NCBI GenBank assembly: GCA_029862165.1
Contig: JAOTXU010000009.1
Span: 65,497 to 129,496 of the forward strand
Length of the DNA stretch: 64,000 nucleotides
Direction of reading: 5' to 3'
Source of the DNA: Gammaproteobacteria bacterium
GTDB taxonomy: Bacteria; Pseudomonadota; Gammaproteobacteria; Steroidobacterales; JABDKV01
The translations under genes and the position numbers were made by a program. Position 1 is the stretch's first letter, and each line of letters begins with the position of its first letter. Positions 1 to 64,000 of the stretch are shown here, in pieces. Below the pieces are notes generated by a model that was given only the letters and a program-made list of their open reading frames with translations, was not told the origin of the DNA and searched no databases.

Positions 1-301
1 CGATTATCGTTTGGAAATTTTCATGCCGGCTGCTAAACGTAAATGGGGCTATTACGTCATGCCTTTTTTGATGGATGAAAAACTTGTTGCACGGGTGGAT
101 TTGAAGGCGGACCGTAAAAATAGCCGGTTGCAGATAATCGCTGCCTATAGCGAACCGGGTGCGCTGGAAAGCAAGACCACGGCGGCGCTTGCGGTCGAAC
201 TCGATCAAATGGCCGAGTGGCTCGAACTGGAGTCAGTCAGTGTTGGCCGACGGGGCAACCTGGCGCGTGGTCTATCGCGCGCGGTCGCCAACCGGCGCTG
301 A
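1..301 (+). CDS. YcaQ-like winged-helix DNA glycosylase family protein, C-terminal fragment (5' end outside window)
   Basis: Reading frame is open to the window edge (codons from nt 2). The sequence [15 protein letters not shown]...[11 protein letters not shown] resembles the C-terminus of the YcaQ/DUF1006 family. Confidence 0.55.
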
Positions 302-341
302 TCTGCCCCGTTATAATGTATTTTTATTGGACAGATACAGC

Positions 342-722
342 ATGAGTTTTTCAGTAGTTGCCTTGTCGGTATTGGCTGCGTTGATCGCATTGCTGGGTTT
401 TGCAGCGATGGTCAGAACACAGGTCTTTACCGGCCTGGCGAAGTATTTCAAACAGCCATGGGGAATCTGGGTTGCCGCGGGTATCCGAGTCTTCGCCGCG
501 ATCATTTTGTGGCTGGCCGCACCCGTTTCGCGCTTTCCGCAGGCATTCAGAGTGCTAGCGGTTTTGGCTTTGGTCGCCGCAGTGCTTGTCCTGCTCATCG
601 GTCATCAGCGTGTAAAAGCCATGATTGACTGGGCCGTTTGTCGACCGGCATGGTTCCTGCGAATGTTTGGCGTGTTTGCCGTCTTAGTTGGCGGGTTTGT
701 CCTGTGGGCTCTACATGGCTGA
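342..722 (+). CDS. Hypothetical integral membrane protein
   Basis: ATG at 342 lies inside ORF 159..722, whose upstream part overlaps the previous gene. The product has four hydrophobic segments. Confidence 0.5.
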   Translation: MSFSVVALSVLAALIALLGFAAMVRTQVFTGLAKYFKQPWGIWVAAGIRVFAAIILWLAAPVSRFPQAFRVLAVLALVAAVLVLLIGHQRVKAMIDWAVCRPAWFLRMFGVFAVLVGGFVLWALHG

Positions 723-1053
723 GCCTGATCTGTATTCGCCGCTGTTGGCATTCGCGCTGATAAACGTGGGGCTTGCTGCGGTCTCGCTGATGGCCGGCGC
801 GTTCAAGGTCGATCTGCTCCCCGGCTGGCCACCTCTTCGCGCCACGACGCTCGCTTTGTTTGGCGCTATGCTAGCGCTATTGAGCCATTTGTTACTCCGA
901 CATAGACCCGATACAAGCGGTAGTCTGTCGGCCTATGGTTTTGTGCTGGCCCACCCCACGCTGTTTGTAACGATAGCGCTGGGACTGATCCTGCTGGTTG
1001 TTTGCGTATACAGGGATGTTGCAAAGCAACACCGGAATTCAGTTGGGAAATAG
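715..1053 (+). CDS. Hypothetical integral membrane protein
   Basis: ATG at 715 overlaps the upstream stop (ATGGCTGA coupling). The product is hydrophobic with helix-like segments. Confidence 0.45.
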   Translation: MAEPDLYSPLLAFALINVGLAAVSLMAGAFKVDLLPGWPPLRATTLALFGAMLALLSHLLLRHRPDTSGSLSAYGFVLAHPTLFVTIALGLILLVVCVYRDVAKQHRNSVGK

Positions 1054-1091
1054 ATCTCTCCGTGGTAGTTTTTTCGGTAGGGGAGGTAGTA

Positions 1092-1487
1092 ATGAGCGCC
1101 GCGTATTATGTCGTGTTGGAGAATCCCAATCCGGGATTCAATACCCTCGTTCAGGGAGCCGCCTTGGCGAAGGCGGCCAGTAACATTGACCGCATCGCGA
1201 GAATGTTGGGAATAAAAATACTCGAGGACTTTGTAAACGCCGATCTAACTGAGTTTTTTGATGACGACGAGGAAGACATTCACAATACCGTCGCGGACGT
1301 GCATAAAGTCTGGTTCGATGCGAGCGAAGGCCTCGAATGGGCAACACAACTGGCCGAGTACATCGAGAACAATCCTTCTGATGTGCATGACGCGGAGGCG
1401 GTGCAGGATGATCTCGCCGAGTATCAGGAGTTGTTCCGTAACGCTTCCAAATCGGGCATACGCTGGCATTTGGAAGTAGACTACTAG
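1092..1487 (+). CDS. Hypothetical acidic cytoplasmic protein
   Basis: ATG at 1092 is preceded by GGGAGG. The product is a 131-aa acidic protein; I recognise no family. Confidence 0.5.
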   Translation: MSAAYYVVLENPNPGFNTLVQGAALAKAASNIDRIARMLGIKILEDFVNADLTEFFDDDEEDIHNTVADVHKVWFDASEGLEWATQLAEYIENNPSDVHDAEAVQDDLAEYQELFRNASKSGIRWHLEVDY

Positions 1488-1510
1488 GTCCATAGAGGTG
1501 TGACGTAGCC

Positions 1511-1966
1511 ATGGCAAAGGTTTCTCTTTCGCGGCGCATTGAATGTCCACGGCATGAAGTGTTCCGTTTGTTTTGCGACGTTGATCGATTGCCAAGCCAC
1601 ATCGGTGCGATCAAAGGAGTCGAAAAGCTTACCGAGGGCCCGGTGGGTGTTGGCACGCGGTTTCGCGAGACACGGGAGATGTTCGGCAAACAGGCTACCG
1701 AAGAAATGGTCTTTACGGATTTTCTGGCCGATGAGACCTACACGGTCGAGTGTGATTCGCACGGAACGCGCTATCGAAGTATTTTTCAGTTTGAACCCGT
1801 CGGCGACAAGACTGATGTTAACGTGAGGTTCGAGGTAAAGCCTTTATCATTGGCGGCAAAATTATTGTCGCCACTGGGTTGGTTGATGATTGGCGCAACA
1901 AAAAAACTCCTGGCCGGTGACGTTGAAGATCTCAAGAAAATTGCCGAGTCCGGTCACGCAGCGTAG
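1511..1966 (+). CDS. SRPBCC (polyketide cyclase/dehydrase-like) family protein
   Basis: 151 aa, with the length and pattern typical of SRPBCC ligand-binding proteins (RRIECPRHEVFRLFCDVDRLPSHI...). Confidence 0.6.
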   Translation: MAKVSLSRRIECPRHEVFRLFCDVDRLPSHIGAIKGVEKLTEGPVGVGTRFRETREMFGKQATEEMVFTDFLADETYTVECDSHGTRYRSIFQFEPVGDKTDVNVRFEVKPLSLAAKLLSPLGWLMIGATKKLLAGDVEDLKKIAESGHAA

Positions 1967-2039
1967 CCAAGAAATATTACGTCCATAAACTTTATCGGAA
2001 ATGATGACCGGTCACCATTTGGGGCGCTAAAGATACATT

Positions 2040-2414
2040 ATGTTCAATGATTCCAATATCCGTCTGTATCGGGTGATTTTTGTCTGCATGCTCGCCCTGG
2101 GTAACGTTGCCTGTGACGCCGCTGGCAAGCAAAAGACACTAGGCATCAATGTGCGTGGCTCCGTGTCGGTGCAACCTACTGAATTTTCGGGTCATTACAT
2201 CTATGTAGATATCGATGGTACGGAAGTGAGACGACAACTCAATGGCAGCGGAAACCTCAACGAGGTCGTGCAGGGAACACACGTGCGTCTGGCGACATTG
2301 CGGCGCACTTCCCCACAGGGTGTCATCGGGCTGGTGATTACCTCCAATGGGAACATTATCTACGATTCCGGCATGCTGCAGACCAACGACCTGATCGTAT
2401 ACGAAGCCCCTTGA
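2040..2414 (+). CDS. Hypothetical lipoprotein
   Basis: Signal peptide with a lipobox-like LGNVAC motif; the rest is beta-rich. Confidence 0.5.
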   Translation: MFNDSNIRLYRVIFVCMLALGNVACDAAGKQKTLGINVRGSVSVQPTEFSGHYIYVDIDGTEVRRQLNGSGNLNEVVQGTHVRLATLRRTSPQGVIGLVITSNGNIIYDSGMLQTNDLIVYEAP

Positions 2415-2421
2415 TTCACTG

Positions 2422-3042
2422 ATGTTTACGCCACGAGTGTTTCGGGTCGACGATACCGATCAACTGGTCGCATTCATGCGACGTTACAGTTTTTGCACAT
2501 TGATTACGCCAGCCGGTGACGATGTTTCAATCAGTCATGTGCCCATCCTGGTCGAGAAAAACGACGAAAAAATTGTGTTGGTTGGGCATCTGGCCCGCGC
2601 CAATCCACATGGCGCAGTCTTGAATGCAAATCGCAGCACAGCAATCTTTCATGGCCCGCACAGTTATGTGTCGCCGGCCTGGTATGCTGACAGTCACGAA
2701 GTGCCTACCTGGAATTACGCCGCCGTACATGCAGCGGGTGTTGCGCGCACGTTCAGCGACGCGCAGAGGCTGTCCTCTTTGGTCGATCGAATGATAGAGA
2801 CATACGAGGCGCTGCACGGCGCGCCCTGGGACAGACAATTGACAGATGAATATCGAAATAGCCAGTTGAGCCACATCACCGGATTCGAGATCGTCGTGGA
2901 AAAACTAAACGGCAAGTTTAAATTGGGTCAAAATCGTTCGCAGTCCGATCAGGACAGTATGCTGATTCGCCTTACAGAGTCGTCCGATGACGATAGCCGG
3001 GAATTGGCTGAATTTATTCGACAATATCGACGTCAGGACTGA
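2422..3042 (+). CDS. paiB: FMN-binding negative transcriptional regulator, PaiB family
   Basis: 206 aa. ISHVPIL, GHLARANPH, GPHSYVSPAWY and VPTWNYAAVHA are typical of PaiB. Confidence 0.8.
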   Translation: MFTPRVFRVDDTDQLVAFMRRYSFCTLITPAGDDVSISHVPILVEKNDEKIVLVGHLARANPHGAVLNANRSTAIFHGPHSYVSPAWYADSHEVPTWNYAAVHAAGVARTFSDAQRLSSLVDRMIETYEALHGAPWDRQLTDEYRNSQLSHITGFEIVVEKLNGKFKLGQNRSQSDQDSMLIRLTESSDDDSRELAEFIRQYRRQD

Positions 3043-5059
3043 GCGCCAGGCTAATGGTGAATTTTGCGCCCGTCCCCTCAGGCAGATTACTACAACTGAT
3101 CGTGCCGTTATGCGACTCGGCGATGAGTCTTGCGATGTGCAGGCCGAATCCGAGGTGAGGAACGACGCCTTTTCGCTCACGTAGCGATACCATCGAATCG
3201 AATATCTGGGATTGCATTTGTTCCGGTAGCGGCGGTCCTTCGTTTGCAACATTGAGCAGACAGCGATCGGCGGCAATATCGAGACTGACGTCGATGCGGC
3301 CATTTTCAGGACTGAAGTCCGCAGCGTTGTCGACTAGTTTGTCCAGCATTTGCGCGATCAATTCCGGCACGGCGCCGACATGACAGGGCCGGTCGGGTAG
3401 CGACAATTCGATACGGCGAGTCGGGTGCACGTCCCGGTATCCGCTGACACAGCCTTCGACTAGCTCACGCAGATCAAAATGCTCCACTTCGGCATGTGCG
3501 ATAGCCTGTTCGACGCGGCTCGCTTCGCTCATCGCCGTGAGTATGCTGCGCAAACGTTGCGACCCTTCACGGGCGCGCACCGCATAGACCTTGGCATCGT
3601 CGGGCAGATTGGCGGCGTCGAGGTTATCCAGCGAAGACTGAACAACGGCCAACGGCGTGCGCAATTCGTGTGACAGCTTTCCGGCCAGGCTGCGTAAATA
3701 ATCCGTGTGTTCGCGCAACCGGCCCAGTAGGTCTGCAAAATTACGTGAAAGATCACCGAGTTCGTCGGCGGCCTGTGTGCCCGGAAAAACATCGCTGATC
3801 GCACCATCCGGACTCACAGCCAGTTTTGCAGCTCGACTGAGACGTTGTATGCGTATCGACAAATAGGTCGCGAAACCGAGTAGTCCCAGGGCTGCTACCA
3901 GTGTGGCAAACAACGTCAACATTACCAGGCGGGCTAGTGCGCGATCAGTGAGCGTCAGAATTGCTTCGCTGGTTTGCTCCAGGATCACGGCGCCACGTAT
4001 TTTGTTTCCGGTGTCAACCGGATGGGCCGCAACGACGATGGCACTGCGTTCGTCCGCGGCGCGATACCAGCGTGCACCGGGCTGTCCGTTAAGAGCATTG
4101 GTGACTTCAGCCGAATGGAGCTGACCTTGTCGAGCTACACGCAGGGGATCGGGTTTACGTGCCGGTTGAATTATTCGTCTCAGCAGACGCTCGGCGAGCG
4201 GATAGGTTTTTTCGCCGTCACCGGACAAGCTGCGCGTGTCGCCTACTGAGCCGATTACCCAACCCGCAGGGTCAGTGACCACAATACGCCGATTGCCAAA
4301 TCGAAAATCGGCAATGGCAAGTTCCAATGCCGGCAGGCGGTGTATGAGCATACCCGGCCGGCTCGCAGAATAGGTCGATACCTGCTTGAGCGTATCGTTA
4401 TTCGCATCGGCGTCGATGATGCTTAGCCCCATGCGCGCGCCTATCAGGATATTTCGTAACCGAATCTCGATCTGATAGCCATCAGAGTTTTCTTCCCATA
4501 CGGTTTGCGCGCGAGGCTCATTGATCCAGCGCAATCCGTCACGACGTCGCACACCGCTGCGTCCTCGGGCTGAGGTTGCAATCAGAAGCTGCTGTGCAAC
4601 GCCCGCGGCATCCTCATAGTCGATCAATACGCGGTCGCTATGGTCGCTGCCGGGTGTCTCATAGCGTAGGTCGTCGTCATTGACCTGCAGGTATAGCCAG
4701 ATATCAGAATCGTCCAAGCCGGCGATATAGCTGACTGCGATCTCGCCAACTAATTCGTGGAAGTCTTCGGGCAGTACGCCCCAATCACCAACGAATCCGT
4801 CCAATGTGACGAAGGATGGTAGCTTCGTAGCATAGATATCGCTTTCTGGTGCTGCAGTTGAAACCAGTTGTGCAGGGTCACGCACCAGCAGCGTGGGGCG
4901 TTCGGCAAGTACTGCCGCGATTGCGCCGGCCCCGTCGGCGAGCGAATCCTGTTGACTCTGCCGTAACGCGGTTTCGAACTCACGTACGTATTGGCAACCG
5001 GCCCAGGGCAAGGCGAGGGTGAGCAAGCTGACCAATAGTAGTTGAGTGCGCAGCCGCAC
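3014..5059 (-). CDS. Sensor histidine kinase of the proteobacterial dedicated sortase system
   Basis: GTG start, N-terminal signal/TM segment and a large periplasmic domain. H-box LSHELRTPLAVV, N-box LVDNAADF, G-box GFGLHIARL. Sits immediately downstream of the response regulator and next to the sortase and its target. Confidence 0.85.
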   Translation of the reverse strand: MRLRTQLLLVSLLTLALPWAGCQYVREFETALRQSQQDSLADGAGAIAAVLAERPTLLVRDPAQLVSTAAPESDIYATKLPSFVTLDGFVGDWGVLPEDFHELVGEIAVSYIAGLDDSDIWLYLQVNDDDLRYETPGSDHSDRVLIDYEDAAGVAQQLLIATSARGRSGVRRRDGLRWINEPRAQTVWEENSDGYQIEIRLRNILIGARMGLSIIDADANNDTLKQVSTYSASRPGMLIHRLPALELAIADFRFGNRRIVVTDPAGWVIGSVGDTRSLSGDGEKTYPLAERLLRRIIQPARKPDPLRVARQGQLHSAEVTNALNGQPGARWYRAADERSAIVVAAHPVDTGNKIRGAVILEQTSEAILTLTDRALARLVMLTLFATLVAALGLLGFATYLSIRIQRLSRAAKLAVSPDGAISDVFPGTQAADELGDLSRNFADLLGRLREHTDYLRSLAGKLSHELRTPLAVVQSSLDNLDAANLPDDAKVYAVRAREGSQRLRSILTAMSEASRVEQAIAHAEVEHFDLRELVEGCVSGYRDVHPTRRIELSLPDRPCHVGAVPELIAQMLDKLVDNAADFSPENGRIDVSLDIAADRCLLNVANEGPPLPEQMQSQIFDSMVSLRERKGVVPHLGFGLHIARLIAESHNGTISCSNLPEGTGAKFTISLALSPDVDIVE

Positions 5060-5077
5060 GCGTTACTCCAGAAGCAC

Positions 5078-5776
5078 CTAAGCTTCTACGCCTTGCCAGC
5101 GATAACCCATGCCGTAAACCGTCTCTATTGCGTCGAAATCGTTATCGAGCGCTTTGAACTTTCGGCGTAGACGCTTTACGTGTGAAGTCACGGTGTTGTC
5201 GTCGAGTACTACGTTTGCTGCGTCCATGAGTTGTTGGCGGCTTTTCACGTGTCCTGGATATCGTGCCATCGCGTGTACCAACCAGAATTCTGTGACGGTC
5301 AGCGGTACGGGTTGATCGTCCCAGGCTGCTGTCATGCGTTCGCTGTCCAGAGTCAGTCGTCCGCGCCGCAGGACTTCCTCTGCAACGACGGCTTTGCGTA
5401 AAGCCTCCGAGCGACGGAATAACGCGGCAATACGCGCCATCAGGTGCGGGATACTAATGTCTTTTGTCAGATAGTCGTCGGCCCCCAGACGCAGACCGGA
5501 TATGGCATCGAGTTCACTGTCTCGTGCGGTCAGGAAAATGATGGGCAAGTCTGCCGCCGCTGCGCGCAGTTCCCGGCACAACTCGAAGCCACCCTCGATT
5601 TCGTCACCCAGGTTGATATCAATCACCACACAATCCGGTAGCGATTGTTCAAAGGCTGCCATCGCCGAAGCCCTGTCGGAATAGGCTTTTACGTCATAAC
5701 CATTGCGCCGAAAGGCATCTTCATAGTTGTGACGGATCGCTGCCTCGTCTTCGACGATCGCTATCTGTCGGGACAT
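5078..5776 (-). CDS. OmpR-family response regulator of the dedicated sortase system
   Basis: ATG at 5776 with GGAGAA upstream. Receiver domain (IAIVEDE...VIDINLGD) plus winged-helix output (YGMGYRW). Confidence 0.85.
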   Translation of the reverse strand: MSRQIAIVEDEAAIRHNYEDAFRRNGYDVKAYSDRASAMAAFEQSLPDCVVIDINLGDEIEGGFELCRELRAAAADLPIIFLTARDSELDAISGLRLGADDYLTKDISIPHLMARIAALFRRSEALRKAVVAEEVLRRGRLTLDSERMTAAWDDQPVPLTVTEFWLVHAMARYPGHVKSRQQLMDAANVVLDDNTVTSHVKRLRRKFKALDNDFDAIETVYGMGYRWQGVEA

Positions 5777-5905
5777 GCTCGGAATTCTCCTGGTTAGCTG
5801 GGCACAAGGCCCGGCGCCACAATCTGCCATATTCGATCGCCAAATTGCCACCTAAACCGCAATCGACGGCCCCAATCCAGGCGTGAAATCTACCCCATCA
5901 ATCAT

Positions 5906-8044
5906 ATGGGGAGCAGGGCAATGAACGCAGACGCCACCAAAACAAAGCGGCCACGGATGAGTGAGATGTTCGAGACCCAGCTCGATTTTCTCGCGCCAGC
6001 GGTAAAAACTGCACGACCTACACGCGGCCGCGCACTGACACGGCTGGCTACATTGCTGATGCTGCTGGGTCTGGTAGTTGTCGTTGCCGGCCAGACCGTT
6101 GTCGCGGCACCAATGGATGAGATAGGCGCTGGCACCCTTTTGTTCCGTTCAGATAACGGCGATGTCCAGGCCCCACGCCTGGAAACCCGTGTCGATATAG
6201 CCGTTAGCGGCATGATCGCGCGGGTCGATGTGCGACAACGTTTTAACAATCCGGGCACAGAACACGTTGAAGGCATTTATGTTTTCCCGTTGCCTGACGA
6301 TGCGGCTGTCGATTCTCTGAAACTGCATATTGGCGATCGTGTCGTCATCGGAGAAATAAAGGAGAAAGCCGAAGCCAGAAAAACCTACGCCAAAGCACGG
6401 GAGAGTGGTCAGCGCGCCAGTCTGGTCGAACAGCAAAGACCCAACATGTTCACGACGGCAGTTGCCAACATCGCGCCGGGCGAAGCGGTCGAAGTCGAAA
6501 TCGCTTACTTGCAGACACTCAAGTATTTGCAAGGGACCTTCAGTATTCGTTTTCCGATGACCGTCGCGCCACGCTACGAGCCGGAAACTACATCGGTATA
6601 CGCCGCTACAGACGTGTCGCTCGTGTGCTGCGAGTCCGGTTTTGCGGCGGATCAAATACCGTTGGCTTTCCATCCCATGGAGGAAAGTGCTAACGAGGCA
6701 GAAATCAACGTAAGAATCGACGCCGGTTTTCCGTTGGCGCGCATAGAGAGTCTCTATCACTCAATGGATATGTTGCAGGCGGGAAAAGTTCACTTGCTGA
6801 CCACCGCCACCGGCAAAGTGCCTATGAATCGCGACTTCGAACTGGTATGGCAACCGGCGTTGGGAAGCGCACCACAGGCGGCGGTGTTTAGCGAGACCTG
6901 GGACGGTGAGGACTACGCGCTGATTATGTTCATGCCTTCCGATACCGGCGCACTTGCGTTAAACATGCCGCGTGAAATTGTCTATGTCATCGATACTTCC
7001 GGCTCGATGGCTGGTACGTCCATTGAACAGGCCACGGATGCACTGCGTTTTGCTGTTGACCGGCTGAGTCCGCAGGATCGATTCAATATTATTCGTTTTT
7101 CCACTCACGCACGCAAATTGTTTTCTTCTGCTCTTGCAGCGGATGATGCACATAAGCAAAAGGCGCAGCGTTTTATCGATGGTCTTAATGTAGACGGCGG
7201 AACCAATATTGCCGAGGCGCTGGACCTGGCGCTCGACGAACAAGCAGACATGCGTGCCACCGCCGATGGTTTCTTGCGACAGGTCGTGTTTGTGACCGAT
7301 GGCAGCGTCGGAAATGAGCAGCAGCTGTTCACGCAGATCAGTGAACAACTCGGCAATTCCCGTTTGTTCACGGTCGGTATAGGCTCGGCACCAAACGCAT
7401 GGTTCATGCGCAAAGGCGCTGAGTTCGGTCGTGGTACCTATACCCATATCGGTGGCGATCATATGATCGAAGAACGCATGGATTCTCTGTTGGCCCGTCT
7501 GGAACAGCCGGTACTACGAGATATTGAAATCGAAGGGCCGGCCGGGGCGAGTCTGTCACCCGAGCGAATTGGCGATCTTTATGCCGATGAACCTATCGTC
7601 GTGCGGGCGAAACTTCAATCGAACACGGGACAGTTCAAGCTGCGTGGCCGCCGGGCATCGCTGCCCTGGCAAAAGAATCTCTCGCTGACCACAGAGAACG
7701 ACAATCCGGGTGTAGCCGCGTTGTGGGGCCGCAGCCGTATTGAAGCATTAATCGACAGCCTCACAGCCGGCGCAGATCCGCTACAAGTACGCGGCGAAGT
7801 CGTGCAACTGGCACTAAAACATCATTTGGTCAGCCGCTACACCAGTCTGGTCGCGGTCGACTACACACCTAATCGTGCGCCCGGCACCCAGCTCAATTCG
7901 AAATTGGTGGCGGCCAATGCTCCACATGGTTCCACGATGACCGGTTACCCTGCCGGCGCTACGCCGTCGGCATTACTTTTACTGTTTGGTCTGTTAACGC
8001 TACTGCTGTCCGCAGCAGGTGCTGCGACAGGTCGGCAGCCGTGA
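5906..8044 (+). CDS. Marine-proteobacterial sortase target protein (VIT + von Willebrand factor A domains, C-terminal sorting signal)
   Basis: N-terminal TM/signal segment, VIT-like region and VWA MIDAS motif VYVIDTSGSM. C-terminus is YPAGAT + hydrophobic helix + GRQP. The stop overlaps the sortase start (GTGA). Confidence 0.85.
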   Translation: MGSRAMNADATKTKRPRMSEMFETQLDFLAPAVKTARPTRGRALTRLATLLMLLGLVVVVAGQTVVAAPMDEIGAGTLLFRSDNGDVQAPRLETRVDIAVSGMIARVDVRQRFNNPGTEHVEGIYVFPLPDDAAVDSLKLHIGDRVVIGEIKEKAEARKTYAKARESGQRASLVEQQRPNMFTTAVANIAPGEAVEVEIAYLQTLKYLQGTFSIRFPMTVAPRYEPETTSVYAATDVSLVCCESGFAADQIPLAFHPMEESANEAEINVRIDAGFPLARIESLYHSMDMLQAGKVHLLTTATGKVPMNRDFELVWQPALGSAPQAAVFSETWDGEDYALIMFMPSDTGALALNMPREIVYVIDTSGSMAGTSIEQATDALRFAVDRLSPQDRFNIIRFSTHARKLFSSALAADDAHKQKAQRFIDGLNVDGGTNIAEALDLALDEQADMRATADGFLRQVVFVTDGSVGNEQQLFTQISEQLGNSRLFTVGIGSAPNAWFMRKGAEFGRGTYTHIGGDHMIEERMDSLLARLEQPVLRDIEIEGPAGASLSPERIGDLYADEPIVVRAKLQSNTGQFKLRGRRASLPWQKNLSLTTENDNPGVAALWGRSRIEALIDSLTAGADPLQVRGEVVQLALKHHLVSRYTSLVAVDYTPNRAPGTQLNSKLVAANAPHGSTMTGYPAGATPSALLLLFGLLTLLLSAAGAATGRQP

Positions 8045-8631
8045 AAAAGCTGCTGCTGATGACACTCGCAATCGCAGGTCTGGCACAACTGGCAGGAGCC
8101 GCCTACATTCCGGCCAAAGCAGAACTGGCCCAGGTATTGCTGGAACGTGCCTGGACCACAACCGCCATGACCCGGGACAAGATCCGTCCCTGGCCGTGGG
8201 CCGATACCTGGCCTATCGCGCGTCTGCAATCGTTTAAACATGATGTGGATCTGATCGTGCTGGAAGGGATGACCGGCAGCACGATGGCTTTCGGGCCTGC
8301 TCATATGAGCGCGAGCGCACTACCCGGCAACGCCGGCAACAGCATCATCGGCGCGCACCGCGACACGCATTTCAAGTTTTTGGAAAAACTAAGTATCGGT
8401 GATCGTATCCTGGTCGAGCGTAGCGACGGAAAGGAATTCTGGTTCAGGGTGAACTCGGTACAGGTCGCCGACAGCCGTAATAGCCGCTTATCGCTTGAAG
8501 CCGACGACAGCCGGCTAACGCTGGTAACGTGCTATCCCTTTGATGCTATCAATCCGGGTGGGCCGTTGCGTTACGTGGTCAGCGCCCAGAAAGTCCCGGT
8601 CACGCAAACCGCCGCAACGCACAACCCGTGA
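8041..8631 (+). CDS. Class GN (Gram-negative) sortase
   Basis: Signal anchor followed by the catalytic triad context: IIGAHRDTHF (His), LTLVTCYPF (Cys), GPLRYVV (Arg). Confidence 0.85.
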   Translation: MKKLLLMTLAIAGLAQLAGAAYIPAKAELAQVLLERAWTTTAMTRDKIRPWPWADTWPIARLQSFKHDVDLIVLEGMTGSTMAFGPAHMSASALPGNAGNSIIGAHRDTHFKFLEKLSIGDRILVERSDGKEFWFRVNSVQVADSRNSRLSLEADDSRLTLVTCYPFDAINPGGPLRYVVSAQKVPVTQTAATHNP

Positions 8632-8923
8632 ATATTTTTTCCTCTACGCTGTTATTTGTATCCCAAACGTTTTGACCATATTTGCCGAGCGGTTATCTCA
8701 CAAGGAGCCGGCGTCCAACGGCAGATTTTATGAATGACTGCTTCCGATCTGTGCAAACATAAAGAACCCTTGAAACTTAGTGACCGTAACGACTCCGCAC
8801 AACCATTCGTGTTTAGATAACACCAGGCATCGGTCTAAGGCCTGCTAACGAAAACCGGACGCTGTACGAGCTGCTACAATCCCGGTGACACACCAACAGT
8901 TCAACGACAAGGGAGAGTGAACA

Positions 8924-9358
8924 ATGAGATACAAGTTTCAGACGCCAAGTCTTATGCTGGCCGCAGCGCTTCTACTGATTCTGGCACCGGTAATCCACGC
9001 CGGCGGCGGTACCGCGGCGATTACCATGAACAGTATGACTGTCGACACGACGACTGCCGGTGAGGCAACGATAACCGTTAACATAACCAATGATGGAAGC
9101 GGCCGGATCAAGGTTGACCTCAACGTCATCGCACTGGGCGACTGCGCAGGCGATGTCTTTACCTGCGATATCTACGATTGCAGCCGCTCCGGCGTTGGCA
9201 GCATTGATGGCGTGAACCTTGACGCCGGGATGTCCGAGGACTACTCGATAACACTACCCCTCGATGCCGGCGACTACGTATTCCGTTCGCGGATCTCTGG
9301 CACCAAGGGTGGGTCCGAGGATCAGAAGTGGGGCGTCCAGTCGGCGACTGTGCTGTAG
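8924..9358 (+). CDS. Hypothetical secreted beta-rich protein
   Basis: Signal peptide ...LAPVIHA|GGG and an RBS GGGAGAG. 144 aa, Thr/Asp/Gly-rich, four Cys. Confidence 0.5.
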   Translation: MRYKFQTPSLMLAAALLLILAPVIHAGGGTAAITMNSMTVDTTTAGEATITVNITNDGSGRIKVDLNVIALGDCAGDVFTCDIYDCSRSGVGSIDGVNLDAGMSEDYSITLPLDAGDYVFRSRISGTKGGSEDQKWGVQSATVL

Positions 9359-9386
9359 CTCGCACGGAGATCAAAGCAACAGAAGA

Positions 9387-9417
9387 GGCGCTGACGGACA
9401 GTTAGCGCCTTTTTTTC
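9387..9417 (+). terminator. Rho-independent terminator
   Basis: GGCGCT...AGCGCC stem followed by a T7 run, 29 nt after the stop at 9358. Confidence 0.55.
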
Positions 9418-9426
9418 TTCCGCTTG

Positions 9427-9520
9427 GGCGATTTGGGTGTATCGAGACACGCAGATCCATAAGTCGCGTAGCGACGCTTTCGTGAGGCCAAAGGCCGAGC
9501 TTTCGGTTAGGTGGGGAGCG
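9427..9520 (+). repeat. Dispersed ~95-nt intergenic repeat, copy 1
   Basis: About 80-85% identical by eye to the reverse complement of 61198..61292. Shared cores are TAAGTCGCGTAGCGAC (GTCGC/GCGAC hairpin) and TCGTGAGGCCAAAGGCCGAGCT. Confidence 0.7.
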
Positions 9521-9530
9521 GCCTTCGTGG

Positions 9531-10850
9531 TTAGTTCAGTTGCAGCGTGGGCAGTTTTCTGGGCAGCAGCCACCACATTGTCAGTCCCCGTGCCGCCATG
9601 AACAACAGAAACGACAGCCACAATCCGTGATTACCAAGTGGTTGTAATAGCCAGTAGGCGGGCAGGAAGATCAGGAAAGTGGAAAACACCATCGTGTTAC
9701 GCATCTCGCGTGCAAGTGTGGCCCCGACGTAGACACCGTCATAAAGAAAACTCCAGGTCGAAATAATCGGCGAAAGAATTATCCAGGGCAGAAACAGGAT
9801 CGCCGCAGCTCGAATCGGTTCAAGATCAGTCAGTAATTTTATGATCCAGGCACCGCCTATTGCATAAGCGACTACAAACATGAGGGCGATAACCACCGAC
9901 CAGAACATAGAAAGGCGTATTGCGCGCTTGATGCTGTCACGGTGTTTCGCACCGATAGCACGGCCGACGAGCGCTTCGGCCGCATTGGCAAAACCGTCCA
10001 GTGCACTGGCCATGAAATACTGCATGTTCAGCAAAATGGCATTGGCTGCCAGGATAATGTCGCCCTGTCGGGCACTCATCGCCGTCAAGAAACCAAAGGC
10101 AAACATCAGCGACATTGTTCGTATCAGAAGATTCGCATTTACCGCGAACAGACGCTTGAACCGGTGCTTATCGGTGAGGCGGCTGCGAATCCAGTGACCA
10201 GGCCGGAGTCTTAATTCTCGTGCGACCAGAAACAATCCGACAGCGAAACCGGAATACTCGGCCAGGACCGAAGCCAGTGCGACACCATCGGCGCGCATGC
10301 CCAGGTATACGACAAAGAGTATGTCCAGACCGATATTCACAATATTGACCAGGATCATCATGAATAACGGCGCGCGCGCATTGTGCAGCCCAATAAACCA
10401 GCCGACGAGAGCAAAGTTTGCGAGCGCTGCGGGCGCACTCCAGATTCGAATGCTGTAATAGATTTCGGTTTGTGCCGCAACGTCGGCACTGGGGTTGATC
10501 AGCCATAAGGCCAGGACGCCGATGGGTACCTGCAACAACAACAGGATCGCGGCCATCCCGAAGGCGACACTCAACACCTGTCCCAGGACCGTGCGTAATT
10601 CGTCGTTATCGCGGGTACCCAATGTCTGCGCCGTGATACCGGTAGTACCCATGCGCAGGAAGTTGAGGCCGGTGTAAATAAAACTGAAAATGATCGCGCC
10701 AACCGCGACTGCACCGATATAGTGCGGGCTATCCAGATGACCGACGACGGCGGTATCGACCATGCCCAGAAGGGGCACGGTAATATTGGAGAGAATCAGG
10801 GGTGTGGCGATGTGCAACACCGCCCGGTGGTCATAACGATCGTGTGCCAA
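9531..10850 (-). CDS. dinF: MATE family efflux transporter (DinF-like)
   Basis: 439 aa with about 12 TM segments. N-terminus HIATPLILSNITVPLLGMVDTAVVGHL is typical of MATE/DinF. Confidence 0.8.
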   Translation of the reverse strand: MAHDRYDHRAVLHIATPLILSNITVPLLGMVDTAVVGHLDSPHYIGAVAVGAIIFSFIYTGLNFLRMGTTGITAQTLGTRDNDELRTVLGQVLSVAFGMAAILLLLQVPIGVLALWLINPSADVAAQTEIYYSIRIWSAPAALANFALVGWFIGLHNARAPLFMMILVNIVNIGLDILFVVYLGMRADGVALASVLAEYSGFAVGLFLVARELRLRPGHWIRSRLTDKHRFKRLFAVNANLLIRTMSLMFAFGFLTAMSARQGDIILAANAILLNMQYFMASALDGFANAAEALVGRAIGAKHRDSIKRAIRLSMFWSVVIALMFVVAYAIGGAWIIKLLTDLEPIRAAAILFLPWIILSPIISTWSFLYDGVYVGATLAREMRNTMVFSTFLIFLPAYWLLQPLGNHGLWLSFLLFMAARGLTMWWLLPRKLPTLQLN

Positions 10851-10884
10851 AGAAATTTATTTCCGGTATCTGACGGCGCGCGGC

Positions 10885-13134
10885 CTAGCGCAATAGCCGC
10901 CTTGCCGCATCCAGTATGCCGTCTTCGGATACCAGCACCAGGTTGGCCGCTGCGCCCAGCGGGATGTAGGAGTCTTCACCACAAACACGGCGTTTTATTA
11001 TGCCGCTGCCATGATGCTCATCGATCGCGGTGAAAATTTCCTCGGCGATACCGCCAGTGCGCCGGCCCTCGTCGACGACCAGCACTTTCTTGATCTGACC
11101 GGCGTGATGGGCAATCAGATCGTGATTCAGCGGCTTGAGCCAACGCAGATCCAATATTCGTGTTGAGATGCCGAATTCTTGTTGCAGTTTTTCGGCAACT
11201 CTCAGCGACATCGGCACGCCGTTGCCATAAGTAATAATCAATAAGTCCTTTGCCGCAGGGAAATAGACCCGGCCCTCGCCAAATGGGATAAAGCGATCCG
11301 GTGCCGGATAATCAAAGATCCATTTGGCGTCCTTCTCCGTATAAAGATCCTTGGTCATGTACAACGCGATGGGTTCCATAAATGCCACCACCCGGCCACT
11401 GACTTTCGCCAGCGCCGCACAGGTGCGCAGCATCATTGCAGCGTCATCTCCACGTGACGGACAGGCGATAATCAGTGAAGGGATGTCACGCAGCGCGGCA
11501 AAGGAGTTGTCGTTGTGAAAATGTCCGCCGAAGCCTTTTTGATACGCCAGAGATGCGATACGAATCACCATCGGATTGCGGAACTGGTTCCGCGAAAAGT
11601 ACTGCAGTGAACAGGCCTCGCCGCGTATTTGATCGCATGCATTGTGGTAATACGCGAGATACTGAATTTCCGGGAATGGCAACAGACCCATATAGCCCGC
11701 CCCCTGAGCCATCCCGAGTATGGTGCTTTCATCGAGCAGGGTGTTATGCACGCGTGTGCCGGAAAAAGTTTTATGCAGCCCAGTAGTTATCGTATAGACA
11801 CCGCCTTTTTGGGCAACGTCTTCGCCAAATAGTGTCATTTCCGAATATTTGGCCATCAGATCGTGCAACGCGCGGTTGATATTGATCGCAAGGTGTCTAG
11901 GTCCGGCATTCTCAGGTAGCGTGCGTTGCCCAAATGCGACCTTGCGATCATAATCGTTGCGACCGGCTTCCCGTTCCACCTCCGTCGACTGATACGGTGC
12001 CAGCGGTCGCATGACTTCGTCGCTGGTCGTCAAACGCGGGCGGGCAACAGCGCGATCAGCGGCGCGTCGCACACTGGCACGCAGTCCTTCATAGCGTTTT
12101 AGTATTGTTTCTGCGTCCATCAGCCCGTTTTCAATCACGGTTTCCGCGGTCAACAGCAATGGGTCACTGGCTTCGTTACGTTCGATATCGGTCAGCGTGC
12201 GGTATTCGGTTTCCACATCGGTTCCGGCGTGACCCAATAACCGCGTAACTCGCAAATGCAAAAAGACCGGACGCCGTTTGCTGCGACATTCATCGATGGC
12301 GGCCCGTGTAACATCCCAGGCCTGGGTTACATCCAGCCCGTCGGCATATCGATAATCTAAGCCGGGTCTGCTCGAAAATGCGGCCCGGACCCAACCTTCC
12401 GGTGTCCGCACCGAAATACCAAAATCGTTGTCTTCACAAATAAACAGGATCGGCACCGGCAGATTTTGATACGCAGTCCACTGCGCGGCGTTAAACGCAC
12501 CCTGGGCTGCGCTGTGGTTGACGCTTGCATCGCCAAAGCTACAGATGACTATACTGTCGTCCGGAATCGGTGGCTCAATGCCCAGTCGTTTGGTTTGTGC
12601 CAATGCGATGGCGGTACCAACTGCTTTGGGCAAATGACTGGCGATCGTAGAGGTTTGCGGCAACACCCAGCCGGGTGCGCTACCCCAGACTTTGTGACGC
12701 CCGCCCGACACCGGATCTTCGCGTGAAGCTACCAGCGATAAACAGGTATCGTAGACGGGGTCGCATTCGGGCAGCTTACTGGTGCGGGCGAGCATAAAAC
12801 CACCGCTGCGATAATGCAGAAACGCCGGATCGGTTGTACGACTCTGCATGCCAACGATGGCGTTCGCCTCATGACCCGAGCTGCCGATCGTGTAAAAGCC
12901 TTCATTGCGTCCACGCAGTTCCCGTGCGGTGAGGTCGAGTAGACGCGATGTCATCATGACATCGAACAGTGACAACAGTTTTTTCCCCGTCAAGCCGCCG
13001 GAGACAGGTGCATCCACGCTGCGAGCCGTAAAGGGCTCGCCCCAATGCTGGAGAAAATCCTGAAAATTCCGGTCGACAATCTCTGCACGGTTGATGCCGC
13101 GTGTTCCGGATTTGACCAAACTGTGTTTGCTCAC
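10885..13134 (-). CDS. Thiamine-diphosphate-dependent 2-oxoacid dehydrogenase E1 component, fused alpha/beta
   Basis: 749 aa. The N-terminal half resembles E1-alpha (GSSGHEA, GDASVNHS) and the C-terminal half resembles the E1-beta/transketolase pyrimidine-binding and C-terminal domains. Confidence 0.7.
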   Translation of the reverse strand: MSKHSLVKSGTRGINRAEIVDRNFQDFLQHWGEPFTARSVDAPVSGGLTGKKLLSLFDVMMTSRLLDLTARELRGRNEGFYTIGSSGHEANAIVGMQSRTTDPAFLHYRSGGFMLARTSKLPECDPVYDTCLSLVASREDPVSGGRHKVWGSAPGWVLPQTSTIASHLPKAVGTAIALAQTKRLGIEPPIPDDSIVICSFGDASVNHSAAQGAFNAAQWTAYQNLPVPILFICEDNDFGISVRTPEGWVRAAFSSRPGLDYRYADGLDVTQAWDVTRAAIDECRSKRRPVFLHLRVTRLLGHAGTDVETEYRTLTDIERNEASDPLLLTAETVIENGLMDAETILKRYEGLRASVRRAADRAVARPRLTTSDEVMRPLAPYQSTEVEREAGRNDYDRKVAFGQRTLPENAGPRHLAININRALHDLMAKYSEMTLFGEDVAQKGGVYTITTGLHKTFSGTRVHNTLLDESTILGMAQGAGYMGLLPFPEIQYLAYYHNACDQIRGEACSLQYFSRNQFRNPMVIRIASLAYQKGFGGHFHNDNSFAALRDIPSLIIACPSRGDDAAMMLRTCAALAKVSGRVVAFMEPIALYMTKDLYTEKDAKWIFDYPAPDRFIPFGEGRVYFPAAKDLLIITYGNGVPMSLRVAEKLQQEFGISTRILDLRWLKPLNHDLIAHHAGQIKKVLVVDEGRRTGGIAEEIFTAIDEHHGSGIIKRRVCGEDSYIPLGAAANLVLVSEDGILDAARRLLR

Positions 13135-13149
13135 GTCTATATCGTCCCG

Positions 13150-14346
13150 TCAGAACGCGTTAACACCCGTCAACTCACGACCTATAACCAGTTCGTGAAT
13201 AGTTTCGGTGCCTTCGTAAGTAATCACGCTTTCCAGGTTCAACATGTGGCGTATCGGGCAGAACTCGACACTGATTCCACTGCCTCCTAAGAGATCGCGG
13301 GAATCGCGGGCAATATCCAACGCCATGCGTACGTTGTTCCATTTCGCCAGCGAGACCTGTGTTGGCGACATGCGTCCGGCGTCTTTTAGCCGGCCCAGTC
13401 GTAGCGACAGTAACTGTGCCAGCGTGATCTGGCGCGCCATCTCGGCCAGCCGCCGTTGCACAGTTTGGGTGTGCGAAAGCGGGCGGTCGAACAGGATCCG
13501 CGTGCTGGTGTAATCGATCAGCTCGCGTAGACAGGCTTGTGCTGCACCGATGGCACCCCAGGTAATACCGAAACGCGCTTGCGTGAGACAACCCAATGGA
13601 CCCTTTAAGCCCCGCACCTTCGGCAAGCGGTTGGCTTCTGGTACCCGGACGTTGTCGAAAAACAATGACGACGTAACCGATGCGCGCAACGAAAACTTGT
13701 GTTCGATTTCCGGTGCGTCAAATCCCTTCATGCCCTTTTCCACGAGGAAACCCTGCACACCGTCATCGGTTTTTGCCCAGACTACGGCGACATCGGCAAT
13801 CGTGCCGTTGGTAATCCACATCTTGGAACCGTTGATGATCCAGTCATCGCCGTCACGTTGAGCACGCGTTTGCATGTTGCCGGGGTCGGAGCCCCCCTGC
13901 GGTTCGGTCAGTCCGAAGCAACCTATTGCCTCACCCTTGGCCAGCGCGGGCAGCCAACGTTCTTTTTGTTCGTCGGTTCCATAGGCGTAGATTGGATACA
14001 TGACCAGGCTGGACTGCACGGAAACAAAACTGCGTAAACCGCTGTCACCGCGTTCCAGCTCCTGGCAGATCAGTCCGTAGCAAACACTGTTCAGTCCCGC
14101 GCAGTCGTAACCTTCGATAGAACTGCCGAGCAAACCCAGCGAGGCAATCTCCGGCACCAGCTCAGCGGGGAAACGACCTTTCTCAAAAGCTTCGGGTATG
14201 ACCGGCAACGCACGTTCATCAACAAAACGTGCGACGGTACCCTGGACGAGCTGTTCTTCTTCATTCAGCTCGCTACGCACGTCATAGAGATCCATAGGGT
14301 CGAGTGCCGGCGAGGCTGTTTTAAGGCTTTCTGCAGCGGTGGCCAT
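13150..14346 (-). CDS. gcdH: Acyl-CoA dehydrogenase, glutaryl-CoA dehydrogenase-like
   Basis: ATG at 14346 gives 398 aa. Shows the acyl-CoA dehydrogenase fold pattern (GLTEPQGGSDP, WITNG, C-terminal YEGT..IH). Confidence 0.8.
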   Translation of the reverse strand: MATAAESLKTASPALDPMDLYDVRSELNEEEQLVQGTVARFVDERALPVIPEAFEKGRFPAELVPEIASLGLLGSSIEGYDCAGLNSVCYGLICQELERGDSGLRSFVSVQSSLVMYPIYAYGTDEQKERWLPALAKGEAIGCFGLTEPQGGSDPGNMQTRAQRDGDDWIINGSKMWITNGTIADVAVVWAKTDDGVQGFLVEKGMKGFDAPEIEHKFSLRASVTSSLFFDNVRVPEANRLPKVRGLKGPLGCLTQARFGITWGAIGAAQACLRELIDYTSTRILFDRPLSHTQTVQRRLAEMARQITLAQLLSLRLGRLKDAGRMSPTQVSLAKWNNVRMALDIARDSRDLLGGSGISVEFCPIRHMLNLESVITYEGTETIHELVIGRELTGVNAF

Positions 14347-14504
14347 GTGGCGCTCCTGGTAGTGGGTCGAGCAATGATACGCGAGTGCCGGGTTGCCCGG
14401 CACCCCTGGGCGTCGTCGATTTCGTACATCAGCGGCCCGAAAATTTGCCGATAAATACTGGATAGGATGGCGTTACACTACGCCCGGCGAATCAGGAGTG
14501 TCGT

Positions 14505-15797
14505 ATGAAAATACCCGAAATCCTGCTGATCGAATCCGATCACAAACCCGGCAATCTGTCGAAGATTCTGGGCGTGATAGGCGACGACGGACTCACGATT
14601 GAGCACTTGACGATGGTGCACCGGGAAGGCGGCAAGTCTGTTTGGGAACTCACACTGGAGATGGATGCCGAGGCGGATCGCGAGGTTTTCGAGCACATCG
14701 ATGCACTGCCGGGCGCCAAGGTCCTGGGTCGCTCGGACCGGGTATTCAACCGCCATGCCGGCGGCAAGATTCAAACGGTCTCGCGGGTCAATATCGAGAG
14801 TCAGCAGGTGTTGCGCGATATCTACACACCCGGTGTGGCACGCGTATGCCTGGCAATTCAGGACGACCCCTCACGTGCCTACGACTGGACCAATGTTGGC
14901 CACACAGTTGCCATCGTAACCAACGGAACGGCCATACTGGGTCTGGGAAATATTGGTGCATTGCCCGGATTGCCCGTGATGGAAGGCAAAGCGGCATTGT
15001 TTGCTGCGTTCGCCGATCTTACGGGTGTTCCCATTTTGCTCGACTGCACAGATCCCGCAGAAGTGATTCGTGTAGTTGCCGCTATTGCTCCGAGTTTTGG
15101 TGGTATCCAACTCGAGGACATCGCCGCGCCGGAGTGTTTTGAAATCGAACAGGCATTAGTCGACAAACTGGACATACCTGTATTGCATGACGATCAACAC
15201 GGTACCGCTGTCGTCACGCTTGCCGCTTTGATTAACGCTTGCGAGCGGGCAGACCGGCGCCCGGAAGACAGCGTAATTGGGCAAGTTGGTCTCGGTGCGG
15301 CGGGTATCGGTATTGTGCGTTTGTTGCAACATGCCGGGATGAAACAGGTGATGGGTGCCGACCTGAACGAAGGTGCGCAGGCACGGCTAAGATCCATGGG
15401 TGGCGAGGTAGCAACGCTCGATGAGATCATGGGCAAAGCGGATATCGTTATCTCAACGACCGGCGTAAAGGGATTGATAAAACCGGAAATGGTGCGTGAG
15501 GGGCAGGTTATTCTTGCATTGTCCAACCCGGATCCGGAAATCGATCCTGGCGATGCATTACTTGCCGGGGCCTCGTTTGCCGCCGACGGCAAAGGCATCA
15601 ACAACGTATTAGGATTTCCCGGGTTGTTTCGCGGTGTGCTGGACGCACGGGCGAATTCATTTACCGATGCAATGCTGATCGCCGCGGCCCGAACCCTGGC
15701 CAGTCTCGCCGGTGAACATGATCTTGTGCCCGACCCACTAGACCGTAAAGTCCACGACGCGGTTGCCGCCGCCGTTACAGCCGCCGCTCACCAATAG
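14505..15797 (+). CDS. NAD(P)-dependent malic enzyme (short form) with N-terminal ACT-like domain
   Basis: DIYTPGVARVC, VAIVTNGTAILGLGNIG, PVMEGKAALF, IQLEDIAAPECF and HDDQHGTAVV, preceded by a ~70-aa regulatory-looking segment. Confidence 0.8.
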   Translation: MKIPEILLIESDHKPGNLSKILGVIGDDGLTIEHLTMVHREGGKSVWELTLEMDAEADREVFEHIDALPGAKVLGRSDRVFNRHAGGKIQTVSRVNIESQQVLRDIYTPGVARVCLAIQDDPSRAYDWTNVGHTVAIVTNGTAILGLGNIGALPGLPVMEGKAALFAAFADLTGVPILLDCTDPAEVIRVVAAIAPSFGGIQLEDIAAPECFEIEQALVDKLDIPVLHDDQHGTAVVTLAALINACERADRRPEDSVIGQVGLGAAGIGIVRLLQHAGMKQVMGADLNEGAQARLRSMGGEVATLDEIMGKADIVISTTGVKGLIKPEMVREGQVILALSNPDPEIDPGDALLAGASFAADGKGINNVLGFPGLFRGVLDARANSFTDAMLIAAARTLASLAGEHDLVPDPLDRKVHDAVAAAVTAAAHQ

Positions 15798-15815
15798 GGG
15801 TAGGGCCGCAACAGA

Positions 15816-16283
15816 CTAGATTGGGATGCCGAGCTTTTTGTAGACGGCCGACAACAACCATATAGGGCCGATCATCAGGAATTGCATGTCTTTAAAAAAC
15901 GACGGTCTCTTACCTTCGATAATGTGCCCGATGAACTGACCAATCCAGGCGGCAACAAAAACACTCAATGAGATTGCCCACAGCGGCGTGGATAACCCGT
16001 CCAACCAGTTGATGAGCAATACAGTCCCGACAGTAAAGAAAATCATGCCGATTGCGAGACTAAGTGACATGATGAAGTAATAGATCAGCGAGGCGAGCAA
16101 AAAAATCATGCCCCAGTTCAGTAGTGGCGACGTTCTCTCAAAAGCCACCGGTACCGGTATGGACCAAAGCATACCAATCAGGCTAAGCACGATCAGGGGA
16201 ACGCAGATCCAGTGCAAAAACTTATTAGTCGGATTCTGATGACTCTCGCCATACTCATTGAGCCAGGCATCCACAGTCGGCAT
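15816..16283 (-). CDS. DUF962 / Mpo1-like membrane protein
   Basis: ATG at 16283. N-terminus WLNEYGESHQNPTNKFLHWICVP is characteristic of the family; the protein has TM helices. Confidence 0.7.
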   Translation of the reverse strand: MPTVDAWLNEYGESHQNPTNKFLHWICVPLIVLSLIGMLWSIPVPVAFERTSPLLNWGMIFLLASLIYYFIMSLSLAIGMIFFTVGTVLLINWLDGLSTPLWAISLSVFVAAWIGQFIGHIIEGKRPSFFKDMQFLMIGPIWLLSAVYKKLGIPI

Positions 16284-16597
16284 GTCTCTCCCCCGCAACG
16301 ACGTAGTTTAACCATAACGCTCAGTGCGGTTTTCGCGCAAGACTATTGTGTATTCCAAGGCACCCGGTCTCGTGGGCATGGCTTGGCTGCCTTAAGCAGG
16401 GCCATTCCGGCCGGGGACGACCGTGTTGTTTCGCGCTGTTTGGCGCGTTATTACCCGGTCATTACAGAAACAACTTATGTCTTAAGTGGCTGCCAAACGT
16501 AAACGAGATTGAACGCTATGGCCTTGGCCGGTCGGTGTCTATATTCTTGGGCACCGAGTGGATCCCTACCCCACAATCTTTCGTTACGGAGTGAGAA

Positions 16598-17278
16598 ATG
16601 AACAGATTGACTAGACAGCGGCGAACGGCATTTTTCGTTATTGCGGCAATGACCGTAACCGCATGTACAACGATTAATCCTTACACGCGTGAAGAGCAAA
16701 CCTCCAAAGCCGCCAAAGGCGCGATTATCGGCGCCGCAATCGGTGCGGTCGCTGGAATTATCTCTGGCGACGATAGTCGCGAACGACGCCAGCGTGCATT
16801 AATCGGCGCAGGTATCGGCGGCATCGCCGGCGCAGGCGTCGGTTACTACATGGATGTGCAGGAAGCTCGACTCCGTGCCGAGTTGGAAGCATCAGGCGTA
16901 AGCGTCGTCCGTATGGGTGACAATATTGTTCTGAATATGCCGGGCAATGTCACCTTCGATACAAATGAATCAGACATCAAGGGTGGGTTTTATCCTGTAC
17001 TCGACTCGGTCGCAGTAGTTTTGAATGAGTACGAGAAGACACTGGTGGAAATCGCCGGGCATACCGATAGCACCGGTTCGGACGCAATCAACCAACCGTT
17101 GTCGGAAAGGCGTGCGGGAAGCGTGTCCGGTTATCTGGAAAGCCGTGAAGTTTTGGCGCTGCGAATGGCGTCATTTGGTCTCAGTTCACGCCATCCGATC
17201 GCCGACAATTCAACGTCCGATGGGCGGCAGCTCAACCGGCGTGTTGAGATAACGCTCGTACCTATCGTCGAAGGCTAG
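16598..17278 (+). CDS. OmpA-family lipoprotein with glycine-zipper segment
   Basis: Lipobox MTVTAC, a glycine zipper (GAIIGAAIGAVAGI...) and a C-terminal OmpA peptidoglycan-binding motif (GHTDSTGS...NQPLSERRA...NRRVEI). Confidence 0.85.
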   Translation: MNRLTRQRRTAFFVIAAMTVTACTTINPYTREEQTSKAAKGAIIGAAIGAVAGIISGDDSRERRQRALIGAGIGGIAGAGVGYYMDVQEARLRAELEASGVSVVRMGDNIVLNMPGNVTFDTNESDIKGGFYPVLDSVAVVLNEYEKTLVEIAGHTDSTGSDAINQPLSERRAGSVSGYLESREVLALRMASFGLSSRHPIADNSTSDGRQLNRRVEITLVPIVEG

Positions 17279-17279
17279 T

Positions 17280-17759
17280 TTGACAAAGCAAATCCGCACA
17301 CTGGCGGGTATCGTCGCGGCCATCGCGGTCGCGTTCTTTGGGTACAACAGTGTTCAGGACGGTGGCCAGGCAAGCGTGGCACCCGCATCGGTGCCGGCGG
17401 CTGCAGTCAATGCGACTAACTACGCCGATGCTGCAGACCAGATACTGTCCGCGTTTGAGTCTGAACGCTCGGATATGTGGATCGAGGGCGGCGGAAGAGT
17501 GCAACGCACTTTGGCCGACGACTCGGAGGGCTCGCGGCACCAACGTTTTATAGTGAGACTACCCAACGATCACACGGTACTGATTGCGCACAATATCGAT
17601 CTGGCCCAGAGGGTTCCGATAAAAGCGGGTGACCCGGTTTCCTTCTACGGTGAGTACGAGTGGAACGATCGCGGTGGCGTGATTCATTGGACTCACCATG
17701 ACCCGCGTAATAAAAAAGAGGGCGGCTGGATTCAGCACAAAGGTACGACCTATAGATAG
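17280..17759 (+). CDS. DUF3465 domain protein
   Basis: TTG start abuts the ompA-like stop. HQRFIVRL...TVLIAHNIDLA...GEYEWNDRGGVIHWTHHDP is typical of DUF3465. Confidence 0.65.
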   Translation: MTKQIRTLAGIVAAIAVAFFGYNSVQDGGQASVAPASVPAAAVNATNYADAADQILSAFESERSDMWIEGGGRVQRTLADDSEGSRHQRFIVRLPNDHTVLIAHNIDLAQRVPIKAGDPVSFYGEYEWNDRGGVIHWTHHDPRNKKEGGWIQHKGTTYR

Positions 17760-17770
17760 CAGTTTAGGAC

Positions 17771-17801
17771 AAAAAACGGCGGCCATTGGCCGCCGTTTTT
17801 G
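17771..17801. terminator. Bidirectional rho-independent terminator
   Basis: A6-CGGCGGCC-ATT-GGCCGCCG-T5, lying between convergent genes ending at 17759 (+) and 17820 (-). Confidence 0.75.
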
Positions 17802-17819
17802 TTTAACTTGTAGAGCAAG

Positions 17820-18023
17820 TTAATCTTCGAGGACGAAGGTCACTTTCAGGTTGACCCGCCATTCGCTGACACGACCATTCTCAACAGTCACTTTCTGATT
17901 CTCAACCCAGGCGCCCGCGACGTTATTAAGCGTCTTGCTGGCGCGAGCGATGCCGGTTTCCACGGCGTCGTCAAAACTCTTTGTGGATGAAGCGGTGATT
18001 TCGGTAACACGTGCTACGGCCAT
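17820..18023 (-). CDS. Dodecin family flavin-binding protein
   Basis: 67 aa. The sequence MAVARVTEITASSTKSFDDAV...W.V matches the dodecin (DUF1458) pattern. Confidence 0.8.
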   Translation of the reverse strand: MAVARVTEITASSTKSFDDAVETGIARASKTLNNVAGAWVENQKVTVENGRVSEWRVNLKVTFVLED

Positions 18024-18177
18024 TTGTTAGCTCCCTTATTTCTGTGCAGAAAGGGCGCTGATACTAGAAGTGCCGGCATGGCCGGTCAAGTAAAATAAGG
18101 TCAAGAACTGTTTTCCACCTCCGCGCCGGGAAGGGATCCAGGGGTGAGGGGTCAAACCCGCGAGATTCTTGGCCGAA

Positions 18178-19044
18178 TCAGGTAGTAATATCCTGCCGCA
18201 GTTTCCGCAGTGCGTTGGCTTCGATCTGTCGTATGCGTTCGGCTGACACCCCATATTCACCTGCAAGTTCGCGCAGTGTTGTCTTTTTCTCGGCGATCCA
18301 CCGGGCCTCAAGTATGTGGCGGCTACGCTCGTCGAGCGTGTCCAGCGCCGCGAAGAGTTTTCCGTGCAGATCCTGACGCGATTCATCGTCTGCAACGAGC
18401 TCAAGTGGGTCAGGTTCGGGCGCAGGCAGGTATGCCACCGGCGCAAAGTTGTTTTCATCATCGTCGCTGTTGGCACCGTCGAATCCCAGATCGTGTGCGG
18501 CCAGACGTTGTTCCATCTCGTTAACATCGGCAGCCGACACGCCCAGATCGGCTGCGACGGCTTTGCGCTCTTCGGTACTTAGCCAACCGAGATGCTTCTT
18601 GGCTCTCCGTAAATTAAAAAACAGTTTGCGTTGTGCCTTCGTTGTAGCAACTTTGACGATGCGCCAGTTACGCAAAACAAATTCGTGAATCTCAGCCCGA
18701 ATCCAATGCACGGCAAAACTGATCAGACGCACGCCGTAATCCGGATCGAAACGTTTGACGGCCTTCATCAGCCCGACGTTGCCCTCTTGTACGAGGTCGC
18801 CGAGTTGCAAACCGTAGCCGCTATAGCCACGTGCGATATGGACAACGAAACGCAGGTTCGAGATAACCAATTGCCGGGCAGATTCCAGATCGCCTTCCCG
18901 GCTGAACCGTTCTGCCAGGTCGAATTCTTCTTCCCGGCTCAAGACCGGTATCGACGAGATGGTGCTCATGTATGCCTCAAGGCTGCCAATAGGCGCGCCA
19001 GGCAACAGAGTCTGGTTCCGAAGAGTCAGCGCGGTCGCTGCCAT
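18178..19044 (-). CDS. rpoH: RNA polymerase sigma-32 (heat-shock sigma factor RpoH)
   Basis: 288 aa with the RpoH box QRKLFFNLRRAKK and sigma-70 regions 2 and 4. Sits downstream of ftsYEX as in other gammaproteobacteria. Confidence 0.9.
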   Translation of the reverse strand: MAATALTLRNQTLLPGAPIGSLEAYMSTISSIPVLSREEEFDLAERFSREGDLESARQLVISNLRFVVHIARGYSGYGLQLGDLVQEGNVGLMKAVKRFDPDYGVRLISFAVHWIRAEIHEFVLRNWRIVKVATTKAQRKLFFNLRRAKKHLGWLSTEERKAVAADLGVSAADVNEMEQRLAAHDLGFDGANSDDDENNFAPVAYLPAPEPDPLELVADDESRQDLHGKLFAALDTLDERSRHILEARWIAEKKTTLRELAGEYGVSAERIRQIEANALRKLRQDITT

Positions 19045-19214
19045 GGTCGTTTGTCCTCCAAAAAGCCCGAAATTGATTTTAGCACTCTGCGTATTGGAGT
19101 GCTAATTTTGCAAGGAGTTCAGCAAAAAGACAGTTTTAAAACATATGGTTAGGAAACCCCAATTCTTTGAAGTGTTCTGATTCCCTAAAGGCGGGCGACA
19201 CTTGTTGTGAGGCT

Positions 19215-20180
19215 TTAAGTCGGTTCGATATCGCGCAGATGGCGGCTGGTGGCGACCCACGAGCCGGCCCATCCCAGCAGGCCGCTGCCGACGATCAGTA
19301 CGGCAATGCCGCCCGGACCCAAGCCCCTGAGCTCGAAGCCACTGCCATATAGCCCGGCCAGACGCGCCACTGGTCCACGCAACAGCAACAGGGAAAGCTC
19401 CGTCAGGACCAGAGCCACAATACCGCCGCCCAATCCGTACCAGAGTCCGCCGTAGAGAAACGGTCGACGCACGAAGGCATCGCTGCCACCGACCAGTTTT
19501 GTCACTTCAATTTCTCCCCGCCGGTTTTCAATATCCAGGCGGATCGTGTTGCCGACGATCAGTGTCACGGCAAGCGCCAGCAAAAAAGCCGTCAGACCAA
19601 CCGTGCGGCGGATGAGTTGCAGAATCGCGTTAAAACGTTTCACCCAATCGGTGTCTACCTGGACCATTTCTGCTTCGGGAATAGCGGCGAGCGCCTCGCC
19701 CAGACCGGCCAGTGTTTCTGCATCAGTGAAATTGTCGGCCGGTGTGACGACGAGGGTGTCCGGTAGTGGATTATTTTCCAATGCGTCGAGTGCCTGACCG
19801 AATCCCGATAGCTCCGCAAACTCGCCCAGGGCTTCCTCGGCATAGATGATTCTTACGGCACTGACTTCAGGCCAGTCCAGTAGCTCACCGGCAATCGTCT
19901 CAATGCGTGCAGCATCTGCCACTTCGTGCAAGTACACCGATACATCGACGACGCTTTCCCAGTTACCGCTCAGCTCGCGGCCGTTTTCCACCAGCAGGTG
20001 TAAGCCAATCGGCAATGCCAGCGCAATGCCAATGACCGCGACCGTCATCACGTTTGCCACGGGTTGCCCGCTTAGTCTGCCTAGCGCACCGACCATGGTC
20101 TGTGCATGACGCAGAAAGTAAGCACGTGCTTGCTGCGTCAACGGAATGCGCTTCTTGGCACTACCTGGCGTTGCTGCCAT
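19215..20180 (-). CDS. ftsX: Cell division permease-like protein FtsX
   Basis: Four-TM FtsX topology directly downstream of ftsE. The start is uncertain (ATG at 20180 or 20213). Confidence 0.85.
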   Translation of the reverse strand: MAATPGSAKKRIPLTQQARAYFLRHAQTMVGALGRLSGQPVANVMTVAVIGIALALPIGLHLLVENGRELSGNWESVVDVSVYLHEVADAARIETIAGELLDWPEVSAVRIIYAEEALGEFAELSGFGQALDALENNPLPDTLVVTPADNFTDAETLAGLGEALAAIPEAEMVQVDTDWVKRFNAILQLIRRTVGLTAFLLALAVTLIVGNTIRLDIENRRGEIEVTKLVGGSDAFVRRPFLYGGLWYGLGGGIVALVLTELSLLLLRGPVARLAGLYGSGFELRGLGPGGIAVLIVGSGLLGWAGSWVATSRHLRDIEPT

Positions 20181-20844
20181 CTGGCCTCTCCGCACCGGCA
20201 AGCTGTCCACCACTCAAGCGAATTACCCGATGACCCATTTGCTCTACCAGACCCAGATCGTGTGAAGCGATAACGACCGTTACACCTACTGCGTTAAATC
20301 GCTTGAACAGACGCATGATTTCCAGCGACAACTCCGGATCCAGGTTTCCGGTCGGTTCATCAGCGATCAACACCGGTGGCTTGCTGACCACGGCCCGGGC
20401 AATACCGATGCGCTGTTGCTCGCCCGACGACAATTCAATTGGTGAGCGTTTTTCACGACCGAGCAGTGCGACCTGATCCAATGCCGCGCGAACGCGCTTG
20501 CCGATCTCGCGATCCGGCAAGCCTGCAATGACCAGTGGCAGGGCAACGTTGTCGTAAATACTGCGGTCAAAAAGCAGTTTGTGATCCTGAAATACCATCC
20601 CGATCGAACGGCGATAGTGTGGGACCTTCTTGCGCCTAATACGCGTTACGTTTTGTCCGCGGATTATCATCTGACCGCGCGTTGGCCGTTCTATCATTGC
20701 AATCAGTTTTAGCAGCGTGCTTTTGCCTGCGCCGGAATGTCCCGTGAGGAAAACCATCTCACCGGGTGTGATGTGCAGAGATAGATTGCTCAGCGCGTCG
20801 CGACCGCTGGCATAACGTTTATAGACGTTTTGAAACCGAATCAT
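20161..20844 (-). CDS. ftsE: Cell division ATP-binding protein FtsE
   Basis: Walker A GHSGAGKST, ABC signature LSSGEQQR, Walker B LIADEP. Confidence 0.9.
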   Translation of the reverse strand: MIRFQNVYKRYASGRDALSNLSLHITPGEMVFLTGHSGAGKSTLLKLIAMIERPTRGQMIIRGQNVTRIRRKKVPHYRRSIGMVFQDHKLLFDRSIYDNVALPLVIAGLPDREIGKRVRAALDQVALLGREKRSPIELSSGEQQRIGIARAVVSKPPVLIADEPTGNLDPELSLEIMRLFKRFNAVGVTVVIASHDLGLVEQMGHRVIRLSGGQLAGAERPDGSNAR

Positions 20845-21815
20845 GTAACGGGTAGCTCGAGCAAAGCATCGACATATTGCTCGGCGTTAAACACGGCCAG
20901 GTCGTCGGCTTGTTCGCCGATACCGATAAAGCGGATCGGCACACCCAGTTCGCGTGCAATAGCCAGTAATATCCCTCCTTTCGCGCTGCCATCGAGTTTT
21001 GTTATGCAAACGCCGGTGAGCCCAACGTCTTCGTGAAACTGGCGTGCCTGTGCCAGCGCGTTCTGACCGTTTCCGGCATCGATGACCAGTAGTGTTTCCT
21101 GTGGTGCGTTTTCATCCAGCTTACCCAGGACGCGTTTGATCTTTTTCAGTTCTTCCATGAGGTTGCTTTGCGTATGCAGGCGGCCGGCAGTGTCGGCAAT
21201 CAATATATCGATGTCGCGTGCGCGTGTTGCGACGAGCGCATCATAAACGACCGCCGACGGGTCAGCACCGGCATGTTGTGCAATGACGGGAACACCATTG
21301 CGTTCGCCCCAGACCTGAAGCTGCTCCACGGCCGCCGCCCTGAACGTATCCGCCGCCGCCAACATTACGCTGCGGCCTTCATCCAGAAAACGGTTCGCCA
21401 GTTTTCCAATGGTCGTGGTCTTGCCCGCGCCATTGACGCCGACCATCAAGATTACAAACGGCTGTTGTGTCGTGTCGATCTCCAGCGGTATGGCAGTTGG
21501 CGAGATCAGCTCGATCATCCCTTGCCGCAGGGCATTCATGAGCGCAGCCAGATCGTTAAGCTCGGAGCGTTTAAGACGCTCGCGCAGTCCGTCGATGATA
21601 TGCTCAGTCGCATCGACACCGACATCGCCGAGCAGCAGCCGGGTTTCGAGTTCTTCAAGAGTGGTGTCGTCGATCTTGCCACCCGGGATGAGATCGGCAA
21701 CATCGGTCGTTAACCAGGAGTCACCTTTATTGAGTCGGGTTCGCAGACGACGAAGGAACCCCGGTTTCTTTTCGGCCGGCTCAGTAGTTTCAGTGGATTT
21801 TTTCTTTCTTAACAT
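20841..21815 (-). CDS. ftsY: Signal recognition particle receptor FtsY
   Basis: NG domain with GVNGAGKTTTIGKLA, DTAGR and TKLDG. The stop overlaps the ftsE start. Confidence 0.9.
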   Translation of the reverse strand: MLRKKKSTETTEPAEKKPGFLRRLRTRLNKGDSWLTTDVADLIPGGKIDDTTLEELETRLLLGDVGVDATEHIIDGLRERLKRSELNDLAALMNALRQGMIELISPTAIPLEIDTTQQPFVILMVGVNGAGKTTTIGKLANRFLDEGRSVMLAAADTFRAAAVEQLQVWGERNGVPVIAQHAGADPSAVVYDALVATRARDIDILIADTAGRLHTQSNLMEELKKIKRVLGKLDENAPQETLLVIDAGNGQNALAQARQFHEDVGLTGVCITKLDGSAKGGILLAIARELGVPIRFIGIGEQADDLAVFNAEQYVDALLELPVT

Positions 21816-21881
21816 GGTCGTATCTGGTCTTCAGGCAGCGAGTTTGCCTTACCGTCAGGACAAAAGACAACGGAGCCGAGC

Positions 21882-22478
21882 GTGAGCAGACAGCGCGGCA
21901 AAAGCAGCCCATCCGGTACAGGCCGGTTCCGGATAATCGGCGGACAGTGGCGTGGGCGGCGGATACAGTTTCCCGGTACCGGACAGTTGCGACCTACACC
22001 GGACCGGGTGCGCGAAACATTGTTTAACTGGGTCAGTCCGCTGATCGAGGGCGCGCGCTGCCTGGACCTGTATGCCGGTAGCGGTGCGCTGGGTCTGGAG
22101 GCCCTGTCCCGCCACGCGGCAGAGTGCGTTTTTGTCGAGCGTGATGCCAAGGCTCTGGACGCTATTCGGGAGCACATGGTCGAACTGAACAGTGGCAATG
22201 CCGTATGTGTAAGCAGCGATGCGCTAGCTTATCTGCGCCGCTGCGCACTCGATTTCGATTTGATCTTTCTCGATCCCCCGTTCGACGAAGACCCCTGGGC
22301 GCGCCTGTTGCATCAAATAGTAGCCGGCAAGCTCCTGCGAACAGGCGGCCGAATCTATATGGAGATGCTGGCCGACAAGGGCTCGCCGGAACTGCCGAAA
22401 GGACTGGAATTGCTGCGCAGCAAGCGAGCGGGCCGTGTGGGGTATCATTTGGTTTCAGTCAGGCAGGAGATTCCATGA
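21882..22478 (+). CDS. rsmD: 16S rRNA (guanine966-N2)-methyltransferase RsmD
   Basis: GTG start. [42 protein letters not shown] and DPPF motifs. Confidence 0.85.
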
Positions 22479-22960
22479 CCCGCGCCGCGCTCTATCCGGG
22501 CACTTTCGATCCCGTCACCAATGGACACAACGACTTGATCCGTCGTGCGGCCACCATGTTTGATCGCGTGGTTGTCGGCATTGCGGCGAGTCCGCGCAAG
22601 ACACCAGTGTTCGATTTGAAGAGCCGGGTTGACATGGCACAAATAGTCGTGGGTGATGTGGAAAACGTAGAGGTGCGCGGGTACGAAGGCATGACGGTCG
22701 ATTTTGCCCGCGAAAATAATCTCCCCGTAATGATTCGTGGTTTGCGGGCAGTATCTGATTTCGAATACGAATTCCAGCTTGCGACGATGAGCCGTCAGAT
22801 CGCGCCTGACATTGAAACCGTATTCCTGACACCGGCAGAGCAATATACTTATATTTCGTCGACACTGGTTCGCGAGGTTGCGTCATTCGGCGGCGACGTA
22901 TCAAAATTTGTACATCCGCGTGTGCGTGATGCCTTGGTCAGGTTCTACGCCAAGAAGTAG
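22475..22960 (+). CDS. coaD: Phosphopantetheine adenylyltransferase
   Basis: ATG at 22475 (ATGA overlap with rsmD). [12 protein letters not shown] motif; 161 aa. Confidence 0.9.
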
Positions 22961-23242
<282 letters not shown>

Positions 23243-23274
23243 TTCGATCTGACACGCTAAGCGATAACGACGTC

Positions 23275-24108
23275 GTGGTGTACCGTTTTGTGTGGATTCT
23301 GATTCTGGGGCTCAGCCTTTCCACCGGTCATGCAAACGAGGCCGGGTCTGAGTATCTGGGTAACGAAGGCGTCATGGTTAGCCATGGCAAGTGGAAAGTA
23401 CTCTTCGATACTTTCTATCTTGACGGAATGAACTTATATGCGCTCGTCGCGCCACAGACGCGGGCGCAGTTAATGGCAGGTGAGAGGCCATACGATGGCG
23501 TAGACGCGATATTCGTTTCGCACATCCATGACGATCACTTCAATGCATCGGAAACACTGGCCTACCTGAGAAGCCAACCCGACGTCAGTCTTTTTGCACC
23601 AAAACAGGTTGTCGATGCGTTGAGCCAGTCAATAAATTCCGACGACCCGCTGACCGAACGGATGGTCGGATTCGAACTGCGACCGGGCGATGCAGCGCAA
23701 TCGATTTCCCGCGGCGGAATACTAGTAGAAGCCGTCAACATTCCGCATGCTGGCGGTGAACGAATGGCACAAATCAGCAACCTGGCCTTTCGCGTTACGC
23801 TGGGTAAGTGGCCTACGGTATTGCACCTTGGCGACGCCGGTGTGGATGGTGCATATTTTGAATCGTTACAGCCGCATTGGGACGCACGGTTGACCGATAT
23901 CGCTTTTCCGCCGTACTGGTTTTTTCTGCAGGAAGAAGGTCACAAGGTCTTGAGTCAGAAAATTCAAGCGCTTCAGACCATCGGCATACACGTGCCGGCA
24001 TCCGCTGCCGGTAATGGCGCCTCATGGCGCCAAAAGGCCCGTGGCGATCTGTACACCGATCCCGGTGAACGTCGCAACATACCCTATAGAAACAAAAAAA
24101 CGCCCTAA
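23275..24108 (+). CDS. MBL-fold metallo-hydrolase (secreted)
   Basis: GTG start, signal peptide and an HxHxDH-like motif, VSHIHDDHF. Confidence 0.6.
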   Translation: MVYRFVWILILGLSLSTGHANEAGSEYLGNEGVMVSHGKWKVLFDTFYLDGMNLYALVAPQTRAQLMAGERPYDGVDAIFVSHIHDDHFNASETLAYLRSQPDVSLFAPKQVVDALSQSINSDDPLTERMVGFELRPGDAAQSISRGGILVEAVNIPHAGGERMAQISNLAFRVTLGKWPTVLHLGDAGVDGAYFESLQPHWDARLTDIAFPPYWFFLQEEGHKVLSQKIQALQTIGIHVPASAAGNGASWRQKARGDLYTDPGERRNIPYRNKKTP

Positions 24109-24172
24109 CTGCAGATTGAATTCACGTCTGCGGGCGTCTACGCTTGAAAGAATCGCGTCTGGGACGACTCGC

Positions 24173-25120
24173 ATGTACAACAGAGCACGAACAACGGTAG
24201 TTATCGCAATTCTGGCAGCACAGTATGGCTGTACACCTGATAAGGGCTCTGTTGTCAGTGTGGGGGAACCCAACGATGTGGAAATCGTTGCAAGGGGACT
24301 AAAGTTCGATGCCCCCACAGAGATCCCAGCGGGCTGGACGACGTTTCATTTCAAGAACGAATCTCAAATGACTCATTTCGCGTTGATTCAGAAACTGCCG
24401 CAAGGAATCGGACTTGCGGATCAGCAGGAACAGGTTGCACCGGTCTTCCAGAACGGCATGAACCTGCTCAATGAAGCCAAAGCCGATGAGGCGATGCAGG
24501 TGTTTGGAACGCTGCCTGCCTGGTTCGGTGAGATCGTATTCATGGGTGGGCCGGGATTTGTGTCCGCCGGTGGTGTTGCGACGACCACACTTAATCTGCA
24601 GCCTGGGAATTATCTTTTGGAATGCTACGTAAAAACCGGTGGGATCTTCCATAGCTTCAACCCGTCTCCGGACAGCATTGGTATGGTGGCGGAGTTTGAA
24701 GTGACGGGAGACAGCACGGCGGCAAATCCGCCTGAAGCGACTTTCACAGTCACCATCTCCAAGGCAGGCGGTATTGAATTCGACGGCGCACCAACGCCGG
24801 GGAAACACATAGTTGAAGTTCAATTTGGCGAACAGCAGACACATGAGAACTTTGTGAAGCATGACCTGCACCTGGTGAGACTGGCGCCGGACACCGATTT
24901 GGAGGTGCTGCAGACCTGGATGGACTGGCGCGAGATGACGGGTCTTGAAACACCGGCGCCCGCGACTTTTGTTGGGGGCACCAATGAAATGCCTGCTGGA
25001 AGCACCGCCTATCTGCATCTAGATTTTGAACCTGGTGAATATGCCTGGATTGCCGAGGTTCCTGAGTCTGCCAGCAAGGGGATGATGAAGAAATTTCTTG
25101 TCGGCGCATCCGCTCATTGA
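24173..25120 (+). CDS. Hypothetical lipoprotein
   Basis: ATG at 24173 inside ORF 24014..25120. Lipobox LAAQYGC. 315 aa; I recognise no family. Confidence 0.5.
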   Translation: MYNRARTTVVIAILAAQYGCTPDKGSVVSVGEPNDVEIVARGLKFDAPTEIPAGWTTFHFKNESQMTHFALIQKLPQGIGLADQQEQVAPVFQNGMNLLNEAKADEAMQVFGTLPAWFGEIVFMGGPGFVSAGGVATTTLNLQPGNYLLECYVKTGGIFHSFNPSPDSIGMVAEFEVTGDSTAANPPEATFTVTISKAGGIEFDGAPTPGKHIVEVQFGEQQTHENFVKHDLHLVRLAPDTDLEVLQTWMDWREMTGLETPAPATFVGGTNEMPAGSTAYLHLDFEPGEYAWIAEVPESASKGMMKKFLVGASAH

Positions 25121-25133
25121 TTACCGTTGATGC

Positions 25134-25949
25134 TCAGGTTTGGCAGTGTGGGCAGTAGAAGGTGGAACGCTGGCCGATGACGATCCGGCGGATCGCCGAT
25201 CCGCAACCGGGGCAGGGTTGTCCGTCACGATCGTAGGCATTCAACTCAAGCTGAAAGTAACCGGGTTGACCGTCACCGCCGGTGAAGTCGCGCAACGTTG
25301 TGCCACCGACTTTTATTGCGTTTTCCAATACTAACTTGATTGTGTCGCTGAGCAACTGCATGCGTGGTAATGAAATTCTACCCGCTGCTCGGCGAGGATT
25401 GATTCCGGCCGCATATAGCGCCTCGCTGGCATAAATATTGCCGACGCCGACGACGGTCGCGGCATTCATGATGTGCAGCTTTATAGCGCCGCGGCGTCCA
25501 CGGGCGCTCTTGTACAAATACTCTCCGTCGAATTCGGGATGCAATGGCTCAGGACCGAGTCTTGCAAGCAATCGATGCCGCAAGGGATCACGCCGCGTCC
25601 ACAACATCGACCCAAAACGACGCGGATCCGTAAAACGCAAACAAGTCCCGTTGGCAAACACGATGTCGACATGGTCGTGTTTTTGCGCGGGACCAGGATT
25701 CGACAAAGCGCGCAGACTGCCAGACATACCCAGATGGGTAATCAGCGTGCCAGCCGTGGTGCCTAGCAGCAGGTATTTTGCCCGCCGATCAACCGAATCG
25801 ACCGTCTCACCGGGCAGCTCCCGGGCCAGACCGGCGGAAATCGGCCAGCGCAGCCGCCGCTGCCGAATAACCACCTTTTTGACAGCTATGCCCTTGATTG
25901 CAGGGGCAATTCCGCGGCGGGTGATTTCGACTTCCGGCAATTCAGGCAT
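25134..25949 (-). CDS. mutM: Formamidopyrimidine-DNA glycosylase
   Basis: MPELPEVE N-terminus (ATG at 25949) and C-terminal zinc finger CPGCG...CPHCQ. Confidence 0.9.
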
Positions 25950-26108
25950 AGCAGTGGGCCAATAATGTGATCTGGGGCACAAACCCTACAATTCATGGCG
26001 TTTATAAGGGTATTGCTGTCAGCGTCGGTCTAATTACAGTCTGGTCTGTCAGGGAACGATACGCTATATTCCGGGGCTCTCGCGCCCCCACCACCGACAG
26101 GATACTTC

Positions 26109-27275
26109 ATGGAATACCTTTCCGGATTACTACAGCTGGGCCCGCTCGCTCTGACCTTGATCACCGTGCTTTTGTGCCAGGCTACGGTCGCCTGCGTCAC
26201 GCTTTACCTGCATCGCGATCAGGCCCACCGCGGTCTGGAACTGCACCCTGCAGTTCGTCACCTATGCCGGTTCTGGATGTGGCTGACGACCGGAATCAAG
26301 ACTAACGAATGGGTTGCGATTCACCGCAAGCACCACGCACGTTGCGAGACCGAAGAGGATCCGCATAGCCCGCAAATTCACGGCTTACGCAAGGTGCTGT
26401 TCGAAGGGGCCGAACTGTACCGCGAGGAAGCGAAGAACGAAGAGACCCTGGAGCATTTTAGCCACGGGACACCCGACGACTGGATTGAGCGCAACATTTA
26501 TCAGCGCCATGCCTACCTGGGTATAGGCATCATGTTTACGGTCAACATCGTGTTGTTTGGTCCTATCGGCATCACTATCGGCGCCATACAGATGGCGACA
26601 ATTCCCTTTCTGGCGGCCGGCATCATCAATGGTGTCGGACATCACACGGGTTATCGTAATTTTGAATGCGATGACGCGGCCACGAATATTGTTCCCTGGG
26701 GCGTAATGCTCGGTGGCGAGGAACTGCATAATAATCACCACGCCTTTCCTACCTCATCGAAGTTCTCGGTGCGTCAATGGGAGTTTGATATTGGTTGGCT
26801 GTATATCATTGTCCTGCGCTTTTTCGGGCTGGCCAAAGTTCGTAAAGTGGCGCCGAAACCGGTTTTGCAACCGGAGCGTCGTAACATCGATATCGAGACA
26901 TTGAAGGCTGTGCTGGTCAATCGCATGCATGTATTGCGCGACTATAGCCGCAGCGTCACGATACCGACTTTGCGTCTGGAACTGGCAGATTTGCCGAAGC
27001 GTATGGCACGTGGAGCGCGTCGCCTGATGGTCAGGCAACCCAAGCTGTTGGACGATGACGCGCGTCAGAGACTCAGCGAATTGCTGGATCGAAATCAGTC
27101 GCTGCGTACGGTTCACGAATTCCGAGAGCGACTGAGGGCTTTGTGGAGTGGTCGTACCATCAGCAATGAAAAGTTGGTGGTACAGCTGCGTGAGTGGGTT
27201 GCTCAGGCTGAGGCCAGTGGAATTCGCGCTTTGCAGGATTTCTCGGGTCGTATCAGCACCTACCAAATCGCGTAG
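26109..27275 (+). CDS. Membrane acyl-CoA/acyl-lipid fatty acid desaturase
   Basis: Histidine boxes HRDQAH, HRKHH and HNNHH, with TM segments between them. Confidence 0.8.
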   Translation: MEYLSGLLQLGPLALTLITVLLCQATVACVTLYLHRDQAHRGLELHPAVRHLCRFWMWLTTGIKTNEWVAIHRKHHARCETEEDPHSPQIHGLRKVLFEGAELYREEAKNEETLEHFSHGTPDDWIERNIYQRHAYLGIGIMFTVNIVLFGPIGITIGAIQMATIPFLAAGIINGVGHHTGYRNFECDDAATNIVPWGVMLGGEELHNNHHAFPTSSKFSVRQWEFDIGWLYIIVLRFFGLAKVRKVAPKPVLQPERRNIDIETLKAVLVNRMHVLRDYSRSVTIPTLRLELADLPKRMARGARRLMVRQPKLLDDDARQRLSELLDRNQSLRTVHEFRERLRALWSGRTISNEKLVVQLREWVAQAEASGIRALQDFSGRISTYQIA

Positions 27276-27398
27276 ATCTGGTTTACTGCGGCTACAAACG
27301 AAGAGTCGCCGCAGAGAAATGACCGTCTTCTTTCTCGCCCCTTATCAGCCGTCTTGCGGAGGATACGGTGTCGCTGGGGAGACGTGTCCTTTTGGCCC

Positions 27399-27563
27399 TT
27401 ACTTGATCTTGGTTTCTTTGTAAGGCACGTGTTTGCGCACGCGCGGGTCGTATTTCATGACTTCCATCTTTTCCGGATGTAGCCGTTTGTTCTTTGTTGT
27501 CGTATAGAAGTGACCGGTTCCTGCCGACGATCTAAGTCGTATCTTCTCGCGATTACTGGCCAT
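27399..27563 (-). CDS. rpmG: 50S ribosomal protein L33
   Basis: Not in the ORF track because it is under 60 aa. My reverse-strand translation is [54 protein letters not shown]. It lies 10 nt downstream of rpmB. Confidence 0.9.
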
Positions 27564-27573
27564 CGTTTTCTCC

Positions 27574-27810
27574 CTAGACCTTCTGCCCGCGTGCGCGCAG
27601 TTTGGCCAGAACCTTGTCGATACCGTGCTTGTCGATCAAGCGCAGACCCTTGGTCGATATCCGCAATTTAACATAACGGTTTTCGCTCTCCACCCAGATG
27701 CGATGCGAGTGCAAATTGGGCAAAAACCGCCGTCTGCTCCGGTTTTTGGCGTGCGATACGTTGTTACCGCTGGTCGGTTGCTTGCCGGTTACCTGGCAGA
27801 CTCTGGACAT
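27574..27810 (-). CDS. rpmB: 50S ribosomal protein L28
   Basis: [10 protein letters not shown]...GNNVSHA.N...RRF.PNL is a canonical L28 sequence. Confidence 0.92.
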
Positions 27811-27943
27811 AACTGAATCCTCGGGGCTTTTTCTTGCGCGGCGGTGCCGGCAAAGAGCGGGACTTTATACCAGCACCCGGCGCGGCTCGCAACAATGCCC
27901 GGGCTACTTCTTCCCACCCCGACCACGAGATGTATCAGATACA

Positions 27944-28145
27944 TTCCCTCCCCCTAACCGGAGGGGGAGGAACACATAGATTCCCTCCCCCCTTTGGGGG
28001 GAGGGTTAGGGTGGGGGGTTGCACGCGCAAGAGACTCGACGGGCTTGCGGGATTTGCCCCTCCCCCTAACCCCCTCCCCGGAGGGGAGGGGGAACAGCTA
28101 CTTTCCCTCCCCCTAACCCCCTCCCCGGAGGGGAGGGGGAACACA
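27944..28145. repeat. Cluster of four G/C-only REP-like hairpin repeats
   Basis: Copies at 27944-27976, 27981-28018, 28057-28096 and 28103-28145 share TTCCCTCCCCC(T)...GGGGAGGG...AACA. Each can form a 9-10 bp stem made only of G:C pairs. Confidence 0.8.
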
Positions 28146-28165
28146 TGCAGCCGGGCTATTGTTCG

Positions 28166-28840
28166 TCAGATAAGACCGCGTTCTGCAAAGGACACGCAAT
28201 CTCCTTCGCCGACAACAAAGTGATCGAGCACGCGTATGTCAACCAGACTCAGCGCATCACACAGTCTGCGTGTGATCATTTCATCAGCCTGACTGGGTTC
28301 GGCGATTCCACTGGGATGATTATGTGCCAGGATCACTGCGGCAGCATTGCGCTCGAGCGCGAGTTTCACGACTTCGCGTGGGTGCACACTGGCGCCGTCT
28401 ATGGTGCCGCGAAACAGCTCTTCGAAAGTAATAACGCGATTGCGGTTATCCAGCAGCAACAAGCAGAACAGCTCATGCGGCAAATCGCGTAACCTTGCGC
28501 GTAGAAATTCACGTGTGACGGCAGGGCTGGTCAAAGCATCAGGACGATCGAGTGCTTCGCGCAGATTCCGGCGGACAATTTCAACTGCCGCCTGTAGCTG
28601 ACTCCAACGCGCCGGGCCCAATCCCCGGACCTGACAGGCCTGCGTTTGTGTCGCAGTCAACAGAGCACGCAAGCTGCGAAACCGTTGCAGAAGTTCATGG
28701 GCGAGGTCCAGTGCGGTGCCGCCAGCCACGCCGGTGCCCAGTAATACCGCAAGTAGTTCTGCGTCCGACAGAGCGGCTGAGCCAAGTTCCTGCAGCCTTT
28801 CGCGGGGCCTTTCGCCGCGCGGCCAGTTACTGATAGTCAT
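28166..28840 (-). CDS. radC: RadC-family JAB-domain protein
   Basis: ATG at 28840. N-terminus RPRERL...[14 protein letters not shown] and the JAB motif HNHPSG. Confidence 0.85.
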
Positions 28841-28948
28841 GCCACATTCCTTGTGAAAGACCCGGTTTCCACTGTCCCACAGGCGCCGGAGAGGAACAAC
28901 CGTGTACAAGGCCGTAAACTATGCCGATATTCTTCGCCGGAGTGATCC

Positions 28949-30196
28949 ATGGCCGATTCGGGGTTAGAAAACCGAAAAATACTGCTCGGCGTTACCGGGG
29001 GCATCGCCGCCTATAAGGGCATCGAGCTGGTGCGACGTCTGCGCGAGCGAGGCGCTTCGGTACAAGTCGTCATGACACCCGGTGCCCGACGTTTCGTGAC
29101 GGCACAGTCGTTTCAGGCGGTGTCCGGTGAGTCCGTGCGTGACGATCTGTGGGACTCCGAGGCGGAAGCCGCTATGGGTCACATCGAACTGGCCCGCTGG
29201 GCAGATATCGTCGTGATTGCTCCGGCGAGCGCAGATTTCATGGCGCGCGTGGTCGCGGGCATGGCCGACGATCTGCTCAGTACGCTTTGTCTGGCGACGG
29301 ATGCACCGGTCTGGTTGGCACCATCAATGAATCGCATGATGTGGGCCAATGCGGCCACACAGGAAAACGTCCGTGTTTTGGAACAACGCGGTATAAGACT
29401 TATCGGACCAGCAACTGGCGATCAGGCCTGTGGCGAGGTTGGGCCCGGTCGTATGTCTGAACCCGAAGAGATCGTCGAGACTATTGTTGCCAGCGGTTTG
29501 CTTTCCAGCGACAGACTCGCCGGACGTCATGTGATGATTACTGCGGGACCGACACGCGAGCGGGTCGACCCCGTGCGATATCTCAGCAATCACAGTTCCG
29601 GCAAGATGGGTTTTGCTATCGCCCGTGCGGCGCGCGCCGCCGGTGCGAGAGTGACACTGATCAGTGGTCCGGTAGCATTGCCGACGCCGTATGGTGTAAC
29701 GCGCATTGATGTCGAAAGCGCCGCGCAAATGCATCGCGCCGTCCACGAGACTGTCGCTGATGTGGATATTTTCATCGGGACCGCTGCGATATCTGACTAT
29801 CGGCCAGTAGCAACGTCCGCGCATAAAATGAAGAAGACCGGAGAGAGTCTGACGCTCAAGCTGGAACAGACGACCGATGTGCTGGCCAGTGTTGCAGCAC
29901 TAAAGCCTGCTCCGTTTACAGTGGGATTTGCCGCCGAGACCCGCGATATAGAACGTTATGCAAGTGAGAAACTCGAGCGGAAAAAACTGGACATGATCGC
30001 GGCAAACAAAGTCGGCGAGGACTCCGGCGGGACGATCGGTTTTGGCACTGATGAGAATCAGTTGACAGTTATATGGGCTGGCGGCAAGCATGAACTACCG
30101 ACCGCGAGCAAGGTCAGTTTGGCGCGGGATCTGGTCGCGCTAATCGCGGAAAGAATGGCAGCAACCGAAAACCAACGGAATAATCGCAGTGCGTGA
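28949..30196 (+). CDS. coaBC: Bifunctional phosphopantothenoylcysteine decarboxylase / phosphopantothenate-cysteine ligase
   Basis: 415 aa with an N-terminal flavoprotein domain ([10 protein letters not shown]) and a C-terminal CoaB domain. Divergent from radC and upstream of dut, as in E. coli. Confidence 0.9.
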
Positions 30197-30644
30197 GATC
30201 AAGGTACGAGTACTGGACCCGCGCATCGGTCGCGACTTTGAGTTGCCCGCACACGCAACCGACGGTTCTGCAGGGATCGATCTGCGCGCCTGTATCGACA
30301 CGGAGATCACGCTCGAACCAGGCGAGACCGAACTTATTCCAACCGGAATAGCGATTCACATCGGCGATAATGGTTTGGCCGCGCTGTTGCTACCGCGTTC
30401 TGGTCTGGGCCACAAGCACGGTATCGTACTCGGCAACCTGGTCGGTCTGATCGACTCGGACTACCAGGGTCAGGTTTATGTGTCTTGCTGGAATCGGGGT
30501 AAAGCGGATTTCGTCATTGATCCGGGTGAGCGCATTGCACAGATGGTCTTTGTTCCGGTGGTACAGGCGAAGCTGGAAGTGGTGAACGAATTTGAAGAAA
30601 CCGCTCGTGGCGCCGGCGGCTTCGGGCATTCAGGGCGTAACTGA
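30189..30644 (+). CDS. dut: dUTP diphosphatase
   Basis: [18 protein letters not shown] and [10 protein letters not shown] motifs. Confidence 0.9.
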
Positions 30645-31277
30645 GGCGAGTTCTTGCTCTTTCAGTAACTTGAAGCGGCTTATGTCTCGCTCAAAGCGGG
30701 ATCGAATTTTCGATTGCTGAGTGCGTAGCTCACGTAGAGAACTCATGTGCTCAGCCATGGCGTTCTCAGTGAATACGATGCGCTCTGCCAGTTCTTCAGG
30801 CAGGGCCGGCAGTTCGGAGTTGGCGTCGTAAGGAAAGTTGTACTCTGCGACTTCTACCTCAAGCTCATCCCACTCAGCGCGCAGATTCTCAAGATAGTGC
30901 CGTGTGACACCGAGGCGTGCTTCGATAGCGAGTACTCGCCGGTCACGCAGCATTTCGATTTCACGGGCCGACAAGTACGTATCGAGCAGCACTCGGTCCC
31001 TCTCAGCTTGCATTTGCTCAGCACTCTTTTCTTGCTCCATCCGAGCGGCGGCTGCAGCCATTGCGTTGAGTTCTGCGATCGTCTTTTGACGGTCCAGCAC
31101 TTTAACCGTGACGCCGTGACGGTTCAGTACATGGCGTTCCTGTGTGCTGGCTTCCGCCGGGATAGCATCGCCATAATGCGTAACACCGTTTTTGTCGACC
31201 CACTTGTATAGGTCATCGGCCGCGGCCGGAAGGCTCAGGCAAAGCAGGCAGATAAAGATGGCGATTTGGCTTTTCAT
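30630..31277 (-). CDS. DUF4124 domain protein (secreted, coiled-coil)
   Basis: ATG at 31277, signal peptide, and [14 protein letters not shown], which is the DUF4124 signature. Confidence 0.7.
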
Positions 31278-31355
31278 AGTTCGGATATTAATAGCATATT
31301 CATTAGACGGCACGGCGTGATGAAGTTCTCACCTCGTCTGGTCGTGCACACATTT

Positions 31356-32006
31356 TTACACACCATAATGTCGGCGATAGGCCCTCATTGCCTGTAAATG
31401 CTGGCCCAGTGCTGCGTCACTGGCCACCAGGGCGACCAGGTCGCCAAGCGACGCAATGCTCGCCACCGGTACGCCCAGTTCGGAACCCAGTTCCTGCACC
31501 GCCGACCGAGAGCCTGTGCCACGCTCTTCACGGTCCAAGGCCAGTACGACTCCGGCAACACCTGCGCCAGCCTCGCGTATCAGGGCTACGGCCTGCCGCA
31601 CCGCAGTACCTGCCGTAATAACATCGTCAACGATCAGCACGCGGCCGGCGAGCGGCCCGCCGACGATCGACCCACCTTCGCCATGTTGTTTGACCTCTTT
31701 GCGGTTATAAGCCAGCCGGATGTCCATATCGTGGTGATCGGCCAGCGCGGCGGCGGTTACTGCTGCCAGCGGGATGCCCTTGTAGGCCGGGCCAAAGAGC
31801 ATATCGAACTTGAGATCCGTGGCGGCGATCACTTCCGCATAGAAGCGCCCGAGTCTTGCGATTGCACTGCCAGTGTTGAATACGCCCGCATTGAAAAAAT
31901 AAGGACTTTCACGACCCGATTTGAGCGTGAAGTTGCCAAACTTCAGCGCACCCAGATCTATGGCGAGTTCGAGGAAGGCGCGCTGGTATCCTTGGTCCTG
32001 GTTCAT
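31356..32006 (-). CDS. pyrE: Orotate phosphoribosyltransferase
   Basis: ATG at 32006. [17 protein letters not shown] and the PRPP motif [13 protein letters not shown]. Confidence 0.9.
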
Positions 32007-32022
32007 GTCGGTATCATAGCGA

Positions 32023-32820
32023 ATGCGAGTCATCTCTCTAAACGTGAATGGAATTCGTGCAGCCGCGCGCAAGGGTTTTTTCGGCTGGATGTCACGGCAG
32101 AAGGCGGATGTGATCTGTCTGCAAGAGACACGCGCGAATCCGGAACAAATCGAGGACCGCGTCTATCATCCGCGCCAGTTCTATAATATCTATCATCCCG
32201 CCGAGCGGCGCGGCTACAGTGGCGTGGCCATCTATACCCGGCGCGAACCGGATCAGCTCATCGAGGGGTTTACGCGCGCCGGCGGCGGCGGTAAGGGTTG
32301 GCGGGAATTCGATACGGAAGGCCGTTACGTCGAGGCGCGTTTCGGCAAGCTGAGTGTGGTTTCTTTGTATGCGCCCTCAGGCTCATCGCACGATGATCGC
32401 CAGGCCGCAAAATTTCGATTCCTGGATTTGTTTATGCCGCTATTGCGCAAGTTCAGGCGCAAACGACGTGAATACATTCTGTGTGGCGACTGGAATATTG
32501 CCCACAAGAAAATTGATTTGAAAAATTGGCGTTCAAATCAAAAAAAATCTGGTTTCCTGCCCGAGGAACGCGCCTGGATGGACAAACTCCTGGGGCCGGC
32601 CGGTTATGTGGATGCCTTCCGTCGTGTCAATCAGAAAGAGGATCAGTACACCTGGTGGTCGAATCGTGGTCGCGCCTATGACAACAACGTAGGATGGCGC
32701 ATTGACTACCAGATCGTCACACCGGGAATAGGCGAAACTGTGACCAAGGCAAAAGTCTATCGGCGCAAACGTTTTTCCGATCACGCCCCGCTTACCATTG
32801 ACTACGACTACGATGGCTGA
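32023..32820 (+). CDS. xthA: Exodeoxyribonuclease III
   Basis: [19 protein letters not shown] and C-terminal SDHAPL. Confidence 0.9.
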
Positions 32821-34195
32821 GACGGAAATTCGTCGCAGTTGGGTCGAATCGCTACGGCTTTACAGTCAGCCGCGGGTCATCGGTATTTCGTTTCTGGGTT
32901 TTTCCGCCGGATTGCCCTACTTGTTGGTGTTTTCAACTTTGTCGGCGTATCTGCGCGACGTAGATGTGAGCCGTTCCACTATCGGTTACTTCGGACTAGT
33001 AGGCACGACCTACTCGATAAAGGTTTTTTGGGCCCCGCTAATCGACCGGCTCCGAATACCACTGCTGACCAAACTATTGGGTAAGCGCCGCTCGTGGATG
33101 TTGCTGGCGCAGGCCGCCTTGATAGCCGGTTTGGCTGCCATGGCGCTTACCGATCCGACGGATAGTCTTGCCGTCTTTGCGCTACTCGCGGTGTTCGTTG
33201 CGTTTGCTTCGGCGACACAGGATGTCGCCATCGATGCCTGGCGCATTGAAGCTGTTCCGCGGGACTGGCAAGGCATCATGGCGGCGGGCTACGTATTTGG
33301 TTACCGCTTTGCATTGCTGGTCAGTGGTGCCGGCGCCTTATACATCGCGGATTTTATTTCCTGGAGTGCGGCCTATCTGGTGATGGCAGTATTGTTAGTC
33401 GTCGGCGTGGCCACGACGTTGTTGATTAGCGAGCCTGAGATCACGCAGGACCGTGAATCGGTAATGCTTGAGCAACGGGTTATCGATTTTATGGGCCGCC
33501 GTGCTCATTGGCCTGAGATCCCACGTCGTCTTGCGGGTTGGTTTGTTGGTGCGGTGGTCGGGCCCTTTCTGGATTTTTTCAAACGTTACGGTCATATGGC
33601 GCTGGCGATCCTGGTCTTTATCGGCATTTATCGAATCAGCGATATCACTATGGGCATCATGGCCAACCCGTTCTATCTGGACCTGGGTTTCAGCAAGAGC
33701 GAGATCGCCAGTATCGCCAAGGTATTTGGCTTTGTGATGACCATTACCGGCGCCGCATTGGGCGGGTTGCTGGTGGCACGCTTTGGGTTTTTTCGACCGT
33801 TGCTGTTGGGTGCGGTTCTGGTGGCTGTGACCAATCTATTGTTTGCGTATATGGCGAGTGTCGATAAGAGTCTGCAGTTGCTGGCATTGGTGATCAGTGC
33901 GGATAATCTTAGCGGTGGCATCGCGATCGCCGCGTTTATTGCTTATTTATCGAGTCTGACCAATGTTGCGTATACGGCCACGCAGTATGCGTTGTTCAGT
34001 TCATTGATGACGCTGCCGGCGAAACTTGTTTCCGGAATATCCGGGGTGATCGTTGATTCCTACGGTTATATTTGGTTTTTTGTCTACGCCTCCGCAATCG
34101 GTGTGCCGGCCATCCTGTTGGTGCTTTACCTGATGCATCTCGCCAATTCTGACGCCAGTGGCGGAGATAGATCGGACCCCGTATCGGACCGATAG
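32813..34195 (+). CDS. ampG: AmpG-family muropeptide MFS transporter
   Basis: ATG at 32813 (ATGGCTGA overlap with xthA). Multi-TM MFS protein with an AmpG-like N-terminus (GFSAGLPYLLVFSTLSAYL). Confidence 0.75.
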   Translation: MAETEIRRSWVESLRLYSQPRVIGISFLGFSAGLPYLLVFSTLSAYLRDVDVSRSTIGYFGLVGTTYSIKVFWAPLIDRLRIPLLTKLLGKRRSWMLLAQAALIAGLAAMALTDPTDSLAVFALLAVFVAFASATQDVAIDAWRIEAVPRDWQGIMAAGYVFGYRFALLVSGAGALYIADFISWSAAYLVMAVLLVVGVATTLLISEPEITQDRESVMLEQRVIDFMGRRAHWPEIPRRLAGWFVGAVVGPFLDFFKRYGHMALAILVFIGIYRISDITMGIMANPFYLDLGFSKSEIASIAKVFGFVMTITGAALGGLLVARFGFFRPLLLGAVLVAVTNLLFAYMASVDKSLQLLALVISADNLSGGIAIAAFIAYLSSLTNVAYTATQYALFSSLMTLPAKLVSGISGVIVDSYGYIWFFVYASAIGVPAILLVLYLMHLANSDASGGDRSDPVSDR

Positions 34196-34357
34196 GGCTC
34201 TTGGGCACATTGTGTGACATAAAGTGTCGGTTCTTTTTACACTTCTACCAAACACGTTTTCGAGAACATTAATTATTTCAATAGGTTGCGAAGTTGGCCC
34301 GTATTTTGCAGTGTATTATGGGCAAATGGAACAATCACGAGGCTAGGAGTCAGTCTA

Positions 34358-34960
34358 ATGAAAACAAGGCTATTGTTGATTTTAGGAATTTTCGCGCTTG
34401 CGGGTACGGCGAATGCAGTTCCGCTGCTTCTGAACGATACCAACACGTGCGGTTCTCTCACGTCATCTCTTGGTGTGTCAGCTGTTGGTGACGTTACCGG
34501 AAACTTGGGCGGCGCTACGGGCTGCTGGGGCGAATTTGACGGCAATGATCCTGGCCCGTCTGGCGATGGATTTATTATCGACGGCACGACCTACGACTTC
34601 CTTGCGAAGGACGACGGGGATTTGTCGGGCACCGATATCGGTCTGAACATCATTTCGCTGGGCGATACCTCCGGCACGTGGGCGTTTGATGCGGATTTTA
34701 GCGGAGATGCCTTCCTCATCGTGCTGAAGGCGGCCTCGCAGCCTGGGTATGGAGTCTGGCTGTTTGACGGCGCTGCTGCCTCGTCGACCAGTGGAACTTG
34801 GACTGTGGCCTGGGGCGCTGGCCTGTCACACTTTGCGGTCTACGCGGGCGACCCCGGCGATCCACCCGATCCACCCACCATTTCAGAGCCAGGCATTCTG
34901 AGCTTGATGGCCTTTGGCCTGTTGCTGCTGGGACTGGGGCGGCGTCGCACGAGGTCATAA
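34358..34960 (+). CDS. PEP-CTERM sorting-domain secreted protein
   Basis: AGGAG RBS, signal peptide ...AGTANA, and C-terminus ISEPGILSLMAFGLLLLGLGRRRTRS (PEP motif variant + TM + Arg cluster). Confidence 0.8.
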   Translation: MKTRLLLILGIFALAGTANAVPLLLNDTNTCGSLTSSLGVSAVGDVTGNLGGATGCWGEFDGNDPGPSGDGFIIDGTTYDFLAKDDGDLSGTDIGLNIISLGDTSGTWAFDADFSGDAFLIVLKAASQPGYGVWLFDGAAASSTSGTWTVAWGAGLSHFAVYAGDPGDPPDPPTISEPGILSLMAFGLLLLGLGRRRTRS

Positions 34961-34992
34961 GAGCTTCTCAACTCCTAGTTAGATCCAAGCAA

Positions 34993-35022
34993 AACCCCGC
35001 CTTGTGCGGGGTTTTTCTTTTT
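34993..35022 (+). terminator. Rho-independent terminator
   Basis: CCCCGC-CTTGT-GCGGGG hairpin followed by TTTTTCTTTTT. Confidence 0.7.
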
Positions 35023-35219
35023 GACCGCCGGGCGAAACCGGTTGCCAGAACTTTTCGCAAGACGGAACCCTGCCGCAGGTCACCCGGAAGGGACGCTCAA
35101 ATAGTCGAGCAATGCTATCCGCTGTTTGAGACACTGAGAGCGTGAACTAGGCCGTACATTACGACCTTTGTGCAGCGGCGTGTCGGTATTAGCGACCGAG
35201 TACTTCGTCACTTTGTAAG

Positions 35220-35807
35220 ATGTCATCAATAACACTGTATGCCGACCTGCTTTTTGATGATCTGCATCAGGCGCAGCGGCTTGAGCAATTGTTTCTGGCG
35301 CAGAACAAAGATCTCCAGGACGAGAGCGAGTCAAAAGTATCGCCGACGCAAGAACCAAAAGACGAAAATCTTAGCCACTTCCTGACCGAAGAAGACTGTG
35401 ATGTTGAAGAAGTTGAGCGGTCGGAATCCTGCCTGAGTATTGTGCTCACTGGTGGCACCCTACAATTTCCAGCCGCCGCGTTGGTCAACGCATTGGATGG
35501 TCTTGGTGCGGTCGCGGCGACGATTGAGATCATTGACGATCAGGTCGGGGACGAAAAACGCCTTGGACGCCACTTGGGCAAGAAATGTGGTTTCACCAAA
35601 GCGCTGAAAGTCATCGACAAGGCAAATCCTGTTTGCGGTGCTGTTCGTGCCCTCGAGGATGAGTCAGATCGACGTCTTCTGAGTCTACTGAACGCGGGTG
35701 GTCTTGATCCCAATGCGCGATGGCGGCGGCAATCGCCCTCGCAGCGGCGTAACCGCTGCACCGGCTGGAAGCACCACGAATTGATTCCGTTTAACAGCCA
35801 CTGGTAA
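35220..35807 (+). CDS. Hypothetical acidic protein (uncertain gene model)
   Basis: 195-aa ORF with no recognised family. It overlaps antisense ORF 35540..35869, and its C-terminal ~35 aa look like out-of-frame read-through. Confidence 0.3.
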   Translation: MSSITLYADLLFDDLHQAQRLEQLFLAQNKDLQDESESKVSPTQEPKDENLSHFLTEEDCDVEEVERSESCLSIVLTGGTLQFPAAALVNALDGLGAVAATIEIIDDQVGDEKRLGRHLGKKCGFTKALKVIDKANPVCGAVRALEDESDRRLLSLLNAGGLDPNARWRRQSPSQRRNRCTGWKHHELIPFNSHW

Positions 35808-35949
35808 TGGCGGCGTTTCAGGAAACGTGCGCTAACTTTCATGTAGCCACGATAACTGACCCGATGCAATTCGTGATTACCGCAATTTCGTTAGCAGTTG
35901 TGGCCTGAAAACAAGCACTTGCACAATAGGGTCTGACCTATTTACCGGG

Positions 35950-36348
35950 TCAGTGCACAGGGGCTGGGTCGGAGCCTTCATGCAGACGCAGGCCGGCTGC
36001 CTGGTGCAATAACATGCGCCAGCCTTCTGCGGTGATCTGTAAGACGTTAGTGGTTGCCAGAACGGCAGTCTGGTCGACGCCGGTCGTTAGCCATTCCCGA
36101 CCGACGTGCACTGCGAGTAATGGGCCCTGGCTGCGCCATTGGAGTTCATAACGCAGCGCAGGCGGGTTTTGCAGAATCTCCTCCCAGCTCGCGTGGACTG
36201 CTGCACGTCCCTCGAGGATATCGGAGCCGGGGTGCAAACAGATGATGCTGTCCTCGTCCAGCCATACTGCACGCATCGTTTCGATATCGCCACGGGCAAA
36301 GGCATCGTAAAAGGCGAGTTCTGCATCTTTGGGAGTCGCGTACATCAT
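35950..36348 (-). CDS. SnoaL-like / NTF2-fold (DUF4440-like) protein
   Basis: ATG at 36348. AELAFYDAFARGDIETMRAVW...ICLHPG is the typical NTF2-like N-terminus. Confidence 0.6.
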   Translation of the reverse strand: MMYATPKDAELAFYDAFARGDIETMRAVWLDEDSIICLHPGSDILEGRAAVHASWEEILQNPPALRYELQWRSQGPLLAVHVGREWLTTGVDQTAVLATTNVLQITAEGWRMLLHQAAGLRLHEGSDPAPVH

Positions 36349-36364
36349 CGACCCCGATTCGTAG

Positions 36365-36655
36365 CTAGGAATCGAGCAACTCGTCGAGTGGGTTGCCGTA
36401 GGGATCTGCGGCGCGTTCATCGCGGTCCACACCATAGTCTTCGCGATCCATGTCGAAAGAGCCTGACCAGTCTTCGGGAGGTTCTACTGTGGAAATGAGC
36501 ATCTCACGCCAGCCTTCGATTTCGTATTCTTCTACTGTGCCATCGTAATGCTGTACTTCGATAGTTCCGTCATCGTCATCTATCGCCACGACCTCAAACA
36601 AGCTTCCGCCTGTTTTCTTGTACCAGTCACCCACAACAGGATTGATGACAGTCAT
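36365..36655 (-). CDS. Hypothetical small acidic protein
   Basis: ATG at 36655 gives 96 aa. It lies immediately upstream of, and on the same strand as, the NTF2-like gene. Confidence 0.5.
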   Translation of the reverse strand: MTVINPVVGDWYKKTGGSLFEVVAIDDDDGTIEVQHYDGTVEEYEIEGWREMLISTVEPPEDWSGSFDMDREDYGVDRDERAADPYGNPLDELLDS

Positions 36656-36810
36656 CGTGGCTACCCCGGTAATTGATCGGCTGTTATCATGAAGCCGCTC
36701 CAGTCCCAAGTGTGCTTTTACCTACATTGTTACTTTAACCCAAACGCCCGGTTGTGCAAATGTGGCCCGGACCGAACCTGAACTGTGTTTAATGTTTGTT
36801 GCGTAGCACT

Positions 36811-37437
36811 ATGATCGAACAGCTCATAAAGCAGTTTGTTGTGTTCTTTGTAGTAATAGAACCACTCTCACTGGTGCCCATTTTTGGCGCTCTGACGCGC
36901 GGCGGGAGTGTCCGTTATCGGCGCAAGATGGCATTCAAGGCGGTCACACTCTCGACCGCGATTCTGATCGTATTCGCCGTTGTCGGCGGCTATCTATTAA
37001 GCGCGCTCGGTATTGCAGTTGACGCGTTCAAGATCGGCGGCGGTCTGTTACTGTTTATGATCGCGGTGGATATGGTTTTTGCTCGTCAGTCCGGCTTACG
37101 TTCGACCACAGTGCGGGAACAGGAAGAAGCGCAATACCGCGAGGACATTTCTGTTTTCCCACTGGCGTTTCCGCTGATCGCCGGACCAGGTGCGTTGGCC
37201 ACCGTACTACTGATGGTCGGTGAAGTACGCGGTGATTTCACCGCTTTCATGGGCATGCTCGCAGTGCTGATGTCGGTGATTCTGATTGCCCTGGTTCTTC
37301 TGCTCACCACGCCGTATGTAATGCGAGTGGTCGGACGCTCCGGTGCCGATGTCATCAGCCGCCTGCTCGGGGTGGTGTTGGCCGCGCTAGCCGTTCAATA
37401 CGTAACTGACGGAATTCGGGGCACTTTCGGAATCTAG
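36811..37437 (+). CDS. MarC-family (UPF0056) membrane protein
   Basis: Six-TM pattern with FVVIEPLSLVPIF near the N-terminus, typical of MarC. Confidence 0.75.
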   Translation: MIEQLIKQFVVFFVVIEPLSLVPIFGALTRGGSVRYRRKMAFKAVTLSTAILIVFAVVGGYLLSALGIAVDAFKIGGGLLLFMIAVDMVFARQSGLRSTTVREQEEAQYREDISVFPLAFPLIAGPGALATVLLMVGEVRGDFTAFMGMLAVLMSVILIALVLLLTTPYVMRVVGRSGADVISRLLGVVLAALAVQYVTDGIRGTFGI

Positions 37438-38135
37438 CCCTTCTGGTAGATAAAATCCCAGACCTCGTGGCCCAGTTTCCGGCCGCGCCGCTCGAATTTG
37501 GTTTCACTGCGCAATACTTCACCGGTGTGCCGCGCATCGTCCAGGGTTTGGCCGTGTTTCGCATTGTTGAAATCAGGCGAGTCGTTCAGGCACGCGTGTA
37601 TGTGCTCGGCGTAGGGCAGCCAGTCTGTTGCAATGTGCAGACGGGCCTGTGTTTTTATAGCCCGTGCCAGCAAGCCCAAGAAAGCCGGCTGAATCAGACG
37701 TCTTTTGTGGTGACGCTTTTTCGGCCACGGGTCCGGAAAGTAGATATTCACCGTGTCCAGGGACGCCGGCGGGATCTGCGCGCCGAGAACCTCAACCGCG
37801 TCGTGACAGATCACCCGAACATTACTGAGATTGCGTCGTTCGATGTGCATCAGCAGGCGACCGACACCCGGTTGATGGACCTCGATCCCCAAGAAGTTCT
37901 GTTCAGGTTTAGACGCGGCGTCTTCGGCCAGCGTATCGCCATTACCGAAACCAATCTCCAGCACGTTTTTCGCAGCGCGTCCGAACAGGGCTTTAAGATC
38001 CAGTGCTGATTCCCCGTAGTCTATGCCCCAGACGGGCCACAGTTCCGTGAGCGCCCGTTCCTGCGCCGTCGTGAGACGACCGGCACGGCGCACGAAACTG
38101 CGCACAGTACGCGGCAGCTTCGGTTGGTCAACCAA
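37434..38135 (-). CDS. trmB: tRNA (guanine46-N7)-methyltransferase
   Basis: LEIGFGNG SAM motif and FPDPWPKKRHHKRR. Confidence 0.9.
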   Translation of the reverse strand: MVDQPKLPRTVRSFVRRAGRLTTAQERALTELWPVWGIDYGESALDLKALFGRAAKNVLEIGFGNGDTLAEDAASKPEQNFLGIEVHQPGVGRLLMHIERRNLSNVRVICHDAVEVLGAQIPPASLDTVNIYFPDPWPKKRHHKRRLIQPAFLGLLARAIKTQARLHIATDWLPYAEHIHACLNDSPDFNNAKHGQTLDDARHTGEVLRSETKFERRGRKLGHEVWDFIYQKG

Positions 38136-38138
38136 GGA

Positions 38139-38957
38139 TCAGAAAAATGTGCCGTCCACAGGTGACGACGCTGATGCAAATCGTTTGCGTGGAATACGTC
38201 CGGCAAGAAAAGCTTCCCGACCTGCTTCGACACCTTTACGCATCGCGCTTGCCATCAACACCGGTTCCCTGGCACCGGCAATAGCGGTATTCATCAAGAC
38301 GCCGTCACAACCCAATTCCATTGCAACAGCGGCGTCTGAAGAAGTGCCCACACCGGCATCAACAAGAATCGGTACTGAGGCATTCTCGACGATGGTGAGT
38401 ATGTTGTAAGGGTTTCGAATTCCCAAACCCGAGCCGATGGGCGCAGCCAGTGGCATGACGGCAACGCAACCCATCTCTTCCAGTCGTTTTGCGATGATCG
38501 GATCGTCAGTGGTGTAGACCATAACGTCGAAGCCGTCGTCGATCAGCGTACGCGCTGCGTCAAGCGTTGCCGGGATATCGGGAAAAAGTGTTTTCTCGTC
38601 GCCCAGCACTTCCAGCTTCACAAGTGTATGACCATCCAGCAGCTCGCGAGCCAGTTGGCAGGTACGCACCGCATCTTTCGCGGTGTAGCATCCGGCGGTA
38701 TTGGGCAGCAGCGTGTAGTTATCCGGCGATATCACATCGAGCAGATTCGGCTCGCCCGGTGTCTGGCCGATATTGGTGCGCCGCAGAGCGACTGTAACGA
38801 TTTCAGCAGCGCTGGCCTCAATCGCAGCGCGTGTCTCATTCATGTCACGGTATTTTCCGGTGCCAACCAGCAAGCGCGACCGATAACGCTTTCCGGCGAT
38901 AATCAGGGAGTCGTCTTTATTGGCGGCTGTGTCCAGCCTGGCAGCAGTAGTGCTCAT
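38139..38957 (-). CDS. thiG: Thiazole synthase
   Basis: [34 protein letters not shown]. Confidence 0.9.
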
Positions 38958-38978
38958 TAATGATCCTCTTGTTTTCCG

Positions 38979-39191
38979 TTAGCCGCCGCCAACGGCACGC
39001 ACAATTTCGATACGATCACCGGCTGCAATCCGCCGTTCGGCAAAAGTGCTGCGGGGGACGATCTCACCGTTTATCTCTATGGCGATTCGTTGTTCCGACA
39101 ACGTCAGCAAATCAACGAGACGTTGGGCGGTGTAGCCGTCATCCAGCGATTGTCGCTCGCCGTTGAGGGTGATATCGATAGACGCTGTCAT
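38979..39191 (-). CDS. thiS: Sulfur carrier protein ThiS
   Basis: ATG at 39191 gives 70 aa with a C-terminal GGG/GG, directly upstream of thiG. Confidence 0.85.
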   Translation of the reverse strand: MTASIDITLNGERQSLDDGYTAQRLVDLLTLSEQRIAIEINGEIVPRSTFAERRIAAGDRIEIVRAVGGG

Positions 39192-39249
39192 CGGTAGATT
39201 GTACCGCCGATGGGCGCCCCGGTGGGCCTCGGCCGGCCTTGAGTCAGGG

Positions 39250-40542
39250 CTATCCTGCGCGGCGCTGGCCACGAGACGAACGGTGATGCTGTTTTCCACC
39301 ACGATTGTTGGGCGCGCCCGATCTCTTGTTACGTGGTCCCGCTCGATGACCACCCGGTCGTTTCGGACCCTGCTGGCGTCCTTTTTGGATTGGTTCCGGT
39401 TTTATTCTGGGATCGGGGGCATAGCCCGGAATAATCTTTTTCTCAACCTCAGTCTTTAGCAGGCGCTCTATATCACGCAACAGCCCGAGTTCATCGACAC
39501 AAACCAGCGAAATAGCCTCGCCTTGCTGACCGGCACGGGCTGTGCGACCGATACGATGCACATAGTCCTCCGGGACATTGGGCAGTTCGAAATTAATTAC
39601 ATGCGGTAGCCGTTCGATATCCAGTCCGCGAGATGCGACGTCAGTCGCAACCAGGACCCGAACTTTGCCAGCCTTGAAGTCCGCCAGGGCTCTGGTGCGC
39701 GCCGTCTGCGATTTATTACCGTGTATGGCAGTGGACTTGATGCCATCGTCAGTCAATTGGCCGGCAAGACGATTGGCGCCGTGCTTGGTCCGGGTAAAGA
39801 CCAATACCTGGCGCCAATTCTCTACACCGATACGGTGTGACAATAGTTCGCGTTTTCGACGCTTGTCGACAGGGTAAACAACCTGCTTCACGTTGTCTGC
39901 CGTCGTGTTTTGTGGCGCCACTTGAATCTCAATGGGCGAGTTCAGCAGACCGGCGGCAAGGCTTCTGATTTCTTTCGAAAACGTTGCAGAGAACAGCAGA
40001 TTCTGCCGCTGTTTTGGCAGCACTTTCAAAACCCGGCGTATATCACGGATGAAGCCCATGTCCAACATGCGATCCGCTTCGTCCAGCACAAGTGTGTCGA
40101 CCCGGGACAGATCGATGGTTCTCTGTTGGATGTGGTCGAGCAATCGCCCCGGTGTTGCGACCACGATGTCAACGCCCTTGCGTAGTTTTGAGATTTGCGG
40201 GTTGATGCTGACACCGCCAAAGATCACGGTCGTCTTGAATCGCAGGTAACAGCCATAGGTATTCACGCTTTCGCTGACTTGAGCAGCCAGTTCGCGAGTC
40301 GGTACCAGGATAAGGACCCTTACCCGCCCACGCTCGTCGGAGGCTGACTGCTGCAGCCGTTGTAACAGAGGTAGCGTGAAGCCGGCTGTCTTGCCGGTGC
40401 CTGTCTGGGCAGCGGCCAGAATATCCTGACCAGCCACAATCAGCGGGATTGCCTGTTGCTGGATCGGGGTCGCCTCGCGATAACCCTGCTTTTCGACCGC
40501 ACGCAACAATTCGGCCGAAAGGCCGAGTTCTGTAAATAACAT
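39250..40542 (-). CDS. rhlE: ATP-dependent DEAD-box RNA helicase (RhlE-like)
   Basis: ATG at 40542. [15 protein letters not shown] and [10 protein letters not shown] motifs, with a basic Arg/Gly-rich tail. Confidence 0.9.
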
Positions 40543-40780
40543 TGGATTTGGACTCCATGACGCCTGACCCATACCGCGCTATTTGCACGTAGGTTCGGTC
40601 CAGGCTGGAATGTGATCGACTCTGGCATCCGCAGTATTACAGGGCCGGAGCAATGGCGCAGACCGAGGTGCGCCAGGACGCAGGACTATAACAGAAGCCT
40701 GCCCAAAGAAAAGCGCTATTTACCAATGCAGCAAGGGCCACCCGGTTTGGGTGGCCCTTGTCCAGGTCAACGTTGGAGGA

Positions 40781-42475
40781 TCAGGGGCACGGGGGTAACA
40801 CGCCGATTATCGAGAACGCAGTATTGAAAATGTTATCCGCGTAGCAGTTGCTCGACTCTGTCGAGAGTAACGCCAGATCTGACGCCGCGAAACCGAACGG
40901 GTTTGCGGGATCGACGTTTGTGCCGTTATTGATCACGGTATTCTCAATGACAACATTGCCGGTTGCCGAATGATCGGCCAAAAATTCAAGCGTGATCGAG
41001 GGATCGGCACCACAATCGAATGGCGTGCCCGTCACTGTCACGCAATAATCGGCAATCGCGATACCAACAAAGTCATTGTTCTCAACCAAATTGTTCGTGA
41101 TCATTGACTGGTCCACGCCGAGGTACAACACACCCGTGCCAGACGGTACGAACGACAGGATCGAACCCGGCCGGGCGGTGTTCGGTTTGTTGTTGTCATG
41201 GATATTGTTGTCGCGCAGGTCGATCCGTTTGGCGCCCGGCCGATCGTCGAAGATGTCAGGCAGCAACAGGATCGCAGCGCCGACGGTGTTGTTGAATGAC
41301 ACGTTGTGCGCGAGCAGTATGTCGTCGCTGTTGGAGACCTCGAAGCCGTTAACGTTGCCTGAAGCCACGCTGTGCTGGACTGTTACATTTTCGGAGGTTT
41401 CGACCCAGATGCCGCTGTCGAGATCCGAGCCGGTCGCCTTGCTGTGGCTGATCAGACCGTTCTTCGACAAAGTCGGGAATATGCCGTAGTTACGGTTGTC
41501 TATGGACTCGACGCCGATGATCTTGAAACCATCGACGTTTTCGGTGAATAGGCCGTTGTTGCGAAAGCCCTGGATCGCGATGTCGCGTATTTCGATGCCG
41601 TGCATCATCGGTTCACGCATCTTCAGACCCATCGGCACGCCCTCGTGCACCGGGAATGGTGGCGCCAGATCGGTATGACAACTCATGCAATCGGCGCGAT
41701 CTTCGGGTACGACCACAATGCCATTGCGTTGATTACCGGCATTCTCGAAAACGACGCGTTTGTCCTTTGTTCTTTGACCGATGAGACTGATACCGTTTTT
41801 TGTGATCGTCAGCCCGTTTGTCGGGTTCTGCAACTCACTGTAAGTGCCGGCCAGAATATAGATTCGTGTGCCGGGTCTGGCACGGTCGATCGCAGTCTGG
41901 ATCGAGTCACCGGGACGCACAACGATAGTGGGGCGGCGTAGTTGCCCCGGCGGCACATCGGCATCGTCATCAGGTGGCATAGGTGGAGGAGGCGGCGGTG
42001 GTTCGGTGCCGTCCGGATCGAGCGGGCCGATGCCATCGGGCGGTAGATTGTTCTCGCTAGTGCCGGCTCGTGAGTAGTATGTATTGAAGGCGCCTTCGGT
42101 CCAGCCGGGCTGTGTGCCTAGGCCGATCTCCGTGATGTTGTCGTGGCCACTGCCATCACCATCGGAGTTATCCAGCTCGACACAAAAAAACGCTTCCTCG
42201 TTGGAGACAACGCCGTTCGTGTTCAGATCGCAACCGAGATCCCCCAGCGCGCTACGAATATCCCATCCATAACCGTTCCACGGGCTGCCACCGGTTGCAT
42301 CGACGTGGCAAAGCTGGCAAACGGCATTGGTGCCGGAATCGGATGCATCGTAGCGGTCTTGCCAGGCATTCAGTGTCTGCGGAAAGGCGCCGGCGGCGCC
42401 GGCCGCCAGTAGTGCGCTGGCGCCTGTTGCGGCGACGAGCAACGCGCGCTGTAAACGTGAAATTGGAATAGTCAT
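40781..42475 (-). CDS. Secreted protein: N-terminal CXXCH module + Asp-rich Ca-binding-like loop + poly-Pro linker + right-handed parallel beta-helix carrying a second CXXCH
   Basis: Signal peptide ...GAAGA|FPQ. CQLCH at nt 42305-42319, DNSDGDGSGHDN, PPPPPPPMPP, and CMSCH at nt 41675-41689. The repetitive N/G/I/V-rich beta-helix repeats look NosD/pectate-lyase-like. Confidence 0.7.
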   Translation of the reverse strand: MTIPISRLQRALLVAATGASALLAAGAAGAFPQTLNAWQDRYDASDSGTNAVCQLCHVDATGGSPWNGYGWDIRSALGDLGCDLNTNGVVSNEEAFFCVELDNSDGDGSGHDNITEIGLGTQPGWTEGAFNTYYSRAGTSENNLPPDGIGPLDPDGTEPPPPPPPMPPDDDADVPPGQLRRPTIVVRPGDSIQTAIDRARPGTRIYILAGTYSELQNPTNGLTITKNGISLIGQRTKDKRVVFENAGNQRNGIVVVPEDRADCMSCHTDLAPPFPVHEGVPMGLKMREPMMHGIEIRDIAIQGFRNNGLFTENVDGFKIIGVESIDNRNYGIFPTLSKNGLISHSKATGSDLDSGIWVETSENVTVQHSVASGNVNGFEVSNSDDILLAHNVSFNNTVGAAILLLPDIFDDRPGAKRIDLRDNNIHDNNKPNTARPGSILSFVPSGTGVLYLGVDQSMITNNLVENNDFVGIAIADYCVTVTGTPFDCGADPSITLEFLADHSATGNVVIENTVINNGTNVDPANPFGFAASDLALLSTESSNCYADNIFNTAFSIIGVLPPCP

Positions 42476-42665
42476 CTATCTGTCCCCCCGGATAGTCATT
42501 GTTTCTGCTTGTTCTTGAAAGAGTAGGTGCAGATGGCGAGTTTTGCAAAGTCGAGTTGCTCGACAAAGAAGGTCTTTCCTAAGGTCCTCAAAAACCTGCA
42601 AATGGCAGGTTTAGCCGGAGATCTGTCGCCCCGTGGAAACAACTGAGCCTAAGGGACACCGCTCG

Positions 42666-45371
42666 CTATTCGAGATCCAGGACGCCGTCCAGATCGCGAT
42701 CTATGCCCATGCGCCGGCCCGAATTGTGTGGCGCGCACGTAAAAGTCAGGTGATTACCGGATTGTCTGCCGAGGTCTTTGAGTTGTTGCAGACTTAGCGA
42801 TTCCGCAGGCCGGTCCGTTTGAAAACTGTCGTCGTCAAGCCGCAGCGCACTGCGTTGCTCGAGATCCCACACGCCTTTTACGATCAGATCGCATTCGGGC
42901 AAGAATCCTGTCACCTGCGCGCGCGCAAACAGTAAATCAATACGCGCTTCAACGGTCGCAGGGCTGTCAGCCGAGAGCGTAATCTGTTGCCCGACGATTG
43001 GAGCCAACAAAGTATCGAAGGCAAAAATGAATGCCGCCAGTTGCGCCGGCTGCGCGGTGGTCTCGAACTGAAACTCGCCGGCATTGATCAACGAAAGCAG
43101 TCCGGTGCTGGACGCAGGTTCGCTCAAGCCAAAGCCCCGGATCTGCGGCTGATTCGATCCACCACGAAAAAAGCCGACCTTTTGATAGATATTGCGAAAG
43201 TGTGGAACCTTGAAGTCCTGTTCGTTGAAGCCGAGTACCGCAATAAGATTGCCGGCGTTGCCGAACTGGCCGTTGGTGGGGTCCAGCACATGACAGGTGT
43301 TGCAACCGACTGTGCCACCGGGCGAGGTAAACACACTTCTGTATACACGCCGGCCTTCTAGTTGGTCCGGTGTCAGGAAATTGTCTAGCGGACGATGCGG
43401 GTTCGGTGGATAACTCAGTTGCATCGCAAAATCGGTGAATGCCTGCATGTCGGCATCTTCCAACTGAAACTCACGGCCCATCAGTTTCTGAAAAGCCTGG
43501 TTGAATTCTTTGAAGGCCGCGGCCTCGCGTGGTTCGCCATTGACCGGATTTTCACCGGTGCGGTCGCCACGCCAGTGTAACGGGCCGTGATTGGGCATGC
43601 CGCGCAGACTTTGCGTGCCCTTAGGGCCTTTCATTGGGTGAAAGTTGCGTTGTCGGTCGAGGAAGTTGCCGGTAATGGGTCGTGTGAACGGTACTTCGCT
43701 CAGCGGATTGAACGCCTCCACCTCATCCGGGTTTCCCAGGTCCCAGGCCAGGTGATCGGTATCGCCAAACAGGTGGCAGGACGCACACGACGAATCACCC
43801 GCGCTCGACGTCAGGCTGGCGTCGTAGAGAAACGGTCTGCCGGCAATCAACGACGTCGGTTCGGGGTTGAACATCTGCACATGCGCCGATTCTTGGCCGT
43901 TCGCAAGATCAATTGTCGAAATACCGTTGTCGTAGCGCGTCAGCACGTAAGCTTGTTGCCGCGATTCGTCCAGCACAATTCCAGTAGGTCCGCCGCCGCT
44001 TACCGCAATGTGAATCTGGCCTGCCGGATCGAAGCTATTGTTTTCCAGATCATCGACGGCTATGGCCGCAATTTTGTTTGACCCCATCGCGACGACGTAA
44101 AGCGTCGTGCCGGTGCTGTTAACTGCCATCTCCATGGGTTGTGCGAGACTAAGCTGGCGCTCCGTCTGGGTACCAATTGTCCGGCTGCGATCTATGTGGC
44201 TGTTGAGATGTACCGGTAATACCGTTCCGTCGTTGCGCAATACGCTTATCCGGTTCTCAGCCAGGTGGCCTCGTACCGTTGAAGCGTTATCGCCAAAACC
44301 CTCGAAACGGATGTGATTGCGAGCCTCGGTATTACTGACGAAGACCGTGCCGCTTTGCGGACTCACGGCAATATTGAACAACGTGGTCCCGACGCCGCTC
44401 CACGCTCTCGTTTCGACCGGTGTGGCGGCCACGGCATCGATTTCGAACACGTCGAGATCCGGCAGGTTCAGACTTGCACGATTATCAAAAGGCCGGCCGG
44501 TTTCATCCACCCAGTTGTTGCCATCGAATTTGAGTATCAAAGCCGATAATGGCGCATTTATGCCCTCGACATTGCTGAACGGCGGCGCCTTGGTGAGAGT
44601 GGGAATATCGCGAACGACGGTGGTGCGGTTACCGGAGTTCAGGATGGCAGCATAAACACGTGAGCCGTCCGCGTTGCGTGCCAGCGCCCGGGGTGTGTCA
44701 CCAAACAGGGTCACAATCTGAGTTGGGGTGCCGCCGAGTTGGTTACCGAGGTTATCGCGTTCGAACACCCAGACATCTGCACGGCCTATGTTGGGCGTGT
44801 TTAACTGTGGGTCTACGGGACTGTTCTGACCGCGGTGAGCGGTTGTCACAAAAGCCCGGTCGAAATTGGCTCCGGCGAACACAATATCGCGTGGCTCATC
44901 GCCCACGAGCAGCGTTCGGATCACACGTGGTGGCGACTCGGAAAAACTGACGACGCTGATACTGTCGGACAGATGATTGACGACCCATGCCTGATCGCCG
45001 CTGATCGCAACGGCAATCGGTTCCATTCCGACAGGTATTGATTGGCTGTGCGTTAGCTGATCGCCTGTGATCGAAAAAACTTCCAGTCGATTGTCTGGTG
45101 TATTGACCGCGAACAACCGCGCGCCGTCGTGACTCAGCGCCAGTGGCCGGACCTGACCGGATTCGAAGGCGATAAAGGGATCCAGGTTGGCAGGCGTTGC
45201 GCTCAGCGTAGCCGGGGGTGGCAGACTGGTTCTCGTCAGTACTCCCGTTAGCGGTCCGGGTAAGCCAGCGACGGGGCCCGGGTCAGGCGCGACGCCACCA
45301 CCACCACCACCGCCACCGCCACAGCCGGCAAGGGCCAAGACGAGCAACGGGAACAAATGGAGCTTCTGCAT
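42666..45371 (-). CDS. Secreted lipoprotein: beta-propeller (YVTN/lactonase-like) repeats + C-terminal di-haem cytochrome c peroxidase-like domain
   Basis: Lipobox LALAGC followed by Gly9. The repeats have propeller character. CASCH at nt 43773-43787 and CNTCH at nt 43290-43304. The C-terminus is Asp-rich (DRDLDGVLDLE). Confidence 0.7.
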   Translation of the reverse strand: MQKLHLFPLLVLALAGCGGGGGGGGGVAPDPGPVAGLPGPLTGVLTRTSLPPPATLSATPANLDPFIAFESGQVRPLALSHDGARLFAVNTPDNRLEVFSITGDQLTHSQSIPVGMEPIAVAISGDQAWVVNHLSDSISVVSFSESPPRVIRTLLVGDEPRDIVFAGANFDRAFVTTAHRGQNSPVDPQLNTPNIGRADVWVFERDNLGNQLGGTPTQIVTLFGDTPRALARNADGSRVYAAILNSGNRTTVVRDIPTLTKAPPFSNVEGINAPLSALILKFDGNNWVDETGRPFDNRASLNLPDLDVFEIDAVAATPVETRAWSGVGTTLFNIAVSPQSGTVFVSNTEARNHIRFEGFGDNASTVRGHLAENRISVLRNDGTVLPVHLNSHIDRSRTIGTQTERQLSLAQPMEMAVNSTGTTLYVVAMGSNKIAAIAVDDLENNSFDPAGQIHIAVSGGGPTGIVLDESRQQAYVLTRYDNGISTIDLANGQESAHVQMFNPEPTSLIAGRPFLYDASLTSSAGDSSCASCHLFGDTDHLAWDLGNPDEVEAFNPLSEVPFTRPITGNFLDRQRNFHPMKGPKGTQSLRGMPNHGPLHWRGDRTGENPVNGEPREAAAFKEFNQAFQKLMGREFQLEDADMQAFTDFAMQLSYPPNPHRPLDNFLTPDQLEGRRVYRSVFTSPGGTVGCNTCHVLDPTNGQFGNAGNLIAVLGFNEQDFKVPHFRNIYQKVGFFRGGSNQPQIRGFGLSEPASSTGLLSLINAGEFQFETTAQPAQLAAFIFAFDTLLAPIVGQQITLSADSPATVEARIDLLFARAQVTGFLPECDLIVKGVWDLEQRSALRLDDDSFQTDRPAESLSLQQLKDLGRQSGNHLTFTCAPHNSGRRMGIDRDLDGVLDLE

Positions 45372-45698
45372 GTTCTTCTATCCTGCCCCTCGGACCCGGC
45401 ACTGCAACCACAACACATGATGAACATTAGCGGCAATTTTTTCAATCGGTTCCCTGACAAGCTATGTCGTCGTTTCTCGTGAAAAGTTGCCGCCATTTGC
45501 CATTAGTGCGTGGTGAGTGGCCCAAGTTCCCGGCTCGCGGTGCCTACAGCTCTGACCTCCGCTCAGAGGGCTGACCGCCGGTTACGATTGATGGTAGTCA
45601 GACTGACAGCTTTTATTCTCGAAGCGGCCGTTAAGAGGAAGAATTTTCACTAGCAGGAAACGACCCAAAACAGACATGCACTTATCTAATTTCCCTAG

Positions 45699-45830
45699 TT
45701 TGCATTATGTCAGCAACACAATAAGAACCATGTCATTGGAGTTGCCACCGTTCCAGAACCCGCCACCATTACCCTGTTAGGACTTGGTCTCGCCGGAATT
45801 GGCTTTGCAGGGCGCAGAAAGAACGCCTGA
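45699..45830 (+). pseudogene. Start-less PEP-CTERM sorting-signal fragment
   Basis: A 43-codon open frame after TAG at 45696 has no ATG/GTG/TTG start. It ends ...GVATVPEPATITLLGLGLAGIGFAGRRKNA*, a textbook PEP-CTERM anchor, and is followed by a terminator. Confidence 0.5.
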
Positions 45831-45854
45831 GAAAATACCGACAAGACGCGCTAC

Positions 45855-45881
45855 GCCCCGGCTCAGTCCGGGGTTTTTTTG
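45855..45881 (+). terminator. Rho-independent terminator
   Basis: CCCCGG-CTCAGT-CCGGGG hairpin followed by T7. Confidence 0.6.
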
Positions 45882-45889
45882 TCAAAGGG

Positions 45890-45963
45890 TGGAGCGGGTG
45901 ATGGGAATCGAACCCACGTTATCTGCTTGGGAAGCAGAAGTTCTACCATTGAACTACACCCGC
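45890..45963 (-). tRNA. glyU: tRNA-Gly (anticodon CCC), CCA encoded
   Basis: Reverse complement is GCGGGTGTAGTTCAATGGTAGAACTTCTGCTTCCCAAGCAGATAACGTGGGTTCGATTCCCATCACCCGCTCCA. It folds by hand into a cloverleaf with a 7-bp acceptor stem, anticodon loop TTCCCAA and T-loop TTCGATT. Confidence 0.9.
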
Positions 45964-46203
45964 GCTTTGTAAGTAAGATTGTAGCTGGCATCCTTGCCTT
46001 CGCGCCGCGTATTTTTGACCGCCGGCCCGGCCCTTCATGGCCGGGCGTTCGCCGCTATTCGCGGCTCACCCATTGAACTACACCCGCGCTTTGTAAGTAA
46101 GATTGTAGCCGGCATCCTTGCCTTCGCGCCGCGTATTTTTGACCGCCGGCCCGGCCCTTCATGGCCAGGCGTTCGCCGCTATTCGCGGCTCACCCATTGA
46201 ACT
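45946..46203. repeat. Tandem direct repeat, 124-nt period, 2 full copies + 10-nt third start; each unit begins with tRNA-Gly nt 1-18
   Basis: 45946-46069 versus 46070-46193 differ at 2 positions (45986 T/C and 46043 G/A). 46194-46203 repeats the first 10 nt again. Confidence 0.9.
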
Positions 46204-46279
46204 TAGCCGGATAGTAATACTGATGATACCAATTGGCGGGCAGGAATCGGGGCCATAACCGCCGCCACAAGGCGCGAAT

Positions 46280-47305
46280 CTACCGCTTTATTGACGATAC
46301 GTATTCGCGGAGACTGGCCAGTCGGCCGCCGAGTGTTCGGCGGTTGCAGGCCATGAGGCCGCTTAGTTGACGGCAGTCACTCATCCAGTCGCGTTTGTAT
46401 GCCTCGTCGCCGACGCCGTAGTCAATCTCAGCAACACTTTCTACATCGATAGCGTGTTGGAACATGGTCTTCGATAGCAACGAGCCGATCGACAGGTCGG
46501 CAAATTTCTCGTCGTAGGCCAGCTTGTAGATCACCGCTCTATCGTGATCCTTAATCCAAAATTGGGTTGCCGCAGGTTGACCATCCACCCAGGCCAGACC
46601 TATGCGTGCCATATCGTGTTCATGACAGGTTCTGATCAAGGCTGACATGAATCCGGGAAACGGTTCGTCTTCTTTCCAGCTTGCCGCGTAGACTGTCTCG
46701 AAGTGTCTTATTGCTTCATCGAGTGTCAGACTTGCATCGGGATAAACAACAAGACGTAATTCGTGTTCTCTGGCCGCTTTGCGACTCTTGCGTTCAATGG
46801 TGTTGCGTAGTTGCGAGGCGAGTGCAGCGTAATATTGTTCAAACGATTGATCCGCAACGTCGAGATACCAGTTCTTGTATTGCTGCCATTCGTGAGCCGT
46901 AAAACGGACTGAATCCAGTGCCCGGCTGAGACTTTGCAGATCATCTTCACGCAGGTTTCGCAAATCTATAGTCGTAAGGCGTGGTCGCTCGGCCGCAATG
47001 AACGACAGGATTGAGCGCATGCCCGCATCGGTATCCAAACCACTCATGACAGGCCCGTACTCGGTCGTATAGAAATTGACCAGCCCTTTCAGTTTTTTAC
47101 GATCGTCCAGGCAATACAGTGCACATAGCGAGTCTCCGTGGGCTTGTTCGATATAGACACGGAGCCTTGCCGGTTCGAGCCCGTGTTGTACCAGACAGCG
47201 AAACCATTCGATGCTTTTAAAAAACGGTACGCCGGATCGAATCGAGAGCAGGCGTGCAGTGTCAGCGGGTATCGCGTTCAGATCCGAATAGAGTTCAACC
47301 GCCAT
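46280..47305 (-). CDS. FemAB-like / CelD-like GNAT acyltransferase (Acetyltransf_6-type)
   Basis: ATG at 47305 is separated by 1 nt from the upstream stop. About 341 aa, with the C-terminal pattern W..G.P.A..F.I.....VIYKLAYDE.F...S.G typical of the BioF2-like/FemAB-like GNAT family. Confidence 0.65.
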   Translation of the reverse strand: MAVELYSDLNAIPADTARLLSIRSGVPFFKSIEWFRCLVQHGLEPARLRVYIEQAHGDSLCALYCLDDRKKLKGLVNFYTTEYGPVMSGLDTDAGMRSILSFIAAERPRLTTIDLRNLREDDLQSLSRALDSVRFTAHEWQQYKNWYLDVADQSFEQYYAALASQLRNTIERKSRKAAREHELRLVVYPDASLTLDEAIRHFETVYAASWKEDEPFPGFMSALIRTCHEHDMARIGLAWVDGQPAATQFWIKDHDRAVIYKLAYDEKFADLSIGSLLSKTMFQHAIDVESVAEIDYGVGDEAYKRDWMSDCRQLSGLMACNRRTLGGRLASLREYVSSIKR

Positions 47306-47306
47306 G

Positions 47307-48524
47307 TCAGGCGGCCTGCGGGAACAATTCGCGTAAGGCGCCGGCAAGCCGTTCATAATGCGTTATACCGTTATAAAGCTGTGCCGAGATTCGAATCAGG
47401 CGTTTCGGGTGCGCCGGCCATGGGATCAGGGGGACCTCGATATTCCATCGTTGTAATAATTCCGCCTGTAGCGGGTCGCCATAAAGAGCCGAAGTCGAGG
47501 CCGGGCCGTCGCTGTCAGGCAACGGTAACGATGCCAGTGAGCCCAGCATCTCATCAGGGCAGGGCGCGTCGATTTCCAGCGCCGTACAAAGCAATCTGCG
47601 TCCTGCAATAACCGTCTGGTTGTTGTGTTTGCGAATGGCCGGCCAACCGCCTGGCAAGTATGACTCCAGTGTTTTCAATGCCACTGGCACACTGAGTACT
47701 GCAGTGGGATCCCAGGTGCCGGGCCAGTCAAATTCAACCAGATAGCGCGAGCGGTCGGTGCGCCGGCTATTGGCGCCATGACTAATGACTGGCGGGCGCA
47801 CGTTTTCCTGATGCTCCGGCTTCACGTGCAGAAAACCCGCGCCCTTCGGCGCACAGATCCATTTGTGACAGTTGGCGCTGTAGTAATCGGCGCCCAGCCC
47901 CGTGATATCGACATCAATCATGCCGGGTGCATGAGCGCCATCGACCAGCGTTTGCACACCGCGCTCACGCATCGCGGGAATCAGCGTTTCCAGTGGCATG
48001 ATTAGACCGGTTTGACTGGTGACGTGGTCAAGCAAGGCAATCCGTGTTTGATCGGTGACGCGGGACATGATGACGTCATGTATTTCGCTTAAACCGGTTG
48101 TTGGAAAGGGCACATTCACGGCCAACACTTTCGCTTTATCGCGCTGGGCAACAAATTCCAATACATTACGACATGCGTTGTATTCATGATTGGTAACCAG
48201 CAACTCGTCACCGGGCGAAAATTTCAGAGACTGGACGACAGCATTGACGCCGGTTGTAATGTTGGGCAACCATGCCAAATCCTTTGCTTCGCAATTGACA
48301 AAGGCAGCCAGTTCGGTGCGTGCGTCATCGAGCATCTGCTCCAGATCACGTACGTAGAAAGTAACGGGTTGGCGTTCGAGGCGATCGCGCAGCGATTGCT
48401 GGTATTGCAGTACCTCACGCGGGCAGCTGCCAAAAGAGCCATGGTTGAGAAAAACGACGTCCGGATCGAGCATCCAGTGGTTTGCAAGATTTTCTGTTGC
48501 GGAACTCACGCGCGCATTATCCAC
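47307..48524 (-). CDS. Class V aminotransferase-fold PLP-dependent enzyme (isopenicillin-N-epimerase / cysteine-desulfurase-like)
   Basis: 405 aa. FLNHGSFGSCP N-terminus, and SANCHKW containing the PLP-binding Lys. Confidence 0.8.
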   Translation of the reverse strand: MDNARVSSATENLANHWMLDPDVVFLNHGSFGSCPREVLQYQQSLRDRLERQPVTFYVRDLEQMLDDARTELAAFVNCEAKDLAWLPNITTGVNAVVQSLKFSPGDELLVTNHEYNACRNVLEFVAQRDKAKVLAVNVPFPTTGLSEIHDVIMSRVTDQTRIALLDHVTSQTGLIMPLETLIPAMRERGVQTLVDGAHAPGMIDVDITGLGADYYSANCHKWICAPKGAGFLHVKPEHQENVRPPVISHGANSRRTDRSRYLVEFDWPGTWDPTAVLSVPVALKTLESYLPGGWPAIRKHNNQTVIAGRRLLCTALEIDAPCPDEMLGSLASLPLPDSDGPASTSALYGDPLQAELLQRWNIEVPLIPWPAHPKRLIRISAQLYNGITHYERLAGALRELFPQAA

Positions 48525-48547
48525 TGCCGGCGCGTGTAATGGCAGTG

Positions 48548-49768
48548 TCAGCCGCCAAAGAGTGAGCGTACTTTGGCCGGTTTCAGGCCAAATTCTTCCA
48601 GCGTATATCGATGACGACCATGTTTGTCCTGCGGGTTGGCCGACAGAAACAGCCGCATGTTTTGCTCGGCCTCATCTGTCAGGCGCATCATGAGACCCGA
48701 ATAAAGTGTGCGAACCGCTTGAATCGGATCGGCAACCAGCGTCTCGTAGTCCAGATCCACCACGGCGTGACCTGTCCTGAATTGATTTGCGCGTTGCCAG
48801 CCCTCGGCCCACCATTTCACCCAGTAATCTGCGACCGCTGCGATGTCGACTACATCGCTGAATGCTGAACGCAGTATTACGCCATGACTCGCTATCGATG
48901 CCGCGACTTTCAGCGGGTCTCGTTGGGTAAAAACAAACCGTGCATCGGGATAGACCTTTGCCAATGCAGCTAATGTGTACAGATGTGCTGGTGCCTTGAG
49001 ACACCAGCGGCCAGCTTCGCCATGGATCTGCAGGTGCTGTAAAAACACTTTGTGATAATGCATTGCAGCGAGCCCATCCTGCTTGTCCAGCCACTTCTGG
49101 TAGGACGGAACATTAAACGTCGTGTGAAATTCGACACTGGCAAATTCATGTGCGGTTATCGCGATGCATTCCTGTGGCAACTCCGCACCGTTCGGGTGCA
49201 CCGTACGAAAACGTGGTGCTAACCGGTCTACCCATTTCAACATACTGTCGGTGCGCTCTATGCGACGCCGGTCATGGGCTCGTTTTTGGCCGGGCAGCGG
49301 ACACGGCAGCATGACTTCCCAGGTCCACGGCACCCGTATCGCCGGGTCTTGTGCCAACAGGCCGTGCAATAAGGTGCTGCCGGAGCGGGGCAGCCCACTG
49401 ATAATCACCGGTGCCGGGATAGTTTGTTGAGCTATGCGTACATCGCTTGAACGAGCGGCCTGTACCTGCAGCCGGTTAACCAACAGCTGGGTCAGGTGAG
49501 AACGCGCCGACATGCGTCCAACAAAATTTAGTTCTGCCTCATCTTCCAGCGATTCACATAGCCTGAAAAAACCATCACGCCAACTGTCCAGCCCGAAGTC
49601 CGACAGATTCGTTTTTTGTACCGCTTTCTTGGTAAGTCCATCCGGATTCAGCGATCCGCCAAGCCCGGGCAAGTGCCCTGCGAGGTTCGCCATACGCAGA
49701 TAAAACGGACGGTGCTGATATTTGTTGCGGGTCATGCTCGCGTTGGTTAGGGTTGCCAGCGGTCTCAT
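48548..49768 (-). CDS. Sulfotransferase family protein with ~190-aa N-terminal extension
   Basis: PAPS 5'-phosphosulfate-binding loop GLPRSGSTLLHGLL. The start is uncertain (ATG at 49768 or 49735; the longer ORF would overlap the hpnG start). Confidence 0.7.
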   Translation of the reverse strand: MRPLATLTNASMTRNKYQHRPFYLRMANLAGHLPGLGGSLNPDGLTKKAVQKTNLSDFGLDSWRDGFFRLCESLEDEAELNFVGRMSARSHLTQLLVNRLQVQAARSSDVRIAQQTIPAPVIISGLPRSGSTLLHGLLAQDPAIRVPWTWEVMLPCPLPGQKRAHDRRRIERTDSMLKWVDRLAPRFRTVHPNGAELPQECIAITAHEFASVEFHTTFNVPSYQKWLDKQDGLAAMHYHKVFLQHLQIHGEAGRWCLKAPAHLYTLAALAKVYPDARFVFTQRDPLKVAASIASHGVILRSAFSDVVDIAAVADYWVKWWAEGWQRANQFRTGHAVVDLDYETLVADPIQAVRTLYSGLMMRLTDEAEQNMRLFLSANPQDKHGRHRYTLEEFGLKPAKVRSLFGG

Positions 49769-49789
49769 GAGTTTAGCCCGGATACGCCG

Positions 49790-50524
49790 ATGACTCTCGA
49801 TAAACTGCGGAATAAGGCGTCCGAACGTGTAGGTGTAATTGCAGCGATGCCGGTCGAGGCCCGAGCGCTGGGTGCGAGCGAACCATTCAATCAAATCCTC
49901 GAACTCACAAGCAACACTTATGCGTACGTGTGCGGCGCCGGGCCGGATAACGCACGTCGTGCTATGCAAGAACTGCTCACTATGAATGTCGCCGGTGTCG
50001 TGAGCTGGGGTACAGCCGGTGGTTTGACACCGAACCTGGTACCCGGTACCGCGTTATTGAGCAAGAAGGTTATATGTGCCGATTCGGCCTATGAGACTGA
50101 TGGCTATTGGGCAGGACGTCTGCGGGATCACTTTAACTCGATTTTGACAATCAATGATGAGGCGATCTACTCGAGCGGCCAGCTTGTTTCCGGTATGGCC
50201 GAGAAAAAAAGATTGGCTAACGAGACCGGCGCGGTCGCCGTTGATATGGAGTCTGGTGCAATTGCAAAGACCGCCGTTGCAGCGGGTGTGCCTTTTGTTT
50301 GCGTGCGCGCAGTCGCCGATCCTTTTGACTTTAGCTTACCCGGCGCACTGAGCAGTGCGCTTGACGAAAAGGGTTTCCCGACAATCAACGGGGCACTGCA
50401 GGGCTTGCTCCGCCGGCCCGCCGATATTGTCCCGATGTTGCGGCTGGCAGTGTATTTCCGCAAGGCGACCAGGACACTGACCGTCATGTCCCGTGTTGCC
50501 GGTCCAGGTCTGCTCGGGCCTTGA
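49790..50524 (+). CDS. hpnG: Hopanoid-associated nucleoside phosphorylase/nucleosidase (HpnG-like)
   Basis: PNP/MTAN family pattern (GVIAAMPVEA..., DMESGAIA). It is the first gene of the hpn operon. Confidence 0.7.
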   Translation: MTLDKLRNKASERVGVIAAMPVEARALGASEPFNQILELTSNTYAYVCGAGPDNARRAMQELLTMNVAGVVSWGTAGGLTPNLVPGTALLSKKVICADSAYETDGYWAGRLRDHFNSILTINDEAIYSSGQLVSGMAEKKRLANETGAVAVDMESGAIAKTAVAAGVPFVCVRAVADPFDFSLPGALSSALDEKGFPTINGALQGLLRRPADIVPMLRLAVYFRKATRTLTVMSRVAGPGLLGP

Positions 50525-53064
50525 ATCACACGGCATATATCGACACGCCGGGGCGGTTGGTCCGTCGTTGGGTCGCGTTAGTCATTCGTTTTGCGCCAAT
50601 AATCGTGGTGCTGGCAGTTTTGTCGATTGCGCCGATGGCGTGGTTTGTTGCGACCCACTTAGGCATCAATACGAGCACGGCTGACATGATTGCCAAACGC
50701 CTGCCATGGCGACAAGCGTTTAGTGATTACCGTGCGGCGTTTCCACAACTAGATCACAACCTCGTTGCGGTGATCGATGCGCCGGACGCAGATCACGCTG
50801 ATGATGCCCGCGATGCGCTCTACATGGCGATGGCAGCGCGTGACGACTTATTCCATGAAGTGTTTGCACCCGGTAGCGACGTGTTTTTTCGTCAAAATGC
50901 ATTCTTATACTTGAGTTCCGAGCAGTTGGCGGACCTGGCTGACCGATTAGCCCAGGTTCAGCCCTTTCTTGCACAATTGGCTGACGACCCGACCACGGCC
51001 GGTTTGTTCAATGCCATTGCTCGCGGATTGGCTGCGGACGGCACCGACATTGATGTCTCGTTGCTGTTGACCAGAATTGCCGACGTCGTCGAAGCGCTCA
51101 ACAACGATAAAGAACACTCGCTTTCATGGCAGGCATTGATGAGCGACGAAGCACCATTACCCGCCCGCCGTGTCGTCGTTTTCCGTCCGAGGATGGATTT
51201 CGCAAGACTGCATCCGGCACAGGATGCTGTGGCAGCAATCCGTGAGCAGCAACAGATTATTTCCGCAGCGCTGCCATTAGACGCAAAGATTCGGCTTACC
51301 GGGCCGGTTGCGTTGGAGTACGAAGAATTGAGCAGTGTTTCGCGTGGCGCCCGGACGGCAGGCTTACTCGCACTGGTCATGGTGCTGGTGATTTTGTACT
51401 TCGCGATGCGTTCTGTATGGCTCGTATGTGCCACATTGTTGACACTCATCACTGGTTTGCTGGCCACAGCTGTTTTTGCAGCGCTCGCGATTGGTTCACT
51501 CAATCTCATCTCCATTGCGTTTACTGTCTTGTACATCGGCTTAGGCGTTGATTTTGCGATTCACTATAGTCTGCGTTTCCGGGAAGCACTGGCCGCAGGG
51601 GCCAGCACAGACGATGCGTTAATAGACAGCGCAGGTGATGTCGGAGCCTCGTTGGTGCTGTGTGCCGTCACGACATCAATCGGATTTTTTGCGTTTTTCC
51701 CGACGACTTTTCGTGGCGTGTCGGAGCTGGGAATTATTTCCGGCACGGGCATGTACATCAGTCTCATCGTGACCCTGACTTTGTTGCCTGCATTGCTCAA
51801 GGTGCTTCCCAAATCACAGAGTTTTGCATCGGCCGTCTCGCTAACGGGCCATATGCAACGCATTAGCCGCAGCCGTTTGCTTTTGCCGGCGGCTGCCGTA
51901 CTTAGCATTGCAGCGCTGGCAGCACTGCCGTACGCAGGCTTTGACAGCGATCCGATCAACCTGCGTGACGCTACCAGTGAATCGGTCGCCACCTATTACG
52001 ATTTGCTGGACGATCCACAATACTCACCGCGCTCATTATCAGTTATCGCTAACGACGCCAGTGATGTGACGCGCATACGTGCCGAGTTAAGCAATCTAGA
52101 CACCGTCAAATCCCTGTCCTCAATCGGCGATTTTGTGCCGACCGAGCAACCCGACAAGTTGGCGTTGATCGAAGAGATTGCATTAATAATGGGGCCGGAT
52201 TTATCGGTTACAGATACTTCTGTCGATACCGGCCGCGATCGTGCAGCGATTTCCAAGCTGTCGGATGTCCTGCAAAACGAGAAGTCGCAGCAAGCCGCTC
52301 GCCTGGCACGGGCGCTGGACGGTTTTCTGCCAAATGCTGCTACCGGGACCGACCCACGGTTAACGCTACTGAACCGAATGCTCGTCGGCACCTTGCCGGG
52401 GCGTTTGTCTGCGCTCAATGATGCATTGAGCGCCGACCGGGTTGCCCTCGAGGATTTGCCGACTGCCTTGCGTGACCGCTGGATTAGCGCGGATGGTCGC
52501 CGCCGTGTCGAGATACAGACCGATGTCGCAAAGACGGAGTTTGTCGATTCAGTACGTGCTGTGATACCTGCTGCGACGGGTCTGCCGGTTTTACAACGTG
52601 AGGGCGGCCGTGCCGTAGTGGGCGCGTTTCGGCAGGCATTCATCACCGCCTTCGTATTGATCTCGCTAATATTGCTTGTGTTGCTGCGCAATGCCCGCCA
52701 GGTTGTCGTCGTTCTGGTGCCATTGATCGCAGCGGGTCTGGGTACGGTCGCAGTCATGGTGTTAGTGGATCAGCCGTTCAATTTCGCCAACGTTATAGCT
52801 TTACCGTTGTTGCTCGGGGTTGGTGTGGACAATGGAATTCACATGGTGCATCGCTGGCGCAGTGGTGCTGTTGACCTGCTGGCCAGCAGTACCTCGCGTG
52901 CGATTTTTTTTAGTGCGCTGACTACCATTGCGAGTTTCGGTAATCTGGCGTTTTCCAGTCACCCGGGCAGCGCGAGTATGGGCAGGGTGCTCACTATCGG
53001 CATGATTCTGACAACGGCATTCAGCGTTTTGCTCATTCCTGCATTGCTGGATCGGCAACGATGA
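50521..53064 (+). CDS. hpnN: Hopanoid-associated RND/MMPL transporter (HpnN-like)
   Basis: 847 aa with two 6-TM bundles and two periplasmic loops (MMPL architecture). TTGA overlap with hpnG. Confidence 0.8.
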   Translation: MNHTAYIDTPGRLVRRWVALVIRFAPIIVVLAVLSIAPMAWFVATHLGINTSTADMIAKRLPWRQAFSDYRAAFPQLDHNLVAVIDAPDADHADDARDALYMAMAARDDLFHEVFAPGSDVFFRQNAFLYLSSEQLADLADRLAQVQPFLAQLADDPTTAGLFNAIARGLAADGTDIDVSLLLTRIADVVEALNNDKEHSLSWQALMSDEAPLPARRVVVFRPRMDFARLHPAQDAVAAIREQQQIISAALPLDAKIRLTGPVALEYEELSSVSRGARTAGLLALVMVLVILYFAMRSVWLVCATLLTLITGLLATAVFAALAIGSLNLISIAFTVLYIGLGVDFAIHYSLRFREALAAGASTDDALIDSAGDVGASLVLCAVTTSIGFFAFFPTTFRGVSELGIISGTGMYISLIVTLTLLPALLKVLPKSQSFASAVSLTGHMQRISRSRLLLPAAAVLSIAALAALPYAGFDSDPINLRDATSESVATYYDLLDDPQYSPRSLSVIANDASDVTRIRAELSNLDTVKSLSSIGDFVPTEQPDKLALIEEIALIMGPDLSVTDTSVDTGRDRAAISKLSDVLQNEKSQQAARLARALDGFLPNAATGTDPRLTLLNRMLVGTLPGRLSALNDALSADRVALEDLPTALRDRWISADGRRRVEIQTDVAKTEFVDSVRAVIPAATGLPVLQREGGRAVVGAFRQAFITAFVLISLILLVLLRNARQVVVVLVPLIAAGLGTVAVMVLVDQPFNFANVIALPLLLGVGVDNGIHMVHRWRSGAVDLLASSTSRAIFFSALTTIASFGNLAFSSHPGSASMGRVLTIGMILTTAFSVLLIPALLDRQR

Positions 53065-54047
53065 GAGCGCTGGTTACCGGCGCGACAGGTTTTATCGGTT
53101 CTGCGGTGGCGCGTGCCCTGATAAATGCCGGCCACCAGGTTCGCGTCTTGGCACGCCCGTCCAGCGATCACGCGAATCTTGCCGGAATAGACGTGGAAAT
53201 CGTTCAGGGCGACCTAATCGATGCCGGCTCGATGTTGCACGCGGTCGTCGGGATGGACATCGTGTTTCATGTCGCAGCCGATTACCGACTTTGGGTGCCC
53301 GACCCGGATGTGCTTTATCAGATCAACGTACATGGCACGCGCTCTTTGCTCGAAGCTGCACAACTTGCTGATGTAAAACGCGTCGTGTACACCAGTAGTG
53401 TTGCGACACTTGGAATCAATGACGATGGCACGTCATCAGACGAAACAACAGCGGTGTCAGTGGCCGACATGATCGGTCACTACAAACGCTCCAAATTTCT
53501 GGCGGAGGAACTTGCGTTTGAGGCTGCGGCCGGTGGACAGGACGTTGTAGTCGTCAATCCCTCTGCGCCGGTCGGGCCAAGGGACATCAAGCCCACACCG
53601 ACAGGGAAAATGATCGTCGATGCCGCCGCGGGTCGAATGCCGGCCTATGTCGATAGTGGATTGAACATCGTACATGTCGATGATGTGGCACAGGGCCATC
53701 TGTTGGCTGCAATGAGTGGTCGTTCCGGCCGCCACTACGTGCTCGGGTGTGAGAACATGACTTTGGCAGAGATTTTCTCCACGGTGGCAGCAATGACCGG
53801 CGTTCGTGCACCAAAAATCAAGTTACCGGTATCTTTGCTATTGCCGGTTGCTCACGTCGCCGAAGCTGTGGCAGGCATAACCCACAAAGCGCCGATGGTG
53901 ACGGTAGATGGCGTAAAGCTCGCCCGCAAGCACATGTATTTTTCCAGTCAACGCGCAATCGATGAATTGGGTTACCAGCCCAGACCAGCTATGGAGGCGT
54001 TAAGAGACGCAGTGGACTGGTTTTCGGAAAACGGATACTTGCAGTGA
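53061..54047 (+). CDS. hpnA: Hopanoid-associated NAD-dependent sugar epimerase (HpnA-like)
   Basis: MRALVTGATGFIGSAVARAL..GH.VRVL.RP.SD..NL.G.DVEIV.GDL and FHVAADYRLW, which is the HpnA-type SDR pattern. ATGA overlap with hpnN. Confidence 0.8.
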   Translation: MRALVTGATGFIGSAVARALINAGHQVRVLARPSSDHANLAGIDVEIVQGDLIDAGSMLHAVVGMDIVFHVAADYRLWVPDPDVLYQINVHGTRSLLEAAQLADVKRVVYTSSVATLGINDDGTSSDETTAVSVADMIGHYKRSKFLAEELAFEAAAGGQDVVVVNPSAPVGPRDIKPTPTGKMIVDAAAGRMPAYVDSGLNIVHVDDVAQGHLLAAMSGRSGRHYVLGCENMTLAEIFSTVAAMTGVRAPKIKLPVSLLLPVAHVAEAVAGITHKAPMVTVDGVKLARKHMYFSSQRAIDELGYQPRPAMEALRDAVDWFSENGYLQ

Positions 54048-55021
54048 AACAAGCGACAGCACTCGCGCATCCCAATATTGCTCTGGTGAAATACTGGGGC
54101 AAACGTGACACTGCATTGAATCTACCCGCGGTGGGTTCGATCTCTATCACGCTCGACACTTTGCATACCAAAACGAAAGTGCGTTTTGATGAAACCCTGG
54201 ACAGTGATGTTTTTTTGCTCGACGGCGCAAGCAACGCCGGTGAGACACGCCGCGTGGTCGATTGTCTGAGCCTGTTGCGCGAGATCGCGGGCGTACAAAC
54301 GCATGCCGAAGTGCGCAGCGAAAACAGTTTTCCTACAGGTTCCGGTCTGGCATCTTCGGCATCGGGCTTTGCTGCCCTGGTTGTGGCTGCCGACGCGGCC
54401 CTGGATCTCGGGCTGGATCAAAGCCGGTTGTCAGAACTGGCACGTCGTGGTTCCGGTTCAGCGGCACGTTCCGTACTCGGTGGTTTTGTCGAGTTGCATC
54501 ATGGCGAGTGGGAAGACGGTGCTGATTGCATCGCTACATCTTTGTTGGATGCTGCTGAGTGGCCACTGGCGGTCACCGTTGGTGTGATATCGCGCAAGGC
54601 AAAAAAAGTCGGCTCGACAGCAGGTATGGAACTGACGCGCGAAACGTCATCCTATTATTCGGCATGGGTGGATGGTGCCGAAGCTGATCTGTTGGCAGCA
54701 AGAGTTGCGATTGTTGAACGCGACTTTCAGAAACTGGCTGACGTAAGTGAGCTGAGTTGCTTGAAGATGCATGCGCTGGCGATGTCGTCACAACCGGGGT
54801 TGATGTACTGGCATGGCGCCACGGTGGAGGGCATCCACCGCATTCGACAGTTGCGTCGTGGCGGACATGCGGTGTTTTTCACCATCGACGCCGGTCCGCA
54901 ACTCAAAGTGATTTCAACGCCAGAGGCCGTGGCAACAGTGACCGACGCCTTAAGCGATATTTCGGGCGTGCAGGACGTTTTGCTTACCGGTTTGGGCGAG
55001 GGAGCACGAGTCGTTGACTAG
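54044..55021 (+). CDS. mvaD: Diphosphomevalonate decarboxylase
   Basis: NIALVKYWGKRD, SFPTGSGLASSASGFAAL and ARRGSGSAARS motifs. GTGA overlap with hpnA. Confidence 0.9.
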   Translation: MKQATALAHPNIALVKYWGKRDTALNLPAVGSISITLDTLHTKTKVRFDETLDSDVFLLDGASNAGETRRVVDCLSLLREIAGVQTHAEVRSENSFPTGSGLASSASGFAALVVAADAALDLGLDQSRLSELARRGSGSAARSVLGGFVELHHGEWEDGADCIATSLLDAAEWPLAVTVGVISRKAKKVGSTAGMELTRETSSYYSAWVDGAEADLLAARVAIVERDFQKLADVSELSCLKMHALAMSSQPGLMYWHGATVEGIHRIRQLRRGGHAVFFTIDAGPQLKVISTPEAVATVTDALSDISGVQDVLLTGLGEGARVVD

Positions 55022-55979
55022 CACGGCAACAGCACCCGGGAAGCTAATCCTGATTGGCGAGTTTGCCGTCTTAGAAGGCGCGCCCGCCATCGTGATGGCA
55101 ATCGACAGGCGGGCACAGGTGCGCGTTACATCGGCGCAAACAAACCTGGTGACGGCGCCAGAGATATGTGAGCGGGAAGTAAGCTTTAGTGTTGACGCGG
55201 ATCGCCGCGTTAGCTGGCTCGGCGTTGATCCTTCCCAGAGCGTTCGACTGGAAATACTGGCGCAGGTAATTGCGAGATATTGGTCCGGCACACCTGTGCA
55301 CATTGAAACCGATACCGCGGCATTTTTTGAAGACGGTATCAAAATGGGTTTTGGCTCCAGCGCGGCGCTGACAGTCGCGGCGTCCGCTGCACTGCGTCGC
55401 AAAGTTCCGGATTTGGCAGAGCTGATCGAAACACACAAGGTCGCGCAGGGCGGGCGTGGTAGCGGATTCGATATCGCGGCGAGTTTGAACGGTGGTGTCA
55501 TTAACTTCAGGTCACAACCGCCCGAGGCAACTCCGCTGAGTTTGCCGGATGGTTTGCATATGCGCTGTGTCTGGACTGGCCATGCCGCATCGACGTCGGC
55601 GTTTCTCCGTGGGCTGGATGCACTCGGCGAGCGACGCAACGCGATTGACGAGCTGGCCGGTAGCGCAAGATCCGCCGTTAGCGGCCTCGACAACAGTCCT
55701 GCGTCCTGGGTGCAGGCTGTACAGAATTATTCGAAGGCTTTGAAACGATTCGCGGCACAGACATCACTGCCGATTTTTTCCGGTGGCCACACCGAGATTG
55801 CGGAGGTCGCAAATGCTAACAATGTGGCTTATAAGCCCAGCGGTGCCGGGGGCGGAGATCTGGGTATTGCAGTCAGCATGGATGCCGCACCTCTGGAGTC
55901 GTTTAGCCGAGCGCTGAGCGCGACCGGCGTGCGGATCGTGCGACTGGTTGTGGACAAAAAGGGCCTAATCTTGAGTTAG
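55014..55979 (+). CDS. Phosphomevalonate kinase (GHMP family)
   Basis: TTG start overlapping the mvaD stop by 8 nt. APGKLILIGEFAVLEG, GFGSSAALTVA, GSGFDIAAS and KPSGAGGGDLGIA motifs. Confidence 0.8.
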   Translation: MTSTATAPGKLILIGEFAVLEGAPAIVMAIDRRAQVRVTSAQTNLVTAPEICEREVSFSVDADRRVSWLGVDPSQSVRLEILAQVIARYWSGTPVHIETDTAAFFEDGIKMGFGSSAALTVAASAALRRKVPDLAELIETHKVAQGGRGSGFDIAASLNGGVINFRSQPPEATPLSLPDGLHMRCVWTGHAASTSAFLRGLDALGERRNAIDELAGSARSAVSGLDNSPASWVQAVQNYSKALKRFAAQTSLPIFSGGHTEIAEVANANNVAYKPSGAGGGDLGIAVSMDAAPLESFSRALSATGVRIVRLVVDKKGLILS

Positions 55980-56012
55980 TTGAGGCCCAGGACTTTAAGC
56001 TATTATTGGCCG

Positions 56013-57134
56013 ATGTACGACGCTCAGACAGCCCGGCAAGACACCCCCGATACCACCCCGGTTGCCGTTGCCGCCGGTCCGCCGTCGCCCGAAGATATCG
56101 CTTTGCAAGATGAGCTGCTGCCCGGCGTTTCCAGAACTTTTGCATTGACCATCCCGCAGTTGCCGGAACCGTTGCGCGTGCCGGTGACCAATGCATATCT
56201 GTTATGCCGCATTGCCGACACTATCGAAGATGAACCAACTCTAACTCCGGCCGAGAAACGACAATTTCACAAGCAGTTTGTCGCCGCTGTACAGGGCAAG
56301 ACTTCGGCGACAGAATTTGCCAAATCACTGCACCCGCGTCTGTCTAAGACTACGCTTGCAGCGGAACGCGAACTCATATTGCATTCGCAGCAGGTGTTGC
56401 ACACGACGCGCGCATTACCGGCACGACAACGCGATTCGCTGGAACGTTGTATTTCGATCATGTGTGACGGCATGTCGCAGTTTCAGAATACGGAAGGACT
56501 CAGTGGTCTGGAAGACCTGCATGAGATGGAACGCTATTGTTATTTTGTTGCCGGTGTCGTGGGCGAAATGCTTACTGAATTGTTTTGTGATTATTCACCG
56601 GATATTGAGGCAACCCGCCCCGAGTTAATGAATCTCTCGGTTGCGTTTGGTCAGGGTCTGCAAATGACCAACATCCTCAAGGATATATGGGAGGACCGGA
56701 CTCGCGATGCGTGCTGGTTACCTCGCGATGTGTTTGAAGAGGTAGGTTGCGATCTCGGCAGCCTGGACCCAGAGTCGCGCAAGGGGTTTGGTGAAGCCCT
56801 CAATCAACTCATCGGAGTGGCGCATTTGCGATTGCGTAGCGCGCTTTCCTATACGCAGTTGATTCCCTCTGCCGAGACCGGGATACGCCGTTTTTGTTTG
56901 TGGGCTATAGGCATGGCCGTACTTACATTGCGCAAGATTCACCAGAACCCGGATTTTGTCGCCGGTGGCGAGGTCAAAATCTCCCGTCGCGCGGTTAAGT
57001 CAACTATCCTGGCTGCCAACCTCACAGCGCCCAGTAACGCAGCACTAAAAATGGCTTTCGATCTGGTCGCCCGCGGTCTACCGTTGGCCGACGGGGAGCA
57101 GTATCAGGCGATGAGCAACAGCCCCAACGGCTAG
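56013..57134 (+). CDS. sqs: Squalene synthase (farnesyl-diphosphate farnesyltransferase), single-enzyme Sqs type
   Basis: SRTFALTI, CRIADTIEDE (DTxED motif), YCYFVAGVVGEML and LQMTNILKDIWED. The start is ATG at 56013, or TTG at 55980 abutting the upstream stop. Confidence 0.8.
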   Translation: MYDAQTARQDTPDTTPVAVAAGPPSPEDIALQDELLPGVSRTFALTIPQLPEPLRVPVTNAYLLCRIADTIEDEPTLTPAEKRQFHKQFVAAVQGKTSATEFAKSLHPRLSKTTLAAERELILHSQQVLHTTRALPARQRDSLERCISIMCDGMSQFQNTEGLSGLEDLHEMERYCYFVAGVVGEMLTELFCDYSPDIEATRPELMNLSVAFGQGLQMTNILKDIWEDRTRDACWLPRDVFEEVGCDLGSLDPESRKGFGEALNQLIGVAHLRLRSALSYTQLIPSAETGIRRFCLWAIGMAVLTLRKIHQNPDFVAGGEVKISRRAVKSTILAANLTAPSNAALKMAFDLVARGLPLADGEQYQAMSNSPNG

Positions 57135-57225
57135 AAAGCAATATTGCCGGGATGCATCACAGGATCGGAATCGTCATAATAGCCAGCCGCCCGGCCGGCT
57201 AGTCCCCAAACTCAGGTACAGCGTA

Positions 57226-59478
57226 ATGCACACATCACGCATCCCACGGTTCTACAAAATGTCAGTCGCTGAACGCGTTCGTGCCGCACGCGATTTGGGT
57301 GTCCTCAATCGCGAGGACTATCGCGCGTTGACCAGTGGCGATCACATGCTAACCGTCAACCGCGCCGACAAGATGATCGAAAACGTCATCGGTGTGATGG
57401 GATTGCCGGTGGGTTTGGGTCTCAATTTTGTTATTAATGAAAACGAGTACGTAATACCGCTGGTAGTGGAAGAACCCTCAATCGTTGCCGCGCTGAGTTC
57501 TGCTGCCAAGCTCATCAGAAAATCGGGCGGCTTTGGTGTCGAAAGCACCGATTCGGTGCTCATCGGGCAGATTCAGGTGGTCGATTTGCGGCACACGACG
57601 CGTGCACGACAGGCCTTATTGGATAACAAACAAGAAATAATCAATCTGGCAAACAGCCTGCACCCGAACATGGTGGCGCGTGGCGGCGGCGCCAAAGACA
57701 TGGAAGTGTTAATACATGCCGGCGCCAGTGAACAAGTCGGTGATATGTTGGTCGCGCACCTGTTGGTGGACACACGCGATGCAATGGGTGCGAATCTTGT
57801 CAACACAATGTGCGAGGGCGTAGCGCCATTGGTTGAAAAAATCACCGGCGGAAAGGTTTTTTTGCGCATATTGTCGAATCTGGCCGACCGATCGCTCGTA
57901 CGCGCTCACTGCAGCATTCCGGTCGATAACCTCGGTGGCAAAGGCTACGACGGCGAAGAAGTGCGTGACGGAATTGTACTGGCCAGCGAATTTGCTGCGG
58001 CTGACCCTTACCGGGCGGCGACACATAACAAAGGCGTTATGAATGGTATCGATGCCGTCGCCCTGGCGACCGGCAACGATTGGCGTGCTATTGAGGCCGG
58101 TGCGCATGCTTATGCAGCTCGTGGTACGCATTACACGTCGCTGAGCCGTTGGACACGTGGCCCGGATGGCGCGTTGATCGGTGATCTCGAAATGCCGCTC
58201 AAGGTTGGAACAGTCGGTGGCCCCCTGGAGTCCAATCCGACTGTGGCGATGAATATGCGTATGCTGGACGTAAAAAGCTCACGCGAGCTGGGTGAGGTCA
58301 TGGGTGCTGTTGGGCTGGCACAGAATTTCTCTGCACTACGTGCACTGGCGACTGAGGGCATACAAACGGGCCACATGACACTGCACGCCCGTAGTGTTGT
58401 GACGGCGGCCGAAGCGCCACCGGAAGTATTCGATACCGTGGTCGAGCGATTGATCGAAAGTGGAACGATCAAGATCTGGAAAGCACGGGAGTTGGTAACC
58501 GAAGTCGTTGAACAAAGCTCGCCGGGAGGCACATCGGGTCTGAAGCCGTTAGACGCAGAAGGCGCGAAGGCCGGCAACGGAAAGATTATTCTGTTGGGCG
58601 AACACTCCGTTGTTTATGGTCGTCATGCCATCGCCGCACCAGTAGAACTGGCGGTACAGGCGCGTGTGCATGATTGCGAAACGGGTGTCCATCTGGTCGT
58701 GCCGCGCTGGGGCGTGGAATACCGGATGCATGAGCAAGCCGCCAAACGCCGTTCGTTTGAAATTTCTGCGGGTTTGATACTGGAGAAACTGGGATTGACC
58801 GGGCGGGCCATGCGTATCGAGGTCTATCCAAACGTCCCGCGCGCAATGGGTCTGGGTGGCTCCGCAGCGACCGCCGTGGCGATAATCCGGGCGTTGGATG
58901 ATCACTTCGAACTGGGGCTGGACGAAAATGAAATCAACCAGCTGGCTTACGAGAGTGAAAAGGTAGCTCACGGTAACCCGTCCGGTATTGATAACACGGT
59001 GGCGACCTTTGGCAAGACATTGTTGTTCAAGCGCGGCGATCCACCGCTGATGCATGAGCTGCGCTTTCCACAAAAGATACCTGTCGTCATCGCCATGAGC
59101 GGCGTCGAGAGTCTCACAGCCAAGATGGTCGCGCGTGTGCGTGCCGCATGGGAGAAAAACAAAACCTTGTACGAGCGCATCTTCGATGAGATCGATGCGC
59201 TAGCGTTACATGCGGTTGAAGCGCTGAAGGAAAACAATATCGGCCAGCTGGGCGAGTTGATGAATATCAATCAGGGTCTGCTAAATGCCCTACAGGTCTC
59301 CTGTTGGGAAGTGGAGGAACTAATTCAAATCGCCCGTGAGAACGGCGCATCGGGTGCGAAGCTGACCGGTGGCGGTGGCGGCGGTTCCATCATCGCGATT
59401 TGCCCGGAAGATCCGCAACGCGTGGTCAAAGCTATCCGCGATGCCGGTTACCAGGCCATGGAGGTCGAGATTGGCTGA
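57226..59478 (+). CDS. Bifunctional fusion: class II HMG-CoA reductase (N-terminal ~430 aa) :: mevalonate kinase (C-terminal ~310 aa)
   Basis: N-terminal part has ENVIG..LP.G, PLVVEEPSIVAA and DAMGANLVNT. A Ser/Gly/Pro linker ...EQSSPGGTSGLKPLDAEGAKA follows. The C-terminal part has GKIILLGEHSVVYG, GLGGSAATAVA and KLTGGGGGGSIIA. It is one uninterrupted 750-codon frame. Confidence 0.85.
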   Translation: MHTSRIPRFYKMSVAERVRAARDLGVLNREDYRALTSGDHMLTVNRADKMIENVIGVMGLPVGLGLNFVINENEYVIPLVVEEPSIVAALSSAAKLIRKSGGFGVESTDSVLIGQIQVVDLRHTTRARQALLDNKQEIINLANSLHPNMVARGGGAKDMEVLIHAGASEQVGDMLVAHLLVDTRDAMGANLVNTMCEGVAPLVEKITGGKVFLRILSNLADRSLVRAHCSIPVDNLGGKGYDGEEVRDGIVLASEFAAADPYRAATHNKGVMNGIDAVALATGNDWRAIEAGAHAYAARGTHYTSLSRWTRGPDGALIGDLEMPLKVGTVGGPLESNPTVAMNMRMLDVKSSRELGEVMGAVGLAQNFSALRALATEGIQTGHMTLHARSVVTAAEAPPEVFDTVVERLIESGTIKIWKARELVTEVVEQSSPGGTSGLKPLDAEGAKAGNGKIILLGEHSVVYGRHAIAAPVELAVQARVHDCETGVHLVVPRWGVEYRMHEQAAKRRSFEISAGLILEKLGLTGRAMRIEVYPNVPRAMGLGGSAATAVAIIRALDDHFELGLDENEINQLAYESEKVAHGNPSGIDNTVATFGKTLLFKRGDPPLMHELRFPQKIPVVIAMSGVESLTAKMVARVRAAWEKNKTLYERIFDEIDALALHAVEALKENNIGQLGELMNINQGLLNALQVSCWEVEELIQIARENGASGAKLTGGGGGGSIIAICPEDPQRVVKAIRDAGYQAMEVEIG

Positions 59479-59500
59479 TCACGGTGGACTGCGTTCTGCT

Positions 59501-60058
59501 GTGGTGTCCAGTGAGAGTGAGCGGCTGGTACTGGTCGACGGGCAGGATCAGGAAATAGGCTTCGAATCCAAAGGAACTGTGCATGACGGCACAGGCCTTT
59601 TGCATCGCGCCTTTTCGCTTTTCATTTTCAATAAACAAGGCGAATTGCTAATGCAGCAACGCAGCGCCGCCAAGCGCCTATGGCCGATGTTTTGGTCCAA
59701 CAGTTGCTGCAGCCATCCACGCGAAGGCGAGGACATCGATGATGCAACCCATCGCAGACTGCGCGAAGAACTGGGCATGCGAAGCGACTTGCAGTTTTTG
59801 TACCGCTTTCGTTATCACGCGCAGTTTGGTGAGCTCGGTGCCGAACACGAGTTTTGCTGGGTCTACATTGGTCGTAGTGACGACATGATTCGGGTCAATC
59901 GCAACGAAATTGCCGCCTGGCGCTGGATCGCCATTGAAGATCTGGAGCGTGAGATGGGCGAACAGCCGCACGGTTTTACGCCATGGTTTAGAATGGAGTG
60001 GGAACGTATCCGCGGTGAATTCGCCGCTGAACTGGCAACATTAGCGGGCAATATATGA
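59501..60058 (+). CDS. idi: Isopentenyl-diphosphate delta-isomerase, type 1 (Nudix)
   Basis: LHRAFSLFIFN..GELLMQQRS..K..WP..WSNSCCSHP..GE. There is no in-frame ATG after the upstream stop, so the start is GTG at 59501 or TTG at 59471. Confidence 0.85.
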   Translation: MVSSESERLVLVDGQDQEIGFESKGTVHDGTGLLHRAFSLFIFNKQGELLMQQRSAAKRLWPMFWSNSCCSHPREGEDIDDATHRRLREELGMRSDLQFLYRFRYHAQFGELGAEHEFCWVYIGRSDDMIRVNRNEIAAWRWIAIEDLEREMGEQPHGFTPWFRMEWERIRGEFAAELATLAGNI

Positions 60059-61179
60059 GCATACCTCTCAAACAACAATACACGGTAGGCAGCTACATCC
60101 TGCGTCAGAAATTGAAGAGGCGTGAGCGTTATCCATTGGTATTGATGCTCGAACCCTTATTCCAATGCAATCTGGCCTGCGCCGGTTGCGGCAAGATCGA
60201 TTACGAAAAAGATATCCTGGCACAACGCGTGTCGGTACATGATGCATTGCGTGCGGTGGACGACTGCGGGGCACCGATAGTCTCGATCGCCGGTGGCGAA
60301 CCATTAATCCACAAAGAGTTACCGCAGATCGTCGCAGGCATAATTGAGCGCAAGAAGTATGTTTATCTTTGCACCAACGCTATTCTGTTGCGTAAACGCA
60401 TGGATGACTATCAGCCGTCACCCTATCTGACTTTCTCGATACATCTCGATGGCAACCGCAAACGTCATGACGAGTCGGTTTGCCAGGTCGGCGTCTTCGA
60501 CAAAGCGGTGCTGGCTATCGAGCAGGCCAAAGAGCGCGGTTTCCGTGTCACAGTGAACTGCACGTTGTTTAACAGCGAGGATCCACAGGACGTAGCCGAG
60601 TTTTTTGACCACGCCATGGGAATGGGTGTTGAGGGTGTGACGGTTTCGCCCGGTTACAGTTATCAGCATGCACCACGCCAGGATGTCTTCCTGCAACGCA
60701 AGCAGAGCAAAGAACTGTTTCGCGAAATTTTCCGGCGTGGCAAGGAAGGTAAACGAGACTGGCGTATCAACCAGTCCAGCCTGTTCCTCGATTTTCTTGC
60801 AGGCAACCAGACATATCATTGCACGCCGTGGAGTAATCCCACCTACAACGTATTTGGCTGGCAGAAACCGTGTTATTTGCTAGTCGATGAGGGTTACGTC
60901 GACAGTTATGCGGGGCTGATGGAAAATACACCATGGGATGAGTACGGCACCGGTAACAATCCGAAGTGCGATAACTGCATGGCGCACTGTGGTTATGAGG
61001 GAACGGCCGTTAACGACACGTTTGCGAATCCACTGAAGGCGCTGAAAGTTGCGCTACGCGGACCACGCACCGACGGACCGATGGCACCGGAAGTGCCGAT
61101 TACCTACACTTCGCGGCCAGTACCTGCAGTCGGCATCCCGGTCGATCAAATCGGTCGCAGCAACGGCGCCTCCCAGTAA
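60055..61179 (+). CDS. hpnH: Hopanoid biosynthesis radical SAM protein HpnH (adenosylhopane synthase)
   Basis: YPLVLMLEPLFQCNLACAGCGKIDY radical-SAM cluster motif with an HpnH-type N-terminus. ATGA overlap with idi. Confidence 0.9.
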   Translation: MSIPLKQQYTVGSYILRQKLKRRERYPLVLMLEPLFQCNLACAGCGKIDYEKDILAQRVSVHDALRAVDDCGAPIVSIAGGEPLIHKELPQIVAGIIERKKYVYLCTNAILLRKRMDDYQPSPYLTFSIHLDGNRKRHDESVCQVGVFDKAVLAIEQAKERGFRVTVNCTLFNSEDPQDVAEFFDHAMGMGVEGVTVSPGYSYQHAPRQDVFLQRKQSKELFREIFRRGKEGKRDWRINQSSLFLDFLAGNQTYHCTPWSNPTYNVFGWQKPCYLLVDEGYVDSYAGLMENTPWDEYGTGNNPKCDNCMAHCGYEGTAVNDTFANPLKALKVALRGPRTDGPMAPEVPITYTSRPVPAVGIPVDQIGRSNGASQ

Positions 61180-61197
61180 GCGGCTCCCTGCCGCGAT

Positions 61198-61292
61198 CGC
61201 TTCCCCACCCTAGCCAATAGCTCGGCCTTTGGCCTCACGACAGTGTCGCTACGCGACTTACTGTCTGTGTGTCTCAACACACGCAAATCGCC
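61198..61292 (-). repeat. Dispersed ~95-nt intergenic repeat, copy 2 (inverted relative to copy 1)
   Basis: Its reverse complement aligns with 9427..9520. It is flanked at 61291-61311 by CCAAAAAAAGGGGGGAGGGAA, the same C/G-rich motif as the 27.9-28.1 kb hairpin family. Confidence 0.7.
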
Positions 61293-61340
61293 AAAAAAAG
61301 GGGGGAGGGAATAAATTATCGAAATGGGCTTTAATAGTCC

Positions 61341-63788
61341 GTGGGTTGGGGGCCTGTACCGGTGTGGCGACACGGCGGCATCAAAGGGAAAAACATTAGC
61401 GGCGTCACGGCGCCAGCGAGGCATCTTTTGCTATCGATTCGAGACTTGTTTCTGACGGCGATCATGGTCTTTTTGGCTTGTGATACTGCCTTGGCTGTCG
61501 CGGTCGGGGTGGTTATCGACGGGCCGACCGCCAGACAAGGCACAACTCTGGATCTGGTCAAACAAGAGGTGGCGAGTCTGCTCGGCGACGAGTTCGATGT
61601 CAGCTTTCCGCAAGAAAAACTGCGGCACGGCGACTGGACACCTGACGGGGTGCGCACAGCCTTGGCCGAAACGTTGCGGGACCCACAAGTCGACGTAATC
61701 ATCACATTGGGATTGCTCGCGTCGAGTGAGGTGGCCCGCATCGAACGGCTGGCCAAACCGGTCATAGCGGCAGTGGTTCCCGATGCTGAACTCCAGGGGT
61801 TCCCGTTTCGCAATGGTGTTAGTGGACGCAGAAACTTTGTCTACATTTCAAGCTTCAAGGGCATCGATGAAGAGCTCAGTACTTTTCACAGGACCGTCGG
61901 CTTTAGTCATCTCACAATCATCGCCGACGAAACGTCGATGGGCGCGGTCCCGGAATTTCGGACGAAGTCGGCACAGCTGGCGAGGGATCTGGGTTTCGCG
62001 ATAGATATCGTCGCCGTCAAAGATTCTGTCGACAACATACTCTCTGTCTTGCCGGCCGAGACCGATGCGGTCTATGTCACGCCGTTGTGGCGATTACCTG
62101 CCGATGGAATCGAGCGACTCGCGGCGGGTCTGGTCAAACGTGGTCTACCCAGTTTGTCACTACTGGGCCGCAGCGAAGTCGAGGCCGGTTTATTAATGAC
62201 GATTGGCGGTTTGCCATCAGACGACACTCGTTTTGCTCGCCGTATCGGTCTGAACCTGCAACGAATACTATTGGGCGAGGATGCTGGAGAGATCGAAGTC
62301 GGGTTCCGTCTCGGTCGTCGGCTTGTTATCAACATGCGCACCGCACGCGCGATCGGTTTTCTACCACGGTGGGCGGTGCTGATCGATGCCGAGAAAATCA
62401 ACGACGAACAGCCCGCAGACGCCCGGAAACTGGGTCTGTATGACGCGATGATCGAATCGATAAAAACCAATCTGTTGCTGCAGGCATCGGAGTTCGACAT
62501 CAGAATCGCCGAAGATGACGTGCAGACAGCGCGGTCGACTCTATTACCGCAACTCGATGTTTCAGCGACACGCAGCCAGATTGATTCCGACAGAGCGAAC
62601 CCACTGGTGCAGGCAGAAAAGAGTCTGGATGCCGGCGTCGGTGGCAGCCAGATCATTTATTCCGAACAGGCTCGCGCCTCGCTGGCTATCGCGCGGCGTC
62701 TCGCGGATGCTGCCGGCGAAGGGTACCAGTCGACAATACTGGATACTTTGCAAGGGACTGCGACTGCCTATCTCTCATTGCTCCGTGCACAGGCTCTTGA
62801 AGCCGTACGCAGGTCCAACCTGGAAGTAACACGCACAAACCTGGAACTCGCACGTGTGCGAGAGTCTGTCGGTGCTTCCGGACGGGCAGACGTATTGCGT
62901 TGGGAGAGCCAGATTGCACGCGATCGCCAGGACGTGCTGTCGGCGCAGGCGACACGCTTCCGTGCTCTGACGGAGCTTAACCGCGTGATGAACCGGCCCC
63001 AGGCTGAACCAGTGACAACCGTGCGAGACGGTCTGGACGAAACACTCGCGGTGCTGAATGACCCGCGTTTCGACAGCTTCATAGGTAACCCGGTTGTCTG
63101 GGAAACGTTCATAGATTTCTCTGTAGCCGAAGCGATGTCTCTGTCACCAGAGCTGCGTCAGTTTGAATCCAACGTACAGGCACAACAACGCGACGTACTG
63201 GCAGCTCGCAGGGCGTGGTATGTGCCCGACATCGCATTGTCTGCCGATGCGGGCAACAACATCGATCGAAGTGGCGCAGGATCGGACCGAACCGGTTTGA
63301 TGCTAGATGACGAAAGTTGGACTATAGGCGTGAGCGCCTCGTTACCGCTATTCAGTGGCGGCGCACTCAAGTCCCGACTTTCGCGATCGCGACATACCCT
63401 TTCCCAGCTCGAGCGCCAATACGCTGCCTTGTCTGAAAATATCGAAGCCCGTATGCGCGCGGCGTTGCACCAGGTTGGCGGCTCGTTCCCCGCGATAGAA
63501 CTCTCGCAGGATGCGGCGCGAGCAGCAGCAGCCAACCTCGATCTGGTAATCGATGCTTATTCCAAAGGCGCTGTGTCGGTTACCGATCTGATCGATGCAC
63601 AAGACGCCGCACTGTCGGCCAAGCTTGCAGCGGCAGAGGCAGAATATGCCTTTCTGATCGATTATATGGAGATTTTGCGGGCACGGGGCAATTTCGACCT
63701 GGTACTGGATCCACCAAGTAGCCAGGCCTGGTATGAAAGCGTCGAAGCCTATTTCAGCGAACACGGCGTCTCGCCACTGAGACGATAG
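61341..63788 (+). CDS. TolC-family outer membrane efflux protein with N-terminal periplasmic-binding-protein-like (ABC_sub_bind-like) extension
   Basis: The C-terminal ~440 aa show the OEP/TolC repeat pattern (LLPQLDVSATRS..., LFSGGALKSRL..., AEAEYAFLIDYMEILRA). The N-terminal ~370 aa resemble type-I PBP / ABC substrate-binding proteins. The start is uncertain (61341 or 61464). Confidence 0.65.
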   Translation: MGWGPVPVWRHGGIKGKNISGVTAPARHLLLSIRDLFLTAIMVFLACDTALAVAVGVVIDGPTARQGTTLDLVKQEVASLLGDEFDVSFPQEKLRHGDWTPDGVRTALAETLRDPQVDVIITLGLLASSEVARIERLAKPVIAAVVPDAELQGFPFRNGVSGRRNFVYISSFKGIDEELSTFHRTVGFSHLTIIADETSMGAVPEFRTKSAQLARDLGFAIDIVAVKDSVDNILSVLPAETDAVYVTPLWRLPADGIERLAAGLVKRGLPSLSLLGRSEVEAGLLMTIGGLPSDDTRFARRIGLNLQRILLGEDAGEIEVGFRLGRRLVINMRTARAIGFLPRWAVLIDAEKINDEQPADARKLGLYDAMIESIKTNLLLQASEFDIRIAEDDVQTARSTLLPQLDVSATRSQIDSDRANPLVQAEKSLDAGVGGSQIIYSEQARASLAIARRLADAAGEGYQSTILDTLQGTATAYLSLLRAQALEAVRRSNLEVTRTNLELARVRESVGASGRADVLRWESQIARDRQDVLSAQATRFRALTELNRVMNRPQAEPVTTVRDGLDETLAVLNDPRFDSFIGNPVVWETFIDFSVAEAMSLSPELRQFESNVQAQQRDVLAARRAWYVPDIALSADAGNNIDRSGAGSDRTGLMLDDESWTIGVSASLPLFSGGALKSRLSRSRHTLSQLERQYAALSENIEARMRAALHQVGGSFPAIELSQDAARAAAANLDLVIDAYSKGAVSVTDLIDAQDAALSAKLAAAEAEYAFLIDYMEILRARGNFDLVLDPPSSQAWYESVEAYFSEHGVSPLRR

Positions 63789-63801
63789 GGGTACGAGTCT
63801 C

Positions 63802-64000
63802 ATGCACAAACTGAATGCCGTAATACTCGTGGCTGTAGCAATACTCGCAACCGCTTGTAGTGAGCCACCTCCACCGGGCGAACCGATCGTCAGACCGGTG
63901 CGTTATCAAAGAGTCGACCGGCAGGGCTCCGAGGAACTACGTGTCTTCTCGGGTACCGCACATGCTGCGCTGGAGACCGACCTGAGTTTCAAAGTGCAGG
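63802..64000 (+). CDS. Efflux periplasmic adaptor (membrane fusion) lipoprotein, N-terminal fragment (3' end outside window)
   Basis: ATG lies 14 nt after the TolC-like stop. Lipobox LATAC. The call rests mainly on position next to the outer membrane factor. Confidence 0.5.
   Translation, partial: MHKLNAVILVAVAILATACSEPPPPGEPIVRPVRYQRVDRQGSEELRVFSGTAHAALETDLSFKVQ

Follow-up and report, generated by a model that had tools for sequence, protein, structure and literature searches.

Does one gene at this locus specify two enzymes that act one after the other in the mevalonate pathway, a class II HMG-CoA reductase (HMGR) and a mevalonate kinase (MVK), and if so, in which direction and with what benefit would the joined pair operate? 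In the 64-kb window, by which we mean the whole stretch of DNA that was analyzed, ORF listing and translation confirmed the single uninterrupted 750-codon frame reported in a preliminary description, and the probability of 750 codons without a stop arising by chance, calculated from the base composition of the window, was ~1e-13. All six motifs quoted in that description were located in the translated fusion, three in the reductase half (ENVIG, residues 52–56; PLVVEEPSIVAA, 78–89; DAMGANLVNT, 185–194) and three in the kinase half (GKIILLGEHSVVYG, 452–465; GLGGSAATAVA, 542–552; KLTGGGGGGS, 712–721). Its assignment of a single polypeptide to HMGR and a GHMP mevalonate kinase was borne out by Pfam matches to HMG-CoA_red (residues 15–388, E 8e-108), GHMP_kinases_N (517–595), and GHMP_kinases_C (663–742), with which NCBIfam and PDB matches agreed; no solved chain spanning both domains was present among the PDB sequence matches. 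The fusion of two consecutive mevalonate-pathway enzymes in one gene was confirmed as genuine, and its features and surroundings are listed in Table 1.

Table 1. Fusion gene, its parts, and neighboring genes, in nucleotide positions of the window.
Feature	Position	Strand	Basis
hpnG	49790-50524	+	HpnG 192 bits vs 187
hpnN	50521-53064	+	HpnN 892 bits vs 752
hpnA	53061-54047	+	HpnA 494 bits vs 368
Diphosphomevalonate decarboxylase	54044..55021	+	TIGR01240 288 bits vs cutoff 171
Divergent GHMP kinase, presumed phosphomevalonate kinase (PMK)	55014..55979	+	Best TIGR01220 91.5 bits, below cutoff 165.7
Squalene synthase-like enzyme (SQS_PSY)	55980..57134	+	Profile matches; gene callers' start 56013
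Fusion gene hmgr::mvk	57226..59478	+	Open ATG-to-TGA frame, 750 codons plus TGA stop
Class II HMG-CoA reductase domain, residues 1-424	57226..58497	+	End-to-end alignment with 1qax and 9v7y
Cofactor helix motif H146-P-N-M-V-A-R152, probable NADPH-type signature	57661..57681	+	Aligns with D146-Q-L-L-N-S-L152 of P. mevalonii
Inter-domain linker, residues about 425-450 (TEVVEQSSPGGTSGLKPLDAEGAKAG)	58498..58575	+	Low conservation, low pLDDT, DNA without stop
Mevalonate kinase (GHMP) domain, residues 451-750	58576..59475	+	TIGR00549, aligned solved mevalonate kinases
Type 1 isopentenyl-diphosphate isomerase (IDI)	59441..60058	+	NF002995 171 bits vs cutoff 127
HpnH, adenosyl-hopene transferase (radical SAM)	60055..61179	+	TIGR03470 537 bits vs cutoff 225

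A spurious fusion would result if a sequencing frameshift or the loss of a stop codon had run adjacent hmgr and mvk genes together, a worry that the preliminary description had raised. Separate adjacent hmgr and mvk genes, in the same order and in different frames, do occur in Virgibacillus, Oceanobacillus, Paucisalibacillus, Corallococcus, and Myxococcus (loci L051, L058–L061, L063, and L074), so one indel could make a false fusion from such a pair. However, the identical 750-amino-acid product is encoded on contigs of ENA ERZ27296365, JGI 3300022202, and Logan SRR7132272, with the same sequence at NCBI, and at least 120 clusters at 90% identity share the single-ORF architecture and the three Pfam domains. 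The 120 best of these are all about 745–767 amino acids long, apart from one of 1131 amino acids, and contigs of megabase size are represented among them. Both motifs lie in a single open frame in at least 51 of the best 80 GTDB species representatives, and the frame is kept through the linker in all 135 homologues, where linker length changes by whole codons only. The cultured Wenzhouxiangella AB-CW3, whose genome was closed with nanopore plus Illumina sequencing, carries a presumed homologue of 757 amino acids (abcw3|01229, taken as a fusion from its length, neighbors, and genus); its proteome values were above zero under each of the three growth conditions, which speaks for expression and does not imply an uncut state. 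With independent assemblies and wide in-frame conservation in hand, an artefact was set aside, and we give it practically no credence.

The architecture is widespread among environmental bacteria; it is represented by about 20–25 full-length clusters at 50% identity and extends down to 36% identity. Carriers are mostly Gammaproteobacteria, with other labels including Calditrichota, Acidobacteriota, Actinomycetota, and more, and the labels Wenzhouxiangella and Woeseiaceae occur among the fusion homologues. In a neighbor-joining tree built without bootstrap support, to which domain-based tags were added, the HMGR-then-MVK order was kept in 61 of the 66 members of one clade, and these sequences are indicative of a fusion that may be mostly of one origin. 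The reverse order, MVK-HMGR, was found as well (P0143), triple fusions with IDI or PMK occur in databases, and the other C-terminal partners of class II HMGR deposited there are polyprenyl synthase, squalene synthase, terpene synthase, cyclase-like proteins, and IDI. The separate hmgr-mvk pairs of Bacillota and Myxococcota have the same gene order as the fusion, with frames that abut or overlap, but consist of two polypeptides in different frames; it is plausible that they represent the pre-fusion state.

Both halves have the hallmarks of complete enzymes. The reductase half scored 361 bits to PF00368 (cutoff 27) and 419 bits to NCBIfam TIGR00532 (cutoff 260; residues 1–388), and Pseudomonas mevalonii HMGR (1qax) aligned end to end with residues about 4–424 of the fusion (E 1e-118). 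Residues E83, K269, N273, D285, and H383, which align with Glu83, Lys267, Asn271, Asp283, and His381 of that structure, are conserved in 134–135 of 135 fusion homologues. The C-terminal three-helix flap, which bears the catalytic His383, is part of the reductase domain; its helices were modeled by AlphaFold at residues 379–431 with a pLDDT of 69–84, the reductase being mostly >90. In the kinase half, TIGR00549 (mevalonate kinase) gave 247 bits against a cutoff of 163 over residues 452–724, PF00288 and PF08544 both exceeded their cutoffs, and residues 437–750 aligned with solved mevalonate kinases, the best match in the PDB being the Leishmania enzyme (2hfs). The motif I lysine (GKxILxGEH), the motif II serine (GLGSSAA-like), E...PSGxD, and motif III (KxTGxGGGG) are all present, and K453, E459, S546, E578, D589, and T714 are conserved in 134–135 of the 135 homologues. 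Because catalytic residues are retained to this extent while the linker varies yet always stays in frame, both halves appear to be under selection.

The fusion gene belongs to a mevalonate operon amid a squalene synthase gene and the hopanoid genes hpnG/N/A/H. Upstream, hpnG, hpnN, and hpnA (49790..54047) form one overlapping gene run with the fusion operon, and their Pfam domains agree with these names; downstream, the ATG of the isomerase gene lies 38 nt within the 3' end of the fusion gene, in a different frame. Related fusion loci are adjoined by the decarboxylase in 42 of 52 cases, by the PMK-like kinase likewise in 42/52, and by IDI in 41/52, and HMG-CoA synthase lies no more than 8 kb from the fusion in 15 of the 52. 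Here, no HMG-CoA synthase was found in the 64-kb window or within 10 kb downstream, no second mevalonate kinase in the window's operon, and no squalene-hopene cyclase domain in the scanned ORFs (all those >600 amino acids included) or 10 kb downstream; the cyclase may be encoded elsewhere in the genome. A scan for promoters and terminators in 49000–62000 gave nothing above shuffled expectation. GC content is uniform at 54–58% across the window, and there is therefore no sign of a recently acquired island.

The operon also bears on whether one half of the fusion might be non-catalytic, with a regulatory or scaffolding role, while a separate gene supplies the activity. A candidate for such a gene would be the second GHMP kinase two genes upstream (55014–55979), which falls below every curated cutoff and whose PMK role is presumed. 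However, both fused domains exceed curated equivalog cutoffs, all residues known to act in catalysis or nucleotide binding vary hardly, if at all, in 135 homologues down to about 36% identity, and the pathway requires exactly three GHMP-fold steps, for which the operon has exactly three such domains. A non-catalytic half is, in our judgment, highly improbable.

As for direction, the label "Pseudomonas-mevalonii-type" given to the reductase in the preliminary description holds for its class II fold but not for its cofactor helix, which reads H-x-N-M-x-x-R as opposed to D-x-L-x-x-x-L in P. mevalonii. According to the rule as quoted in PMC13488460, Dx(V/L)xxxL denotes NADH and (H/Y)xSxxxR, with L, I, or M at the fourth position, denotes NADPH. 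The NADH-type motif D-x-(V/L)-x-x-x-L is absent from the fusion, with His in place of Asp146 and Arg in place of Leu152; helix positions 1 (H), 4 (M), and 7 (R) agree with the NADPH type, and position 3 is N where the rule has S. Across the 135 homologues, position 1 is H in 123 and position 7 is R in 131, position 3 is K, N, Q, or R, and the family pattern is H-x-[KNQR]-[ML]-x-x-R. Judged by these residues, the cofactor is most likely NADPH, with dual specificity possible, and the automatic name "degradative" is probably wrong, since the helix resembles the NADPH type and lacks the NADH-type residues found in P. mevalonii.

That name would nevertheless suit a reductase running oxidatively and turning mevalonate into HMG-CoA with NAD+, as the P. 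mevalonii enzyme does during growth on mevalonate: the top NCBIfam model is TIGR00532 ("HMG-CoA reductase, degradative"), the P. mevalonii enzyme is about as near in sequence as any solved structure, and class II enzymes are reversible. Yet a mevalonate-oxidizing enzyme fused to a mevalonate-consuming kinase would compete with it for one substrate, and the NADH determinants are replaced as described above. Moreover, the operon partners are the decarboxylase, the PMK-like kinase, IDI, squalene synthase, and hpn genes, with no HMG-CoA lyase seen among the operon genes, and Wenzhouxiangella and Woeseia, names that label fusion homologues, are entered as mevalonate-only in a table of a 2026 review. 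A catabolic role is thus very unlikely.

The site of the linker proposed earlier (nt 58500–58570) matches the block of low conservation at residues 426–450, the segment with an AlphaFold pLDDT <50 (residues 431–444, nt 58516–58557), and the readthrough of the DNA. Linkers are 12–70 amino acids long in the 135 homologues (median 26), with a conservation of 0.34 vs. 0.5–0.9 in the domains. Production of a separate kinase from an internal start was considered and rejected: no Met was present in 15 linkers inspected, of 135 aligned, and the linker is poorly conserved. The AlphaFold model (mean pLDDT 88, pTM 0.58) comprised two confident domains with a disordered tether between them and gave no evidence of a fixed channel or a defined inter-domain geometry, as a monomer run to which interfaces arising only in an oligomer are invisible. 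On this model, the channeling of mevalonate suggested in the preliminary description is speculative; proximity and a fixed 1:1 stoichiometry can be defended, a tunnel cannot.

A more elaborate arrangement would have a defined inter-domain interface or a higher-order assembly that channels mevalonate or couples kinase feedback to flap closure. The parent class II HMGR and mevalonate kinase enzymes are obligate dimers, and because the kinase is in addition carried on the mobile catalytic flap, a defined assembly is conceivable. In such a closed tetramer or open polymer, mevalonate might pass from one domain to the other without mixing with the cytosolic pool, or feedback inhibitors bound to the kinase might directly gate flap closure, a scenario that we rate as unlikely. 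Several observations are compatible with it, namely, the position of the kinase directly after the flap with His383, the active-site Lys453 within about 10 residues of the linker end, the order maintained in 61/66 members of one clade, and the triple fusions with IDI or PMK. However, the linker is poorly conserved and ranges from 12 to 70 amino acids, the AlphaFold model has no confident domain packing (low pTM, linker pLDDT <50), the reverse order in P0143 speaks against a geometry-specific interface, and mevalonate is a small, stable, soluble intermediate. We consider a true metabolon of this kind unlikely.

In our interpretation, the fusion very probably serves biosynthesis through the mevalonate pathway as a bifunctional enzyme, with tethered domains and no sealed substrate tunnel. 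We infer that the N-terminal class II reductase converts HMG-CoA to mevalonate, most likely with NADPH, and that the C-terminal kinase converts mevalonate and ATP to mevalonate 5-phosphate. The adjoining PMK-like enzyme, decarboxylase, and isomerase would complete the path to IPP and DMAPP, which in this organism would feed the squalene synthase and the products of the hopanoid genes of the same operon. Two independently folding catalytic domains would be held on a disordered tether of about 14–26 residues that begins right behind the mobile C-terminal flap of the reductase. The most plausible benefits would be an obligatory 1:1 co-expression of both activities, the co-localization of two active sites, and the immediate ATP-driven removal of mevalonate, which would pull the freely reversible class II reductase forward.

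Among known systems, Enterococcus faecalis MvaE (acetoacetyl-CoA thiolase :: HMGR) is likewise a natural bifunctional mevalonate protein with a class II HMGR, and its host, like the fusion carriers, is a bacterium relying on the mevalonate pathway. In MvaE, however, the partner is N-terminal and catalyzes a non-adjacent step (1 plus 3), whereas here the partner is C-terminal, after the flap, and catalyzes the next step. MvaE-like thiolase-HMGR proteins were present among the matches (P0218), and the fusion itself, in which HMGR begins at residue 1, had no thiolase match in Pfam or NCBIfam profiles. P. mevalonii HMGR (MvaA; 1qax) shares the class II fold and identical catalytic Glu, Lys, Asn, Asp, and His, but is a stand-alone, NAD+-dependent, catabolic enzyme with the helix D146-x-L-x-x-x-L152 in place of H146-x-N-M-x-x-R152. 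With the stand-alone mevalonate kinases of Leishmania major (2hfs), Methanosarcina mazei (4hac/6mde), S. aureus (2x7i), and S. pneumoniae (2oi2), the fused kinase shares the full fold, motifs I–III, and the catalytic Asp and Lys; unlike these, it has no free N-terminus, its first beta-strand coming after the HMGR linker. IspDF of the MEP pathway is another natural bifunctional fusion that is widespread in bacteria and serves the synthesis of isoprenoid precursors, although it belongs to a different pathway, has other folds, and joins non-consecutive steps.

In full-text searches of the literature, including a 2026 review and a 2026 HMGR study, we found no description of a natural HMGR-MVK fusion, in agreement with the preliminary description, in which none was known to have been characterized, and no enzymatic assay data for any fusion member. 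In the 2026 review, E. faecalis MvaE is the only mevalonate-pathway fusion listed, and Hoshino and Gaucher (2018) say of fusions only that the sequences of fused partners were cut away ahead of the phylogenetic analysis. The possibility raised earlier that the architecture might be both common and already characterized held for its first half, given its abundance in public databases, but not for its second. The HMGR-MVK fusion is real and common.

In public databases, the fusion proteins are named "HMG-CoA reductase, degradative," which hides the mevalonate kinase and implies what is probably the wrong physiological direction. Because the kinase is hidden, pathway-completeness surveys seeking a separate kinase gene could score the step as missing. 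In engineered isoprenoid production, the steps of HMGR and mevalonate kinase are the two that are tuned most, and a natural 1:1 fused module, probably of the NADPH type, from cultivable bacteria would be a ready-made engineering part; Wenzhouxiangella, Litchfieldella qijiaojingensis, Endozoicomonas sp. G2_2, and Cryobacterium psychrotolerans are candidate sources. With the fusion, nature also provides a clean way to ask whether any kinetic benefit follows when consecutive enzymes with a small soluble intermediate between them are tethered. Current understanding is not overturned, as fusions of pathway neighbors are common and both domain functions were predictable. Were inhibitors bound to the kinase to gate the flap, the committed step of the pathway would have built-in allosteric control, and the C-terminus of class II HMGR would serve isoprenoid "assembly-line" enzymes in general as a docking site, which the many other C-terminal HMGR partners in the database would fit. 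The HMGR-MVK fusion is one member of a broader, undescribed group of proteins in which class II HMGR is joined to enzymes acting later in isoprenoid synthesis.

The hmgr::mvk gene of the window, joining class II HMG-CoA reductase (HMGR) and mevalonate kinase (MVK), is one ATG-to-TGA frame of 750 codons, uninterrupted as the preliminary description had claimed, and the probability of a frame this long staying open by chance, from the base composition of the window, is ∼1e-13. The two domain identities, which had been read from motifs all present in the protein, were borne out by Pfam, NCBIfam, and solved structures. The protein scored 419 bits against the HMG-CoA reductase equivalog TIGR00532 (curated cutoff 260) and 247 bits against the mevalonate kinase equivalog TIGR00549 (curated cutoff 163). 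Pseudomonas mevalonii HMGR (1qax) aligned end to end with residues 4–424, including the C-terminal flap (E 1e-118), while residues 437–750 matched solved mevalonate kinases, with Leishmania major 2hfs as the top match; no chain among solved structures spanned both halves.

Features of the window, with fusion domains in protein residues and one related locus
Feature	Position	Strand	Remarks
388-aa ORF	26109–27275	+	N-terminal part of fatty-acid desaturase (residues 16–215) and ISL3-family DDE transposase fragment (residues 297–385)
Three genes immediately 5' of hpnG, divergent from it	46280–49969	−	GNAT-like Acetyltransf_6 protein; class-V aminotransferase/cysteine-desulfurase-like protein; sulfotransferase (Sulfotransfer_3)
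Gene run hpnG-hpnN-hpnA-mvaD-pmk-sqs-hmgr::mvk-idi-hpnH	49790–61179	+	stop and start codons overlap at most junctions
hpnG, hpnN, hpnA	start of run	+	all above NCBIfam cutoffs
Diphosphomevalonate decarboxylase (mvaD), divergent GHMP kinase, squalene synthase	5' of fusion	+	91-nt gap between squalene synthase and fusion
Presumed phosphomevalonate kinase (the divergent GHMP kinase)	55014–55979	+	TIGR01220 91.5 bits, below cutoff 165.7; weak Pfam GHMP_N
hmgr::mvk	57226–59478	+
HMG-CoA_red	residues 15–388		Pfam, E 8e-108
GHMP_kinases_N	residues 517–595		Pfam
GHMP_kinases_C	residues 663–742		Pfam
Type 1 isopentenyl-diphosphate isomerase (IDI)	ATG at 59441	+	starts 38 nt within fusion 3' end, other frame
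hpnH	after IDI, to 61179	+
TolC-like outer-membrane factor	61341–63788	+	additional ∼360-residue N-terminal region without Pfam match
Locus L001 (longer contig)	14239–20738		TolC-like factor, then membrane-fusion protein, RND pump, MlaC

A frameshift or missed stop had been raised as a doubt. We rejected an assembly artefact as the source of the fusion, since contigs of independent assemblies (ENA ERZ27296365, JGI 3300022202, and Logan SRR7132272) encode the very same 750-aa protein and its architecture recurs in many homologues; the identical sequence is present at NCBI too. The best 120 clusters (90% identity) in a 5.8-billion-protein collection had the same three Pfam domains at 66–100% identity and lengths of ∼745–767 aa, with one of 1131 aa, under names including Wenzhouxiangella, Litchfieldella qijiaojingensis, Nevskia, Rhodanobacteraceae, Oleiagrimonas, and Arenicellales. 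A 50%-identity library held ∼20–25 full-length representatives with the fusion architecture, the lowest at 36% identity. When GTDB species representatives were scanned and open frames verified in the fetched DNA, HMGR and kinase motifs lay within a single open frame at at least 51 of the best 80 loci, mostly from Gammaproteobacteria (Nevskia, Rhodanobacteraceae, Salinisphaera, Woeseiaceae, Pseudomonadales MAGs, and Endozoicomonas sp. G2_2), the remaining labels being Calditrichaceae/Caldithrix, Balneolaceae, Acidobacteriota, Nakamurella, and Cryobacterium psychrotolerans.

In an alignment of 135 fusion homologues, the catalytic residues of HMGR (E83, K269, N273, D285, and H383) and of the kinase (K453, E459, S546, E578, D589, and T714) were kept in 134–135 sequences, and the alignment indicates that selection acts on both halves. 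Conservation along the protein was lowest between the domains (mean top-residue frequency 0.34 vs 0.5–0.9 elsewhere), with a linker of 12 to 70 residues (median 26) across the 135 homologues and a frame that was never broken. An AlphaFold2 model built from a 50-sequence alignment (mean pLDDT 88, both domains mostly >90, residues 431–444 <50, pTM 0.58) predicts two well-folded domains with undefined mutual orientation. The fusion is one polypeptide in which a disordered linker joins two active sites, each complete and conserved, that serve successive steps.

The flap of P. mevalonii HMGR is mobile, carries the catalytic His, and closes over the active site. In the fusion, the linker appears to start directly behind the last helix of the flap carrying His383 and to end ∼8 residues upstream of the kinase Lys453 strand. 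Tethering would guarantee 1:1 synthesis of HMGR and MVK and hold the kinase close to the site of mevalonate release, where the ATP-driven kinase step would in effect make irreversible a class II reductase reaction that is reversible on its own. A sealed tunnel between the domains is unlikely because the linker is variable, pTM is low, and the reverse order MVK-HMGR exists (database protein P0143). A specific oligomeric assembly is conceivable because the parents, HMGR and MVK, are both dimers, and we consider it improbable.

The entire family is named 'hydroxymethylglutaryl-CoA reductase, degradative' at NCBI (PGAP), since TIGR00532 was modelled on the catabolic P. mevalonii enzyme, and 'hydroxymethylglutaryl-CoA reductase' at JGI; the kinase half is absent from both names. 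The family is systematically mis-named, and three lines point away from 'degradative': the cofactor helix, the operon, and genus data for Wenzhouxiangella and Woeseia with proteome data for Wenzhouxiangella. According to the rule of Miller & Kung, as quoted in PMC13488460, NADH-dependent enzymes carry Dx(V/L)xxxL and NADPH-dependent ones (H/Y)xSxxxR in the cofactor helix, and the equivalent aspartate of Ruegeria HMGR was shown experimentally to be the NADH determinant (PMC12292504). The P. mevalonii helix D146-Q-L-L-N-S-L152 aligned with H146-P-N-M-V-A-R152 of the fusion; the His was found in 123/135 and the Arg in 131/135 family members, with K, N, Q, or R at position 3 and M or L at position 4. 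Of the four diagnostic positions in the helix, three resemble NADPH enzymes, and the fused HMGR probably uses NADPH or both cofactors. Wenzhouxiangella and Woeseia are listed as mevalonate-pathway-only in the genus table of a 2026 review, and labels on fusion homologues include Wenzhouxiangella and Woeseiaceae. In the closed genome of cultured Wenzhouxiangella AB-CW3, a 757-aa 'HMG-CoA reductase', which we infer from length, neighbours, and genus to be the fusion, lies among decarboxylase, GHMP kinase, and IDI genes, and its proteome abundance was non-zero under all three growth conditions.

In a neighbour-joining tree built without bootstrapping from 173 HMGR domains, 61 of 66 HMGR-MVK fusions fell in a single 66-leaf clade and the other five lay elsewhere. 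The non-fusion leaves of this clade comprised three fusions that are truncated and two short proteins. The unbootstrapped topology suggests a single main origin with broad dissemination, perhaps alongside a few separate events. In Virgibacillus, Oceanobacillus, Paucisalibacillus, Corallococcus, and Myxococcus (loci L051, L058–L061, L063, and L074), hmgr and mvk are separate neighbouring genes in the order seen in the fusion, with open frames that overlap or abut but are read in different frames; such a pair could plausibly have preceded the fusion, which a small indel would create.

Class II HMGR was a frequent fusion partner among database proteins (putatively P0010, P0122, P0124, P0143, P0153, P0160, P0162, P0163, P0165, P0166, P0169, P0171, P0174, P0176, P0180, and P0205). 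Putative kinase-bearing variants were HMGR-MVK-IDI1 (928–952 aa), PMK-HMGR-MVK (1131 aa; PMK, phosphomevalonate kinase), reverse-order MVK-HMGR, and PMK-like-HMGR; other putative variants were IDI2-HMGR, HMGR-polyprenyl synthase, HMGR-polyprenyl synthase-squalene synthase (1162–1453 aa), HMGR-epimerase, HMGR-SQS-epimerase (SQS, squalene synthase), HMGR-terpene synthase, and HMGR-cyclase-like. IDI is fused in frame, giving a three-enzyme protein, in P0122 (Desulfobacterales MAG) and P0124.

Within the gene run of the window, the IDI start inside the fusion 3' end (59441–59478) suggests translational coupling. GC content was even across the window, and promoter and terminator scans gave nothing exceeding chance. 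Among 52 fusion loci, partners included a decarboxylase (42), a PMK-like kinase (42), and IDI (41); at 15 loci an HMG-CoA synthase gene lay no more than 8 kb away. Neither HMG-CoA synthase nor, among the ORFs scanned (all those >600 aa included), squalene-hopene cyclase was found in the 64-kb window or 10 kb beyond. Squalene synthase or hopanoid (hpn) genes accompany the fusion here and in approximately one fifth of related loci (about 10–12/52), chiefly the closest relatives, so that in this lineage the mevalonate module appears to be linked to squalene and hopanoid synthesis. The products of the three genes divergent from hpnG might act on the head group of a lipid or hopanoid. The TolC-like gene, with the membrane-fusion protein, RND, and MlaC genes of L001, suggests an envelope or lipid-transport module adjoining the hopanoid genes. 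In the 388-aa ORF, an insertion sequence may have inserted into, or beside, a desaturase gene.

Among described proteins, the nearest analogue is enterococcal MvaE (thiolase::HMGR); the 2026 review mentions no other mevalonate-pathway fusion. MvaE differs in partner and side of attachment and joins non-adjacent steps; IspDF is the counterpart fusion of the MEP pathway. The preliminary description knew of no characterised HMGR::MVK fusion, in agreement with our full-text searches, which left most subscription journals uncovered and turned up no paper describing a natural HMGR::MVK protein; the only remark, in Hoshino & Gaucher (2018), was that fused partners were trimmed before tree building. 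The preliminary description would have discarded the claim if the fusion were both common and already characterised; it is common in sequence databases yet, as far as could be determined, uncharacterised. It belongs to an already known kind, the bifunctional mevalonate-pathway enzymes, and would not surprise a specialist. The fusion is of use in annotation and in metabolic engineering, and provides a naturally occurring case in which to test the tethering of consecutive enzymes.
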